Below are positions 1 through 64,000 of a stretch of 64,000 nucleotides of DNA, piece by piece. The notes beneath the pieces were generated by a model that was given only the letters and a program-made list of their open reading frames with translations, was not told the DNA's origin and made no database searches. The DNA is from Squalus acanthias (taxonomy: Eukaryota). A program made the translations under genes and the position numbers. Each line of letters begins with the position of its first letter. Positions within the stretch are counted from its first letter, which is position 1. The stretch is taken from contig JASTWF010000080.1 in assembly GCA_030390025.1 (NCBI GenBank), positions 62,001 to 126,000 of the forward strand, in the 5' to 3' direction.

Positions 1-291
1 CAGCCCCCTCCTAGTCTCATGAGGTCATTTTCCTCCTTATCTCTGTTCTAAAGGTCTTGTTGGCCTCTTGTAGACAGCTTATTTATCCTCCAGCTCCTTG
101 CTGCATCTCGTATCAGGCCTAGTTATGCCCACTCGAAGGCCTGTTTTTGTGTTCGGACCTCGTAATTCAGCTCTCTGTACAGCTATTTTTCTGACATGAC
201 TGGAATCTTTCTGTGTCATCAACTTAGGCAAACTGCTGATCGAGGGAACCCGTAACAGACTATTATTTCTTTCAATCCATGATTTCTTACA
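1..291 (-). mobile_element. Partial LTR (type B, 5' LTR of the junction ERV-like element), truncated by the window start
   Basis: Near-identical to 37229-37522 and 57231-57522; ends in ...TTCTTACA (minus-strand start TGTAAGAA). Confidence 0.8.
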
Positions 292-1177
292 AGTGTCTGG
301 GAGGGTGAGACGGGGTCAGGAGGGGAGTGAGATTAGTCTGACCGGGTTGAACAGGGTCTGGAAGGGTGAGACGGGGTCAGGAGGGGAGTGAGATTAGTCT
401 GACAGGGTTGAACAGTGTCTGGGAGGGTGAGTCGGGGTCAGGAGGGGGAGTGAGATTAGTCTGACAGGGTTTAACAGTGTCTGGGAGGGTGAGACGGGGT
501 CAGGAGGGGAGTGAGATTAGTCTGACAGGGTTTAACAGTGTCTGGGAGGGTGAGACGGGGTCAGGAGGGGAGTGAGATTAGTCTGACAGGGTTTAACAGT
601 GTCTGGGAGGGTGAGACGGGATCAGGAGAGGAGTGAGATTAGTCTGACAGGGTTTAACAGTATCTGGGAGGGTGAGACGGGGTCAGGAGGGGGAGTGAGA
701 TTAGTCTGACAGGGTTTAACAGTGTCTGGGAGGGTGAGACGGGGTCAGGAGGGGAGTGAGATTAGTCTGACAGGGTTTAACAGTGTCTGGGAGGATGAGA
801 TGGGGTCAGGAGGGGAGTGAGATTAGTCTGACAGGGTTTAACAGTGTCTGGGAGGATGAGATGGGGTCAGGAGGGGATTGAGATTAGTCTGACAGGGTTT
901 AACAGTGTCTGGGAGGATGAGATGGGGTCAGGAGGGGAGTGAGATCAGCCTGACAGGGTTTAACAGTGTCTGGGAGGGTGAGACGGGGTCAGGAGCGGAG
1001 TGAGATTAGTCTGACAGGGTTTAACAGTATCTGGGAGAGTGAGATGGGGTCAGGAGGGGAGTGAGATTAGTCTGACAGGGTTTAACAGTGTCTGGGAGGG
1101 TGAGATGGGGTCAGGAGGGGAGTGAGATTAGTCTGACAGGGTTTAACAGTGTCTGGGAGGGTGAGACGGGGTCAGGA
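292..1177. repeat. ~60-bp minisatellite (repeat B), left part, split by the foamy-like provirus
   Basis: Tandem GGGAGGGTGAGACGGGGTCAGGAGGGGAGTGAGATTAGTCTGACAGGGTTTAACAGTGTCT; resumes in register at 7628. Confidence 0.95.
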
Positions 1178-2287
1178 TCAAGGGATAATTACTAGCCCTA
1201 GCCCATTTGTGGCTACCCCGGATCAGGCATATTTCTCAGATGTTCACTTTCAACTATAGTTTGGGTTAGCTGCATCCGAAAGACGCTTAATTGGGTGTAA
1301 AGGTCCGGACTATCTCTCCCTAAAGGAAAGGAACAACTCGAGAATGTTACCGTCCTCCAGATAGCACTTTTAATAAGTTTAGCTAGACTGTAACGTTCCG
1401 GATATTATGAGGGTCCGGAAAACTCCCCCAGAATTCTGCAACTCCTCACCAAAGAGTGTACAGAGATTGAGTATGCGAGTTTTTGATGCAGAAGTCTTGT
1501 GAGACAATTCTAAAAATATATAGATTTATTAAAGAACCGGCATGCAATTTACAGTTGGTGAATCAATCGCAACATGAACAGTTCCAAAAAGAGAAAACAT
1601 ACGATCATTTTAACAGAGAATCTTACTTTCAAATCTTAACTTCGCTACAGTATTACAGTTCTTAAAGTGTTCCACAGAATATCCACCAATATCAAATACC
1701 TTTGATCCCCGAGGTACAAAGAGCTGAAGCCGAGAATCGCTTTGCCTGATTAAAGCGAGTCTGTTATCCCATTTGAGAGTTCAATATTTATATCCTTTTC
1801 CAGTGGTATTTCCTTTAAAGTTTTCTGCTGATGCAAGCTAATTATCTCTAGTCATTTTTCTGCCAACCTCTGCAACTCTTACAGCCACCTCAGCCAGAAT
1901 CATGTCTCATCTCTAGGTGTTCTAAGTTTACCATATAAAAACAGTGTGACAGCAGGTGTTCCTTACTTTATGTCATCTTTACGAGGGCAGATGTTCCTTA
2001 TCTTATGTGCTTCTTTACAAAGTGTAAATTAGAACACCTTATCCAGGGTGAACCATTGTTTCGTTCCCGAAAGTTCAGCCTGTCGGAGCCCTTCACCTTC
2101 TGTTTCAATAAGGTTATTTATTCAGGGTCAACATCTATCTGATCTCAATAGCCAGAATGCTTTCACAGCTATTTCATAGTTAGGTTTCTAAATTTCCAAA
2201 CCCAGTTTGTCATGTTTTAATAAGGCCAGAATTCTTTCATAAGATAGTGTATTTTTCTGAATAGGTTATATGGCTTATTCCTTCACA
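1178..2287 (-). repeat. 3' LTR of the foamy-like provirus
   Basis: Direct repeat of 6505-7627; preceded on the minus strand by the PPT; minus strand begins TGTGAAGG. Confidence 0.9.
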
Positions 2288-2788
2288 CCCACCTCTTGAC
2301 TAAAAAATGAGCTCGAACATCAGTGCAGAGTTTGGTCAATGTTACAAATAAGGTTGCAATAGTACATTAATTTCACGAGATTCACAAGAGCCCAATCATG
2401 TGCTACATGAAAATTCCTTTAAGTCATCCCAGGACTATGTTTTACCTTATTTTAAATTGAACACAAATGAAAAGAATGATAGGAACATTGTCATGCAATT
2501 AGCGAAACAACATGTACTTAGAATGTCCAATTGACAGATGTATGTTCCGTAGAGCTGAGTTATTCATACGAGTTAAGGAGACGTCATTTGGAGCTGGCTG
2601 AAGCTTGACACAATGTTCCATTGATCCAGCGTGAGGACAGATTCTTGTTTTCGTAAAGGCCTTGCCAGAATCTCAGATGATTCCTTCTCCATCCACAGTG
2701 TTTCCTCCTTCGTTGAAGTAACTTGTTGGTCTTTACTTGTTTTGGTTGTGGCTTTTTGCGAATCCAATTTCTGAGGCGTTGCCAAGCA

Positions 2789-4368
2789 TCATGTGGAGGA
2801 GTCGGCGACACTGTCTGGCTGACTGTCGTCAGTAGTTCCATCGCATCCATTTGCTGTGTCGTGCTCCAAGCTGGGTCTTGGAAGACAGTGTACGACAGCA
2901 CCTTGTATTGTTCCTCCCTTCCGGTATCCAGCAGGACATCTTTTGAGATTGTCTATGGAGACAGTTTTAAGAATATGTTTGCCATTCGGCTGATTAATAT
3001 GTATTTTAACAGTTCTTTCATTAATAACGGAACGTATTTGAACAGGTTTTTTCCACTTATGTCTTAAACCAGGTTTTTGCTCGAACTTCTTTTCCTGTAC
3101 CCATTCTCCTGCTAGGGGTTGCCATGCTTTGTTTGTCAATTTTTTCTGCCTATTTGTCTCCCTTATCCTCTGATCAATTTAATGTATCTCCTCTGTTTCT
3201 TTTTTTAAATCTAACTGTCACTGTCGGGTAAAGGAATCAGAGAGTGCAGAGGCATTAAAAGAACTATGGGTAAGCGGTGTATGCATCTCAACCCCATACA
3301 TCAGATAATATGGAGTTTTAGGGGACACTGTCCCTGATGCAGATGCGGGCACATTATTGAGTGATAGCTGTACCTCCGGAATGACGGTGTTCCACTTATT
3401 TCCCCTGATTCTCAACAGTTTGACCAATAGCTTTTTTACTTCCTGGTTTTTACGTTCCACCAGCCCCGCTGATTGTGGATGACGTGGCGTGCTGTGCTCT
3501 AACCCAATCCCCCATTGCTCGCAGTAGTCTTTGAAGACCTTGGAGACAAAGGCTCCGCCTTGATCGGAGTGTAAGATTTTGGGTGCACCAGCTACAGTAA
3601 TTATGTCATTGGCGAGTGTGTTTTCCGAAACAGTTTTTGTGGGGACCAGCCAGCAGAAGGAAGTGCATCCATCTACACAAATGAGAACATGTCTGTATCC
3701 CAAAGATGGGGGAAGTGGTCCAATGAAGTCAATAATGAATTTTCCCATTGGTTCATCAGCTTTCACACAAGCCAATGGTGGTGGCTTAATTAGTGATGAC
3801 TCATTGGTTAAATAGCATGGCTCACAATTTGCCACGTATGTTTTACAGGCCTTAAGCATGCCTGGCCACCAATATAAGAGAGTCAATTTACAGAATGTTG
3901 TTCTGGCACCACAATGTGCTTGACCTATGCCCTCGTGAGCTCCTTTTACAAGCTATTCTCGTTTGTGTCTCGGGGGTACCTCTCGGTTTCCCTTGAGCAC
4001 AATACCAGTAGGGGTTTCTGAGTAAAAGTACTTTGATGGATATCCTGGTGGATTCTCTTTTGTTGGCTCTAATAGCTGAATCAGTTCCTCATCCTGATTA
4101 GCTGCCCGTTCTGCCCTAGTAATAACACTAATATTGGCAGGCCCCTCTCGAGGGGGTGTCATGCAGACTGAACATTTCGCTTGTTCGTCTGCAAGACTGT
4201 TTCCTTTTGAGTGTACTGTCCCAGTGGTATGCCCGTTTACATGAATCACCTGACAATTCTGTTTCTCCATCCTCGAACGGAGAATGTCTTCCCACAATGA
4301 CTTATGTTTTATGGGTTTAGCCTTATGGTTGGTAAAGTTTGTTTGTTCCCAGAAAACTAGATCTTGGT
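2789..4368 (-). pseudogene. pol: Foamy-like pol: C-terminal RNase H and integrase, with in-frame stops
   Basis: ORFs 3953-4381, 3218-3886 and 2789-3139 share one frame. Motifs: KPIKH..W, HVNGH, GNSLAD; HHCC (H..AHCG...CEPC); DDE (FIIDFIGPLPPS, LHSDQGGAF, HPQSAGLVERKN); C-terminal W.KP and TVSIDNLK as in prototype foamy virus integrase. Confidence 0.9.
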
Positions 4369-5024
4369 ATAACAACAGCAAACGCTGGAAAAACTCAGCA
4401 GGCCAGGTAGCATCCGTGGAGAGAGAAACAGAGTTAACGTTTCAGGTCGAAGACCTTTCGTCAGAACTGGAAAAAAGCAGGAAATGAAATAGATTTAAAG
4501 CAAGTATAAAGCTGGGAAAAGGGGGAGGGGATGAAAGAACAAAGGGGAAGGTCAGTGGTGGGATAGAAAGCAGGAGAGATTAAGAGACATTGAGAGACAT
4601 TAAGAGATAATCAAGGTAAGTGGAGGTGTTAATGTGACAGGTTGAGGCGAGATGAAGTGTGAGATGCGCTGGCAGAATGAAGGACAGCTGCCAGCTTATG
4701 GGAGGGGGGAAAAAAGGCCAAACAAAAGGGTGGATGAAAAAAAATATATAAATGTGATAGGGGCCAAGGTTATGATCTGAAATTGTTGAACTCAATGTTG
4801 AGTCCAGAGGGCTGTAGGGTGCCTAAACGAAAGATGAGGTGCTGTTCCTCGAGCCTACGCTGAGCTTCCGTGGAACAATGCAAGAAGCCGAGGACGGTGA
4901 GGTCAGAGTGGGAGTGGAGCGGAGAATTAAAGTGACAGTCCACCGGGAGCTCGGGGTCCCCCTTACGGACTGAACGGAGGTGTTCCGCAAAGCGGTCACC
5001 CAATCTGCGTTTGGTCTCCCCAAT
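4369..5024 (-). mobile_element. 5'-truncated Penelope-like element (GIY-YIG endonuclease C-terminus plus 3' region) inserted in foamy RNase H
   Basis: IGETKRRLGDRFAEHLRSV...HFN...RRLEEQHLIFRLGTLQPSGLNIEF; flanked by duplicated ATCTTGGT (4361-4368; 5023-5030 and 5032-5039). Confidence 0.85.
4431..4470 (-). ncRNA. Minimal hammerhead ribozyme motif in the Penelope 3' region
   Basis: Minus strand CCAGTT-CTGACGA-A-AGGTC-TTC-GACCT-GAAAC-GTT-AACT: CUGANGA and GAAA cores, stem II, stem I AGUU/AACU, loop-less palindromic stem III. Confidence 0.7.
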
Positions 5025-5031
5025 CTTGGTT

Positions 5032-5345
5032 ATCTTGGTTATATCCTCTTTTACAATAGTCACTATCTGTACAGATTAATGTGGGTTTAAGAGGGTCTGC
5101 CTTTTCTAAAGCATACGGCTTCAGGATATTGCGCTGTTTTATGGCCAAGGGGTATGGACAGTAATTCTTCTGGATAAAAAGAATAGGAATCTCAAAAAGT
5201 CCCTGCTACTATCCCCATCCCAGCTGAGGATTGTTGGGATGTCCCTTTTTTAATCGTCATTGACGATCCCTCATAGTAAATGACTTGTTGGTAGCAATCG
5301 TTTGAATTTCCTAATAAAAAGACTTGGCCAATTCCGACAGGGTTT
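5032..5345 (-). pseudogene. pol: Foamy-like pol: N-terminal RNase H fragment
   Basis: Manual translation YQQVIYYEGSS...SAGMGIV...LSIPLGHKTAQYPE...TLICTDSDY matches foamy FYTDGS/AGMGIV/WSIPLGNHTAQMAE/ITDSFY; contains a stop and a frameshift. Confidence 0.8.
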
Positions 5346-5470
5346 GCCATTTCGTCAGGACCTAACCTCGGTTAGGATTTAATATGAACTTTATAAGAAA
5401 TTTCTAGACCTGAATGGTATATTGAGGGAGTTCTGATTTAAGTTCTACAAGGCCTGATCAGGGACTTCTT

Positions 5471-6357
5471 GGGGGAAAAATTCAGTTGGTTGCGCCTCCC
5501 GTTAGTGCCTTAAGAGGGCACTAATGGGGCGCAAAGCAACTAGTGCCCGGGCGCGGCGATGTTTGCGCCGCTCGCGAAATTAACTAGACATTTTGCGGCG
5601 GCGCTAAACAGTACCGCCACGATCTCCTGCGCCGGCAGATCGTGACGTCAGTCGAGTGCGCAACGCCCCGGTAGTGCCACGGAGCGGATATTGAGTGGCG
5701 CCCCCTGCCTTACCGCCTGCCGCTAGCAACGACAGGTTGAGGGAAGCGTTTTGCAGTCAGGAAGGGACTGGGGAGCGCTATTTAAAGGCGACCGCTTCCT
5801 GCCTTTTTTTGTTGGCGACATTTTTGAACCACGCATTCGGAGAGAGAGAGAGTTCTGGAGAGATTCAACGCTGTGTGAAGGAGTTTTGGGTACTGTGCAG
5901 TACTTTGCAGGTTCATTTTGATTTGCCCTTCCTTGTATCGATTTAGAAGTCACTGTGGGGGCTGCACTCTGAGCTCTTTCCCTGGGCCTCCCCATTGCTC
6001 TTTCCAGCAGATTTGATGTACAGGTTTCTCCAGGCCGAGATTCAAGGCTGCAATGAGCAGGATGTGGATGGAAAGCAAGATCAACCCTCCCCTTTAAGAA
6101 CTGGCCGGGGCCATTTTGTGTGTGTTCCATTGCTGACTGACATCACATGAGCTTCGCCAGCGCGCTGAGTTAGCGCCTCGCTCCTCGGCCTTTGCGCCTT
6201 AAGACAGAGGTGTAGCGCCTGATTTAGCGCTCCAATCACCTCCAGGGGCGATAAAAGTCAAGTTTGCAGTCGGAGGGCGATAATTAGCGCCAGGCGCTAA
6301 TCTTTGCGCCGGGCTGATAATTGCACCCCAAACGGGGCGATACTGAATTTCCCCCCC
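5471..6357. mobile_element. ~890-bp non-autonomous TIR DNA transposon (probably PIF/Harbinger-type) nested in the provirus leader
   Basis: Imperfect TIRs GGGGNNNAAATTCAGT; 3-bp flanks CTT/GTT; same family as 24814-25706 and 44343-45235, in opposite orientation. Confidence 0.7.
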
Positions 6358-6504
6358 GTTGTCTCTAGAGACTTAAATCTGGGTCTTAGTACCACTGTCA
6401 GTAAAACACTCCTTCTATACTTAACAATATACGAGATGGATATAGATATAAATATAAGTAGATGGTTCTGTATCAACTCATTAACACACACGTTGGTCGC
6501 CAAC

Positions 6505-7627
6505 TGAAGGGATAATTACTAGTCCTAGCCCCTTTAGGGCTGCCCCGGATCAGGCGTATTTCTCAGACGTTCACTTTCAACTAAAGTTTGAGGTAGCCGA
6601 ATCCTAAAGACGCTTAATTGGGTCTAAAGGTCTGGTCTATCTCTCCCTGAAGGAAAGTAACAACCCGAGAATGTTACCGTCCTCCAGATAGCACTTTTAA
6701 TAAGTTTTGCTAGACTGTAACGTTCCGGCCATTATGAGGGTCCGGAAAACTCCCCCAGAATTCTGCAACTCCTCACCAAAGAGTGTACAGAGATTGAGTT
6801 TGCGAGTTTTTGATACAGAAGTCTTATGTGAGACAATTCTAAAAATATATAGATTTATTAAAGAACCGGCATGCAGTTTACAGTTGGTGAATCAATCGCA
6901 ACATTTACAGTTCCAAAAAGAGAAAACATACGATCTTTTTAACAGAGAATTTTACTTTCAAATCTGAACTTCGCTACAGTATTACAGTTCTTAAAGTGTT
7001 CTACAGGATATCCACCAATATCAAATACCTTTGATCCCCGAGGTAAAAAGAGTTTGAGAATACAGAGCCGCCTCTGAAGCCAAGAATCGCTTTGCCCAAT
7101 TAAAGTAAGTCTGTTATCCCATTTGAGAGTTCAATATTTATACCCTTATCCAGTGGTATTTCCTTTAAGGTTTTCTGCTGATGCAAGCTAATTATCTCTA
7201 GTCATTTTTCTGTCACTTTTACAGCCACCTCAGCCAGAATCATGTCTCATCTCCAGGTGTTCTAAGTTTACCATATAAAAACAGTGTGAGGGCAGGTGTT
7301 CCTTACTTTATGTCATCTTGACGAGGGCAGATGTTTCTTACCTTATGTGCTTCTTTACGAAGTGTAAATTAGAACACCTTATCCAGGGTGAACCATTGTT
7401 TCGTTCCCAAAAGATCAGCCTGTCGGAGCCCTTCACCTTCTGTTTCAATAATGTTATTTATTCAGGGTCAACATCTATCTTTACTCAATAGCCAGAACGC
7501 TTTCACAGCTATTTCATAGTTAGGTTTCTACATTTCCAAACCCAGCTTGTCATGTTTTAATAAGGCCAGAATTCTTTCATAAGGTAGTGTATTTTTCTGA
7601 CTAGGTTATATGGCTTATTCCTTCACA
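6505..7627 (-). repeat. 5' LTR of the foamy-like provirus
   Basis: Minus strand TGTGAAGG...CCCTTCA, followed by the PBS; minus-strand AATAAA at 6854-6859. Confidence 0.9.
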
Positions 7628-7927
7628 AGGAGGGGAGTGAGATTAGTCTGACAGGGTTTAACAGTGTCTGGGAGGGTGAGACAGGATCAGGAGGGGAGTG
7701 AGATTAGTCTGACAGGGTTTAACAGTGTCTGGGAGGGTGAGACAGGATCAGGAGGGGAGTGAGATTAGTCTGACAGGGTTTAACAGTGTCTGGGAGGGTG
7801 AGACGGGGTCAGGAGGGGAGTGAGATTAGTCTGACAGGGTTTAACAGTGTCTGGGAGGGTGAGACAGGATCAGGAGGGGAGTGAGATTAGTCTGACAGGG
7901 TTTAACAGTGTCTGGGAGGGTGAGACG
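7628..7927. repeat. ~60-bp minisatellite (repeat B), right part
   Basis: Same unit as 292-1177. Confidence 0.95.
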
Positions 7928-7984
7928 GCGTCGGTGAGGATGTGAGTGTGTGTGGCGGGTTTGATGCTTGACATTATGCCTGGT

Positions 7985-8300
7985 CTGTGCTCCCAGTACT
8001 GGAGATTCCCCACACTCACTCTGTCCCTCAGTTCTACATTCCTCTCTCTCACTCTCTCCTCTCAGTGCCCTGTGCTCCCAGTACTGGAGATTCCCCACAC
8101 TCACTCTGTCCCTCAGTTCTACATTCCTCTCTCTCACTCTCCCCTCTCAGTGCCCTGTGCTCCCAGTACTGGAGATTCCCCACACTCACTCTGTCCCTCA
8201 GTTCTACATTCCTCTCTCTCACTCTCTCCTCTCAGTGCCCTGTGCTCCCAGTACTGGAGATTCCCCACACTCACTCTGTCCCTGAGTTCTACATTTCCCG
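7985..8300. repeat. 85-bp tandem repeat in the intron after the TM exon (also 38447-38645 and 59312-59680)
   Basis: Unit starts CTGTGCTCCCAGTACTGGAGATTCCCCACACTCAC at 7985, 8070, 8155 and 8240. Confidence 0.9.
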
Positions 8301-8316
8301 TCTCTCTGATTCTTAC

Positions 8317-8430
8317 CTCTCCGTTGTTTTATCCAGATGAATATTCCGAATATCCCGATTATAACCAGTGCCGCAACTAATGCCATTATAATTCCAGGAT
8401 GGGAGCATGCACCACTGTTTTTCGGTATTT
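8317..8430 (-). CDS. MHC class I gene 1 connecting peptide/TM exon
   Basis: [38 protein letters not shown]; tttcag acceptor, gtaaga donor. Confidence 0.85.
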
Positions 8431-11400
8431 CTGAAACACATTTGAATAATATCAGGATAGTCTCTCTGTTCCCGGATCTATTCCCAGTTCTGTGTCGACG
8501 GAGGGACAATTTTAACCTCACCCGCCCATCGGGAATCTGAGGGATCGGGTCCAACGCTGGTTTTACTCTCGCCTGATCTCACTCTCCATTGGAGTCAATA
8601 AAGAGTCTCATTGATGGTGGTGTTGGACCAGCGTTGCCCCGATCTCCGGGGTTACCTGCCCGGCGAGCTCGGTTCAATTTACCCCCCATGTCTCTGTGTC
8701 CTGTCCTGGGTCCATCCCCAGGGTCACATTGTACGCCCCAGGAGTCAGCATCATTGACGGATTTCGCATCAAACTTCAAAGGGATGGGGAATAAATTGAC
8801 TGCAGCAAACTGGGCTGAGCTGGTAATGAGTAAAGCTACAGATAAACAGTGGGAACGCTTCAAAAAAGTACCGGGTACAATCCAACACCAGGACTTTCCC
8901 CGACAACGCAAAGACTCCACTTCTGTAGTTAGGCAACCATGGTCGACAAATGAAAGAAGTGAGAGTATCCAGGTAAAGGGAAAGGCTGACACAGTGACCA
9001 GAGATTGAGATACAGAGCACTTAGACAAGTATCGGCTGAACAGAGAGTCAGCATGGATTTGTGAAGGGTAGGTCCTGTCTGACTAATCTAATTGAATTTT
9101 ATGAGGAGGTCACTAACATGGTGGATAAGGGAGTGTCGGTGGATGTTGTGTATATGGACTACCAGAAGGCATTTGATAAGGTTCCTCACATGAGATTATT
9201 AGCAGAAATAAAAGCTTACAGAATTGGAGCTAATCTTGTGACATGGGTTGAAAATTGGCTGGGAGGAAGGAGGCAGAGAATCGGGATAAAGGGAATGTGC
9301 TCCGATTGGCAGGATGTTCCGAGTGGTGTTCCCCAGGGATCTGTACTGAGGCCTCAGCTTTTCACCATATATATCAATGACTTGGATGAAGGAACAGGGA
9401 GTTGTATATCCAAGTTTGCAGATGGCACTAAGTTAGGAGGCACAGTAAAGGGACATTGACAGATTAAATGACTCAACCGCATCTGCCACAGTTTTGCCCA
9501 AGGTGGGGAAGTGTGAGATCATCCATGCGAGATCTGAGAAAGACAGATTGGAATATTGTCTCAATGGTGACAGACCAGGAGCTGTAAAGGAGCAAAGAGA
9601 TTTGGGTGTCCATGTCCACAAATCACTAAAAGCTCGTGCCAGGGTTAAATAAAGCAATCAAAAAGGCTAACAGAATGTTGGCCTTTATCTCAAGAGGGTG
9701 AGAATAGAAAGTGGGGAAATTATGCTTCAGTTGTACAGACCCTTGGTCAGACTCCATCTGGCGTATTACATTCAGTTCTTGGCACCAAACCTCACGTAAG
9801 ATATATTGGCCTTGGAGTGGGTACAGAGCAGATTCACCAGAATGATACCAGCTCAGAGGGTTAAATTTTGAGGACAAAGTTGGCTTGTATTGCGCTGAGC
9901 GTAGAAGGGTGAAGGGTGATCACATTGAGGTGTTTAAAATGATAAAGGGATTCGATAGGGTAGATACAGAGAAACTATTTTCACTGGTGGTGAATCCGGA
10001 ACAAAAGAGCATAATCTTAAAATTGGAGCCAGGACAGTTAGAGTGAAATCAGAAAGCACTTCTTCACACAAAGGGCAGTGGAAATCTGGAACTCTCTCCC
10101 CCAAAAGTCTGTGGGTTCAATTGAAATTTTTATGACTGAGATCGAGTGATTTTTGTTGGGTTAGGGAATCAAGGGATGTAGAGCAATGGTGGCTAAATGG
10201 AGTTGAGGTACTGATCAGTCATGATCTCATTGAATGGTGGAACAGACTCAAGGGGCCGAATGTCCTACTCCTGTTCCTATGTTCCATACATGCTCACAGA
10301 GACACGCACACATCCAGTGCAGTTCCTTACCCCACCGATAGACCTTTGCCTCTGCCAGGCTGCTGTGTTCAATTTGACAGGAGTATTGATCCTCATCCCC
10401 AGCATTCACTTCAATCTCTTTCTTGATCTGATGGGTCCCATTGTGGTTCGGTCGAACCCCCGAGGAGTGGCTCTCAGACATTGGCTCTCCATTCCTTAGC
10501 CAGGTCACCTCGATGTCTACAGGGTAAAATCCAGTAACCAGGCAGGAGAGAGTAGGCAGTTTGTACTGACTATTGGGGTCACTTCTGGAGATGAACACTT
10601 CGGGCTGAACTGAAAGGGGAAAGGGAGAAAACACAAACAGCAGACTGACACCGAATGGAATGGGAGAACGGTTTCATAGATCTGTGAAGTTAGATCAGAA
10701 CATGGGAAAAAACTGAAATCAATACCTTTCCTTTCAAAATATTCCTTTCCAGCTCGCAAATATAAATGTAAATACTCAACAAATCCTTCTTCCAGATGTG
10801 TTTTCCAATACTTGTTCCAGGATTCATCCGAATTCCATTTTTCCTTAGTCTTCACTGCATAGTGATTGGATGCGACCCATCTCATTCTGTCTGGCTCTAA
10901 ACTAAGATAGTCCTTTCCGTCATATCCAACACGCATCGATCTCTTAACGGAGCCGTCGTCAGTTATTTCAGCAATTGAAATCCATTGAAAAATGTGAACT
11001 CCTGTCAGTGACCAAACAGGGATCAATAATCAATAATCAATAGTTCATAGAAAATCACAAATCAGTCTGATCAGAGGGGAAAGGGGCTGCAGAATCAGAT
11101 AGAAATGGGGGGTTAGAGTCACAGTCTGATCAGAGGGGAAAGGGACTGTAGTATCAGGGGGAAATGGGGGGTTAGAGTCACAGTCTGATCAGTGGGGAAA
11201 GGGACTGCAGAATCAGGTTTAATATCAGAAGGATTTCCCAGTGGAAGGTGATTCTTGGACTTTTAGCGGCGAGTTCACAGACCAGCCTGAACCGTCCTGT
11301 TAATGGGCAGTGTTTGAACTGAATGATTATTGGGAATTGGGCAGACATCCATTATGGTACCCAACCACGAGAGTTGAATCCCTCGAGTGTATGCAAAGGG

Positions 11401-14400
11401 GTTAATTCCCAGCACGGAAACGAAAGGGGTTACTTCACGGATTGTCCCACGGATCAGTGTTGGGAGATGGGCTGAGTGGAGTGTCCCAGGGATCAGTGCT
11501 GGGAGATGGGCTGAGTGGAGTGTCCCAGGGATCAGTGTCGGAGATGGACTGAGTGGAGTGTCCCAGGGGTCAGTGCTGGGGACTGAGTGGAGTGTCCCAG
11601 GGATCAGTGCTGGGAGATGGGCTGAGTGGAGTGTCCCAGGGATCAGTGCTGGGAGATGGGCTGAGTGGAGTGTCCCAGGGATCAGTGCTGGGAGATGGGC
11701 TGAGTGGAGTGTCCCAGGGATCAGTGCTGGGAGATGGACTGAGTGGAGTGTCCCAGGGATCAGTGCTGGGAGATGGGCTGAGTGGAGTGTCCCAAGGATC
11801 AGTGCTGGGAGATGGGCTGAGTGGAGTGTACAAGGGGTCAGTGCTGGGAGCTGGGCTGAGTGGAGTGTCCCAAGGATCTGTGCTGGGAACTGGGCTGAGT
11901 GGAGTGTCCCAGGGGTCAGTGCTGGGAGATGGACTGAGTGGAGTGTCCCAGGGATCAGTGCTGGGAGATGGGCTGAGTGGAGTGTCCCAGGGATCAGTGG
12001 TGGGAGATGGGCTGAGTGGAGTGTCCCAGGGATCAGTACTGGGAGATGGACTGAGTGGAGTGTCCCAGGGGTCAGTGCTGGGAGATGGACTGAGTGGAGT
12101 GTCCCAGGGGTCAGTGCTGGGAGATGGACTGAGTGGAGTGTCCCAGGGGGTCAATGCTGGGGACTGAGTGGAGTGTCCCAGGGATCAGTGCTGGGAGATG
12201 GACTGAGTGGAGTGTCCCAGGGATCAGTGCTGGGAGATGGGCTGAGTGCAGTGTCCCAGGGATCAGTGCTGGGAGATGGACAGAGTGGAATGTCCAAAGG
12301 ATCAGTGCTGGGAGATGGGCTGAGTGGAGTGTCCCAGGGATCAGTGCTGGGGACTGAGTGGAGTGTCCGAGGGATCAGTGCTGGGAGATGGGCTGAGTGG
12401 AGTGTCCCAGGGATCAGTGCTGGGAGATGGGCTGAGTGGAGTGTCCCAGGGATCAGTGCTGGGAGATGGGCTGAGTGCAGTGTCCCAGGGATCAGTGCTG
12501 GGGACTGAGTGGAGTGTCCAAGGGATCAGTGCTGGGAGATGGGCTGAGTGGAGTGTCCCAGGGATCAGTGCTGGGAGATGGGCTGAGTGGAGTGTCCCAG
12601 GGATCAGTGCTGGGAGATGGGCTGAGTGGAGTGTCCCAGGGTTCAGTGCTGGGAGATAGGCTGAGTGGAGTGTCCCAGGGATCAGTGCTGGGAGATGGAC
12701 TGAGTGGAGTGTCCCAGGGGTCAGTGCTGGGAGATGGACTGAGTGGAGTGTCCCAGGGATCAGTGCTGGGAGATGGGCTGAGTGGAGTGTCCCAGGGGTC
12801 AGTGCTGGGAGATGGGCTGAGTGGAGTGTCCCAGGGTCAGTGCTGGGAGATGGGCTGAGTGGAGTGTCCCAGGGTTCAGTGCTATGGACTGAGTGGAGTG
12901 TCCCAAATATCAGTGCTATGGACTGAGTGGAGTTTCCCAGGGATCAGTGCTATGGACTGAGTGGAGTGTCCCAGGGATCAGTGCTATGGACTGAGTGGAG
13001 TTTCCCAGGGATCAGTGCTATGGACTGAGTGGAGTTTCCCAGGGATCAGTGCTGGGAGATGAACTGAGTGGAGTGTCCCAGGGGTCAGTGCTGTGAGATG
13101 AACTGCGTGGAGTGTCCCAGGGGTCAGTGATGTGAGATGAACTGAGTGGAGTGTCCCAGGGATCAGTGCTGGGAGATGGGCTGAGTGGAGTGTCCCAGGG
13201 ATCAGTGCTGGGAGATGGGCGGAGTGGAGTGTCCCAGGGATCAGTGCTGGGAGATGGGCTGAGTGGAGTGTCCCAGGGATCAGTGCTGGGAGATGGGCGG
13301 AGTGGAGTGTCCCAGGGGTCAGTGCTGGGAGATGGGCTGAGTGGAGTGTCCCAGGGATCAGTGCAGGGGAATGAGTGAAGTGTCCCAGGGATCAGTGCTG
13401 GGAGATGGGCTGAGTGGAGTGTCCCAGGGATCAGTGCTGGGAGATGGGCTGAGTGGAGTGTCCCAGGGATCAGTGCTGGGGACTGAGTGGATTGTCCCAG
13501 GGGTCAGTGCTGAGAAATGGGCTGAGTGGAGTGTCCCAGGGATCAGTGCTGGGAGATGGGCTGAGTGGAGTGTCCCAGGAATCAGTGCTGGGAGATGGGC
13601 TGAGTGGAGTGTCCCAGGGGTCAGTGCTGGGAGATGGGCTAAGTGGAGTGTCCCAGGAATCAGTGTTGGGAGATGGGCTGAGTGGAGTGTCCCAGGGATC
13701 AGTGCTGGGAGATGGGCTGAGTGGAGTGTCCCAGGGATCAGTGCTGGGAGATGGGCGGAGTGGATTGTCCCAGGGATCAGTGCTGAGAGATGGACTGAGT
13801 GGAGTGTCCCAGGGATCAGTGCTGGGAGATGGGCTGAGTGGAGTGTCCCAGGGATCAGTGCTGGGAGATGGACTGAGTGGAGTGTCCCAGGGATCAGTGC
13901 TCGAGATGGACAGAGTGGATTGTCCCACGGATCAGTGCTGGGAGATGGGCTGAGTGGAGTGTCCCAGGGATCAGTGCTGGGGACTGAGTGGAGTGTCCCG
14001 GGGATCAGTGCTGGGGGCTGAGTGGAGTGTCCCAGGGGTCAGTGCTGGGAGATGGGCTGAGTGGAGTGTCCCAGGGATCAGTGCTGGGAGATGGGCTGAG
14101 TGGAGTGTCCCAGGGATCAGTGCTGGGAGATGGACTGAGTGGAGTTTCCCAGGGATCAGTGCTATGGACTGAGTGGAGTGTCCCAGGGATCAGTGCTATG
14201 GACTGAGTGGAGTTTCCCAGGGATCAGTGCTATGGACTGTGTGGAGTTTCCCAGGGATCAGTGCTGGGAGATGAACTGAGTGGAGTGTCCCAGGGGTCAG
14301 TGCTGTGAGATGAACTGCGTGGAGTGTCCCAGGGGTCAGTGCTGTGAGATGAACTGAGTGGAGTGTCCCAGGGATCAGTGCTGGGAGATGGGCTGAATGG

Positions 14401-17400
14401 AGTGTCCCAGGGGTCAGTGCTGTGAGATGAACTGCGTGGAGTGTCCCAGGGATCAGTGCTGGGAGATGAACTGAGTGGAGTGTCCCAGGGATCAGTGCTG
14501 GGAGATGGGCTGAATGGAGTGTCCCAGGGGTCAGTGCTGGGAGATGGGCTGAGTGGAGTGGCCCAGGGATCAGTGCTGGGAGATGGGCGGAGTGGAGTGT
14601 CCCAGGGATCAGTGCTGGGAGATGGGCTGAGTGGAGTGTCCCAGGGATCAGTGCTGGGAGATGGGCGGAGTGGAGTGTCCCAGGGGTCAGTGCTGGGAGA
14701 TGGGCTGAGTGGAGTGTCCCAGGGATCAGTGCTGGGGACTGAGTGGATTGTCCCAGGGGTCAGTGCTGAGAAATGGGCTGAGTGGAGTGTCCCAGGGATC
14801 AGTGCTGGGGGATAGGCTGAGTGGAGTGTCCCAGGGATCAGTGCTGGGGGATGGGCTGAGTGGAGTGTCCCAGGGATCAGTGCTGGGAGATGGGCTGAGT
14901 GGAGTGTCCCAGGGTTCAGTGCTATGGACTGAGTGGAGTGTCCCAAATATCAGTGCTATGGACTGAGTGGAGTGTCCCAGGGATCAGTGCTATGGACTGA
15001 GTGGAGTTTCCCAGGGATCAGTGCTGGGAGATGAACTGAGTGGAGTTTCCCAGGGATCAGTGCTGGGAGATGAACTGAGTGGAGTGTCCCAGGGGTCAGT
15101 GCTGTGAGATGAACTGCGTGGAGTGTCCCAGGGGTCAGTGCTGTGAGATGAACTGAGTGGAGTGTCCCAGGGATCAGTGCTGTGAGATGAACTGAGTGGA
15201 GTGTCCCAGGGATCAGTGCTGGGAGATGAACTGAGTGGAGTGTCCCAGGGATCAGTGCTGGGAGATGGGCTGAATGGAGTGTCCCAGGGGTCACTGCTGG
15301 GAGATGGGCTGAGTGGAGTGTCCCAGGGATCAGTGCTGGGAGATGGGCTGAGTGGAGTGTCCCAGGGATCAGTGCAGGGGAATGAGTGGAGTGTCCCAGG
15401 GATCAGTGCTGGGAGATGGGCGGAGTGGAGTGTCCCAGGGGTCAGTGCTGGGAGATGGGCTGAGTGGAGTGTCCCAGGGATCAGTGCTGGGGACTGAGTG
15501 GATTGTCCCAGGGGTCAGTGCTGAGAAATGGGCTGAGTGGAGTGTCCTAGGGGTCAGTGCTGGGAGATGGACTGAGTGGAGTGTCCCAGGGATCAGTGCT
15601 GGGAGATGGGCTGAGTGGAGTGTCCCAGGGATCAGTGCTGGGAGCTGGGCTGAGTGGAGTGTCCCAGGGATCAGTGCTGGGAGATGGGCTGAGTGGAGTG
15701 TCCCAGGGATCAGTGCTGGGAGATGGGTTGATTGGAGTGTCCCAGGGATCAGTGCTGGGAGATGGGCTGAGTGGAGTGTCCCAGGGATCAGTGCTGGGAG
15801 ATGGGCTGAGTGGAGTGTCCCAGGGATCAGTGCTGGGACATGGACTGAGTGGAGTGTCCCAGGGGGTCAGTGCTGGGAGATGGACTGAGTGGAGTGTCCC
15901 AGGGATCAGTGCTGGGAGATGGACTGAGTGGAGTGTCCCAGGGATCAGTGCTGGGAGATGGGTTGATTGGAGTGTCCCAGGGATCAGTGCTGGGAGATGG
16001 GCTCAGTGGAGTGTCCCAGGGATCAGTGCTGGGAGATGGGCTGAGTGGAGTGTCCCAGGGATCAGTGCTGGGAGATGGGCTGAGTGGAGTGTCCCAGGGA
16101 TCAGTGCTGGGAGATGGGCTGAGTGGAGTGTCCCAGGGATCAGTGCTGGGAGATGGACTGAGTGGAGTGTCCCAGGGATCAGTGCTGGGAGATGGGCTGA
16201 GTGGAGTGTCCCAGGGGTCAGTGCTGGGGCCTGAGTGGAATGTCCCAGGGAGCAGTGCTGGGAGATGGGCTGAGTGGAGTGTCTCAGGGATCAGTGCTGG
16301 GAGATGGGCTGAGTGGATTGTCCCAGGGGTCAGTGCTGGGAGATGGGTTGAGTGGATTGTCCCAGGGATCAGTGCTGGGAGATGGGTTGATTGGAGTGTC
16401 CCAGGGATCAGTGCTGGGAGATGAGCTGAGTGGAGTGTCCCAGGGATCAGTGCTGGGAGATGGGCTGAGTGGAGTCTCCCAGCGGTCAGTGCTGGGAGAT
16501 GGGCTCAGTGGAGTGTCCCAGGGGTTAGTGCTGGGGACTGAGTGAATTGTCCCAGGGATCAGTGCTGGGAGATGGGCTGAGTGGAGTGTCCCAGAGTTCA
16601 GTGCTGGGGACTGAGTGGAGTGTCCCAGGGATCAGTGCTGGGAGATCGGTTGATTGGAGTGTCCGAGGGATCAGTGCTGGGAGATGGGCTGAGTGGAGTG
16701 TCCCAGGGATCAGTGCTGGGGGATGGGCTGAGTGGAGTGTCCCAGGGATCAGTGCTGGGGACTGAGTGGATTGTCCCAGGGGTCAGTGCTGAGAAATGGG
16801 CTGAGTGGAGTGTCCCAGGGATCAGTGCTGGGGGATAGGCTGAGTGGAGTGTCCCAGGGATCAGTGCTGGGGGATGGGCTGAGTGGAGTGTCCCAGGGAT
16901 CAGTGCTGGGAGATGGGCTGAGTGGAGTGTCCCAGGGTTCAGTGCTATGGACTGAGTGGAGTGTCCCAAATATCAGTGCTATGGACTGAGTGGAGTGTCC
17001 CAGGGATCAGTGCTATGGACTGAGTGGAGTTTCCCAGGGATCAGTGCTATGGACTGAGTGGAGTTTCCCAGGGATCAGTGCTGGGAGATGAACTGAGTGG
17101 AGTGTCCCAGGGGTCAGTGCTGTGAGATGAACTGCGTGGAGTGTCCCAGGGGTCAGTGCTGTGAGATGAACTGAGTGGAGTGTCCCAGGGATCAGTGCTG
17201 TGAGATGAACTGAGTGGAGTGTCCCAGGGATCAGTGCTGGGAGATGAACTGAGTGGAGTGTCCCAGGGATCAGTGCTGGGAGATGGGCTGAATGGAGTGT
17301 CCCAGGGGTCAGTGCTGGGAGATGGGCTGAGTGGAGTGTCCCAGGGATCAGTGCTGGGAGATGGACTGAGTGGAGTGTCCCGGGGATCAGTGGTGGGAGA

Positions 17401-20400
17401 TGGGCTGAGTGGAGTGTCCCAGGGGTCAGTGCTGGGAGCTGGGCTGAGTGAAGTGTCCCAAGGATCTGTGCTGGGAACTGGGCTGAGTGGAGTGTCCCAG
17501 GGATCAGTGCTGGGAGACGGGCAGAGTGGAGTGTCCCAGGGATCAGTGCTGGGAGATGGACTGAGTGGAGAGTCCCAGGGTCAGTGCTGGGAGATGGGCT
17601 TAGTGGAGTGTCCCAGGGATCAGTGCTGGGAGATGGGCTGAGTGGAGTGTCCCAGGGATCAGTGCTGGGAGATGGGCTGAGTGGAGTGTCCCAGGGATCA
17701 GTGCTGGGAGATGGACTGAGTGGAGTGTCCCAGGGATCAGTGCTGGGAGATGGGCTGAGTGGAGTGTCCCAGGGATCAGTGCTGGGAGATGGGCTGAGTG
17801 GAGTGTCCCAGGGATCAGTGCTGGGAGATGGGCTGAGTGGAGTGTCCCAGGGATCAGTGCTGGGAGATGGGCTGAGTGGAGTGTCCCAGGGATCAGTGCT
17901 GGGAGATGGACTGAGTGGAGTGTCCCAGGGATCAGTGCTGGGAGATGGGCTGAGTGGAGTGTCCCAAGGATCAGTGCTGGGAGATGGGCTGAGTGGAGTG
18001 TACAAGGGGTCAGTGCTGGGAGCTGGGCTGAGTGGAGTGTCCCAAGGATCTGTGCTGGGAACTGGGCTGAGTGGAGTGTCCCAGGGGTCAGTGCTGGGAG
18101 ATGGACTGAGTGGAGTGTCCCAGGGATCAGTGCTGGGAGATGGGCTGAGTGGAGTGTCCCAGGGATCAGTGGTGGGAGATGGGCTGAGTGGAGTGTCCCA
18201 GGGATCAGTACTGGGAGATGGACTGAGTGGAGTGTCCCAGGGATCAGTGGTGGGAGATGGGCTGAGTGGAGTGTCCCAGGGATCAGTGCTGGGAGATGGG
18301 CTGAGTGGAGTGTCCCAGGGGTCAGTGCTGGGAGATGGGCTGAGTGGAGTGTCCCAGGGATCAGTGCTGGGAGATGGGCTGAGTGGAGTGTCGCAGGGAG
18401 CAGGGCTGGGAACTGGGTTGAGTGGAGTGTCCCAGGGGTCAGTGCTGGGAACTGGGCTGAGTGGAGTGTCCCAGGGATCAGTGCTGGGGCCTGAGTGGAG
18501 TGTCCCAGGGATCAGTGCTGGGAGACGGGTTGAGTGGAGTGTCCCAGGGATCAGTGCTGGGAGACGGGTTGAGTGGAGTGCCCCAGGGGTCAGTGCTGGG
18601 AGATGGGCTGAGTGGAGTGTCCCAGGGATCAGTGCTGGGTGATGGACTGAGTGGAGTGTCCCAGGGATCAGTGCTCGGAGCTGGGCTGAGTGGAGTGTCC
18701 CAGGAATCAGTGCTGGGAGATGGGCTAATGGAGTGTCCCAGGGATCAGTGCTGGTAGATGGGCTGAGTGGAGTGTCCCAGGGAGCAGGGCTGGGAGATGG
18801 GTTGAGTGGAGTGTCCCAGGGATCAGTGCTGGGAGATGGGCTGAGTGGAGTGTCCCAGGGATCAGTGCTGGGAGATCGGTTGATTGGAGTGTCCGAGGGA
18901 TCAGTGCTGGGGCCTGAGTTGAGTGTCCCAGGGATCAGTGCTGGGAGATGGGCTGAGTGGAGTGTCCCAGCGGTCAGTGCTGCGAGATGGACTGAGTGGA
19001 GTGTCCCAGGGGTCAGTGCTGGGAGATGGATTGAGTGGAGTGTCCCAGGGATCAATGCTGGGGGCTGAGTGGAGTGTCCCAGGGGTCAGTGCTGGGAGAT
19101 GGGCTGAGTGGAGTGTCCCAGGGATCAGTGCTGGGAGATGGGCTGAGTGGAGTGTCCCAGGGATCAGTGCTGGGAGATGGGCTGAGTGGAGTGTCCCGGG
19201 GGTCAGTGCTGGGAGATGGGCTGAGTGGAGTGTCCCAGGGATCAGTGCTGGGAGACGGGTTGAGTGGAGTGTCCCAGGGATCAGTGCTGGGAGATGGGCT
19301 GAGTGGAGTGTCCCAGGGATCAGTGCTGGGAGATGGGCTGAGTGGAGTGTCCCAGGGATCAGTGCTGGGAGATGGACTGAGTGGAGTGTCCCAGGGATCA
19401 GTGCTGGGAGATGGGCTGAGTGGAGTGTCCCAAGGATCAGTGCTGGGAGATGGGCTGAGTGGAGTGTACAAGGGGTCAGTGCTGGGAGCTGGGCTGAGTG
19501 GAGTGTCCCAAGGATCTGTGCTGGGAACTGGGCTGAGTGGAGTGTCCCAGGGGTCAGTGCTGGGAGATGGACTGAGTGGAGTGTCCCAGGGATCAGTGCT
19601 GGGAGATGGGCTGAGTGGAGTGTCCCAGGGATCAGTGGTGGGAGATGGGCTGAGTGGAGTGTCCCAGGGATCAGTACTGGGAGATGGACTGAGTGGAGTG
19701 TCCCAGGGATCAGTGGTGGGAGATGGGCTGAGTGGAGTGTCCCAGGGATCAGTGCTGGGAGATGGGCTGAGTGGAGTGTCCCAGGGGTCAGTGCTGGGAG
19801 ATGGGCTGAGTGGAGTGTCCCAGGGATCAGTGCTGGGAGATGGGCTGAGTGGAGTGTCGCAGGGAGCAGGGCTGGGAACTGGGTTGAGTGGAGTGTCCCA
19901 GGGGTCAGTGCTGGGAGATGGGCTGAGTGGAGTGTCCCAGGGGTCAGTGCTGGGAGATGGTCTGAGTGGAGTGTCCCAGGGATCAGTGCTGGGAGATGGG
20001 CAGAGTGGAGTGTCCCAGGGATCAGTGCTGGGGCCTGAGTGGAGTGTCCCAGGGATCAGTGCTGGGAGACGGGTTGAGTGGAGTGCCCCAGGGGTCAGTG
20101 CTGGGAGATGGGCTGAGTGGAGTGTCCCAGGGATCAGTGCTGGGTGATGGACTGAGTGGAGTGTCCCAGGGATCAGTGCTCGGAGCTGGGCTGAGTGGAG
20201 TGTCCCAGGAATCAGTGCTGGGAGATGGGCTAATGGAGTGTCCCAGGGATCAGTACTGGGAGATGGGCTGAGTGGAGTGTCGCAGGGGTCAGTGCTGGGA
20301 GATGGGCTGAGTGGAGTGTCCCAGGGATCAGTGCTGGGAGATGGGCTGAGTGGAGTGTCCCAGGGATCACTGCTGGGAGATGAGCTGAGTGGAGTGTCCC

Positions 20401-23400
20401 GGGGATCAGTGCTGGGAGATGGGCTGAGTGGAGAGTACAAGGGGTCAGTGCTGGGAGATGGGCTGAGTGGAGTGTCCCAGGGATCAGTGCTGGGAGCTGG
20501 GCTGAGTGGAGTGTCCCAAGGATCTGTGCTGGGAACTGGGCTGAGTGGAGTGTCCCAGGCGTCAGTGCTGGGAGATGGACTGAGTGGAGTGTCCCAGGGA
20601 TCAGTGCTGGGAGATGGGCTGAGTGGAGTGTCCCAGGGATCAGTGGTGGGAGATGGGCTGAGTGGAGTGTCCCAGGGAGCAGGGCTGGGAGATGGGTTGA
20701 GTGGAGTGTCCCAGGGGTCAGTGCTGGGAGATGGGCTGAGTGGAGTGTCCCAGGGATCAGTGCTGGGAGATCGGTTGATTGGAGTGTCCGAGGGATCAGT
20801 GCTGGGGCCTGAGTTGAGTGTCCCAGGGATCAGTGCTGGGAGATGGGCTGAGTGGAGTGTCCCAGCGGTCAGTGCTGCGAGATGGACTGAGTGGAGTGTC
20901 CCAGGGGTCAGTGCTGGGAGATGGATTGAGTGGAGTGTCCCAGGGATCAATGCTGGGGGCTGAGTGGAGTGTCCCAGGGGTCAGTGCTGGGAGATGGGCT
21001 GAGTGGAGTGTCCCAGGGATCAGTGCTGGGAGATGGGCTGAGTGGAGTGTCCCAGGGATCAGTGCTGGGAGATGGGCTGAGTGGAGTGTCCCGGGGGTCA
21101 GTGCTGGGAGATGGGCTGAGTGGAGTGTCCCAGGGATCAGTGCTGGGAGACGGGTTGAGTGGAGTGTCCCAGGGATCAGTGCTGGGAGATGGGCTGAGTG
21201 GAGTGTCCCAGGGATCAGTGCTGGGAGATGGGCTGAGTGGAGTGTCCCAGGGATCAGTGCTGGGAGATGGGCTGAGTGGAGTGTCTCAGGGATCAGTGCT
21301 GGGAGATGGGCTGAGTGTCGTGTCCCAGGGATCAGTGCTGGGTGATGGACTGAGTGGAGTGTCCCAGGGATCAATGCTGGGAGATGGGCTGAGTGGAGTG
21401 TCCCAGGGGTCAGTGCTGGGAGATGGGCTGAGTGGAGTGTCCCAGGGATCAGTGTTGGGAGATGGGCTGAGTAGAGTGTCCCAGGGATCAGTGCTGGGAG
21501 ATGGACTGAGTGGAGAGTCCCAGGGGTCAGTGCTGGGAGATGGGCTTAGTGGAGTGTCCCAGGGATCAGTGCTGGGAGATGGGCTGAGTGGAGTGTCCCA
21601 GGGATCAATGCTGGGAGATGGGCTGAGTGGAGTGTCCCAGGGATCAGTGCTGGGAGATGGGCTGAGTGGAGTGTCCCAGGGATCAGTGCTGGGAGATGGG
21701 CTGAGTGGAGTGTCCCAGGGATCAGTGCTGGGAGATGGGCTGAGTGGAGTGTCCCAGGGGTCAGTGCTGGGAGATGGGCTGAGTGGAGTGTCCCAGGGAT
21801 CAGTGCTGGGAGATGGGCTGAGTGGAGTGTCGCAGGGAGCAGGGCTGGGAACTGGGTTGAGTGGAGTGTCCCAGGGGTCAGTGCTGGGAGATGGGCTGAG
21901 TGGAGTGTCCCAGGGGTCAGTGCTGGGAGATGGTCTGAGTGGAGTGTCCCAGGGGTCAGTGCTGGGAGATGGACTGAGTGGAGTGTCCCAGGGGTCAGTG
22001 CTGGGAGATGGGCTGAGTGGATTGTCCCAGGGGTCAGTGCTGGGAGATGGGCTGAGTGGAGTGTCCCAGGGATCAGTGCTGGGAGATGGACTGAGTGGAG
22101 TGTCCCAGGGATCAGTGATGGGAGATGGACTGAGTGGAGTGTCCCAGGGATCAGTGCTGGGAGACGGGTTGAGTGGAGTGCCCCAGGGGTCAGTGCTGGG
22201 AGATGGGCTGAGTGGAGTGTCCCAGGGATCAGTGCTGGGTGATGGACTGAGTGGAGTGTCCCAGGGATCAGTGCTCGGAGCTGGGCTGAGTGGAGTGTCC
22301 CAGGAATCAGTGCTGGGAGATGGGCTAATGGAGTGTCCCAGGGATCAGTACTGGGAGATGGGCTGAGTGGAGTGTCGCAGGGGTCAGTGCTGGGAGATGG
22401 GCTGAGTGGAGTGTCCCAGGGATTAGTGCTGGGAGATGGGCTGAGTGGAGTGTCCCAGGGATCAGTGCTGGGAGATGAGCTGAGTGGAGTGTCCCGGGGA
22501 TCAGTGCTGGGAGATGGGCTGAGTGGAGTGTCCCAGGGATCAGGGCTGGGAGATGGACTGAGTGGAGTGTCCCAGGGGTCAGTGCTGGGGGCTGAGTGGA
22601 GTGTCCCAGGGATCAGTGCTCGGAGATGGACTGAGTGGAGTGTCCCAGGGGGTCAGTGCTGGGAGATGGACTGAGTGGAGTGTCCCAGGGATCAGTGATG
22701 GGAGATGGACTGAGTGGAGTGTCCCAGGGATCAGTGCTGGGAGATGGGTTGATTGGAGTGTCCCAGGGGTCAGTGCTGGGGCCTGAGTGGAATGTCCCAG
22801 GGAGCAGTGCTGGGAGATGGACTGAGTGGAGTGTCCCAGGGATCAGTGCTGGGAGATGGGCTGAGTGGAGTGTCCCAGCGGTCAGTGCTGGGAGATGGAC
22901 TGAGTGGAGTGTCCCAGGGATCAGTGCTGGGAGATGGGCTCAGTGGAGTGTCCCAGGGATCAGTGCTGGGAGATGGGCTGAGTGGAGTGTCCCAGGGATC
23001 AGTGCTGGGAGATGGACTGAGTGGAGTGTCCCAGGGATCAGTGCTGGGAGATGGGCTGAGTGGAGTGTCCCAAGGATCAGTGCTGGGAGATGGGCTGAGT
23101 GGAGTGTACAAGGGGTCAGTGCTGGGAGCTGGGCTGAGTGGAGTGTCCCAAGGATCTGTGCTGGGAACTGGGCTGAGTGGAGTGTCCCAGGCGTCAGTGC
23201 TGGGAGATGGACTGAGTGGAGTGTCCCAGGGATCAGTGCTGGGAGATGGGCTGAGTGGAGTGTCCCAGGGATCAGTGGTGGGAGATGGGCTGAGTGGAGT
23301 GTCCCAGGGATCAGTGCTGGTAGATGGGCTGAGTGGAGTGACCCAGGGAGCAGGGCTGGGAGATGGGTTGAGTGGAGTGTCCCAGGGGTCAGTGCTGGGA

Positions 23401-26400
23401 GATGGGCTGAGTGGAGTGTCCCAGGGATCAGTGCTGGGAGATCGGTTGATTGGAGTGTCCGAGGGATCAGTGCTGGGGCCTGAGTTGAGTGTCCCAGGGA
23501 TCAGTGCTGGGAGATGGGCTGAGTGGAGTGTCCCAGCGGTCAGTGCTGCGAGATGGACTGAGTGGAGTGTCCCAGGGGTCAGTGCTGGGAGATGGACTGA
23601 GTGGAGTGTCCCAGGGATCAGTGGTGGGACATGGACTGAGTGGAGTGTCCCAGGGGTCAGTGCTGGGAGATGGGCTGAGTGGAATGTCCCAGTGGTCATT
23701 GCTGGGAGATGGACTGAGTGGAGTGTCCCAGGGATCAGTGCTGGCAGATGGGCTGAGTGGAGTGTCCCAAGGATCAGTGCTGGCAGATGGGCTGAGTGGA
23801 GTGTCCCAGGGATCAGTGCTGGGAGATGGACTGAGTGGAGTGTCCCAGGGGTCAGTGCTGGGAGATGGGCTGAGTGGAGTGTCCCAGGGATCAGTGCTGG
23901 GAGATGGGCTGAGTGGAGCGCTAGACATTGACCAGTACACATGGTTAAAAGGTCATTGCTTCAGCAGGAACATCGACGCCTCCTCCCAACACGCATGCTC
24001 GTTAGTGTTACGATCTGTTGAATGCTCTCCGCACATTCTCCATCCATGAGTGAGTGCCTCTGTCCCTAATAGTCTTCACTGCCTTAACTCTCTGAGGTAT
24101 TTATCACAGAGAGTCCCATTCTCCTTTCACACTGCCTCCTGGATTGGCATTGCCCATTCTGCTCTACTGGAGAAGACCGATCTCACCCCCAGATATATGA
24201 ATATACACCGAGACACAAAAAGAAGCCAGGAATTGCCCAACAAGCTTCCCTTTCCTGGATGGTCTCAACCATCTCACCATATTCTCAACTTGCTCTATCG
24301 CAAACCTCTCCTGATCTTCGTCAATGTGGACAGAACTTTGTAAATATCTCGATCAGAACAGGGAGAAGGAACAGAATAACCGTCTGTGTGTCCCTGATTC
24401 TTGGTGGCCATACACTATACAGTCCAGTGTTAGAATGCAGTATAACTATGGCTGGGTACCTGTCCGGCACCCATTAAACAGGGCAGGCAGTGGGAGATTC
24501 TGCTGATCTTACCGGATGTCTGGTTTGTCCCCTTCATTATCGTATTCAGATTCTCCTTTGCCATGCCTGACCGTGTGTTCCCGAGAACTGTGAGAACATC
24601 CCAGCATTCCACATCGCAAGCGTCTGCCATGAACTGCTGCCTGGGGATCATCCGACGGATATCAGTGTCATGATAATTAAGTTGAACTCCCTTCACCATC
24701 GCAACATTAGTAACCTCGGGAAAGTCACTGATGCCAAAGATTGCTGTGTACATCACAGTAAGTGAGTTAGTGTCTGTAAAATAAACAATTAAAGGGACAG
24801 ATTAATAGTCATAGGGGTAAAAATTAGGTCGCGCCCCATTTGGGGCGCAAATATCGTCTGGACGCAAATATTAGCGCCTGGCGCTAATTATCGGCACTGA
24901 CTGGAAACTTCACTTTTAACGCCCCGGGAGGTGAGTGGAGCGCTAAATCAGGCGCTGCACACCTGTCTTAAGGCGCAAAGGCCGAGCAGTGAGGCGCTAA
25001 CTCAGAGCGCTGGCGAAGCTCATGTAATGTCAGTCAGCAATGGAACACACACACAATGGCACGGGCCAGTTCTTAAAGGGGATGGTTAATCTTGCTTTCC
25101 ATCCACATCCTGTTCATTGCAGCCTTGAATCTCGGCCTGGAGAGACTTGCACATCAAATGTGCTGGAAAGAACAATGGAGAGTACCAGGCAAAGAGCTCA
25201 GAGTGCAGCTCCCACAGTCTCTGCTAAATCGATACAAGGAATGGCAAATCAAAATGAACCTGCAAAGTGCTGCTCAGTACCCAAAACTCCTTCACACAAC
25301 GTTGAATCTGTCCAGAAGTCTCTCCCTCTCTCTCTCAGAATGCGTAGTTCAAAAATGCCACCAACAATAAAAGACAGGAAGAGGCCCCCTTTAAATAGCG
25401 CCCCCCCCAGCCCCACAGCGATTGATAGCGTTCCAGTCTTCTGGTCGTTGGATGCGCCAGGCGGTAAGGCAGGGGGCGCCACTCAATTTCCGCTCCGGGG
25501 CGCCACAAGGGCATTGCACCATGGAATGACGTCACAATCTGCGCGTGCAGGTGGTCGCAGCGGTAAGTTTTAGCGCCGCCGCACAATGTCAAGTTAAGTT
25601 CCCGAGCGGCGCAAACATCGCTGCGCCCGGGCGTTAGCGGCTTTGCGCCCCATTAGCGCCCTCTTAAGGCGCTAACGGGAGGCGCAACCAACTGAATTTT
25701 TACCCCAAGATCTCTAAGCTGGAACAGTAACCTGGGACACACCCGGTCTATCTCTAACCAAGGAACAGTAACCTGGGACACACCCGGTCTATCTCTATCC
25801 TGGAACAGTAACCTGGGACACACCCGGTCTATCTGTAACCAAGGATCAGTAACCTGGGACACACCCGGTCTATCTCTAACCTGGAACAGTAACCTGGGAC
25901 ACACCCGGTCTATCTCTAACCTGGAACAGTAACTTGGGACACACCCGGTCTATCTCTAACCTGGAACAGTAACCTGGGACACACCCGGTCTATCTCTAAC
26001 CTGGACCAGTAACTTGGGACACACCCGGTCTATCTCTAACCAGGAACAGTAACCTGGGACACACCCGGTCTATCTCTAACCAGGAACAGTAACCTGGGAC
26101 ACACCCGGTCTATCTCTAACCTGGAACAGTAACTTGGGACACACCCGGTCTATCTCTAACCAGGAACAGTAACCTGGGACACACCCGGTCTATCTCTAAC
26201 CTGGAACAGTAACCTGGGACACACCCGGTCTATCTCTAACCTGGAACAGTAACCTGGGACACACCCGGTCTATCTCTAACCTGGAACAGTAACCTGGGAC
26301 ACACCCGGTCTATCTCTAACCTGGAACAGTAACCTGGGACACACCCGGTCTATCTCTAACCTGGAACAGTAACCTGGGACACACCCGGTCTATCTCTAAC

Positions 26401-28803
26401 CTGGAACAGTAACCTGGGACACACCCGGTCTATCTCTAACCTGGAACAGTAACCTGGGACACACCCGGTCTATCTCTAACCAGGAACAGTAACCTGGGAC
26501 ACACCTGGTCTATCTCTAATCAGGAACAGTAACCTGGGACACACCCGGTCTATCTCTAACCAGGAACAGTAACCTGGGAAAAAACCCGGTCAATCTCTAA
26601 CCTGGAACATTGACCTGGGATAAATCCAACTCTATCGGAAACTTAACCAGGGGACATCTGGAGAGAGATATTGAGGAGATCCTTCTGACCAGAGAACATC
26701 TGGAGAGAGATATTGAGGAGACCTTTCTGACCAGGGAACATCTGGAGAGGAATTGTGGATAACCCGAGGGCAGGTCTGTTGTTTATCGTCATAACCAGGA
26801 AACATGTGGGAATAAAAATTCGATTGCCCCGGAAAACGGGTGCGGGGATCTCAACGCGCAATCAACCCACACCCGGTCAAAGTACTGCAGGAAGCACGCA
26901 AACTTCGTGCTGTCTGGTAAATATGATTGTAACGTGCAGCCAACGCTTAACATGCTGCTGAGAGGCTGCATGCCTCAGCAGGGGGCCCAAGTTCTTGCGA
27001 GGCTAGCACCACTTAAAGCTAGCCTGCACTACTTAAAGCCAGCCTGCACGTCTTAAAGGGGAGGTGCATTCTGGCTGCAGCAGGTACTGGAAGTCATTGT
27101 AGAGGTGTATGTGACCTACAGGTAGAATGAAGATGATGCAACATGGCAGAGAGGGCTCCCAGATTTTCTGATGCAGTACTCGAGGGCTCCCAGATTTTCT
27201 GATGCAGTACTCGAGGGCCTGGTGCAGCAGGTGGACAGGAGGAGAGATGTCGCTGAATCCACAGGGGACCAGGAGGCCCTCCAGACAAACTGTGAGAAGG
27301 CAATGGGAGCAGAAAGCCGTCGTGGTCAATGCCAGCAGGGCAAGAAGTTTAATGACCTCACGCCAGTGGTCACGGTCAGTGAATTCATCTTCAAATGCCA
27401 CATCCTTACAACTGAACCACTGCTCAATTCATCACCCGCCCCTCCTTCACTCTCACCTACCAACAAACTCCATCAATCACGATTCATACCTCACATTCAT
27501 AGCACCACCTCACCCTCACAAACTTAGCACTGCTGAACCCTCACACCCACAGCTCACACCTTGCACACACTGCCAGCTATTCAACCATGACAGCCACATC
27601 ACCCAAACACAAGGTGGATACAAACTACTGCACCCATGTCTGGGAGCAACTAATCTAAGCAGAAGCCTTGAAGTAAGCTGCCACACCAATCCCTGGAGAC
27701 GTCAGCAACTTCAAATAAGATAACAAACCACCAAACACTTCTACAAACTCACCAAGAGCCAGTAGAAATCAATCAGCACCTAACCTGAAAGCAGTTGATG
27801 GTCCCTTTAAATAGCGCTGGTGGGCGGTCCTCCCAGCATGTTCAGCTGTGTGTCTTTAAGAGAGGGCGTTAGCTGGAGTGTGGAGCTCAAAAATGGCAGC
27901 GCTGGTGTCAAATCACCATTACACACTGACTGACGTCACGATCTGCCTACCCTGCAAACTTCCGACGCACACTCCCAGCGCCCGCGCTAACAAACTACCC
28001 AAAATGGTGTCCGCGCGGCCCACACCAGAAGTGGGTGCGCGTGGCGCGGAATCCATTTTAGACACAAAACGCCACCCGTAGCACCAAAAAACCGAGCGCT
28101 ACCGAGTCGAATTTCGCGGCCGCGGTGAGAGAGAATTCAGAAATGAACAGAAGGGAAACAGTGATATTTGGGAAGATGAAGTGCGTTGCCATGGGGTGCG
28201 GTCACTCTAGGAACAGTCTGACTGTCGACCAGGGGTGATGGACAATCAGGGGCAGCAGCTCCACTGTGCTTCACAGATCCTGTAATGACCACTTTACACA
28301 TGGGCAGTAGGGGCCCAAAGGATGTTGGTGGTGGATTGTCTGAGATAACCTGGCCTATTCAACCACGAGGGCATCACAGCTGAGCCTGGCGTGGGTTAAA
28401 CATGGATTATCCTCCCCGCACAGTTCAGAACACTTTAGTCCAGGAGAGGTGAAGCTGTTTCCCGTCTCCCAAACAACGTGAACATTAAAATTGCCCATTT
28501 CAACCATTTTCCACTTGCTACAAGCCTCCCTGCTCTCTGTATTCCTGCGTGTTGCTGTCAGGAGGCCTGCACACAACTCCCACCGCAGGCTGACGGCCTG
28601 TGCTGGCTCCAATGGTGTGAAATATCAGGCAGGATGTAGAACCGGCGGCCGATCAAACATCACCCTTTTCAAACTCTCGCCAAAAGCTCAAAATCACCCA
28701 CACACAGAGAGAGAGAGAGAGTGAGAATGGAGGGATGAGTTCTGTACTTACCGGAAGAGATCCAGGAAAAACACAGGGATATGGAGAAAAGGATCAGCAA
28801 CAT
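8317..28803 (-). CDS. Nonclassical MHC class I heavy chain, gene 1 (multi-exon; the paralogous cytoplasmic exon is missing)
   Basis: Exons: leader 28752-28803, alpha1 24513-24773, alpha2 10726-11001, alpha3 10331-10609, TM 8317-8430. All have GT-AG boundaries, phase 1, and open frames. Confidence 0.88.
8770..10285 (+). mobile_element. Degenerate CR1 LINE in the alpha3-TM intron of gene 1
   Basis: NFKGM..NW..QW..FK; [16 protein letters not shown]...[11 protein letters not shown]...[19 protein letters not shown]...SKFADGTKLGG; CR1-type 3' end CCTGTTCCTATGTTCC. Confidence 0.85.
10331..10609 (-). CDS. MHC class I gene 1 alpha3 (IgC1) exon
   Basis: VQPEVFIS...[21 protein letters not shown]...PNHNGTHQ...[10 protein letters not shown]...W; 279 nt. 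Confidence 0.93.
10726..11001 (-). CDS. MHC class I gene 1 alpha2 exon
   Basis: GVHIFQW...[10 protein letters not shown]...W.A...TKEKWN...[12 protein letters not shown]; 276 nt. Confidence 0.92.
11055..11215. repeat. ~60-bp tandem repeat in intron 2 (also 41045-41265 and 62585-62865)
   Basis: AGAGTCACAGTCTGATCAGAGGGGAAAGGGACTGTAGAATCAGGGGGAAATGGGGGGTT units. Confidence 0.85.
11439..23918. repeat. 12.5-kb array of a 39-bp satellite (with 34-bp variants) in intron 2 of gene 1
   Basis: Consensus GAGTGGAGTGTCCCAGGGATCAGTGCTGGGAGATGGGCT, roughly 320 units. Confidence 0.97.
24513..24773 (-). CDS. MHC class I gene 1 alpha1 exon
   Basis: DTNSLTVMYTAIFGISDFPE...IPRQQFM...WD...NQTS with the conserved N86 glycan site; 261 nt. 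Confidence 0.9.
24814..25706. mobile_element. 893-bp non-autonomous TIR element in intron 1 of gene 1
   Basis: Ends GGGGTAAAAATT...AATTTTTACCCC; paralog at 44343-45235. Confidence 0.75.
25712..26750. repeat. 40-bp minisatellite followed by a short 42-bp repeat, intron 1 of gene 1
   Basis: CTGGAACAGTAACCTGGGACACACCCGGTCTATCTCTAAC tandem units. Confidence 0.95.
26809..28121 (+). mobile_element. Harbinger-derived non-autonomous element with a Myb/SANT-like gene remnant
   Basis: Imperfect TIRs (GG.....AAATTCGA); flanks GTG/GCG (perfect GTG TSD in the paralog); frameshifted RAPRFSDAVLEGLVQQV..RR / RRQW..V.VNA / KKFNDL. Confidence 0.7.
28752..28803 (-). CDS. MHC class I gene 1 leader exon
   Basis: MLLILFSISLCFSWISS + G|GTAAGT. 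Confidence 0.85.
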
Positions 28804-28869
28804 TCTGGGAATCCACTGCCCCTTTTCCAAATGGTGACTGGGAATAAAATACTCCCAGTGAGACACATC

Positions 28870-29065
28870 TACTGTTTATAGACTGAAAAATACCCCAAAT
28901 AAACATCAAGTCCATCCAGGCTCCACTTTCCTGTTTATCTCGAGGGTGACTGATTGGGTATTTTTCTTAGAGTAACCAATTAGAGGAATTAACAGTCACC
29001 TGTCACCAGTTACTGGGAGGATCAAACTCAGGCAGATTGAGAGTCAGCCTGTGAAACAGAAACTA
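28870..29065 (-). promoter_or_regulatory. MHC class I proximal promoter of gene 1 (ISRE, X1/X2, Y, CCAAT, TATA)
   Basis: Minus strand: AGTTTCTGTTTCA (29052-29064), CCCAGTAACTGGTGACAG (29000-29017), ATTGG (28976-28980), CCAAT (28953-28957), TATAAA (28875-28880). Confidence 0.75.
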
Positions 29066-29299
29066 GAGAGAGACTGAACCAGCCTGGGACACCAGCTCCA
29101 GTGTAAAGGGAGGAGACACTGAGATCCCGGGCTCCCCCCTCACAGTCAACACATTGACACTGGTCCCCCTCCCCTGGGGACCCTTAACACTGGCTCTGCT
29201 CCAGACTGGAGTAACACCACAACATCTTACAGTTATCGACCACATTTAATAGAGTGAACATCACACGGGACATCACAGAGCAACTCACCGAGCGGGAGA

Positions 29300-30993
29300 G
29301 AGTGAGGGGAGGAGACAAACTAACAGAGAGTGAGGGGAGGGGGTCAAACTAACAGAGTGAGGGGAGGGGTCAAACTAACAGGGAGTGAGGGGAGGGGGTC
29401 AAACTAACAGAGTGAGGGGAGGGGATCAAACTAACAGGGAGTGAGGGGAGGGGGTCAAACTAACAGAGAGTGAGGGGAGGGGATCAAACTAACAGAGAGT
29501 GAGGGGAGGGGATCAAACTAACAGAGAGTGAGGGGAGGGGGTCAAACTAACAGAGTGAGGGGAGGGGGTCAAACTAACAGAGTGAGGGAAGGGGGTCAAA
29601 CTAACAGAGAGTGAGGGGAGGGGGTCAAACTAACAGAGAGTGAGGGGAGGGGTCAAACTAACAGAGAGTGAGGGGAGGGGGTCAAACTAACGGAGAGTGA
29701 GGGGAGGGGGTCAAACTAACGGAGAGTGAGGGGAGGGGGTCAAACTAACAGAGTGAGGGGAGGGGTCAAACTAACAGGGAGTGAGGGGAGGGGATCAAAT
29801 TAACAGAGAGTGAGGGGGGGGTCAAACTAACAGAGTGAGGGGAGGGGTCAAACTAACAGGGAGTGAGGGGAGGGGGTCAAACTAACAGGGAGTGAGGGGA
29901 GGGGTCAAACTAACGGAGAGTGAGGGGAGGGGGTCAAACTAACAGGAAGTGAGGGGAGGGGTCAAACTAACAGGGAGTGAGGGGAGGGGGTCAAACTAAC
30001 AGGGAGTGAGGAGAGGGGGTCAATCTAACAGGGAGTGAGGGGAGGGGGTCAAACTAACAGAGAGTGAGGGGAGGGGGTCAAACTAACAGGGAGTGAGGGA
30101 AGGGGGTCAAACTAACAGAGAGTGAGGGGAGGGGTCAAACTAACAGAGAGTGAGGGGAGGGGTCAAACTAACAGGGAGTGAGGGGAGGGGGTCAAACTAA
30201 CGGAGAGTGAGGGGAGGGGGTCAAACTAACAGAGTGAGGGGAGGGGATCAAATTAACAGAGAGTGAGGGGAGGGGGTCAAACTAACAGGGAGTGAGGGGA
30301 GGGGTCAAACTAACGGAGAGTGAGGGGAGGGGGTCAAACTAACAGGAAGTGAGGGGAGGGGTCAAACTAACAGGGAGTGAGGGGAGGGGGTCAAACTAAC
30401 AGAGAGTGAGGAGAGGGGGTCAAACTAACAGGGAGTGAGGGGAGGGGGTCAAACTAACAGAGAGTGAGGGGAGGGGGTCAAACTAACAGGGAGTGAGGGG
30501 AGGGGGTCAAACTAACAGAGAGTGAGGGGGGGGTCAAACTAACGGAGAGTGAGGGGAGGGGATCAAACTAACAGGGAGTGAGGGGAGGGGATCAAACTAA
30601 CAGAGAGTGAGGGGAGGGGATCAAACTAACAGAGAGTGAGGGGGGGGATCAAACTAACAGGGAGTGAGGGGAGGGGATCAAACGAACAGAGAGTGAGGGA
30701 AGGGGGTCAAACTAACAGAGAGTGAGGGGAGGGGGTCAAACTAACAGGGAGTGAGGGGAGGGGGTCAAACTAACAGAGAGTGAGGGGGGGGGATCAAACT
30801 AACAGAGAGTGAGGGGAGGGGATCAAACTAACAGAGAGTGAGGGGAGGGGGTCAAACTAACAGGGAGTGAGGGAAGGGGGTCAAACTAACAGAGAGTGAG
30901 GGGAGGGGGTCAAACTAACAGGGAGTGAGGGGAGGGGGTCAAACTAACAGGGAGTGAGGGGAGGGGATCAAACTAACAGGGAGGGGAGGGGGT
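29300..30993. repeat. G-rich ~30-bp minisatellite (repeat A) upstream of gene 1
   Basis: GAGTGAGGGGAGGGGGTCAAACTAACAG units. Confidence 0.95.
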
Positions 30994-33900
30994 TGTAAGA
31001 TTTCAATTGATCTCAGAGTTCTTGGACAAGACACCAATAGGCAGCAGCCAGTAAGTTTGAGCAATAGATCAGATTTATTAAGCTTACAGCGTAATCAATA
31101 CTTAACAACAGGCGATAGTTTTAACGAGTAGCTCGCAGACCTTGGTCTCTGGAACCTCTCGGACACAGATGACGTCGTCTTAAGTCTGTTGCTTTGTTCT
31201 CGCAGTAAGTCTGTGTAAAGTTGTTCTTTGAGTGTCGAGGTTTTAACCCTTTTCTCATCAAAAGTTCGCTCAGCCAGTGTCCATAGTCTTTAACAAATCA
31301 CCTTCTTTCATTGGTTCCAATGGTCAAAATACCATTGTCACTCAGACTAAGGGTAGCTTCTTGCCTTTCCAGTATTTATCCTGCAACTTTACCCTGTTCA
31401 TCGTTATCTTGTTTATAGTTCTTCACCCCATTGGAATTCATCTTATCTCTCTTATTCTAGGTTCCCTGGTACAAGCAGTGTTAAAGAAACTCTAATTAAG
31501 CTTAGCATTATAATACGTTATTTACCAATTTAACCTTCACTCGCAGCCTGTGGCTGTTTGTTACCAGAGCTGAGTCAAAACTGCTTTTGACTGTCTCCGC
31601 GGCTATATTCAAACAGTCTTTAACGTTTCCATACCCACAGGGAATTATGGGTAAGATTAGTTGGTCAATGGCTACCTTTGAATTTATACATATGAGATTT
31701 CTCTAAATACCAGTCTTTCGTACAGTCCCCACCTCGAGGATGAAATGTTTCAAACATTGATTCCTCGACTATTTCAATCTATTCTCTGACAAGCGTTGTT
31801 GCAAATTGGAGTCCTGTAATTGAGGGGAACGGAGCGCTTCTCAAAGGAGGCTTTATCCCCCTTGTCATTATAGGTCTGGGTTCTAACTATGACATTCCCA
31901 GGGGCCGACCCTTTACTATTGTCATGGCTGAGGGACACCCCGGGGTCTCCCTAACCATCATGTCGGCCGTGCTGATATTCCTTTCCTTCCAGTGCGTCCC
32001 AGTCTATCATTTCTCCTCCGCCCGCTGCTCCTACTGCTGAATCATACGATCTGGCAGTGGTGACCCTGATCTGACCCCGCCTGGGTCTCCTCTACATTGC
32101 TTCGGATCTTCTCTTTCGGTCTGCTTAATTAACTTGTTGGTGCTGCTTAGTCATAGGCATGAGTACACAATTGGCTTATCCATCGAAGTCTTACTACACG
32201 GGTTACATATATCAAATACACTATCATTACAAGTTGGACAACTAACTGAGCGTGTGAATTAATTCGAACCTAAGGGCGTGCTGATATATCAAGCCCAATA
32301 TCCCACCAGTGTGAGTTTCCCCTTTGCTGTTAATTTCAATATCTATTCTCGAGTTGTCTTGCTCCAAAACATCAAAATGCTTCAGGGAGGAGTTCAGTCA
32401 CATCATGAGCTCACTGAAACCCTCAGACAACAGGTGAATGTAGTATCCGAATTGTGCCACATAATTGTGCAGCTCATACTTAAGTATCTCATTTACTGTC
32501 AGTTTCACTTGAGCATAGGTTTTGATATTGAGTAAAACGAGTTGGTTGATGGGACAGGTCCTGTTCGACCCGTAGATCATGGTAGTTGCGGTAGTAGTGA
32601 CACAGGAGGCACCACCAAAATCACCTCATTCTGGATTCGTGCTGGTTTTTCCCACGAGCTGTTACCTACAAAACACAATTATTACAGTCACAGTTAAATT
32701 CAGTCTTACAATCATTTCACGCGACAACTAATCAACAAATCAGATCTCTCTTTTACTCGTATCCATCTTGTGGATAATTCATGTTAAACATGATTTCTCC
32801 TCAGCCCTCAATTGTCCCAATCCAAATTTCATGTAACTCTCCACTTCAACTACGATTTCATTCCCTCTAACAGGTACCAGTGTGTTTAACTCTATTCTGA
32901 TTGTTTCATTAGTTAGATAGTTTCTCGATGGAGTATGCGTCAATGCTTTAAAAGTTGTCTCACTCTCCTGAGCCACATTAACCATTTCATGTCGTGCTGT
33001 TGTCAAGTAACTGAGAATGTCTGAGACCCGTTCTTCAGTGCAGATTCACCATACATTTCCGGATGGTAATTGCTCCATACGCACAAATCACATTTGCACA
33101 CTCGTACCGGTATCTCAATATCATGCCAAACGTGCCATCCGATACAAGCCATTCCCGGGCTTTCAGATGATCCTATCAAAAGATTGTAGTTGTCTGGAGA
33201 TCTTTGCTCATCTTCCTCTGCATGGTCCCGATGTCTTGGGTAGTGGCCAGACTATCAATTCAGTTTTCTTAAAAAGTACATAGGCAAGACACAAATGTCT
33301 GCAAGAGAAAGCTGTCAATTTACTATTTGTAACTACACTTTCCTGACTTTCACTAGAAAGTTAGGAAAATTCCCATTTGATGGTGTAATTCTCCTGTTTC
33401 TATCTTACATAGAAACATAGAAAATAGGTGCAGGAGTAGACCATTCGGTCCTTCGAGCCTGCACCGCCATTCAATGCGTTCATGGCTGAACATGCTACCT
33501 CAGTACCCCATTCCTGCTTTCTCGCCATACCCCTTGATCCCCCTAGTTGTGAGTATTATATCTAACTCCCTTTTGAATATATTTAGCGAACTGGCCTCAA
33601 CAACCTTCTGTGGAAGAGAATTCCACAGATTCACCACTCTCTGGGTGAAGAAGTTCCTCCTCATCTCAGTCTTAAATGGCTTCCCCTTTATCCTTAGACT
33701 GTGACCCCTGGTTTTAGTTTCCCCTAACATTGGAAACATTCTGCCCGCATCTAATTTGTCTAAGCCAGTCAGGATTTTAAACGTCTCTATAAGATCCCCC
33801 CTCATTCTTCTGAACTCCAGAGGATACAAGTTCAGTTGATCCAGTCTTTCTTGATATGTCAGTCTGGCCATCCCAGGAATCAATCTAGTGAACCTTCGTT

Positions 33901-36900
33901 GCACTCCCTCAATAGCAAGAATGTCCTTCCTCAAGTTAGGAGACCAAAACTGCACACAATACTCCAGGTGTGGCCTCACCAAGGCCCTGTACAACTGTAG
34001 CATCACCTCCCTACTCCTGTACTCAAATCCCCTTGCTATGAAGGCCATCATGCCATTTGCTTTCTTGACTGCCTGCTGCACTTGCCTTCCCACCTTCAGT
34101 GACTGATGTACCATGACGCCCAGGTCTCGTTGCACCTCCCCTTTCCCTAATCTGCCACCATTCAGGTAATAGTCTGCCTCCCTATTTTTACCACCAAAGT
34201 GGATAACCTCACATTTATCCACATTGTACTTCATCTGCCATACATTTGCCCATTCACCCAACCTGTCCAAGTCACTCTGTAGCCTCCTAGCATCCTCCTC
34301 ATTGTTCACACTGCCTCCCAATTTAGTGTCATCCGCAAATTTGGAGATATTACAATTAATCCCTTCGTCCAAATCATTAATATATAATGTAAACAGCTGG
34401 GGTCCCAGCACCGAACCCTGCGGTACCCCGCTGGTCACTGCCTGCCATTCTGAAAAGTACCCATTTACTCCTACTCTTTGTTTCCTGTGTGCCAACCAGT
34501 TCTCAATCCACGTCAACACATTACCTCCAATCCCATGTGCTTTAACTTTGCACACCAATCTCTTTTGTGGGACCTTGTCGAAGGCCTTCTGAAAGTCCAA
34601 ATACACCACATCTACTGGTTCCCCCCCGTCCACCCTATTGGAAACATCCTCAAAAAATTCCAGAAGATTTGTCAAGCATGATTTCCCTATCACAAATCCA
34701 TGCTGACTTGGACCTATCATGTCGCCACTTTCCAAATGGTCTGTTATGACATCTTTAATAATTGATTCCATCATTTTACCCAACACCGATGTCAGGCTGA
34801 CCGGTCTATAATTCCCTGCTTTCTCCCTCCCTCCTTTTTAAAAAAGAGGGGTTACATTAGCCACCCTCCACTCCTTCGGAACTGCTCCAGAGTCTAAGGA
34901 ATGTTGGAAAATGATCGTCAATGCATCCACTATTTCCAAGGCCACCTCCTTAAGTACTCTGGGATGCAGACCATCAGGCCCTGGGGATTTATCAGCCTTC
35001 ACCCTCAATCACTTCCTCTCTCCATTTTACACATCCCATTAATTACCATTCATATCTCATTCATGAGCCTTGGAGGAACTTTACTGTCCAGTACAATATT
35101 TAAGATTGAAAACATAGATCAAACATTCTTACTTGGTCCAAGCTATTAACACTTTTTATTGATCATTATTTTAGAGGATCTTTTATTTTCCCAAAAGTAA
35201 CCCAATATATAGTGCCTGAGTCCATTTTGTCATTTCAAAATTATCCCAAAATCCAAACAGCAGTACTGTTAAACTGAAAGGTTTTGTCAATGTTCAATTT
35301 CATTTCTATCAATTTATCTTCCATTTCTAATTTCAGAAACAAATGATTTCCAGGCTAGGTGGTTTACACAGTGTTTTAACATTTGAGACAGAAGTGCTGC
35401 AATAAGTTTACAAGGTAACTTCCATATAACAAAAGAAAGCAGAGAATCCATTGTGGCTCTGCTTAAGAGCCCAAGGGGTTAATTTATCAAATCATAATTT
35501 TCCTTCTGTCACTCTGGGGAAATATTAACTTAAAATTAAGAAACTTAAATTTAATAATGTCCAATATCTTTAAATTTCATTCAGCAATACTAAAGTTGTT
35601 GCTCGGTGAACTTAAACAGCTGTCAGTGGAAAGGGTTAACTCCTTTGCAGGTTTTTAAGAAGGCGGAGCGAAATTTTGTTAGGCGCACGCAATTGCGTCA
35701 CTTCACGTAAATTAAAAAAATCTTTCCCGATCGAAAAAGACAGTTGTGTTTTCACACTTTAGCTAAACACAAACAGAACAGATAAAACAAAACAAAATAG
35801 CACATGCTTGCAGGAAACAGTAAATTATGTCATATTTCTTATTGTCCTTTCTTCAGATGCCTTTCCAAATAACTGTAAAAACATTGAATACAACTGGAGA
35901 AAAATTCGTTTTTCACATTTAAACAAATCAAATCAAACTGCTTTGGAAGATTTCACCATAGCAACCACGATTCCAAGGTTAAATCTTAGACGGAAACTTA
36001 ATCTTTTGTTAAACAAACTTTTTGTTTTTCTCAGTTTTTCCACACCACCTTAAATTAAATTGTAATTCAAGGGTTTCTTTCCAATTCTTGGGGCACAGTC
36101 TTATTCGCACATTCTTAAAACTTCCAAAATCCAAGACAACACAAAAGGGTTAAATGCTTTTAACACAGAGATGTGGGTGGAGCTAAAACACACATAATAG
36201 ACACTTTTTGTTTTAAAGACAAACTTTCAGACAAAAGGAATACTGTTACTACTTAAACATTGTCAGGAAAACTTTCACACTTTAACACACACTTCCACAC
36301 AAACTGAAATTCCAGCATTTTTTTAAGGTTCCTTTCACTCAGCAAATCTTGTGTTTTATTTGTTTCAGCACAGACGTTAATAACTTCCATGTCAGTGAAA
36401 CTTTAAGTTTCTCTTTTTATTTCTTTTTTTAAATCGACGTCTCAGCAGCTTTTCCTGGCTTTCCAAATCCCTGTTTTTTTCCCTTTGCTGAATTTTCAGA
36501 TTGGTTAGCCTGCAATTTAGATTTTTTTCCTTCTCTATCTCCCCACTCTCTCTCCTGCACTTTATGCTTCACCTCCTTCAGGCTATCTATCAACTGTTCC
36601 TGGTGATATGCCAACGCCATTGTATTTCTGGTTTTACTTTTTAACACGCTCTTTCCCGCTCCCTTCTTTCAGAGAGAAAAATACTCAGTCTAAGCAACGA
36701 TCACGTGCGTTTGACCAAGTCCCTCTGGTCCCCACAACCAGAACCTTACAACGCCCAACTCTGTGATCCCACTTCTGACACCACTGTAAGATTTGGATCA
36801 CAGGTCACACACAGATTACCCAAAGGTTCTTAGGAGTTGTAAGGCTTTTTATTAAAGAGCTACAGTTTAAAGCATAATCAGATATTACTACATGTGATTG

Positions 36901-37522
36901 AAATAGATACAGTAGACACACAACCCGTGACAGATGAGGGCGATCTACGGCCCTAGAATGGAACGAAACAACTGGACAGACGGGGAGGCAGTACGGTGGT
37001 CTCGGATTGGCTGGATTCCTGCAGTCTGCGGTCACTTCCGTTGGGTCATCCCTCGAGCTGTAGGAGGTGTTAGGCCGCAGCCACCTTGGGGAAGCCTTCG
37101 CCCCTAACTGCCTGATTTCCCCTCTCGGTCGTCTACTTTTATAGTTATTTCAGTGGGCTGGTGATTACCTGGTGTCAATCATTTGTTCCCCATCCCATTG
37201 TCCAATTACAAGGGAGAGGTTACCTCTGACAGCCCCCTCCCAGTGTCATGAGGTAATTTTCCTCCTTATCTCTGTTCTAAAGGTCTTGTTGGCCTCTTGT
37301 AGACAGCTTATTTATCCCACAGCTCCTTGCTGTATCTCGTATCAGGCCTAGTTTTGCCCACTCGAAGGCCTATTTTAGTGTTCTGACCTCGTAATTCAGC
37401 TCTCTGTGTACAGCTATTTTTCTGACATGACTGGAATCTTTCTGTGTCATCAACTTAGGCAAACTGCTGATCGAGGGAACCCGTAACAGACTATTATTTC
37501 TTTCAATCCATGATTTCTTACA
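30994..37522 (-). mobile_element. Degenerate ERV-like LTR element with two non-matching LTRs (junction element, copy 1)
   Basis: LTR-A 30994-31724 (TGTAAGA...GTACA) with PPT-like GAGGTGGGGAC at 31725-31735; LTR-B 36785-37522 (TGTAAGA...TCTTACA); PBS TGGTGTCAGAAGTGGGAT at 36766-36783 (tRNA-Leu CAA); env-like TM remnant near 32150-32320. Confidence 0.75.
33408..35000 (-). mobile_element. 5'-truncated CR1 LINE with an open RT frame (ORF 33500-34786)
   Basis: QHGF...SCLTNLLEFFE...[11 protein letters not shown]...[14 protein letters not shown]...KFADDTKLGG...; 3' (TTTCTATG)n tail at ~33408-33425. Confidence 0.93.
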
Positions 37523-37805
37523 AGTGTCTGGGAGGGTGAGACGGGGTCAGGAGGGGGAGTGAGATTAGTCTGACAGGGTTTAACAGTGTCTGGGATGGTG
37601 AGTCGGGGTGAGGAGGGGAGTGAGATTAGTCTGACAGGGTTTAACAGTGTCTGGGAGGGTGAGACGGGGTCAGGAGGGGAGTGAGATTAGTTTGACAGGG
37701 TTTAACAGTGTCTGGGAGGGTGAGACGGGGTCAGGAGGGGAGTGAGATTAGTCTGACAGGGTTTAGCAGTGTCTGGGAGAGTGAGACGGGCTTAGGAGGG
37801 GAGTG
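37523..37805. repeat. ~60-bp minisatellite (repeat B), unit 2
   Basis: Same unit as 292-1177. Confidence 0.92.
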
Positions 37806-37859
37806 AAAAAGTCACAAATACGTCAACAGGGGGAAAGAATCGAAACTTCACTTACTGAA

Positions 37860-40800
37860 TCACAAAGGAGCCGGCACAGAGACATCAGAAGCTGAGAAAA
37901 TAAAACAGAATGTGAGAAATGGGAATAAAATATATAAATAGAGAATGTGAGATATTCTACATCACTGACTGGGCCCAGGAGCCAATCACCTCCCAGCAAT
38001 AACTAAACAGACTCACAAATGATAAATGTGCACAGAGACAAGGGACTGGAGGGCGAGGGACTGGAGAGCGAGGGACTGGAGGACGAGGGACTGGAGGGTG
38101 AGGGACAGGAGAGCGAGGGACTGGAGGGGGAGGGACTGGAGGGGGAGGGACTGGAGGGCGAGGGGCTGGAGGGCGAGGGGCTGGAGGGCGAGGGGCTGGA
38201 GGGCGAGGGGCTGGAGGGCGAGGGGCTGAACGGCGAGGGACTGGAGAGCGAGGGACTGGATGGCGAGGGACTGGAGGGCGAGGGACTGGCGGGCGAGGGA
38301 TTGGAGTTTGAGGGACTGAAGTTTAAGGGACTGGAGGGCGCGGGATTGGTGTGAGTAACGCAGAGTGTAATAAATGTCAGTTGGAATGGGGATAACCCAT
38401 TATTAGAGTGTGAGCACACACCCAGTGTGAGGATCGGAGAGTGTGTACTCACTCTGTCCCTCAGTTCTACATTCCTCTCTCTCACTCTCTCCTCTCAGTG
38501 CCCTGTGCTCCCAGTACTGGAGATTCCCCACACTCGCTCTGTCCCTCAGTTCTACATTCCTCTCTCTCACTCTCTCCTCTCAGTGCCCTGTGCTCCCAGT
38601 ACTGGAGATTCCCCACACTCACTCTGTCCCTCAGTTCTACATTCCCTTCTCTCTGATTCTTACCTCTCCGTTGTTTTATCCAGATGAATATTCCAATTAT
38701 CCCGATTATAACCAGTGCAGCGACTGATCCAATTATAATTCCAGGATGGGAGCGTGCACCACTGTTTTCTGGTATTTCTGAAACACATTTGAATAATATC
38801 AGGATAGTTTCTCTCTTCCCGGATCCATTCCCAGTTCGGTGTCGATGGAGGGACAATTTTAACCTCGCTCGCCCGTCGGGAATCTGAGGGATCGGGTCCA
38901 ACGCTGGTTTTACTCTCGCCTGATCTCACTCTTCATTGGAGTCATTAAAGAGTCTCATTGATGGTGGTGTTGGACCGGCGTTGCCCCGATCCCCGGGGTT
39001 ACCTGCCCGGCGAGCTCGGTTCAATTTACCCCCCATGTCTCTGTGTCCTGTCCTGGGTCCATCCCCAGGGTCACATTGTACGCCCCAGGAGTCAGCATCA
39101 CTGATGGATTTCACATCAAACTTCAAAGGGATGGGGAATAAATTGACTGCAGCAAACTGGGCTGAGCTGGTAATGAGTAAAGCTACAGATAAACAGTGGG
39201 GTAGCTTCAAAAAAAGTACCGGGTACAATCCAACACCAGGACTTTCCCCGACAACGCAAAGACTCCACTTCTGTAGTTAGGCAACCATGGTCGACAAATG
39301 AAAGAAGTGAGAGTATCCAGGTAAAGGGAAAGGCTGACACAGTGACCAGAGATTGAGATACAGAGCACTTAGACAAGTATCGGCTGATCAGAGGGTCACC
39401 CCTCAGCCTTCTTTTTTCAAGTGAAAAGAGACCCAGCCTGTTCATCTTTTCCTGATATGTATAGCCTCGCATTTCTGGTATCATCCTTGTAAATCTTCTC
39501 TGCACCCTCTCCAGGCCTCTATATCCTTTTTATAATATGGCGACCAGAACTGTACGCAGTACTCCAAGTGTGGTCTAACCAAGGATCGATGAAGGTTTAG
39601 CATAACTTCACTACTTTTCCATTCTATCCCTCTAGAAATAAACCCTAGTGCTTGATTTGTTTTGATGGCCTTGTTACCTGTGTCGCAACTTTTAGTGATT
39701 TGTGTATTTTACGCCGAGATCCCTTTGTTCCTCTAACCCACCTCTGGCGTACTACATTCAGTTCTGGGCACCAAACCTCACGTAAGATATATTGGCCTTG
39801 GAAGGGGTACAGAGCAGATTCACCAGAATGATACCAGCTCAGAGGGTTAAATTTTGAGGAGAAAGTTGGCTTGTATTGCACTGAGTGTAGAAGGGTGAAG
39901 GGTGATCACATTGAGGTGTTTAAAATGATAAAGGGATTCGATAGGGTAGATACAGAGAAACTATTTTCACTGGTGGTGAATCCAGAACAAAAGAGTATAA
40001 TTGTACAATTAGAGCTCGGACATTTAGGAGTGAAATCAGAAAGCACTTCTTCACACAAAGGGCAGTGGAAATCTGGAACTCACTCTCCCAAAAGTCTGGG
40101 GGTTCAATTGAAATTTTTATGACTGAGATCGAGTGATTTTTGTTGGGTAAGGGTATCAAGGGATGTAGAGCAATGACGGGTAAATGGAGTTGAGGTACTG
40201 ATCAGTCATGATCTCATTGAATGGTGGAACAGACTCAAGGGGCCGAATGTCCTACTCCTGTTCCTATGATCCATACATGCTCACAGAGACACACGCACAC
40301 ATCCAGTGCAGTTCCTTACCCCACCGATAGACCTTTGCCTCTGCCAGGCTGCTGTGTTCAATTTGACAGGAGTATTGATCCTCATCCCCAGCATTCACTT
40401 CAATCTCGTTCTTGATCTGATGGGTCTCATTGTGGTTCGGTCGAACCCCCGAGGAGTGGCTCTCAGACACTGGCTCTCCATTCCTTAGCCAGGTCACCTC
40501 GATATCTACAGGGTAAAATCCAGTAACCAGGCAGGAGAGAGTGGGCGGTTTGTACTGACTATTGGGGTCACTTCTGGAGATGAACACTTCGGGCTGAACT
40601 GAGAGGGGAAAGGGAGAAAACACAAACAGTAGACAGACACCGAATGGAATGGGAGAACGGTTTCATAGATCTGTGAAGTTAGATCAGAACATGGGATAAA
40701 AACTGAAATCAATACCTTTCCTTTCAAAATATTCCTTTCCAGCTCGCAAATATAAATGTAAACTCTGAGCAAATCCTTCTTCCAGATGTGTTTTCCAATA

Positions 40801-43800
40801 CTTGTTCCAGGATTCATCCGAATTCCATTTTTCCTTAGTCTTCACTGCATAGTGATTGGATGCGACCCATCTCATTCTGTCTGGTTCTAAACTAATATAG
40901 TCCTTTCCGTCATATCCAACACGCATCGATCTCTTAATGGAGCCGTCGTCAGTTATTTCAGCAATTGAAATCCATTGAAAAATGTGAACACCTGTCAGTG
41001 ACCAAACAGGGATCAATAATCAATAATCAATAGTTAATGGAAAATCACAATTCAGTCTGATCAGAGGGGAAAGGGACTGTAGAATCAGGGGGAAATGGGG
41101 GGTTAGAGTCACAGTCTGATCAGAGGGGAAAGGGACTGCAGAATCAGGGGGAAATGGGGGGTTAGAGTCACAGTCTGATCAGAGGGGAAAGGGGCTGTAG
41201 AATCAGGGGGAAATGGGGGGTTAGAGTCACAGTCTGATCAGAGGGGAAAGGGACTGCAGAATCAGGTAGAAATATCAGAAGGGTTCCCAGTGGAAACTGA
41301 TTATTGGACTTTTGGCAGTGAATTCAGAGACCAGCCTGAACCTTCCTATTAATGGGCACAAGTTTAACGGAATGATTAATGGGAAATTGGGCAGAGATCC
41401 ATTATGTTACCCAACCAAGAGGGTTAATTCCCACTAGTGTAAGCAAAGGGGTAAATTCCCAGCACGGTAACAACATGAGTTAATTCCCAACACACTAACG
41501 GAAGGGGTTACTTCACAGAATGGAGTGTCCCAGGGGTCAGTGCTGGGAGATGGACTGAGTGGAGTGTCCCAGGGTTCAGTGCTGGGAGATGGGCTGAGTG
41601 GAGTGTCCCAGGGTTCAGTGCTATGGACTGAGTGGAGTGTCCCAGGGATCAGTGCTGGGAGATGGACTGAGTGGAGTGTCCCAGGGATCAGTGCTGGGAG
41701 ATGGGCTGAGTGGAGTGTCCCAGGGATCAGTGCTGGGAGATGGACTGAGTGGAGTGTCCCAGGGATCAGTGCTGGGAGATGGGCTGAGTGGAGTGTCCCA
41801 GGGATCAGTGCTGGGAGATGGGCTGAGCGGAGTGTCCCAGGGATCAGTGCTGGGAGATGGGCTGAGTGGAGTGTCCCAGGGATCAGTGCTGGAGATGGGC
41901 TGAGTGGAGTGTCCCAGGGATCAGTGCTGGGAGATGGACTGAGTGGAGTGTCCCAGGGATCAGTGCTGGGAGATGGACTGAGTGGAGTGTCCCAGGGATC
42001 AGTGCTGGGAGATGGACTGAGTGGAGTGTCCCAGGGATCAGTGCTATGGACTGAGTGGAGTTTCCCAGGGATCAGTGCTGGGAGATGGACTGAGTGGAGT
42101 GTCCCAGGGATCAGTGCTATGGACTGAATGGAGTTTCCCAGGGATCAGTGCTGGGAGATGGACTGAGTGGAGTGTCCCAGGGATCAGTGCTGGGAGATGA
42201 ACTGAGTGGAGTGTCCCAGGGATCAGTGCTGGGAGATGGGCTGAGTGGAGTGTCCCAGGGATCAGTGCTGGGAGATGGGTTGAGTGGATTGTCCCAGGGA
42301 TCAGTGCTGTGAGATGAACTGAGTGGAGTGTCCCAGGGATCAGTGCTGGGGGCTGAGTGGAGTGTCCCTGGGATCAGTGCTGGGAGATGGGCTGAGTGGA
42401 GTGTCCCAGGGATCAGTGCTGGGTGATGGGCTGAGTGGAGTGTCCCAGGGATCAGTGCTGGGAGATGGACTGAGTGGAGTGTCCCAGGGATCAGTGCTAT
42501 GGACTGAGTGGAGTTTCCCAGGGATCAGTGCTGGGAGATGGACTGAGTGGAGTGTCCCAGGGATCAGTGCTATGGACTGAATGGAGTTTCCCAGGGATCA
42601 GTGCTGGGAGATGGACTGAGTGGAGTGTCCCAGGGATCAGTGCTGGGAGATGAACTGAGTGGAGTGTCCCAGGGATCAGTGCTGGGAGATGGGCTGAGTG
42701 GAGTGTCCCAGGGATCAGTGCTGGGAGATGGGTTGAGTGGATTGTCCCAGGGATCAGTGCTGTGAGATGAACTGAGTGGAGTGTCCCAGGGATCAGTGCT
42801 GGGGGCTGAGTGGAGTGTCCCTGGGATCAGTGCTGGGAGATGGGCTGAGTGGAGTGTCCCAGGGATCAGTGCTGGGTGATGGGCTGAGTGGAGTGTCCCT
42901 GGGATCGGTGCTGGGAGATGGACTGAATGGAGTGTCCCAGGGATCAGTGCTGGGAGATGGGCTGAGTGGAGTGTCCCAGGGGTCAGTGCTGGGAGATGGG
43001 CTGAGTGGAGTGTCGCAGGGGTCAGTGCTCGGAGAAGGACTGAGTAGAGTGTCCCAGGGATCAGTGCTGGGAGATGGGCTGAGTGGAGTGTCCCAGGGTT
43101 CAGTGCTGGGAGATGGGCTGAGGGGAGTGTCCCAGGGATCAGTGCTGGGAGATGGGCTGAGTGGAGTGTCCCAGGGATCAGTGCTGGGAGATGGGCTGAG
43201 TGGAGCGCTAGACATTGACCAGTACACATGGTTAAAATGTCATTGCTTCAGCAGGAACATCGACGCCTCCTCCCAACACGCATGCACGTTAGTGTTACGA
43301 TCTGTTGAATGCTCTCCGCACATTCTCCATCAAGGAGTGAGTGCCTCTGTCCCTAATAGTCTTCACTTCCTGATCTCTCTGAGGTATTTAACACAGAGAG
43401 TCCCATTCTCCTTTCACACTGCCTCCTGGATTGGCATTGCCCATTCTGCTCTACTGGAGAAGACCGATCTCACCCCCAGATATATGAATATACACCGAGA
43501 CACAAAAAGAAGCCAGGAATTGCCCAACAAGCTTCCCTTTCCTGGATGGTCACAACCATCTCACCATATTCACAACTTGCTCTCTCGCAAACCTCTCCTG
43601 ATCTTCGTCAATGTGGACAGAACTTTGTAAACATCTCGATCAGAATAGGGAGAAGGAACAGAATAACCGTCTGTGTGTCCCTGATTCATGGTGGCCCATA
43701 CACTATACAGTCCAGTGTTAGAATGCAGTATAACTATGGCTGGGTACCTGTCCGGCACCCATTAAACAGGGCAGGCAGTGGGAGATTCTGCTGATCTTAC

Positions 43801-46800
43801 CGGATGTCTGGTTTGTCCCCTTCATTATCGTATTCAGATTCTCCTTTGCTGTGGTTGACAGTGTGTTCCCGACACCTGTGAGATATTCCCAGTATTCCAC
43901 ATCGAAAGCGTCTGCCATGAACTGCTGCCTGGGGATCATCCGACGGATATCAGTGTCATGATAATCAATTTGAACTCCCTTCACCATCGCAACATTAGTA
44001 ACCTCGGGAAAGTCACTAATGCCAGAGATTGCTGTGTATATCACAGTAAGTGAGTTAGTGTCTGTAAAATAAACAATTAAAGGGACAGGTTAATGAACAT
44101 TTACAAACACTGTTCAAAGTGAAGCCCATTCACACAATGAAACTCTCCAATAGTCCACCACTTTATCGCAACGTCTGAGATTATAAATATAATAGAATTA
44201 AACTGGGTCAGAATAGATGCCTGCAGCCCCTCCAAACAGGGAGTAAACATGGAATCAGAGTCACTGAGAAGCCCGATGGAGTCCGTGAGGAGATGTGGGA
44301 GAGTCTGGGACACATTCGAGGGGTTGTGGTGTGAAACAGAAGGGGGTAGAAATTAGGTCGCGCCCCATTTGGGGCGCTAATATCGTCTGGACGCAAATAT
44401 TAGCGCCTGGCGCTAATTATCGGCACTGACTGGAAACTTCACTTTTACCGCCCCGGGAGGTGAGTGGAGCGCTAAAGCAGGCGCTGTACACCTGTCTTAA
44501 GGCACAAAGGCCGAGGAGTGAGGCGCTAACTCAGAGCGCTGACGAAGCTCATGTAATGTCAGTCAGCAATGGAACACACACACAATGGCACGGGCCAGTT
44601 CTTAAAGGGGATGGTTAATCTTGCTTTCCATCCACATCCTGTTCATTGCAGCCTTGAATCTCGGCCTGGAGAGACTTGCACATCAAATGTGCTGGAAAGA
44701 ACAATGGAGAGTACCAGGCAAAGAGCTCAGAGTGCAGCTCCCACAGTCTCTGCTAAATCGATACAAGGAATGGCAAATCAAAATGAACCTGCAAAGTGCT
44801 GCTCAGTACCCAAAACTCCTTCACACAACGTTGAATCTGTCCAGAAGTCTCTCCCTCTCTCTCTCAGAATGCGTAGTTCAAAAATGCCACCAACAATAAA
44901 AGACAGGAAGAGGCCCCCTTTAAATAGCGCCCCCCCCAGCCCCACAGCGATTGATAGTGTTCCAGTCTTCTGGTCGTTGGATGCGCCAGGCGGTAAGGCA
45001 GGGGGCGCCACTCAATTTCCGCTCCGGGGCGCCACAAGGGCGTTGCACCATGGAATGACGTCACAATCTGCGCGCGCAGGTGGTCGCAGCGGTAAGTTTT
45101 AGCGCCGCCGCACAATGTCAAGTTAAGTTCCCGAGCGGCGCAAACATCGCTGCGCCCGGGCGTTAGCGGCTTTGCGCCCCATTAGCGCCCTCTTAAGGTG
45201 CTAACGGGAGGCGCAACCAACTGAATTTTTACCCCAAGATCTCTAAGCTGGAACAGTAACCTGGGACACACCCGGTCTATCTCTAACCAAGGAACAGTAA
45301 CCTGGGACACACCCGGTCTATCTCTAACCAGGAACAGTAACCTGGGACACACCCGGTCTATCTCTAACCTGGAACAGTAACCTGGGTCACACCCGGTCTA
45401 TCTCTAACCAGGAACAGTAACCTGGGACACACCCGGTCTATCTATAACCAGGAACAGTAACCTAGGACACACCGCGTCTATCTCTAACCTGGAACAGTAA
45501 CCTGGGACACACCCAGTCTATCTATAACCAGGAACAGTAACCTAGGACACACCCGGTCTATCTCTATCCTGGAACAGTAACCTGGGACACACCCGGTCTA
45601 TCTGTAACCAAGGATCAGTAACCTGGGACACACCCGGTCTATCTCTAACCTGGAACAGTAACCTGGGACACACCCGGTCTATCTCTAACCTGGAACAGTA
45701 ATTTGGGACACACCCGGTCTATCTCTAACCTGGAACAGTAACCTGGGACACACCCGGTCTATCTCTAACCTGGACCAGTAACTTGGGACACACCCGGTCT
45801 ATCTCTAACCAGGAACAGTAACCTGGGACACACCCGGTCTATCTCTAACCAGGAACAGTAACCTGGGACACACCCGGTCTATCTCTAACCTGGAACAGTA
45901 ACCTGGGACACACCCGGTCTATCTCTAACCTGGAACAGTAACTTGGGACACACCCAGTCTATCTCTAACCAGGAACAGTAACCTGGGACACACCCGGTCT
46001 ATCTCTAACCTGGAACAGTAATTTGGGACACACCCGGTCTATCTCTAACCTGGAACAGTAACCTGGGACACACCCGGTCTATCTCTAACCTGGACCAGTA
46101 ACTTGGGACACACCCGGTCTATCTCTAACCAGGAACAGTAACCTGGGACACACCCGGTCTATCTCTAACCAGGAACAGTAACCTGGGACACACCCGGTCT
46201 ATCTCTAACCTGGAACAGTAACCTGGGACACACCCGGTCTATCTCTAACCTGGAACAGTAACTTGGGACACACCCAGTCTATCTCTAACCAGGAACAGTA
46301 ACCTGGGACACACCCGGTCTATCTCTAACCTGGAACAGTAACCTGGGACACACCCGGTCTATCTCTAACCTGGAACAGTAACCTGGGACACACCCGGTCT
46401 ATCTCTAACCAGGAACATTAACCTGGGACACACCCGGTCTATCTCTAACCTGGAACAGTAACCTGGGACACACCCGGTCTATCTCTAACCAGGAACAGTA
46501 ACCTGGGACACACCTGGTCTATCTCTAATCAGGAACAGTAACCTGGGACACACCCGGTCTATCTCTAACCAGGAACAGTAACCTGGGAAAAAACCCGGTC
46601 AATCTCTAACCTGGAACATTGACCTGGGATAAATCCAACTCTATCGGAAACTTAACCAGGGGACATCTGGAGAGAGATATTGAGGAGACCCTCCTGACCA
46701 GGGAATATCTGGAGAGAGATCTTGAGGAGATCCTTCTGACCAGAGAACATCTGGAGAGAGATATTGAGGAGACCTTTCTGACCAGGGAACATCTGGAGAG

Positions 46801-48854
46801 AGGAATTGTGGATAACCCGAGGGCAGGTCTGTTGTTTATCGTCATAACCAGGAAACATGTGGGAATAAAAATTCGATTGCCCCTGAAAACGGGTGCGGGG
46901 ATCTCAACGCGCAATCAACCCACACCCGGTCAAAGTACTGCAGGAAGCACGCAAACTTCGTGCTGTCTGGTAAATATGATTGTAACGTGCAGCCAACGCT
47001 TAACATGCTGCTGAGAGGCTGCATGCCTCAGCAGGGGGCCCAAGTTCTTGCGAGGCTAGCACCACTTAAAGCTAGCCTGCACTACTTAAAGCCAGCCTGC
47101 ACGTCTTAAAGGGGAGGTGCATTCTGGCTGCAGCAGGTACTGGAAGTCATTGTAGAGGTGTATGTGACCTACAGGTAGAATGAAGATGATGCAACATGGC
47201 AGAGAGGGCTCCCAGATTTTCTGATGCAGTACTCGAGGGCTCCCAGATTTTCTGATGCAGTACTCGAGGGCCTGGTGCAGCAGGTGGACAGGAGGAGAGA
47301 TGTCGCTGAATCCACAGGGGACCAGGAGGCCCTCCAGACAAACTGTGAGAAGGCAATGGGAGCAGAAAGCCGTCGTGGTCAATGCCAGCAGGGCAAGAAG
47401 TTTAATGACCTCACGCCAGTGGTCACGGTCAGTGAATTCATCTTCAAATGCCACATCCTTACAACTGAACCACTGCTCAATTCATCACCCGCCCCTCCTT
47501 CACTCTCACCTACCAACAAACTCCATCAATCACGATTCATACCTCACATTCATAGCACCACCTCACCCTCACAAACTTAGCACTGCTGAACCCTCACACC
47601 CACAGCTCACACCTTGCACACACTGCCAGCTATTCAACCATGACAGCCACATCACCCAAACACAAGGTGGATACAAACTACTGCACCCATGTCTGGGAGC
47701 AACTAATCTAAGCAGAAGCCTTGAAGTAAGCTGCCACACCACTCCCTGGAGACTTCAGCAACTTCAAATAAGATAACAAGCCACCAAACACTTCTACAAA
47801 CTCACCAAGAGCCAGTAGAAATCAATCAGCACCTAACCTGAAAGCAGTTGATGGTCCCTTTAAATAGCGCTGGTGGGCGGTCCTCCCAGCATGTTCAGCT
47901 GTGTGTCTTTAAAAGAGGGCGTTAGCTGGAGTGTGGAGCTCAAAAATGGCAGCGCTGGTGTCAAATCACCATTACACACTGACTGACGTCACGATCTGCC
48001 TACCCTGCAAACTTCCGGCATACACTCCCAGCGCCCGCGCTGACAAACTACCCAAAATGGTGTCCGCGCGGCCCACACCAGAAGCGGGTGCGCGTGGCGC
48101 GGAATCCATTTTAGACACAAAACGCCACCCGTAGCACCAAAAAACCAAGCGCTACCGAGTCGAATTTCGCGGCCGTGGTGTGAGAGAATTCAGAAATGAA
48201 CAGAAGGGAAACAGTGATATTTGGGAAGATGAAGTGCGTTGCCATGGGGTGCGGTCACTCTAGGAACAGTCTGCCTGTCGACCAGGGGTGATGGACAATC
48301 AGGGGCAGCAGCTCCACTGTGCTTCACAGATCCTGTAATGACCACTTTACACATGGGCAGTAGGGGCCCAAAGGATGTTGGTGGTGGATTGTCTGAGATA
48401 ACCTGGCCTATTCAACCACGAGGGCATCACAGCTGAGCCTGGCGTGGGTTAAACATGGATTATCCTCCCCGCACAGTTCAGAATACTTTAGTCCAGGAGA
48501 GGTGAAGCTGTTTCCCGTCTCCCAAACAATGTGAACATTAAAATTGCCCATTTCAACCATTTTCCACTTGCTACAAGCCTCTCTGCTCTCCGTATTCCTG
48601 CGTGTTGCTGTCAGGAGGCCTGCGCACAACTCCCACCGCAGGCTGACGGCCTGTGCTGGCTCCAATGGTGTGAAATATCAGGCAGGATGTAGAACCGGCG
48701 GCCGATCAAACATCACCCGTTTCAAACTCTCGCCAAAAGCTCAAAATCACCCACACACACAGAGAGAGAGAGTGAGAATGGAGGGATGAGTTCTGTACTT
48801 ACCGGGAGAGACCCAGGAAAAACACAGGGATATGGAGAAAAGAATCAGCAACAT
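37860..48854 (-). CDS. Nonclassical MHC class I heavy chain, gene 2 (apparently complete)
   Basis: Exons: leader 48803-48854, alpha1 43801-44061, alpha2 40716-40991, alpha3 40320-40598, TM 38664-38777, putative cytoplasmic exon 37860-37891 ([10 protein letters not shown]). GT-AG boundaries, phase 1, no stops. Confidence 0.9.
38040..38350. repeat. 15-bp G-rich repeat (GAGGGCGAGGGACTG); expanded paralog at 58457-59215
   Basis: Direct inspection; lies in the intron before the cytoplasmic exon. Confidence 0.9.
38664..38777 (-). CDS. MHC class I gene 2 TM exon
   Basis: [38 protein letters not shown]. Confidence 0.87.
39118..40270 (+). mobile_element. Rearranged CR1 remnant in the gene 2 alpha3-TM intron, with an opposite-strand CR1 fragment at 39394-39741
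   Basis: Paralogous to 8770-10285; the minus-strand piece reads [36 protein letters not shown]. Confidence 0.8.
40320..40598 (-). CDS. MHC class I gene 2 alpha3 exon
   Basis: IgC1 domain with both cysteines; 279 nt. Confidence 0.93.
40716..40991 (-). CDS. MHC class I gene 2 alpha2 exon
   Basis: GVHIFQW...[23 protein letters not shown]; 276 nt. Confidence 0.92.
41519..43205. repeat. 39-bp satellite array in intron 2 of gene 2 (~1.7 kb)
   Basis: Same unit as 11439-23918. Confidence 0.96.
43801..44061 (-). CDS. MHC class I gene 2 alpha1 exon
   Basis: DTNSLTVIYTAISGISDFPE...FDVEYWEYLTGVGNTLSTTAKENLNTIMKGTNQTS; 261 nt. Confidence 0.9.
44343..45235. mobile_element. 893-bp non-autonomous TIR element in intron 1 of gene 2
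   Basis: TIRs GGGGTA.AAATT; 3-bp TSD AAG (44340-44342 / 45236-45238). Confidence 0.78.
45241..46800. repeat. 40-bp minisatellite plus 42-bp repeat, intron 1 of gene 2
   Basis: Same unit as 25712-26750, with more copies. Confidence 0.95.
46862..48174 (+). mobile_element. Harbinger-derived element with a Myb/SANT remnant, copy 2
   Basis: GTG TSD at 46859-46861 and 48175-48177; near-identical to 26809-28121. Confidence 0.72.
48803..48854 (-). CDS. MHC class I gene 2 leader exon
   Basis: MLLILFSISLCFSWVSP + G|GTAAGT. Confidence 0.85.
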
Positions 48855-48919
48855 TCTGGGAATCCACTGCCCCTTTTCCAATCGGTGACTGGGAATAAAA
48901 TACTCCCAGTGAGTCACAT

Positions 48920-49115
48920 CTACTGTTTATAGACTGAAAAATACCCCAAATAAACATCAAGTCAATCCAGGCTCCACTTTCCTGTTTATCTCGAGGGTGA
49001 CTGATTGGTTACTCTGAGAAAAACACCAATTAAAGGGATAAACAGTTGCCTGTCACCAGTTACTGGGAGGATCAAACTCAGGCAGATTGAGAGTCAGCCT
49101 GTGAAACAGAAACTA
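48920..49115 (-). promoter_or_regulatory. MHC class I proximal promoter of gene 2 (ISRE, X1/X2, Y, CCAAT, TATA)
   Basis: ISRE 49102-49114, X 49050-49067, Y 49026-49030, CCAAT 49004-49008, TATA 48926-48931. Confidence 0.75.
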
Positions 49116-49346
49116 GAGAGAGACTGAACCACCTGGGACACCAGCTCCAGTGTAAAGGGAGGAGACACTGAGATCCCGGGCTCCCCCGTCACAGTGAACA
49201 CACTGACACTGGTCCCCCTCCCCCGGAAACCTTAAAACTGGCTCTGCTCCAGACTGGAGTAACACCACAACATCTTACAGTTATCGACCACATTTAATAG
49301 AGTGAACATCACACGGGACATCACAGAGCAACTCACCGAGCGGGGG

Positions 49347-51001
49347 AGAGTGAGGGGAGGAGACAAACTAACAGGAGTGAGGGGAGGGGGTCAAACTAAC
49401 AGGGAGTGAGGGGAGGGGGTCAAACTAACAGGGAGTGAGGGGAGGGGATCAAACTAACAGGGAGTGAGGGGAGGGGAGGGGAGGGGTCAAACTAACAGGG
49501 AGTGAGGGGAGGGAGTCAAACTAACAGAGAGTGAGGGGAGGGGTCAAACTAACAGGCAGTGAGGGGAGGGGTCAAACTAACAGAGAGTGAGGGGAGGGGG
49601 TCAAACTAACAGGGAGTGAGGGGAGGGGGTCAAACTAACAGGGAGTGAGGGGAGGGAGTCAAACTAACAGAGAGTGAGGGGAGGGGGTCAAACTAACAGG
49701 GAGTGAGGGGAGGGGGTCAAACTAACGGAGTGAGGGGAGGGGATCAAACTAACGGAGTGAGGGGAGGGAGTCAAACTAACAGGGAGTGAGGGGAGGGGGT
49801 CAAACTAACAGGGAGAGAGGGGAGGGGTCAAACTAACAGAGAGTGAGGGGAGGGGGTCAAACTAACAGAGAGTGAGGGGAGGGGGTCAAACTAACGGAGT
49901 GAGGGGAGGGGGTCAAACTAACAGAGAGTGAGGGGAGGGGGTCAAACTAAGAGAGTGAGGGGAGGGGGTCAAACTAACGGAGAGTGAGGGGAGGGGGTCA
50001 AACTAACGGAGAGTGAGGGGAGGGGGTCAAACTAACAGGGAGTGAGGGGAGGGGGTCAAACTAACAGGGAGTGAGGGGAGGGGGTCGAACTAACAGGGAG
50101 TGAGGGGAGGGGATCAAACTAACAGGGAGTGAGGGGAGGGGAGGGGTCAAACTAACAGGGAGTGAGGGGAGGGGGTCAAACTAACAGAGAGTGAGGGGAG
50201 GGAGTCAAACTAACAGAGAGTGAGGGGAGGGGTCAAACTAACAGGGAGTGAGGGGAGGGGTCAAACTAACAGAGAGTGAGGGGAGGGGGTCAAACTAACA
50301 GGGAGTGAGGGGAGGGGGTCAAACTAACAGGGAGTGAGGGGAGGGGATCAAACTAACGGAGTGAGGGGAGGGAGTCAAACTAACAGGGAGTGAGGGGAGG
50401 GGGTCAAACTAACAGGGAGAGAGGGGAGGGGTCAAACTAACAGAGAGTGAGGGGAGGGGGTCAAACTAACAGAGAGTGAGGGGAGGGGTCAAACTAACAG
50501 AGAGTGAGGGGAGGGGGTCAAACTAAGAGGGAGTGAGGGGAGGGGGGCAAACTAACAGAGAGGGGAGGGGTCAAACTAACAGAGAGTGAGGGGAGGGGTC
50601 AAACTAACAGGGAGTGAGGGGAGGGGATCAAACTAACAGGGAGTGAGGGGAGGGGGGCAAACTAACAGGGAGTGATGGGAGGGGTCAAACTAAGAGAGAG
50701 TGAGGGGAGTGGGTCAAACTAACAGGGAGTGAGGGGAGGGGTCATACTAACAGAGAGTGAGGGGAGGGGTCAAACTAACGGAGAGTGAGGGGAGGGGTCA
50801 AACTAACAGAGAGGGAGGGGAGGGGATCAAACTAACGGAGAGTGAGGGGAGTGGGTCAAACTAACGGAGAGGGAGGGGAGGGGGTCAAACTAACAGGGAG
50901 TGAGCGGAGGGGGTCAAACTAACAGAGAGTGAGGGGAGGGGATCAAACTAACAGAGAGTGAGGGGAGGGGGTCAAACTAACAGGGAGTGAGGGGAGGGGG
51001 T
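49347..51001. repeat. G-rich ~30-bp minisatellite (repeat A) upstream of gene 2
   Basis: Same unit as 29300-30993. Confidence 0.95.
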
Positions 51002-54000
51002 TGTAAGATTTCAATTGATCTCAGAGTTCTTGGAGAAGACACCAACAGGCAGCAGCCAGTAAGTTTGAGCAATAGATCAGATTTATTAAGCTTACAGCGT
51101 AATCAATACTTAACAACAGGCGATAGTTTTAACGAGTCTCTGGAGCCTCTCGGACACAGATGACGTCGTCTTAAGTTTGTTCCTTTGTTCTCGCAGTAAG
51201 TCTGTGTAAAGTTGTTCTTTGAGTGTCGAGGTTTTAACCCTTTTCTCATCAAAAGTTCGCTCAGCCAGTGTCCATAGTCTTTAACAAATCATCTTCTTTA
51301 ATTGGTTCCAATGGTAAAAATACCATCGTCACTCAGACTAAGGGTAGCTTCTTGCCTTTCCAGTATTTATCCTACAACTTTACCCTGTTCATCGTTATCT
51401 TGTTTATAGTTCTTCACCCCATTGGAATTCATCTTATCTCTCTTATTCTAGGTTCCCTGGTACAAGCAGTGTTAAGGAAACTCTCATTAAGCTTAGCATT
51501 ATAATATGTTATTTACCAATTTAACCTTCACTCGCAGCCTGTGGCTGTTTGTTATCAGAGCGGAGTCAAAACTGCTTTTGACTGTCTCCGCGGCTATATT
51601 CGAACAGTCTTTAACATTTCCATACCCACAGGGAATTATGGGTAAGATTAGTTGGTCAATGGCTACCTTTGACTTTATACATATGAGATTTCTCTAAATA
51701 CCAGTCTTTCGTACAGTCCCCACCTCGAGGATGAAATGTTTCAAACATTGATTCCTCGACTATTTCAATCTATTCTCTGACAAGAATTGTTGCAAATTGG
51801 AGTCCTCTAATTGAGGGGAACGGAGCGCTACTCAAAGGAGGTTTTATCCCCCTTGTCATTATAGGTCTGGGTTCTAACTATGACATTCCCAGGGGCCGAC
51901 CCTTTACTATTGTCATGGCTGAGGGACACCCCGGGGTCTCCCTAACCATCATGTCGGCCGTGCTGATATTCCTTTCCTTCCAGTGCGTCCCAGTCTATCA
52001 TTTCTCCTCCGCCCGCTGCTCCTACTGCTGAATCATACGATCTGGCAGTGGTGACCCTGATCTGACCCCGCCTGGGGTCTCCTCTACATTGCTTCGGATC
52101 TTCTCTTTCGGTGTGCTTAATTAATTTGTTGGTGCTGCTTAGTCATAGGCATGAGTACACAATTGGCTTATCCATCGAAGTCTTACTACACGGGTTACAT
52201 ATATCAAATACACTATCATTACAAGTTGGACAACTAACTGAGCGTGTGAATTAATTCGAACCTAAGGGTGTGCTGATATATCAAGGCCAGTATCCCACCA
52301 GTGTGAGTTTCCCCTTTGCTGTTAATTTCAATATCTATTCTCGAGTTGTCTTGCTCCAAAACATCAAAATGCTTCAGGGAGGAGTTCAGTCACATCATGA
52401 GCTCACTGAAACCCCCAGACAACAGGGGACTGTAGTATCCGAATTGTGCCACATAATTGTGCCGCTCATACTTAAGTATCTCATTTACTGTCAGTTTCAC
52501 TTGAGCATAGGATCTGATATCGAGTAAAACAAGTTGGTTGATGGGACAGGTGCTGTTCGACCCGTAGATCATGGTAGTTGCGGTAGTAGTGACACAGGAG
52601 GCACCACCAAAATCACCTCATTCTGGATTCGTTCTGGTTTTTCCCACGAGCTGTTACCTACAAAACACAATTATTACAGTCACAGTTAAATTCAGTCTTA
52701 CAATCATTTCACGCGACAACTAATCAACAAATCAGATCTCTCTTTTACTCGTATCCATCTTGTGGATAATTCATGTTAAACATGATTTCTCCTCAGCCCT
52801 CAATTGTCCCAATCCAAATTTCATGTAACTCTCCACTTCAACTACGATTTCATTCCCTCTAACAGGTACCAGTGTGTTTAACTCTATTCTGATTGTTTCA
52901 TTAATTAGATAGTTTCTCGATGGAGTATGCGTCAATGCTTTAAAAGTTGTCTCACTCTCCTGAGCCACATTAACCATTTCATGTCGTGCTGTTGTCAAGT
53001 AACTGAGCATGTCTGAGACCCGTTCTTCAGTGCAGATTCACCATACATTTCCGGATGGTAATTGCTCCATACGCACAAATCACATTTGCACACTCGTACC
53101 GGTATCTCACTATCATGCCAAACGTGCCATCCGATACAAGCCATTCCCGGGCTTTCAGATGATCCTATCAAAAGATTGTAGTTGTCTGGAGATCTTTGCT
53201 CATCTTCCTCTGCATGGTCCCGCTGTCTTGGGTAGTGGCCAGACTATCAATTCAGTTTTCTTAAAAAGTACATAGGCAAGGCACAAATGTCTCCAAGAGA
53301 AAGCTGTCAATTTACTATTTGTAACTACACTTTCCTGACTTTCACTAGAAAGTTAGGAAAATTCCCATTTGATGGTGTAATTCTCCTGTTTCTATCTTAC
53401 ATAGAAACATAGAAACATAGAAAATAGGTGCAGGAGTAGACCATTCGGTCCTTCGAGCCTGCACCGCCATTCAATGCGTTCATGGCTGAACATGCTACCT
53501 CAGTACCCCATTCCTGCTTTCTCGCCATACCCCTTGATCCCCCTAGTTGTGAGTATTATATCTAACTCCCTTTTGAATATATTTAGCGAACTGGCCTCAA
53601 CAACCTTCTGTGGTAGAGAATTCCACAGATTCACCACTCTCTGGGTGAAGAAGTTCCTCCTCATCTCAGTCTTAAATGGCTTCCCCTTTATCCTTAGACT
53701 GTGACCCCTGGTTTTAGTTCCCCTAACATTGGAAACATTCTGCCCGCATCTAATTTGTCTAAACCAGTCAGGATTTTAAACGTCTCTATAAGATCCCCCC
53801 TCATTCTTCTGAACTCCAGAGGATACAAGTTCAGTTGATCCAGTCTTTCTTGCTATGTCAGTCTAGCCATCCCAGGAATCAATCTAGTGAACCTTCGTTG
53901 CACTCCCTCAATAGCAAGAATGTCCTTCCTCAAGTTAGGAGACCAAAACTGCACACAATACTCCAGGTGTGGCCTCACCAAGGCCCTGTACAACTGTAGC

Positions 54001-57000
54001 ATCACCTCCCTACTCCTGTACTCAAATCCCCTTGCTATGAAGGCCATCATGCCATTTGCTTTCTTGACTGCCTGCTGCACTTGTCTTCCCACCTTCAGTG
54101 ACTGATGTACCATGACGCCCAGGTCTCGTTGCACCTCCCCTTTCCCTAATCTGCCACCATTCAGGTAATAATCTGCCTCCCTATTTTTACCACCAAAGTG
54201 GATAACCTCACATTTATCCACATTGTACTTCATCTGCCATACATTTGCCCATTCACCCAACCTGTCCAAGTCACTCTGTAGCCTCCTAGCATCCTCCTCA
54301 TTGTTCACACTGCCTCCCAATTTAGTGTCATCCGCAAATTTGGAGATATTACAATTAATCCCTTCGTCCAAATCATTAATATATAATGTAAACAGCTGGG
54401 GCCCCAGCACCGAACCCTGCGGTACCCCGCTGGTCACTGCCTGCCATTCTGAAAAGTACCCATTTACTCCTACTCTTTGTTTCCTGTGTGCCAACCAGTT
54501 CTCAATCCACGTCAACACATTACCCCCAATCCCATGTGCTTTAACTTTGCACACCAATCTCTTTTGTGGGACCTTGTCGAAGGCCTTCTGAAAGTCCAAA
54601 TACACCACATCTACAGGTTCCCCCCCGTCCACCCTATTGGAAACATCCTCAAAAAATTCCAGAAGATTTGTCAAGCATGATTTCCCTATCACAAATCCAT
54701 GCTGACTTGGACCTATCATGTCGCCACTTTCCAAATGGTCTGTTATGACATCTTTAATAATTGATTCCATCATTTTACACAACACCGATGTCAGGCTGAC
54801 CGGTCTATAATTCCCTGCTTTCTCCCTCCCTCCTTTTTAAAAAAGAGGGGTTACATTAGCCACCCTCCACTCCATCGGAACTGATCCAGAGTCTAAGGAA
54901 TGTTGGAAAATGATCGTCAATGCATCCACTATTTCCAAGGCCACCTCCTTAAGTACTCTGGGATGCAGACCATCAGGCCCTGGGGATTTATCAGCCTTCA
55001 CCCTCAATCACTTCCTCTCTCCATTTTACACATCCCCTTAATTATCATTCATATCTCATTCATGAGCCTTGGAGGAACTTTACTGTCCAGTACAATATTT
55101 AAGATTGAAAACATAGATCAAACATTCTCACTTGGTCCAAGCTATTAACACTTTTTACTGATCAATATTTTAGAGGATCTTTTATTTTCCCAAAAGTAAC
55201 CCAATATATAGTGCCTGAGTCCATTTTGTCATTTCAAAATTATCCCAAAATCCAAACAGCAGTACTGTTAAACTGAAAGGTTTTGTCAATGTTCAATTTC
55301 ATTTCTATCAATTTATCTTCCATTTCTAATTTCAGAAACAAATGATTTCCAGGCTAGGTGGTTTACACAGTGTTTTAACATTAGAGACAGAAGTGTTACA
55401 ATTAGTTTACAAGGTAACTTCCATATAACAAAAGAAAGCAGAGAATCCATTGTGGCTCTGCTTAAGAGCCCAAGGGGTTAATTTATCAAATCATAATTTA
55501 CCTTCTGTCACTGTGGGGAAATATTAACTTAAAATTAAGAAACTTAAATTTAATAATGTCCAATACCTTTAAATTTCATTCAGCAATACTAAAGTTGTTG
55601 CTCGGTGAACTTAAACTGCTGTCAGTGGAAAGGGTTAACTCCTTTGCAGGTTTTTAAGAAGGTGGAGCGAAACATTGTCAGGCGCACGCAATTGCGTCAC
55701 TTCACGTAAATTAAAAAAATCTTTCCCGATCGAAAAAGACAGTTGTGTTTTCACACTTTAACTAAACACGAAGAGAACAGATAAAACAAAACAAAACAGC
55801 ACATGCTTGTAGGAAACAGTAAATTACGTCATATTTCTTATTGTCCTTTCTTCAGATGCCTTTCCAAATAACTGTAAAAACATTGAATACAACTGGAGAA
55901 AAATTAGTTTTTCACATTTAAACAAATCAAATCAAACTGCTTTGGAAGATTTCACCATAGCAACCACGATTCCAAGGTTAAATCTTAGACGGAAACTTAA
56001 TCTTTTGTTAAACAAACTTTTTGTTTTTCTTAGTTTTTCCACACCAGCTTAAATTAAATTGTAATTCAAGGTTTTCTTTCCAATTCTTGGGGCACAATCT
56101 TATTCACACATTCTTAAAACTTCCAAAATCCAACACAACACAAAAGGGTTAAATGCTTTTAACACAGAAGTGGGTGGAGCTAAAACACACACAATAGACA
56201 CTTTTTGTTTTAAAGACAAACTTTCAGACAAAAGGAATACTGTAACTACTTAAACATTCATAGTTAGGAAAACTTTTACTCTTTAACACACACTTTCACA
56301 CAAACTGAAATTCCAGCATTTTTTAAGGTTCCTTTCACTCAAATCTTGTGTTTTATTTGTTTCAGCACAGACGTGAATAACTTCCATGTCGGTAAAACTT
56401 TAAGTTTCTCTTTTTTTTCCTTTTTTGTAAATCGGCATCTCAGCAGCTTTTCCTGGCTTTCCAAATCCCTGTTTTTTTCCTTTTCTTTGCTGAATTTTCA
56501 GATTGGTTAGCCTGCAATTTAGATTTTTTTCCTTCTCTATCTCCCCACTCTCTCTCCTGCACTTTATGCTTCACCTCCTTCAGGCTATCTATCAACTGTT
56601 CCCAGTGATATGCCAACGCCATTGTATTTCTGGTTTTACTTTTTAACACGCTCTTTCCCGCTCCCTTCTTTCAGAGAGAAAAATACTCAGTCTAAGCAAC
56701 GATCACGTGCGTTTGACCAAGTCCCTCTGGTCCCCACAACCAGAACCTTACAACGCCCAACTCTGTGATCCCACTTCTGACACCACTGTAAGATTTGGAT
56801 CACAGGTCACACACAGATTACCCAAAGGTTCTTAGGAGTTGTAAGGCTTTTTATTAAAGAGCTACAGTTTAAAGCATAATCAGATATTACTACATGTGAT
56901 TGAAATAGATACAGTAGACACACAACCCGTGACAGATGAGGGCGATCTACGGCCCTAGAATGGAACGAAACAACTGGACAGACGGGGAGGCAGTACGGTG

Positions 57001-57522
57001 GTCTCGGATTGGCTGGATTCCTGCAGTCTGCGGTCACTTCCGTTGGGTCATCCCTCGAGCTGTAGGAGGTGTTAGGCTGCAGCCACCTTGGGGAAGCCTT
57101 CGCCCCTAACTGCCTGATTTCCCCTCTCGGTCGTCTACTTTTATAGTTATTTCAGTGGGCTGGTGATTACCTGGTGACAATCATTTGTTCCCCATCCCAT
57201 CGTCCAATTACAAGGGAGAGGTTACCTCTGACAGCCCCCTCCCAGTGTCATGAGGTCATTTTCCTCCTTATCTCTGTTCTAAAGGTCTTGTTGCCCTCTT
57301 GGAGATAGCTTGTTTATCCTACAGCTCCTTGCTACATCCCGTATCAGGCCTAGTTATGCCCACTCGAAGGCCTGTTTTTGTGTTCTGACATCATAATTCA
57401 GCTCTCTGTACAGCTATTTTTCTGACATGACTGGAATCTTTCTGTGTCATCAACTTAGGCAAACTGCTGATCGAGGGAACCCGTAACAGACTATTATTTC
57501 TTTCAATCCATGATTTCTTACA
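51002..57522 (-). mobile_element. Degenerate ERV-like element with non-matching LTRs (junction element, copy 2)
   Basis: LTR-A 51002-51715, LTR-B 56787-57522, PBS-Leu 56768-56785; near-identical to 30994-37522. Confidence 0.75.
53400..54999 (-). mobile_element. 5'-truncated CR1 LINE, duplicate copy with a premature stop
   Basis: ORF 53853-54785 is nearly identical to 33500-34786 but ends early. Confidence 0.93.
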
Positions 57523-58223
57523 AGTGTCTGGGAGGGTGAGACGGGGTCAGGAGGGGAGTGAGATTAGTCTGACCGGGTTGAACAGGGTCTGGAAGGGTGA
57601 GACGGGGTCAGGAGGGGAGTGAGATTAGTCTGACAGGGTTGAACAGTGTCTGGGAGGGTGAGTCGGGGTCAGGAGGGGGAGTGAGATTAGTCTGACAGGG
57701 TTTAACAGTGTCTGGGAGGGTGAGACGGGGAGTGAGATTAGTCTGACAGGGTTTAACAGTGTCTGGGAGGGTGAGACGGGGTCAGGAGGGGAGTGAGATT
57801 AGTCTGACAGGGTTGAACAGTGTCTGGGAGGGTGAGTCGGGGTCAGGAGGGGGAGTGAGATTAGTCTGACAGGGTTTAACAGTGTCTGGGAGGGTGAGAC
57901 GGGGTCAGGAGGGGAGTGAGATTAGTCTGACAGGGTTTAATAGTGTCTGGGAGGGTGATACGGGGTCAGGAGGGGAGTGAGATTAGTCTGACAGGGTTTA
58001 ACAGTGTCTGGGAGGGTGAGACGGGGTCAGGAGGGGAGTGAGATTAGTCTGACAGGGTTTAACAGTGTCTGGGAGGGTGAGACGGGGTCAGGAGGGGAGT
58101 GAGATTAGTCTGACAGGGTTTAATAGTGTCTGGGAGGGTGATACGGGGTCAGGAGGGGAGTGAGATTAGTCTGACAGGGTTTAGCAGTGTCTGGGAGGGT
58201 GAGACGGGCTTAGGAGGGGAGTG
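57523..58223. repeat. ~60-bp minisatellite (repeat B), unit 3
   Basis: Same unit as 292-1177. Confidence 0.93.
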
Positions 58224-58277
58224 AAAAAGTCACAAATACGTCAACAGGGGGAAAGAATCGAAACTTCACTTACTGAA

Positions 58278-61200
58278 TCACAAAGGAGCCGGCACAGAGA
58301 CATCAGAAGCTGAGAAAATAAAACAGAATGTGAGAAATGGGAATAAAATATATAAATAGAGAATGTGAGATATTCTACATCACTGACTGGGCCCAGGTGC
58401 CAATCACCTCCCAGCAATAACTAAACAGACTCACATGATAAATGTGCACAGAGACAAGGGACTGGAGGGCGAGGGACTGGAGGGGCAGGGGCTGGAGGGC
58501 GAGGGACAGGAGGGGCAGGGGCTGGAGGGTGAGGGACTGGAGGGTGAGGGACAGGAGAGCGAGGGGCAGGGCCTGGAGGGCGAGGGACTGGAGGGCGAGG
58601 GACTGGAGGGGGAGGGACTGGAGGGGGAGGGACTGGAGGGCGAAGGGCTGGAGGGCGAAGGGCTGGAGGGCGAAGGGCTGGAGGGCGAAGGGCTGGACGG
58701 CGAGGGACAGGAGGGTGAGGGACAGGAGAGCGAGGGACTGGAGGGGGAGGGACAGGAGGGCGAGGGACAGGAGGGGCAGGGGCTGGAGGGCGAGGCACTG
58801 GAGGGTGAGGGACAGGAGGGCGAGGGACAGGAGGGCGAGGGACTGGATGGGGAGGGACTGGAGGGGGAGGGGCAGGAGGGGCTGGAGGGCGAGGGTCTGG
58901 AGAGGGAGGGGCTGGAGGGCGAGGGACTGGAGGGCGAGGGGCTGGAGGGCGAGGGGCTGGAGGGCGAGGGACTGAACGGCGAGGGACTGGAGGGTGGAGG
59001 ACTGGAGGGCGAGTGGCTGGAGGGCGAGTGACTGGAGGGCGAGGGACTGGAGGGCGAGAGGCTGGAGGGCGAAAGGCTGGAGGGCGAGGGACTGGAGGGC
59101 GAGAGGCTGGAGGGCGAGAGGCTGGAGGGCGAGGGACTGGAGGAGAGGGGCTGGAGGGCGAGGGGCTGGAGGGCGAGGGGCTGGAGGGCGAGGGACAGGA
59201 TGGCGAGGGTCTGGTGTGAGGATCGGAGAGTGTAATAAATGTCAGTTAGAATGGGGATAACCCATTATCAGAGTGTGAGCACACACCTAGTGTGAGGATC
59301 GGAGAGTGTGTACTCACTCTGTCCCTCAGTTCTACATTCCTCTCTCTCACTCTCCCCTCTCAGTGCCCTGTGCTCCCAGTACTGGAGATTCCCTACACTC
59401 ACTCTGTCCCTCAGTTCTACATTCCTCTCTCACTCTCTCCTCTCAGTGCCCTGTGCTCCCAGTGCTGGAGATTCCCCACACTCGCTCTGTCCCTCAGTTC
59501 TACATTCCTCTCTCTCACTCTCTCCTCTCAGTGCCCTGTGCTCCCAGTACTGGAGATTCCCCACACTCACTCTGTCCTTCAGTTCTACATTCCTCTCTCT
59601 CACTCTCTCCTCTCAGTGCCCTGTGCTCCCAGTACTGGAAATTCCCCACACTCACTCTGTCCCTCAGTTCTACATTCCCCTCTCTCTGATTCTTACCTCT
59701 CCGTTGTTTTATCCAGATGAATATTCCAATTATCCCGATTATAACCAGTGCAGCGACTGATCCAATTATAATTCCAGGATGGGTACGTGCACCACTGTTT
59801 TCCGGTATTTCTGAAACACATTTGAATAATATCAGGGTAGTCTGTCTTTTCCCGGATCCATTCCCAGTTCGGTGTCAACGGAGGGATAATTTTAACCTCA
59901 CCCGCCCGTCGGGAATCTGAGGGATCGGGTCCAACGCTGGTTTTACTCTCGCCTGATCTCACTCTCCATTGGAGTCAATAAAGAGTCTCATTGATGGTGG
60001 TGTTGAACCGGCGTTGCCCCGATCCCCGGGTTACCTGCCCGGCGAGCTCGGTTCAATTTACCCCCCATGTCTCTGTGTCCTGTCCTGGGTCCATCCCCAG
60101 GGTCACATTGTACGCCCCAGGAGTCAGCATCACTGATGGATTTCACATCAAACTTCAAAGGGATGGGGAATAAATTGACTGCAGCAAACTGGGCTGAGCT
60201 GGTAATGAGTAAAGCTACAGATAAACAGTGGGGTAGCTTCAAAAAAAGTACCGGGTACAATCCAACACCAGGACTTTCCCCGACAATGCAAAGACTCCAC
60301 TTCTGTAGTTAGGCAACCATGGTCGACAAATGAAAGAAGTGAGAGTATCCAGGTAAAGGGAAAGGCTGACACAGTGACCAGAGATTGAGATACAGAGCAC
60401 TTAGACAAGTATCGGCTGATCAGAGAGTCAGCATGGATTTGTGAAGGGTAGGTCCTGTCTGACGAATCTAATTGAATTTCATGAGGAGGTCACTAACATG
60501 GTGGATAAGGCAGTGTCGGTGGATGTTGTGTATATGGACTTCCAGAAGGCATTTGATAAGGTTCCTCACGAGAGATTATTAGCAGAAATAAAAGCTTACA
60601 GAATTGGAGCTAATCTTGTGACACGGGTTGAAAATTGGTTGGGAGGAAGGAGTCAGAGAATCGGGATAAAGGGAATGTGCTCCGATTGGCAGGATGTTCC
60701 GAGTGGTGTTCCCCAGGGATCTGTACTGAGGCCTCAGCTTTTCACCATATATATCAATGATTTGGATGAAGTTTCACATTCTCACCACTCTCTGGGTAAA
60801 GAAGTTTCTTCTGAATTCCCTATTGGATTTCTTGGTGACTATCTTATATTGATGGCCTCTATGCTCTTCCCCACAAGTGGAAACATTCTCTCTGTATCCA
60901 CTCAATCAAATCCGGTCATAATTTTATAGACTCTATTAGGTCACCCCTCAGCCTTCTTTTTTCAAGTGAAAAGAGACCCAGCCTGTTCATCTTTTCCTGA
61001 TATGTATAGCCTCGCATTTCTGGTATCATCCTTGTAAATCTTCTCTGCACCCTCTCCAGGCCTCTATATCCTTTTTATAATATGGCGACCAGAACTGTAC
61101 GCAGTACTCCAAGTGTGGTCTAACCAAGGATTGATGAAGGTTTAGCATAACTTCACTACTTTTCCATTCTATCCCTCTAGAAATAAACCCTAGCGCTTGA

Positions 61201-62540
61201 TTTGCTTTTTTTATGGCCTTGTTACCTGTGGCGCAACTTTTAGTGATTTGTGTATTTGTACTCCAAGATCCCTTTGTTCCTCTAACCCACCTCTGGCGTA
61301 CTACATTCAGTTCTGGGCACCAAACCTCACGTAAGATATATTGGCCTTGGAGGGGGTACAGAGCAGATTCACCAGAATGATACCAGCTCAGAGGGTTACA
61401 TTTTGAGGACAAAGTTGGCTTGTATTGCGCTGAGCGTAGAAGGATGAAGGGTGATCACATTGAGGTGTTTAAAATGATAAAGGGATTGGATAGGGTAGAT
61501 ACAGAGAAACTATTTTCACTGGTGGTGAATCCGGAACAAAAGAGCATAATCTTAAAATTAGAGCCAGGACATTTAGGAGTGAAATCAGAAAGCACTTCTT
61601 CACACAAAGGGCAGTGGAAATCTGGAACTCTCTCCCCCAAAAGTCTGTGGGTTCAACTGAAATTTTTATGACTGAGATCGAGTGATTTTTGTTGGGTAAG
61701 GGTATCAAGGGATGTAGAGCAATGACGGGTAAATGGAGTTGAGGTACTGAACAGTCATGATCTCATTGAATGGTGGAACAGACTCAAGGGGCCGAATGTC
61801 CTACTCCTGTTCCTATGATCCATACATGCTCACAGAGACACACGCACACATCCAGTGCAGTTCCTTACCCCACCGATAGACCTCTGCCTCTGCCAGGCTG
61901 CTGTGTTCAATTTGACAGGAGTATTGATCCTCATCCCCAGCATTCACTTCAATCTCGTTCTTGATCTGATGGGTCCCATTGTGGTTCGGTCGAACCCCCG
62001 AGGAGTGGCTCTCAGACATTGGCTCTCCATTCCTTAGCCAGGTCACCTCGATGTCTACAGGGTAAAATCCAGTAACCAGGCAGGAGAGAGTGGGCGGTTT
62101 GTCCTGACTATTGGGGTCACTTCTGGAGATGAACACTTCGGGCTGAACTGAAAGGGGAAAGGGAGAAAACACAAACAGTAGACAGACACCGAATGGAATG
62201 GGAGAACGGTTTCATAGATCTGTGAAGTTAGATCAGAACATGGGATAAAAACTGAAATCAATACCTTTCCTTTCAAAATATTCCTTTCCAGCTCGCAAAT
62301 ATAATGTTAAATCATTAACAAATCCTTGTTCTAGATGTGCTTTCCAATACTTGTTCCAGGATTCATCCGAATTCCATTTCTCCATTGTCTTCACTGAATT
62401 GTGATTGGTTGCGACCCATCTCATTCTGTCTGGCTCTAAACTAAGATAGTCCTTTCCGTCATATCCAACACGCATCGATCTCTTAATGGAGCCGTCGTCA
62501 GTTATTTCAACAATTGAAATCCATTGAAAAATGTGAAGTC
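58278..62540 (-). CDS. Nonclassical MHC class I heavy chain, gene 3 (partial; alpha1 and leader beyond the window)
   Basis: Exons: alpha2 62265-62540, alpha3 61869-62147, TM 59697-59810, putative cytoplasmic exon 58278-58309; open frames, GT-AG boundaries. Confidence 0.88.
60150..61820 (+). mobile_element. CR1 remnant in the gene 3 alpha3-TM intron, with an opposite-strand CR1 fragment at 60771-61290
   Basis: [11 protein letters not shown]...SGVPQGSVL; the minus-strand piece reads [23 protein letters not shown]. Confidence 0.82.
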
Positions 62541-63118
62541 CTATCAATGACCAAACAGGGATCAATAATCAATAGTTAATGGAAAATCACAAATCAGTCT
62601 GATCAGAGGGGAAAGGGACTGTAGAATCAGGGGGAAATGGGGGGATAGAGTCACAGTCGGATCAGAGGGGAAAGGGGCTGTAGAATCAGGGGGAAATGGG
62701 GGGTTAGAGTCACAGTCTGATCAGAGGGGAAAGGGACTGTAGAATCAGATAGAAATGGAGGGTTAGAGTCACAGACTGATCAGAGGGGAAAGGGACTGTA
62801 GAATCAGATAGAAATGGAGGGTTAAAGTCACAGACTGATCAGAGAGGAAAGGGGCTGTAGAATCGGTAGAAATATCAGAAGGGTTCCCAGTGGAAGCTGA
62901 TTATTGGACTTTTTTAAGTGAATTCAGAGACCAGCCTGAACCTTCCTATTAATGGGCAGAAGTTTAACGGAATGATTAATGGGAAATTGGGCAGAGATCC
63001 ATTATGTTACCCAACCAAGAGGGTTAAATCCCACTAGTGTAAGCAAAGGAGTAAATTCCCAGCACGGTAACAACATGAGTTAATTCCCAACACACTAACG
63101 GAAGGGGTTACTTCACAG

Positions 63119-64000
63119 AATGGAGTGTCCCAGGGGTCAGTGCTGGGAGATGGACTGAGTGGAGTGTCCCAGGGATCAGTGCTGAGAGATGGGCAGAGTG
63201 CAGTGTCCCAGGGATCAGTGCTGGGAGATGGACTGAGTGGAGTGTCCCAGGGATCAGTGCTGGGAGATGGACTGAGTGGAGAGTCCCAGGGATCAGTGCT
63301 GGGAGATGGACTGAGTGGAGTGTCCCAGGGATCAGTGCTGGGAGATGGGCTGAGTGGAGTGTCCCAGGGGTCAGTGCTGGGGGCTGAGTGGAGTGTCCCA
63401 GGGATCAGTGCTGGGAGATGGACTGAGTGGAGTGTCCCAGGGATCAGTGCTGGGAGATGGACTGAGTGGAGTGTCCCAGGGATCAGTGCTGGGAGATGGA
63501 CTGCGTGGAGTGTCCCAGGGGTCAGTGCTGGGAGATGGGCTGAGTGGAGTTTCTCAGGGATCAATGCTGGGAGATGGACTGAGTGATGTGTTCCAGGGAT
63601 CAGTGCTGGGAGATGGACTGTGTGATGTGTCCCAGGGATCAGTGCTGGGAGATGGGCTGAGTGGAGTGTCCCAGGGGTCAGTGCTGGGAGATGGACTGAG
63701 TGCAGTGTCCCAGGGATCAGTGCTGGGAGATGGACTGAGTGGAGTGTCCCAGGGATCAGTGCTGGGGGCTGAGTGGAGTGTCCCAGGGATTAGTGCTGGG
63801 AGATGGGCTGAGTGGAGTGTCCCAGGGATCAGTGCTGGGAGATCGACTGAGTGGAGTGTCCCAGGGATCAGTGCTAGGGGCTGAGTGGAGTGTCCCAGGG
63901 GTCAGTGCTGGGGGCTGAGTGGAGTGTCCCAGGGATCAGTGCTGGGAGATGGGCTGAGTGGAGTGTCCCAGGGATCAGTGCTGGGAGATGGGCTGAGTGG
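63119..64000. repeat. 39-bp satellite array in intron 2 of gene 3 (runs off the window)
   Basis: Same unit as 11439-23918. Confidence 0.96.

Follow-up and report, generated by a model that had tools for sequence, protein, structure and literature searches.

The window analysed here, a 64,000-nucleotide stretch of Squalus acanthias DNA, contains a minus-strand provirus (1178-7627) that interrupts a host minisatellite beside MHC class I exons. The features of the locus, with the evidence used where this was specific to a feature, are as follows:

292..1177, resuming at 7628-7926, no strand: host 61-bp minisatellite split by the provirus (repeat unit comparison)
1174..1177, plus: left target-site duplication, AGGA (flank comparison)
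1178..2287, minus: 3' LTR, 1110 bp
2288..2297, minus: 3' polypurine tract (PPT), abutting the 3' LTR
2298..2611, minus: remnant of the env-to-3' LTR region (comparison with fuller copies)
2614..2645, minus: mid-env scrap of 32 bp, start of the transmembrane subunit, part of the common env-loss junction
2644..2919, minus: env 5' remnant, about 90 leader-peptide codons, broken, overlapping the pol end
2690..4366, minus: RNase H end and integrase (zinc-binding, core, SH3), a single frame with stops, low end approximate; the same segment is nearly always retained in deleted copies and is putatively CAS-II-like
4369..5031, no strand: nested insertion within RNase H, common-repeat fragment
5032..5293, minus: RNase H, first part, with one stop and one frameshift inside
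5293..5294, minus: deletion junction A, at which about 3.3 kb of gag, protease, RT and tether is gone and the gag stub is in frame with RNase H
5294..5350, minus: gag stub, start codon and first 19 codons, matching the Gag start of whole-gag copies
5351..5470, minus: 5' leader, part 2 (alignment to sibling copies)
5471..6357, no strand: MITE-like nested insertion with 16-bp inverted ends
6358..6484, minus: 5' leader, part 1, collinear with the uninterrupted copies L001 and L002
6485..6502, minus: primer-binding site (PBS), tRNA-Lys1,2 type, 14 of 18 bases, 2 bases past the LTR end
6505..7627, minus: 5' LTR, 1123 bp, TG...CA ends
7628..7631, plus: right target-site duplication, AGGA (flank comparison)
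8222..11029, minus: host MHC class I exons, upstream of the provirus (Pfam)
within 8222-8578, minus: MHC class I transmembrane exon (read by eye)
within 10251-10673, minus: MHC class I alpha-3 exon (Pfam)
within 10520-11029, minus: MHC class I alpha-2 exon (Pfam)

The provirus is defunct: it is a foamy-like endogenous retrovirus (ERV) with internal deletions and one degraded member of a deletion subfamily. A sequence-only reading of the same DNA had described paired LTRs of about 1.1 kb, and the two LTRs that we delimited were identical at 1039 of 1100 aligned bases (K2P 0.058, 5.8% apart). The 4-bp AGGA duplication that it named was present at both ends of the provirus and occurs once in the unbroken minisatellite unit, and all eight of its RNase H and integrase protein motifs were recovered in the window. 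Its assignment of the PBS to the tRNA-Lys1,2 type held, with the description as two-thirds matching slightly too low, as 14 of 18 bases (and 13 of the first 14) agreed when the site was scored against the Lys1,2 motif given in that reading, not against a host tRNA. Far from being a special, readable provirus, the window copy is a degraded subfamily member with at least 42 exact-junction copies. Gag beyond the first 19 codons, protease, RT and most of env are missing from the window copy through deletions common to many copies, a sharing that had been overlooked. The second nested insertion (MITE-like, 5471-6357), which is missing from sibling copies and recurs elsewhere in the window, had also been overlooked. 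The other insertion (4369-5031), which we take to be Penelope/GIY-YIG-like, gave zero domain matches in a Pfam search. By itself, the window locus is an ordinary dead copy.

The proposed MHC class I cluster was borne out by the exons of three gene copies, which match Pfam MHC_I and C1-set. A shark-type cluster, as proposed, would agree with the catshark origin of the nearest named RT. The minisatellite is also present, without the provirus, in paralogous MHC gene copies in the window. The provirus locus was duplicated once together with its MHC gene, and a near-identical copy of both lies on the same contig (98.7-99.2% identity). The provirus would have landed in the minisatellite just past the MHC class I transmembrane exon, taken up two later insertions, decayed and undergone this single duplication. 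A role for the provirus in MHC function was considered and no supporting evidence for it was found; the MHC setting looks incidental.

The family to which this copy belongs is foamy-like. Its integrase in the window scored 205 bits against prototype foamy virus and 55 against Ty3. In quick trees, which carried SH-aLRT support without bootstrap, included many unnamed references and in which no ray-finned-fish FLERV or named lokiretrovirus was recognised among the references, the window integrase fell inside the foamy clade (47 rows, SH-aLRT 100) and not with Ty3/Gypsy, as the sequence-only reading had anticipated, and the RT of a fuller copy grouped with foamy viruses (36 rows, SH-aLRT 99). The RT region of the family scored 476 bits against a foamy structure, 167 against Ty3 and 118 against the next retroviral RT. 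The genome search for fuller copies which that reading had suggested recovered gag, protease, RT and Env. Gag of a fuller copy contained the spumavirus central domain PF20672 (48.7 bits, cut-off 30), with no CCHC (Cys-His) box found in the same open frame; the A9 aspartic protease PF03539, whose gene is deleted in the window copy, was above cut-off in two natural copies; and foamy Env PF03408 gave 11 matches at 6 loci, each adjoining an integrase of the window family. By reading, the Env frame has a long N-terminus with an internal hydrophobic stretch, and the window holds remnants of it only. The PBS of one env-bearing copy matched 17 of 18 bases of the Lys1,2 motif, and inspection by eye showed a clear 4-bp duplication for 7 of the 9 further two-LTR copies and for 6 of the 9 solo LTRs.

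That the element is instead Ty3/Gypsy, a lokiretrovirus or another class III ERV is extremely improbable. Most copies lack env, the trees contained no sequence named lokiretrovirus, and the one-frame gag-pol with TGA resembles that of XtERV-S, a class III ERV of Xenopus with gag and pol in one frame split by TGA; unlike the window family with its foamy Gag, protease and Env, however, XtERV-S is described in the available text as having a gamma-type Env and as not especially foamy-like (PMC8278194). Against such an identity stand the Gag domain, protease and Env matches, all above Pfam cut-offs, the grouping of RT and integrase with feline foamy virus (SH-aLRT 99-100) and the RT-region scores. 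Lokiretroviruses are defined by an Env of the paramyxovirus fusion protein family PF00523 (PMC7947760, in the part available), and this family was not found in four env frames, three of which matched PF03408 only and one of which gave no match.

The earlier placement in Spumaretrovirinae held for Gag, A9 protease, Env, Lys-type PBS and 4-bp duplication, and failed for the separate Pol frame and the central PPT copy. Each of the 12 distinct copies shown has gag and pro-pol in a single frame and lacks an AUG in the interval from the joint to the protease site, and Pol from its own AUG in a separate frame, as in Spumaretrovirinae, was not found in any of them. No close central copy of the 3' PPT was found in the integrase end of 5 natural copies scanned, in which only an 11-base purine run, explicable by codons, was seen. 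The single gag-pol frame and the lack of a central PPT copy lead us to file the family as foamy-like rather than under Spumaretrovirinae. The codon at the gag-pol joint, read by eye among 100 matches listed of 143, was TGA in 80, TGG in 16 and TGC in 4; the two env-bearing copies that keep the joint have one TGG and one TGA. UGA-CGG is a readthrough motif, and it was ruled out at this joint, where the following codon is AGG. The env-to-PPT interval of env-bearing copies (about 0.5-0.7 kb), read for accessory genes such as tas and bel2, showed broken frames only.

Among known systems, the family resembles exogenous foamy viruses (prototype and feline foamy virus) in its spumavirus Gag domain lacking a Cys-His box, its A9 protease, its RT followed by tether and RNase H, its SH3 integrase, and its foamy Env, Lys-type PBS, long LTRs and 4-bp duplication (the last also reported, in the text available, for a newt FLERV); identity to feline foamy virus is 42% in RT and 37% in RNase H-integrase. 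It differs from foamy viruses in its one-frame gag/pro-pol, in having no central PPT copy, with no intact accessory frame seen, and in being mostly env-less and high-copy. Foamy Pol is described as a separate precursor (PMC3196705, in part). Foamy-like ERVs of cartilaginous fish, which share the broad clade and likely the host group of the window family, have been reported (Wang, Chen and Cui 2023, PMC9972966, in part). As far as the available portions of these sources go, CmiFLERV is known from pol only (PMC5512871), and the catshark element ERV-Spuma.0-Sca is 9220 bp long with 0.87-kb LTRs, has gag and pol both annotated in frame 3 and has a gag frame longer than that of the window family (PMC10699275); the same portions describe no env-less burst or deletion series for either element. 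The nearest named RT was from Scyliorhinus torazame (SH-aLRT 98, 41% identity). Since foamy-like ERVs of cartilaginous fish are already in print, the novelty of the lineage is unproven.

A single env loss preceded the burst of copies, as the 22 env-less copies in which this region was mappable all have the same env-loss junction. A first look gave 4,731 LTR candidates, a figure that is not a copy count, and 9 of the 12 top LTR matches examined were solo LTRs. We infer that the family descends from an infectious virus which colonised the germ line, lost env a single time and thereafter moved as an intracellular retrotransposon. IAP deletion forms, ETn/MusD and MaLR are env-less or non-autonomous ERV derivatives. 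The shark family resembles these and ERV-L, which is described as env-less (PMC8278194, in part), in the apparent passage from env loss to intracellular spread, in shorter forms copied in trans and in its many solo LTRs, and differs from them in its foamy-lineage parent and in the central pol segment that its derivatives retain. Primate foamy genomes are capable of intracellular retrotransposition, according to the available part of one report (PMC3705263). A foamy-lineage family at high copy number after one env loss contrasts with the rarity ascribed to endogenous foamy viruses (PMC6875641 and PMC10581153, each in part), and a literature search that covered journals outside subscription found no env-less or non-autonomous foamy-like family.

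Junction A, which joins the gag stub to RNase H, was found in at least 42 exact copies elsewhere in the genome and junction B in 36, with no matches to reversed-pattern controls in either case. Self-copying is impossible for an element that lacks RT or capsid, and the exact recurrence of junction A at so many other sites indicates that copying in trans was likely. Among 26 env-less copies whose gag-pol is whole, variants shared by at least 3 copies were mostly silent, with N:S counts of 2:15 versus 218:84 for private variants in protease-RT, and 4:17 versus 173:51 in tether-RNase H. Such fuller env-less copies would have supplied Gag and Pol, and the deleted RNA would have been packaged and spread. 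It is very probable that template switching gave the shorter RNAs, which were then copied in trans, and the account as a whole, in which the deleted form spread as packaged RNA with the Gag and Pol of fuller env-less copies, is likely. Splicing was rejected as the origin of junctions A and B, since the joints lack GT-AG ends. One run, presumed to be of RNA, contained just one contig bearing a B-type joint, which speaks neither for nor against expression. As a point against the account, type A copies are not monophyletic on the integrase tree (4 changes, 2 forced), and this points to recombination or weak signal. It is highly unlikely that the deletion arose after insertion and was multiplied by segmental duplication or gene conversion. 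The window locus did duplicate in this way, once and within its contig, but copies with junction A are spread over at least 18 contigs, the two LTRs of a copy are 0.038-0.058 apart in the 10 copies compared, and their distinct 4-bp target duplications largely refute spread by segmental duplication.

The deletions also agree in what they spare. Sixty copies were chosen by PBS alone from 85 places, and the retention counts cover the 36 that reached the PPT within 10 kb, the other 24 being incomplete within that distance. Positions in the integrase region were retained in 34-35 of the 36, those in the RT core in 15-17 and mid-gag in 23. Deleted copies lost gag and RT in many ways and kept the leader and the region from the RNase H end through integrase (about 1.7 kb), and all nine shared internal deletions stop at or before the RNase H end. 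Under a crude uniform null, a free zone of such length appeared in a fraction of 0.015 of random placements; the nine deletions are not independent, because some lie within others and a number of them begin at microhomologies. The one copy without any integrase has a junction that occurs once in the genome, and copies L144, L148 and L150 lack parts of the retained zone. Foamy CAS-II spans some 1.8 kb at the 3' end of pol, and replication-deficient foamy vectors require both CAS-I and CAS-II (PMC5035957, in part); the shark derivatives, with their retained central pol segment, resemble such vectors. From the retention pattern and this analogy we lean, by a small degree, toward the retained central region acting in cis, as RNA, in packaging or in the capture of Pol. 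A central PPT copy, which is a part of foamy CAS-II, was not seen in the 5 natural copies scanned.

The region might instead have been kept for its protein, the A and B elements making their own integrase and borrowing only capsid and RT, which we consider rather unlikely. A and B arose independently, each puts RNase H-integrase in frame behind the gag start, the frame is kept in 6 of the 9 shared deletions, and shared RNase H-integrase variants lean silent in both subfamilies (A, 53:31 versus 334:106, p 0.021; B, p 0.016), so that protein use also fits. However, deletions D, H and I shift the frame, recombination with helpers can import silent shared variants, and lineage G spread with its integrase region retained although 9 of its 12 copies share an integrase stop and its variants look neutral (81:32 shared versus 244:82, p 0.53). 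Protein use may hold for A and B alongside a signal in cis. We judge it unlikely that the zone is an accident of easy template-switch sites and nested deletions that spared integrase by chance. Of the 8 shared junctions that were measured, 6 do show microhomologies of 2-9 bases (D and G show none or an unclear one), deletions C, D, E, F and G are nested, and the zone was defined after the data were seen; yet an equally long free zone arose in just 1.5% of random placements, the zone is closely bracketed by the gag-RT losses, which stop short of it, and by the env loss, which lies immediately beyond it, its place and size correspond to those of foamy CAS-II, and the 10-kb filter would favour, not miss, shorter integrase-less copies.

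If the retained region does act in cis, the deleted subfamilies would constitute a natural deletion scan for the RNA parts required in cis, with an outcome that agrees with the CAS-I plus CAS-II plan from primate and feline foamy viruses. The central signal of mammalian foamy viruses is usually taken to serve the separate, spliced Pol. Because gag and pol still share a frame in the shark family, that signal would have arisen earlier than such a Pol, and we tentatively raise the possibility, which is somewhat doubtful, that the deletion series of this env-less foamy-lineage super-spreader maps onto the integrase region a CAS-II-like signal that predates separate spliced Pol. If true, two defining foamy inventions would be ordered in time, and the one-frame joint and the scan together offer a route to ask how separate Pol and RNA-bridged Pol packaging arose.

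The mixture of joint codons raises a candidate two-partner system, in which TGA copies would provide Gag and TGG copies Gag-Pol. TGA-only copies lean silent in protease-RT-RNase H (35:35 versus 292:110, p 0.0002), for which recombination could account, and show no such lean in integrase (14:5 versus 166:64).

The feature in the window is real and foamy-like, and it comprises the following parts.

1178-7627, minus strand: foamy-like provirus with LTRs, PBS, PPT and TSD
2789-4366, minus strand: RNase H and the integrase zinc-binding, core and SH3 domains, in a single frame with stops
4369-5031: later insertion in RNase H
5471-6357: later MITE-like insertion with inverted ends

The paired LTRs of about 1.1 kb that the sequence-only reading had described measured 1123 and 1110 bp and differ at 61 of 1100 aligned bases (K2P 0.058). 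The 4-bp AGGA target duplication was present at both ends of the provirus, the PBS and PPT it had claimed were located two bases after the 5' LTR and directly against the 3' LTR, respectively, and all eight of its RNase H and integrase motifs were found. At 5293 the provirus lacks roughly 3.3 kb that is found in copies whose gag is complete; the deletion places the beginning of RNase H directly behind gag codon 19, with the frame preserved (joint A).

The proposed foamy-type identity was upheld by an integrase tree of 47 rows, in which the window sequence clustered with elements of amphibians and with feline foamy virus, the shared branch being long (SH-aLRT 100), and not with Ty3; its integrase scored 205 bits against prototype foamy virus structures and 55 against Ty3. 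The RT of a fuller natural copy fell inside the foamy clade (SH-aLRT 99), in a trio with a Scyliorhinus protein and the 1687-residue protein P0002 (SH-aLRT 98), both trees being quick trees with no bootstrap and many unnamed rows. P0002, from a Logan contig of 10,956 bp and nearest in the RT tree, belongs to the foamy clade; its single open frame covers protease, RT, RNase H and integrase behind a long, Gag-like N-terminal part in which no Gag family match was found. Two other foamy-clade RTs were observed: in P0094 (Scyliorhinus torazame) an RT piece is fused with a PR/SET domain, perhaps through co-option or perhaps as an artefact of the gene model, and P0095 (Callorhinchus milii) has an altered catalytic motif.

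The sequence-only reading had proposed a genome search with the LTR for fuller copies. Copies with Gag, protease and Env do exist in the family; of 12 top LTR matches fetched, nine were solo LTRs and three were deleted like the window provirus. At first look there were 4,731 candidates for the LTR, of which 40 were scored, and 15,016 for the integrase, of which 150 were scored (all at 84-100% identity), neither figure being a copy count. Spumavirus Gag and A9 protease exceeded Pfam cut-offs in fuller copies, and a search of the genome for the foamy Env family, under a stricter filter, gave at least 11 matches at six loci, every one of which adjoins an integrase of the window provirus's family. 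A cartilaginous-fish endogenous foamy virus is reportedly the subject of Wang et al. 2023.

In all 12 distinct copies shown, gag continues into protease in the same frame, with no AUG between the gag-pol joint and the protease catalytic motif. Foamy viruses, in contrast, are described in PMC3196705 as making Pol separately from Gag, although an in-frame Gag-Pol fusion still replicated in tests reported there. Because separate Pol, a defining feature, was not found here, we class the family as foamy-like and not as Spumaretrovirinae. Among 100 listed of 143 matches, counted by eye, the joint codon was TGA in 80, TGG in 16 and TGC in 4. An in-frame TGA is also described for XtERV-S, a class III element of the frog (PMC8278194); the gag and pol coordinates listed for a newt FLERV overlap (PMC5512871), and the catshark element has gag and pol both in frame 3 (PMC10699275). 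We tentatively and only slightly favor readthrough of the stop; an ancestral open gag-pol fusion, in which the TGA copies would rely on others, is nearly as probable, and an unusual splice is unlikely.

The window locus itself is ordinary; it is the family-level pattern that is of interest. Copies were chosen by LTR end and PBS so as not to select on integrase, which gave 85 places; 60 were taken in list order (omitting five already sampled, two tandem neighbors and the last 18), and 36 of these extended to the PPT within 10 kb. All 36 retain the leader and the first codons of gag, 23 retain mid-gag, 15-17 the RT core, and 34-35 the region from the RNase H end through integrase. Nine deletions, each common to at least two copies, all stop at or before this last region, and when deletions were placed at random, 1.5% of trials spared a stretch of this length, under a null that ignores nesting. 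The joint of the sole copy lacking integrase occurs once in the genome, and three further copies have lost parts of the region. Six of the nine shared deletions preserve the reading frame and three shift it. In lineage G, whose copies share deletion G, nine of 12 covered copies carry a common stop within the zinc-binding part of integrase and shared variants are neutral, yet the region is kept, which favors its retention for a putative RNA-level role. A weak silent lean of shared variants in subfamilies A and B (p ~0.02) is compatible with some use of the fused RNase H-integrase protein there. According to PMC5035957, foamy CAS-I runs from the leader into early gag, and CAS-II, which occupies the 3' part of pol over about 1.8 kb, is required for RNA packaging and Pol capture; the retained zone agrees well with CAS-II in place and size. 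The central PPT copy, part of foamy CAS-II, was however not found in the integrase end of the five natural copies scanned. Shared deletions D, E and G (L125, L132 and L149 are examples) each remove one catalytic motif, that of protease, RT or RNase H, and spare adjoining sequence.

We mapped 27 env-less copies onto an env-bearing copy, five being untraceable beyond the integrase end. Since all 22 traceable copies break and resume at identical places, env would most likely have been lost once, before the burst of copies; a 32-bp mid-env scrap was detectable within the junction in nine of them. A looser, earlier test had found the window's exact env-loss junction in 38 of 53 copies; the 15 without a match were all among the 27 mapped. 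Among 26 copies that lack env but have complete gag-pol, variants common to several copies were mostly silent and private variants were not, the pattern one would predict had such copies provided functional proteins. At three loci (L058, L059 and L063) the interval from the env stop to the LTR holds broken frames that begin after env and extend through the PPT into U3; foamy accessory genes occupy that place, and these frames are possibly a decayed accessory gene. At locus L029 a type-B copy has on its two sides (3-1040 and 9023-9589) the frame of a different retroviral integrase and one resembling env, which suggests nesting within another ERV.

A 21-base pattern for joint A matched 42 places (the window copy is one base off), and joint B, an independent fusion of the same type, 36, with no matches for reversed controls. 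Two full LTRs were present in 10 of the 26 joint-A loci examined (20 + 6); their target duplications differ, and LTR divergence is 0.038-0.058 (median 0.051). A window-type copy has neither capsid nor RT and therefore must have been copied in trans; the window provirus is most likely such a non-autonomous derivative. Among the rows listed, contigs of two other organisms (X5 and X7) span joint A with over 31 bases to either side, so the derivative likely predates the split of those organisms from the host lineage. Under assumed shark rates of 0.5e-9 (PMC10699275) and ~2.2e-10 (implied by PMC4422223), the LTR divergence of 0.058 would give a very uncertain age of roughly 60-130 million years.

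The claimed MHC class I cluster was confirmed as three gene copies in the window, all on the minus strand. Within a 61-bp minisatellite, the provirus shares its strand with a transmembrane exon and lies ~600 bp beyond it; at the second gene copy the minisatellite is present and the provirus absent, and the third has a matching stretch. No sign of function was found for the provirus at this locus. A duplicate provirus ~50 kb away (G000:C3663:12700-18700; L026), 98.7-99.2% identical, carries the two nested insertions as well and has lost additional sequence across the PBS and the inner end of its 5' LTR. Because it occupies the identical site, gene duplication came after the insertion. A short exon-like piece ending in a stop follows the transmembrane exon in both provirus-free MHC copies (37871 and 58289, minus strand) and was not found in either provirus-bearing copy (window region compared, 7930-7985), so that the latter may lack a cytoplasmic tail; this loss lies outside the provirus. 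A 39-bp tandem repeat (11400-23920, 41500-43200 and 63100-64000; up to 12.5 kb) fills the alpha-1/alpha-2 intron of the MHC class I copies and differs greatly in length among them. By eye, the apparent end of another LTR element, with a different PBS-like site, occurs at ~36000-37300, downstream of the second MHC copy, and at ~56000-57300.

Follow-up and report, generated by a model that had tools for sequence, protein, structure and literature searches.

A tandem cluster of three minus-strand MHC class I genes

The window, the whole 64-kb stretch of Squalus acanthias DNA that was analysed, contains three tandem MHC class I heavy-chain genes (A, B and C), all on the minus strand and carried by duplicated blocks that are 94-99% identical. 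Gene A runs from its leader at 28803 to its transmembrane exon at 8317 and gene B from 48854 to 37860. Of gene C, the window includes just the stretch between alpha2 (62540) and 58278; the leader and alpha1 fall past the window end. The following exons were assigned (all minus strand; residues in HLA numbering):

28752..28803, minus strand, gene A leader exon (52 nt, ATG start, GT donor)
24513..24773, minus strand, gene A alpha1 exon (V7, C55, C59, G84, N86 sequon; weak Pfam MHC_I match)
10726..11001, minus strand, gene A alpha2 exon (276 nt, AG/GT ends, open frame; Pfam MHC_I E=6e-17; A101, F164, H159 and Y167, with T143, K146, W147 and Y171 kept and no Cys)
10331..10609, minus strand, gene A alpha3 exon (C1-set with its two Cys; the two flanking splice joints seen in RNA)
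8317..8430, minus strand, gene A connecting peptide and transmembrane exon (downstream terminal cytoplasmic exon not found)
48803..48854, minus strand, gene B leader exon
43801..44061, minus strand, gene B alpha1 exon (V7, F55, Y59, G84, N86 sequon)
40716..40991, minus strand, gene B alpha2 exon (no Cys; A101, F164, H159, S167)
40320..40598, minus strand, gene B alpha3 exon
38664..38777, minus strand, gene B transmembrane exon
37860..37891, minus strand, gene B terminal cytoplasmic exon, predicted by similarity together with an AG acceptor (10 residues followed by a stop)
62265..62540, minus strand, gene C alpha2 exon (no Cys; V101, F164, H159, D167)
61869..62147, minus strand, gene C alpha3 exon
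59697..59810, minus strand, gene C transmembrane exon
58278..58309, minus strand, gene C predicted terminal cytoplasmic exon

AG/GT ends and phase 1 are common to all exons of the three genes, whose spliced frames are free of stops; in 14 exons neither stops nor frameshifts were found and the splice sites are all canonical. The class I exon plan (leader, alpha1, alpha2, C1-set alpha3, transmembrane, cytoplasmic) is followed, except that gene A is without the last cytoplasmic exon. A middle cytoplasmic exon as in relatives was searched for in A, B and C and not found, and there are no flanking genes beside the three in the 64-kb window. The alpha1-alpha2 intron is occupied by a 39-bp minisatellite with 325 copies in gene A (11439-23918), 44 in gene B (41521-43205) and at least 23 in gene C (63121-64000), and at least five further minisatellites are repeated in each duplicated unit. 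Short broken open reading frames of protein-like, envelope-like appearance are present in both units at 31000-33300 and 51000-53300 (minus strand); three of them had no Pfam match and the one at 32782-33045 had no usable Atlas match.

Gene A peculiarities and neighboring elements

In gene A, the region 7927-8316 is devoid of the terminal-cytoplasmic-exon block that is present at 37807-38446 in gene B and at 58225-59311 in gene C. This gap is a deletion between two repeat arrays, either real or an assembly fault. Read-through of the transmembrane donor would, as computed, yield a tail of 34 residues. The alpha1 exon of gene A (24513-24773) further encodes two cysteines four residues apart, Cys55 and Cys59, at positions where gene B has Phe and Tyr, each by a one-base change. 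The pair was found neither in gene B nor in any family row of a 65-domain comparison and might form a substitute bond or a dimerisation site.

Downstream of gene A, a foamy-virus-like endogenous retrovirus is inserted on the minus strand (1178-7627). It is bounded by LTRs at 1178-2287 and 6505-7627 that are 91.8% identical and by a 4-bp target-site duplication, and its RNase H, integrase and SH3 open reading frames are interrupted by stops. The best match of the integrase was that of prototype foamy virus (E=1e-59). Insertion took place in a 61-bp minisatellite, and the units of genes B and C are without the element; spuma-type endogenous retroviruses are the topic of publications on cartilaginous fish. 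A LINE reverse-transcriptase fragment lies on the plus strand at 9040-9459, inside the alpha3-transmembrane intron of gene A.

Transcription of gene A

Four of 23 listed sequencing runs (X1, X2, X3 and X21) were aligned to positions 8300-11060, which cover the alpha2, alpha3 and transmembrane region of gene A. X1 to X3 were taken to be RNA by guess; X1 and X2 belong to one study, and X3 and X21 come from a related organism. The alpha3-transmembrane intron (1900 nt, GT-AG) was skipped in contigs of X1, X2 and X3 as well as in 17 raw RNA reads (11 starts) of X21, and the alpha2-alpha3 intron (116 nt, GT-AG) in one X1 contig and 14 reads (11 starts) of X21. Depth was zero inside the 116-nt intron in X1-X3. 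The alpha2 contig of X1 (211 nt) and its transmembrane contig showed no differences from gene A, while gene B differs from them at 6 and 10 places, respectively; a shorter alpha2 contig of X2 was likewise free of differences from gene A. These data show transcription and splicing of gene A or of one of its alleles. The preliminary description had named absence of transcripts as a sign of decay, and the spliced transcripts speak against it.

The alpha2 disulfide and the N-terminal peptide anchors are missing

HLA numbering was derived from two sources, the nearest relative aligned by HMMER with chicken BF2 structures and a published alignment that includes HLA-A2. It had been proposed beforehand that no cysteine occurs in alpha2 of any of the three paralogs, and the exon translations of A, B and C agree with this. 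The positions of C101 and C164 are occupied by other residues: position 101 is Ala in A and B and Val in C, and position 164 is Phe in all three. The replacement of Y159 by His and of W167 by Tyr (A), Ser (B) or Asp (C) was likewise confirmed, as was the retention of T143, K146, W147 and Y171 in all three proteins, to which a retained Y123 can be added. Position 59 is Cys in A and Tyr in B, as described before. The further alpha1 changes (Y7 to Val, Y/R84 to Gly) and the N86 sequon hold for A and B; their extension to all three paralogs was too wide, as alpha1 of gene C is situated outside the window.

Eight anchors hold the peptide ends in classical class I molecules: Y7, Y59, Y/R84, T143, K146, W147, Y159 and Y171 (PMC4364491). 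Gene A retains four of these and gene B five, which sets both apart from classical class I (UAA), as does the missing C101-C164 disulfide for A, B and C. Three of the four N-terminal tyrosines (7, 59, 159 and 171) are lost in A and two in B, because B keeps Y59. The sequences of A, B and C support the earlier view of a nonclassical class I molecule with a remodelled N-terminal (A-pocket) end; the non-standard ligand suggested along with it is plausible.

A multigene family of sharks without the alpha2 cysteines

A search with the alpha2 exon returned 37 proteins among 44 candidates, all from sharks (11 species) and with 64-84% alpha2 identity. Two more searches brought the named members to 13 shark species, with whale shark, bamboo sharks, white shark and catshark among them. 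Other class I proteins were added from 50%-identity representatives (the best 150 of 2743). Alpha2 identity to gene B was 53-85% within the family vs at most 43% for everything else; among the matches listed, proteins of skate, sawfish and chimaera belonged to other lineages at about 35% identity or less. The family is an expanded one, with 10 white-shark and 7 catshark clusters at 90% identity, although isoforms and fragments may be among them. All 10 white-shark clusters lie on one sequence of 115.8 Mb and their accessions bracket that of beta2m, consistent with this sequence being the MHC chromosome; this indication of MHC linkage is an indirect one. The supplement of PMC10751288 places 16 MHC-Ib genes right after B2M on chr19, in rows that are unmatched to the family proteins.

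The statement that the C101-C164 pair is nearly invariant in class I was borne out by a MAFFT count: among the 153 distinct alpha2 domains fetched from other class I proteins, C101 was present in 152, C164 in 146 and both in 145, vs none with both among 65 distinct domains of the shark clade. The absence of the alpha2 cysteines from A, B and C is not a chance event. In a larger recount of 88 distinct family alpha2 domains, C101 was found in none and C164 in seven; 82 domains had Val at position 101, and 60 had Leu, Phe or Tyr at position 164. The same recount gave both cysteines in 168 of 181 non-family domains, a figure depressed by pairwise misalignment, so that the MAFFT count was preferred. 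One apparent C101 in a family member (P0149, 1 of 65) was discarded as a mis-spliced alpha2 start and is absent from the 88-domain recount.

Other parts of alpha2 are strongly conserved in the family. The tryptophans W133 and W147 were present in all 88 domains, W156 in 87 and W152 in 85, and the anchors of the peptide C-terminus were retained in 54 (T143), 64 (K146) and 65 (W147) of 65 members. Q96, D119 and D122, which we take to be beta2m-contact or core positions, were kept in 85-87 of the 88 domains. Positions 59, 159 and 167 vary freely across the family. In alpha3 of A, B and C (10331-10609, 40320-40598 and 61869-62147), Asn replaces the usual Asp at about position 238, presumably near the beta2m interface, and thereby creates an N-glycan sequon that occurs in 7 of 86 family alpha3 motifs. 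The leader peptide of the UDA-type proteins P0106, P0107 and P0329 is essentially the same as that of the family, while the mature chains are about 37% identical, possibly reflecting a shared or converted leader exon.

Phylogeny of the separate domains

The per-domain phylogeny suggested in the preliminary description was run on alpha1-alpha2 and on alpha3. In the alpha1-alpha2 tree (70 rows, IQ-TREE; labels of UAA-, UBA-, UDA- and UGA-like rows taken from source names and by-eye comparison with the supplement of PMC10751288), A, B and C fell inside a shark-only multigene clade of 51 rows (support 100/100) that was separate from the UAA-, UBA-, UDA- and UGA-like rows. Within it they belong to a sublineage of nine rows (100/91) that is characterized by H159 and F164 and includes six other shark species. 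The 51-row clade also holds P0033, P0099 and P0027, which bear the motifs of a published nurse-shark reference. A motif check among the stored proteins found neither dogfish UCA nor UFA, and both were compared by eye only.

A, B and C thus nest in a shark-wide clade that has been described, and the suggestion of a new lineage was not upheld, as the clade holds orthologues of the nurse-shark reference. Since this reference and dogfish UCA are already without both cysteines in a published alignment, the lineage can no longer be called novel. The absence of the disulfide is visible in published reference alignments, and a literature search that had most subscription journals outside its reach found no written statement that these cysteines are missing from shark class I proteins.

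In the alpha3 tree, built by quick search from 69 rows, the family was recovered (98) and rows within it grouped by species or order; A, B and C were placed with Pristiophorus and Heptranchias (97), as would suit a squalomorph host. Alpha1-alpha2 forms trans-species sublineages, and alpha3 is nearly identical within species. This pattern suggests that alpha3 has been homogenised within lineages, by concerted evolution or exon shuffling.

Assignment to UEA

UEA and UBA are named as the two expanded, multicopy class Ib families of sharks (PMC10751288; PMC12562908). Class I sequences reported earlier from cartilaginous fish are compiled in Supplemental File 10 of Verissimo et al. 2023 (PMC10751288). 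In the part examined, the UAA, UBA, UDA, UFA and UGA rows keep both alpha2 cysteines and a divergent UHA row does not. A nurse-shark sequence in the same file, labelled UCA, has V7 and V101, lacks C164 and is free of alpha2 cysteines altogether; the label UEA occurs nowhere in the supplement. By hand count, alpha2 of gene A is identical to this nurse-shark sequence at 61 of 92 positions (about 66%) and to Squalus acanthias UCA (AF515705) at 31 of 92 (about 34%), which is not the close similarity expected of UCA. UBA, a UAA-derived clade with both alpha2 cysteines, does not accommodate A, B and C, and neither do UDA, UFA and UGA, which are single- or low-copy and have both cysteines (UFA compared by eye only). 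A, B and C do share a clade with the orthologues of the nurse-shark sequence, the reference itself having been compared by eye only.

Our assignment to UEA was made by elimination, because the genes are multicopy, restricted to sharks and not UBA. The reading of the nurse-shark reference as UEA is itself inferred. Almeida et al. (J Immunol 207:824) reportedly found in 2021 that UEA occurs in sharks and is absent from rays and chimaeras. UEA is further described as related to dogfish UCA, as MHC-linked in a class Ib cluster beside beta2m and brd2, as having a more hydrophobic groove than UAA and as weakly expressed in tissues. A, B and C very probably arose by recent tandem duplication within the nonclassical shark class I family published as UEA.

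Alternatively, the genes could represent a separate unnamed shark lineage or a dogfish-type UCA. The label UCA given to the nurse-shark relative in the supplement points this way, while the identities of about 34% to Squalus UCA and about 66% to the nurse-shark sequence point the other way. A separate lineage would also have to include the clade members of whale shark, bamboo sharks, white shark and catshark, and a large family is unlikely to have been overlooked, because the white-shark and catshark genomes have been surveyed for class I (PMC10751288). We regard this alternative as highly improbable.

Predicted fold and groove

The nearest relative, P0003 (V101/F164), is 85% identical to gene B in alpha2 and 77% in alpha1. 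Its AlphaFold model has pLDDT values of 93-98 over alpha1-alpha3 and superimposes on chicken BF2 with TM scores of 0.91-0.94 and on nurse shark 6LUP with 0.88; YF1 and MR1 were also among the fold matches. The family is predicted to fold as ordinary class I, as judged from the model of this relative rather than of the window proteins. The input of AlphaFold is an alignment of class I proteins, which biases the result, and such a fold was expected anyway.

Groove hydropathy was calculated as the mean over 37 positions taken as the groove. Values were 0.34 for A, 0.43 for B and 0.33 for the family mean (n=58), compared to -0.05 and -0.13 for two UAA-like rows; A and B are in line with a UEA groove that is more hydrophobic than that of UAA. 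The values are below those of the UBA-like row (0.61) and of most UGA-like rows (0.36-0.85), so that the family ranks above UAA-like rows but is not the highest of the lineages compared, which argues against a simple hydrophobic-groove story.

Discussion

A, B and C are new genes of an already known shark lineage, in which the loss of the alpha2 cysteines is real, ancient and family-wide. The assignment to UEA together with an intact ligand-presenting role is probable, if less secure than the family assignment by itself. We propose a single loss of C101 in the ancestor of the family, after which C164 was mostly replaced. Hydrophobic packing of Val or Ala at 101 under Phe, Leu or Tyr at 164 would hold the alpha2 helix on the sheet in place of the disulfide, and the class I fold and beta2m binding would thereby persist. 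A nearly invariant aromatic wall of W133, W147, W152, W156 and Y/H155, together with T143 and K146, could anchor a ligand at the F/E end, in the C-terminal half of the groove. At the N-terminal end, positions 7, 59, 159 and 167 would no longer cap a free peptide amino group and would differ between paralogs. The cargo would most likely be a hydrophobic peptide-like ligand, overhanging or modified at its N-terminus, and presentation might be to innate-like T cells or NK-type receptors. This model of a C-terminally anchored, peptide-like ligand with an open, paralog-specific N-terminal end is favored tentatively, as one that could well hold but that we would not yet call probable. In HLA-A2, mutation of C101-C164 abolishes TAPBPR binding (PMC6926029); because the bond is needed there, we infer that folding without it requires compensation, and a loading route different from the TAPBPR-dependent one is possible in this family. 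A bolder version, unstated in print, would see the UEA/UCA clade as an old lineage with packing in place of the disulfide, a Trp-walled C-terminal anchor and an open N-terminal end that presents N-terminally extended or acylated microbial ligands independently of tapasin and TAPBPR. It is speculative and we consider it unlikely.

The same family might instead hold lipids or small hydrophobic or aromatic metabolites, comparable to CD1, YF1 or MR1, and nothing peptide-like. The Trp-rich groove of A and B, with two charged residues in 37 positions vs six in UAA-like rows, would suit such cargo, as would the loss of the N-terminal anchors and the appearance of YF1 and MR1 among the fold matches; moreover, UFA and UGA are reported to bind lipids (PMC12562908, citing a personal communication). 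The conservation of T143, K146 and W147 in 54, 64 and 65 of 65 family members is at odds with this, and the bulky tryptophans would presumably fill the groove and not deepen it. The best fold matches were the peptide-binding BF2 structures, although fold rank says little about the ligand. Lipids or metabolites are a possible but rather unlikely cargo. It is less likely still that there is no cargo at all, i.e. that the proteins serve as ligand-free stress or self markers (MIC/ULBP-like) or receptor decoys and lost the disulfide as groove loading was unneeded. Loss of the bond and of most N-terminal anchors in a multigene nonclassical family would be understandable in this case, but the alpha1-alpha2 sublineages have been maintained across shark orders, in contrast to the homogenisation of alpha3 within species, and this suggests that the groove domains are under selection. 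Between A and B, differences occur at 7 of 37 groove vs 11 of 142 other positions (Fisher p=0.06), and pN in alpha1 is 0.077 vs a pS of 0.026 from small counts; both are suggestive only, and selection tests among the three paralogs were not significant or had too few changes.

The cysteine loss could also reflect relaxed selection in decaying genes, gene A especially, which is without the terminal cytoplasmic exon, has an endogenous retrovirus downstream and has acquired two new alpha1 cysteines. We give decay very little credence: the 14 exons are intact and canonically spliced, spliced transcripts of gene A exist, and the loss is common to the whole clade and far older than the duplication of A, B and C. 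For the family at large, the conservation seen across the 88 domains also speaks against decay. As the lineage is already known, its existence will not surprise specialists. It is still a natural experiment, in that a bond found in 145 of 153 sampled other class I domains and needed for chaperone binding of HLA-A2 is missing across an expressed, shark-wide family. Knowing the structure of one member and its ligand would explain the stability of a class I groove that has no disulfide, and would also reveal the cargo of the largest shark class Ib family. The function of the shark class Ib lineages is given as unknown in PMC10751288.

Comparison with known class I lineages

With UEA, the three genes share multiple copies, an occurrence in sharks only (in the present comparison) and the loss of most peptide anchors. 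They differ from the nurse-shark reference by belonging to a separate H159/F164 sublineage, from UEA by the Asn238 sequon in alpha3 of all three window genes and, in the case of gene A, by the added C55 and C59 and the missing last cytoplasmic exon. Squalus acanthias UCA (AF515705) resembles A, B and C in having no alpha2 cysteine; it has Val at 101 and Trp at 97, and it is without T143, K146 and W147, which A, B and C keep. Shark UAA (Triakis scyllium P0120; nurse shark 6LUP), UBA, UDA, UFA and UGA have the same exon plan, predicted fold and N86 sequon as A, B and C, and UAA also shares T143, K146, W147 and Y171. In contrast to A, B and C, these five lineages retain C101-C164, both in the published alignment and among the stored representatives; their alpha2 identity to the three genes is at most 38% and they form separate clades. 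Chicken YF1 and MR1, nonclassical molecules whose grooves are hydrophobic or aromatic, combine a class I fold with lost peptide anchors, as A, B and C do, at about 30% identity; the likeness is a functional analogy only and no orthology is claimed. Both presumably keep the alpha2 disulfide that the shark family has lost.

Follow-up and report, generated by a model that had tools for sequence, protein, structure and literature searches.

The 64,000-nucleotide stretch of Squalus acanthias DNA analysed here (the window) contains two MHC class I genes and part of a third, in a uniform head-to-tail run with LTR elements and two minisatellites (Table 1). Exons for the leader, alpha1, alpha2, a C1-set alpha3 and the TM segment are present with their splice sites; the last coding exon was searched for in gene 1 and not found. 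Of the four GTAAGT sites on the minus strand of the 64 kb, two are leader-exon donors and the other two lie 4 nt past a stop codon. Minisatellite B lies within the last intron of the gene, so the tandem unit is without a terminal exon. The units measure 20,000 bp and, after subtraction of provirus C and an expanded minisatellite, 19,982 bp, and both ends of the window lie inside the array. Across most of their alignment the three units are 1-4% apart, with no long divergent half, and the proteins of the gene copies differ at 13 of 88 residues in alpha1. Gene 1 possesses a 211-bp intron segment that diverges by 14.7% from genes 2 and 3 and may point to exchange with older paralogues, and its 3' end differs from that of the other copies.

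Table 1. Positions of genes, repeats and element parts in the window.
Feature	Position	Strand	Description
Third junction copy	1..291	-	LTR-B, outer part, next to minisatellite B
Foamy-like provirus C	1178..7627	-	inside minisatellite B; LTRs 1178-2287 and 6505-7627; 4-bp TSD AGGA
MHC class I gene 1	8314..28803	-	leader to TM; ATG 2191 bp from LTR-A
Minisatellite A	29297..30993		~59 copies of a 29-bp unit; interrupted by LTR-A upstream of the gene 1 promoter (TRF, flank phase)
LTR-A, 3' LTR of composite	30994..31724	-	731 bp; TG...CA; AATAAA 86 nt from 3' end
Purine-rich tract	31727..31735	-	8/9 purines; 2 nt before LTR-A; labelled PPT from its position
3' internal region	31736..33404	-	44% GC as far as ~33250; candidate decayed ORF
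5'-truncated LINE fragment	33405..35003	-	445-codon open RT frame; PF00078 E=3.8e-32; 5' end approximate
AT-rich non-coding 5' leader	35004..36765	-	33% GC; without stop-poor frame
PBS	36766..36783	-	18/18 nt complementary to tRNA-Leu(CAA) 3' end; 1 nt from LTR-B
LTR-B, 5' LTR of composite	36785..37522	-	738 bp; TATAAA at LTR position 380; AATAAA at 36853
Minisatellite B	37523..37806		unit of 61 bp; interrupted by LTR-B within the last intron of gene 2
MHC class I gene 2	37856..48854	-	leader, alpha1, alpha2, alpha3, TM, last coding exon
Gene 2 last coding exon	37856..37891	-	SDVSVPAP; stop 37862-37860; then GTAAGT donor 37855-37850
Second full composite	51002..57522	-	junctions as in the first copy; LTR-A 714 bp, LTR-B 736 bp
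MHC class I gene 3, partial	58274..62541	-	alpha2 to last coding exon

The genes probably belong to the shark nonclassical class I family UEA, an assignment based on where one 62%-identical match (LOC121291255) maps. This locus is described as lying next to BRD2/B2M in the white shark Ib cluster, called the UDA/UEA cluster, and shark UEA/UBA are described as multicopy nonclassical class I genes, as found here (PMC10751288, PMC12562908). In the white shark cluster, with 16 MHC-Ib rows, gene orientation is mixed and the spacing irregular (PMC10751288, PMC12562908), in contrast to the uniform array of the window. The homologue listing of the family contains 72 matches, 71 of them named and from 13 species, so that the family is multicopy across sharks, and well-supported clades of the alpha2 tree span species.

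Between genes 1 and 2 the minus strand carries an LTR element (30994-37522) in the order LTR-B, PBS, AT-rich leader, LINE fragment, stop-poor stretch, purine tract and LTR-A; both LTRs have TG...CA termini. The layout is that of an LTR element, with the PBS after the 5' LTR and the purine tract before the 3' LTR, and the two halves have the same orientation and canonical order. The PBS agrees at every position with nucleotides 1-18 of a tRNA-Leu(CAA) probe published in PMC7997516, and the positions of PBS and purine run are unchanged in the second copy (51002-57522). LTR-B contains its AATAAA 69 nt from the 3' end and acceptor-like AGs near 36973 and 36954. No tRNA genes were found within the 64-kb window, nor any Rfam match between 28800 and 38500. 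The initial annotation had already given a PBS beside one LTR, a PPT beside the other and LTR lengths of 738 and 731 bp, all of which hold.

Without the LINE, the internal region measures ~3.4 kb. Its 3' part has few stops in one minus frame and in the in-register plus frame (7 of 500 shuffles as low) and is a probable decayed ORF. The minus frame found no homologue in a word-based search (none of 4146 candidates at E<=0.01) or with phmmer against 1.84 billion representatives (0 at E<=0.001), the plus frame none among 1959 candidates at E<=0.1, and provirus C gave no tblastn match to the internal frames. Pfam yielded nothing meaningful in 12 frames of the internal regions of both copies (best E=0.18), and a single-sequence fold of the 3' frame was uninformative (pLDDT 33). 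No gag, pol or env of the composite's own was thus detected by Pfam and homologue searches of the internal regions. The only RT sits in the inserted LINE and was rejected as the composite's own pol. What had been called a provirus of ERV type is an LTR element by its layout, and may be an ERV or a Gypsy-type LTR retrotransposon. The layout resembles that of the zebrafish BHIKHARI elements, described as non-autonomous LTR elements with a single ORF, no pol and several sister families; BHIKHARI differs in having copies with perfect TSDs (PMC12067270). No BHIKHARI-like Gag was recognised in the composite by sequence or fold, and the likeness is taken as a lead only.

DIRS/Ngaro elements, in which the terminal repeats are naturally unlike or split, encode a tyrosine recombinase and have further copies of these repeats in their interior. 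This class was rejected, as Pfam detected no tyrosine recombinase and self-BLAST no internal terminal-repeat copy (best E 0.44). The LINE fragment, which we take to be of CR1 type, has no TSD, its longest flanking direct repeat being 7 nt and located ~30 nt from each end; LINEs of CR1-like type often leave none. A LINE without TSD could itself mark the join of the two halves. The 152 bp beyond it contain 32.9% GC versus 33.1% in the leader (p=1.0) and 43.8% in the coding-like part (p=0.007), and the best GC change-point lies at ~33250, without a compositional seam at the LINE. Between the two copies of the composite the LINE differs at 12 of 1598 sites versus 107 of 4905 in its flanks (p=9e-5); low-divergence patches also occur elsewhere, e.g. 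one difference in 850 bp at 26750-27599.

The two LTRs cannot be aligned internally. LTR-A and LTR-B have no BLASTN match at word size 7, and remote homology, examined by several scorings and shuffle types, gives z=1.3 under strict scoring, a score reached by 22 of 150 shuffles. Permissive scoring raises z to 2.3-3.9, which is non-specific since comparisons of LTR-A and LTR-B with provirus C reach z up to 3.4; the last 230 nt beat 300 of 300 shuffles with the terminal 10-mer counted in, and remote homology is not claimed. One terminus matches at 10 of 10 nt (TGTAAGATTT) and the opposite one at 8 of 9 nt (TGTACGAAA / TGTAAGAAA). Near-identical ends, similar length and a similar position of the poly(A) signal are as expected of sister families, and LTR-A and LTR-B probably represent different but related ones.

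A single retroviral integration gives identical LTRs and a TSD. Neither is present in the composite: besides the unlike LTRs, in neither copy do the flanks (GGGT vs AGTG) match at any length of 3-8 nt. The flanks belong to two different minisatellites, of which B has an intact unit right at the LTR and is frayed at its far end. Discordant LTRs, mismatched TSDs and flanks from two loci, as in a recombinant provirus, are all found here. Provirus C, inside the same minisatellite B, serves as a control for the composite's failure in both respects, because its LTRs are matched (61 differences in 1100) and its flanks are identical at exactly 4 nt (AGGA/AGGA). With its 4-bp TSD and an integrase closest to that of foamy virus (PFV integrase E=4e-70, versus 6e-15 for Ty3 and ~1e-7 for HIV; SH3_11 domain found), it is a foamy-like ERV. 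For dating, its 61 of 1100 LTR differences compare with 22 of 582 between LTR-B copies (p=0.12, the comparisons having one sequence in common).

The same junction occurs between the internal units, in both complete junctions of the window and in a third that is visible on the LTR-B side only. The second composite is 97.5% identical to the first over 6547 columns, positions 1-291 are 95.9% identical to LTR-B, and the junctions at 1-291 and 57522 have common variant repeat-B units beside the LTR. No parental A-A or B-B element and no solo LTR was found within the 64-kb window. These results bear out what the initial annotation had reported on the missing TSD and on the recurrence at 51002-57522 and, in part, at 1-291. 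Its statement that the LTRs share only the terminal TGTAAGATTT says too little, as it overlooks the second terminus, and its two interrupted minisatellites are indeed distinct repeats, with B placed in the last intron and not downstream of the gene.

The composite bounds a young unit of ~20 kb with one shark nonclassical MHC class I gene. Unlike LTRs, no TSD and different minisatellite flanks make it very probably a post-integration fusion of two insertions, and the complete 18-nt PBS and intact termini speak against LTRs that merely decayed apart. As to how the halves came together, ectopic recombination between the internal regions of A and B, with duplication of the ~20-kb stretch, has about an even chance of being correct. 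On this model one shark MHC class Ib gene would have been flanked by separate insertions of like orientation: A within minisatellite A, ~2 kb upstream of the promoter, and B within minisatellite B, inside the last (3'-UTR) intron. The internal regions of the two would then have undergone an unequal exchange that joined the 5' half of B (LTR-B, PBS, leader) to the 3' half of A (PPT, LTR-A) and duplicated the ~20 kb between them, and later unequal crossover among near-identical units would have amplified the array and homogenised it in patches. Each internal gene copy would thus end in the B/A hybrid instead of a terminal exon, and LTR-B in this place may supply a poly(A) site.

This exchange requires one recombination event only, and it is supported by the leader-like GC content beyond the LINE, the unit lengths and the variant repeat-B units common to the junctions. 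Against it stands the lack of parental elements and solo LTRs in the window, which leaves internal sequence common to A and B, and a crossover within it, conjectural; the non-specific likeness of the LTRs, the older multicopy family, the divergent segment of gene 1 and the LINE as a candidate join also count against it. Homologous exchange, duplication over deletion and use of the LTR-B poly(A) signal are what we infer. The initial annotation had proposed an internal recombination of two related ERVs flanking an ancestral class I gene; the composite of two insertions at the boundary of the ~20-kb unit stands, whereas internal homology of A and B, the place of the join and duplication as opposed to deletion are hypothetical. 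To call it the likely origin of the MHC tandem duplication was too wide, relatives being multicopy in many sharks (16 MHC-Ib rows in the white shark); as the family is multicopy across sharks, the composite explains at most the latest local amplification.

The same junction sequence would also result from a deletion in an existing array, if B in the last intron of gene N and A upstream of the promoter of gene N+1 recombined; the terminal exon and intergenic DNA would be lost, the shortened unit amplified by unequal crossover within genes, and the hybrid would mark and not start the duplication. A family that was multicopy long before, as the 71 named matches and the species-spanning alpha2 clades indicate, makes a deletion between neighbours easy, and gene 1, with its divergent intron segment and different 3' end, fits as well. 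However, a second event between already diverged paralogues is required and the units are mostly 1-4% apart without a long divergent half, so that we consider this history possible but the less likely one. A join without internal homology, by break repair or microhomology and maybe via the LINE insertion or a LINE-LINE exchange, agrees with unalignable LTRs and with a LINE that lacks a TSD and is young by its open codons and its few differences between copies. It appears improbable, given that leader-like composition runs on past the LINE, that low-divergence patches are found elsewhere and that such LINEs often lack a TSD.

A single insertion, either of a family with naturally unlike terminal repeats or of one very old element with diverged LTRs and flanks, would suit LTR ends that match and an interior whose leader, single decayed frame and purine tract look like one coherent non-autonomous element. 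It is very unlikely in view of the missing TSD, the two minisatellites, the perfect PBS, LTRs that are unalignable in copies only 2% apart, and an interior in which neither terminal repeat recurs; the reading as a decayed old insertion was rejected. Least credible of all is an assembly artefact, a false tandem duplication or mis-join, to which a minisatellite-rich region and an oddly round spacing of exactly 20,000 bp might point: the three junction copies differ by 2-5%, each with its own indels and insertions, and the gene copies differ in protein.

Beyond a fusion by exchange, the cross-family hybrid could have created the duplication unit and also made it workable as a self-contained, amplifiable MHC class Ib cassette, an extension that we regard as doubtful. 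The donor at 37855 would be spliced to an acceptor near 36973 or 36954 in LTR-B as terminal exon, with poly(A) addition after 36853; LTR-A would act as upstream promoter or enhancer of the next gene copy, and the event would have been prepared by G-rich minisatellites that had attracted at least three independent LTR insertions.

The mechanism is not new in itself and has mammalian precedents in AZFa, Mup, RHOXF2 and HERV16/HLA. The gibbon SERV-K/MER11 provirus 10_73510506-gib, like the composite, has LTRs that disagree, TSDs that do not match and flanks of two different loci, and is described as a recombination of two proviruses; in that case the parents are of one group with alignable LTRs, and the exchange produced a translocation, its reciprocal product being identified as well (PMC11379458), whereas here the LTRs are unalignable, the outcome is a tandem unit and the parents are absent from the window. 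ERV-mediated NAHR duplications are described for HERV15/AZFa and RHOXF2 (PMC3214919), and in the mouse central Mup array, of ~98% identity, an ERV lies at every cassette breakpoint and the unit is credited to recombination of nearby ERVs (PMC2441477). According to these accounts the ERVs are of the same family and the Mup cassettes are 80-kb inverted duplications (PMC3214919, PMC2441477); the composite differs in having two unalignable LTR types, each half cutting its own minisatellite, and a break in the last intron. In the HERV16-MIC-HLA class I duplicons a retroelement is repeated with MHC class I and is a proposed site of unequal crossover; the HERV16 copies are described as ancient fragments of one family at apparent recombination sites (PMC6562477), in contrast to the shark junction, which is young and base-resolved on both sides.

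The composite is an unusually clear case of an LTR element at the junction of class I gene copies, and it probably marks the place where this recent array originated. Retroelements have long been proposed as MHC class I crossover sites, those of HERV16 being ancient. Through unlike LTRs and unlike minisatellites the insertion site of each parent is known to the base here, so the duplication model fixes what the array ends must contain. If the internal homology of A and B is true, elements with unalignable LTRs can still drive ectopic recombination, and annotation by LTR pairs would overlook such junctions. With the terminal exon lost, these shark class Ib transcripts are predicted to have LTR-derived 3' ends.

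Self-comparison of the window reveals a head-to-tail array with many minisatellites, built of units of about 20 kb with one MHC class I gene each. With the alpha2 exon as query, 72 of 96 candidate proteins passed E<=1e-10; 71 of them come from 13 shark species, Pristiophorus japonicus being the best match (84% identity), so that the host is a shark. The PMC10751288 supplement assigns one match, LOC121291255, to MHC-Ib within the white shark cluster adjoining BRD2 and B2M, which that paper describes as a UDA (single) and UEA (multicopy) cluster. The window genes are likely UEA genes, a putative assignment with lineage names taken from PMC12562908.

A minus-strand LTR element with two different LTRs (the composite, 30994-37522) is likely the boundary of a young 20-kb unit. 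Its junction recurs, as initially reported: the second full copy (51002-57522) lies exactly 20,000 bp away with 97.5% identity, and the partial copy at 1-291 precedes the first by 37,231 bp, or 19,982 bp after subtraction of provirus C and an expanded 39-bp array. In the alpha1-alpha2 intron, the 39-bp minisatellite numbers 325 copies over 12.5 kb for gene 1 (11439-23918) and 44 copies for gene 2 (41521-43205).

Features of the composite element, in minus-strand order, and of the MHC class I genes
Feature	Positions	Strand	Remarks
LTR-B (5' LTR), 738 bp	36785-37522	minus	first part of element
PBS	36766-36783	minus	1 nt from LTR-B
Leader		minus	between PBS and LINE fragment
LINE fragment	33405 to ~35003	minus	after leader
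3' internal region		minus	between LINE fragment and purine run
Purine run	31727-31735	minus	2 nt from LTR-A
LTR-A (3' LTR), 731 bp	30994-31724	minus	last part of element
MHC class I gene 1	28803 to 8314	minus	exon-by-exon mapping
MHC class I gene 2	48854 to 37856	minus	exon-by-exon mapping
MHC class I gene 3, partial	62541 to 58274	minus	exon-by-exon mapping

The composite is an LTR retroelement, and its PBS is identical to the first 18 nt of a tRNA-Leu(CAA) probe published in PMC7997516. LTR-A and LTR-B yield no BLASTN alignment at word size 7, and their strict local score is at chance level (reached by 22 of 150 shuffles). Under permissive scoring z is 3.5-3.9 if the termini are included and 2.3-2.9 if they are left out; since the unrelated LTR of provirus C reaches z up to 3.4 against LTR-A or LTR-B, this excess is no evidence of specific kinship. 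The initial annotation had the LTRs share a single terminal sequence only; both termini truly match (10/10 nt at one end, 8/9 at the other). The LTRs are also alike in length and poly(A)-signal position, and the presumed parental elements A and B may be sister families with similar integrase ends.

The reported lack of a TSD holds: the flanks of both full copies are without a match at 3-8 nt. This absence is meaningful because a TSD is readable in repeat B, the 61-bp minisatellite of the gene's last intron, which at 292-7926 holds an ordinary provirus (provirus C, 1178-7627) with matching LTRs (61 differences in 1100, 5.5% apart) and a TSD of exactly 4 bp. The integrase of provirus C has its nearest relative in foamy virus (E=4e-70 with PFV integrase); the PBS of this provirus presumably resembles the foamy tRNA-Lys type. 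Provirus C retains RNase H and integrase remnants and occurs in the window only in this stretch of repeat B. A second insert inside it (~4370-5035) is bounded on each side by a ATCTTGGT repeat and contains a 101-aa frame without Pfam match, which we take to resemble a Penelope/GIY-YIG C-terminus. The G-rich minisatellites flanking or inside the gene (292-7926, 29297-30993, 37523-37806) have received at least three LTR elements by separate insertion (A, B and C), two of them in repeat B, a clustering that could reflect target preference or tolerance. Foamy-like ERVs are known in cartilaginous fish, where TSDs were used to exclude recombinants (PMC5512871).

The composite had been called an ERV or provirus; the wider class of LTR retroelement stands and ERV is unproven, as the sole recognisable gene of the internal region is the reverse transcriptase (PF00078) of a 5'-truncated LINE, presumably CR1. 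As 186 of 300 shuffles are just as stop-poor, the leader is non-coding. In the 3' internal part, by contrast, one minus frame has only 6 stops in 265 codons, where the remaining minus frames have 25 and 26. Within the in-register plus frame, the best stretch of 265 codons contains 3 stops, a minimum reached by 7 of 500 shuffles. Protein and profile searches found no homologue of these frames on either strand, and a single-sequence fold of the 3' internal frame gave pLDDT 33. The antisense frame 31744-32703 (+), unusually open with 4 stops over the 320 codons covered and with hydrophobic stretches, likewise returned no homologue; it may mirror a decayed ORF of the sense strand or be a genuine antisense ORF. 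The layout recalls that of BHIKHARI and other non-autonomous elements with a single ORF (PMC12067270), as a lead only.

A single integration cannot give unlike LTRs together with unlike flanks, so two insertions were involved and later fused. We consider this fusion after integration very probable, and the composite origin of the element is well supported. The simplest route would start from a single gene with an A element upstream and a B element within its last intron, one unequal exchange between the two duplicating 20 kb; to this route we give an even chance. The same junction would be left if DNA between two adjacent paralogues had been deleted and the product then amplified, which seems rather unlikely, and a non-homologous or LINE-bridged join of A and B, equally able to leave it, is improbable. 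No parental element lies within the 64-kb window, both ends of which fall inside the array, and no seam is visible between A and B parts in the internal region. The best GC change-point falls at ~33250, ~150 bp beyond the LINE (log-likelihood gain 14.6 versus 11.3 at the LINE), and in composition the first 152 bp past the LINE agree with the leader; for these reasons it is weakly favoured that the LINE inserted into the leader rather than forming the join. Against such an insertion stand the lack of a TSD at the LINE flanks and fewer inter-copy differences in the LINE (12/1598) than in its flanks (107/4905).

Discordance of LTRs together with mismatched TSDs is accepted as marking inter-provirus recombination (PMC11379458), ERVs lie at cassette breakpoints of mouse Mup (PMC2441477) and of RHOXF2 and AZFa (PMC3214919), and for the HLA class I duplicons crossover at HERV16 was proposed (PMC6562477). 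In contrast to all of these, the host here is a shark, unalignable LTR types are paired, the parental sites are base-resolved in two minisatellites, and the break lies in a last intron. CC-licensed PMC papers and bioRxiv yielded no description of an A/B composite. The mechanism has clear precedents; its key steps at the shark junction are unproven.

Repeat B had been placed downstream of the gene. The final exon of genes 2 and 3 encodes SDVSVPAP plus stop, matching homologue C-termini such as TSDISVPAPS, and is followed four bases past the stop by GTAAGT, which places repeat B and LTR-B in a 3'-UTR intron instead. On the minus strand GTAAGT occurs four times in 64 kb, at two leader-exon donors and the two post-stop sites. 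The ancestral terminal exon is probably absent from the unit, and LTR-B is predicted to form the 3' end of the transcript: the first sense-strand AATAAA past the stop lies in it (36853), ~100-120 nt past two acceptor-like AGs. LTR-A, in sense orientation, precedes the next ATG by 2191 and 2148 bp, farther upstream than the next gene's promoter motifs, which we take for ISRE, CCAAT and TATA boxes. Gene 1 lacks the last coding exon (7927-8313), with 58 unrelated bp in place of ~640 bp of gene 2, and the short DSPS..TYTTA-type cytoplasmic exon of homologues has no match in any of the three window genes.

The units are mosaics: one 850-bp patch shows a single difference, a 211-bp stretch of gene 1 diverges by 14.7%, and most of the other segments by 1-4%; the junction therefore cannot be dated by divergence. 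Very low divergence at 26750-27599 against the gene 2 counterpart (the 850-bp patch) and in the LINE (0.75% between copies) suggests recent gene conversion or crossover. The divergent segment, in a gene 1 intron (11221-11436), stands apart from genes 2 and 3, which differ there by 2.8%, and likely reflects exchange with a more ancient paralogue. A probable non-autonomous DNA transposon of ~900 bp, bounded by short inverted ends, sits in the first intron of genes 1 and 2 (24814-25709, 44343-45238) and, inverted at ~85% identity, inside provirus C (5468-6350). LINE fragments in the alpha3-TM intron (39394-39743, 60426-61292, 9046-9994) differ by deletions or inversions among the three gene copies. 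Every compared exon is open, and differences in alpha1 and alpha2 are mostly amino-acid changing, which hints at putative diversifying selection; the alpha1 exons (24511-24774 versus 43799-44062) differ by 13 residues and 1 silent codon, the alpha2 exons by 5-13 residues.

Protein clusters matching the alpha2 exon number 11 in basking shark, 11 in white shark and 10 in Mustelus, counted at 90% with isoforms included, so that loci are overcounted. In an alpha2 tree of 72 rows (3 window exons and 69 matches, three matches being excluded, two of them short) and 92 columns only, support is good for 17 of 66 branches; among the supported clades, one of 12 rows unites the window genes with sequences of 7 named species, and others likewise contain more than one species. 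A white shark table (PMC10751288 supplement) lists MHC-Ib in at least 16 rows, 9 on the plus and 7 on the minus strand. The chimeric element bounding a ~20-kb unit is real, in its unlike LTRs and flanks and its regular spacing, but is not the sole origin of the MHC duplication; that claim of the initial annotation was too wide, given the cross-species clades and the white shark rows. The MHC class I family was multicopy long before the junction, which consequently can account for no more than a recent local run.
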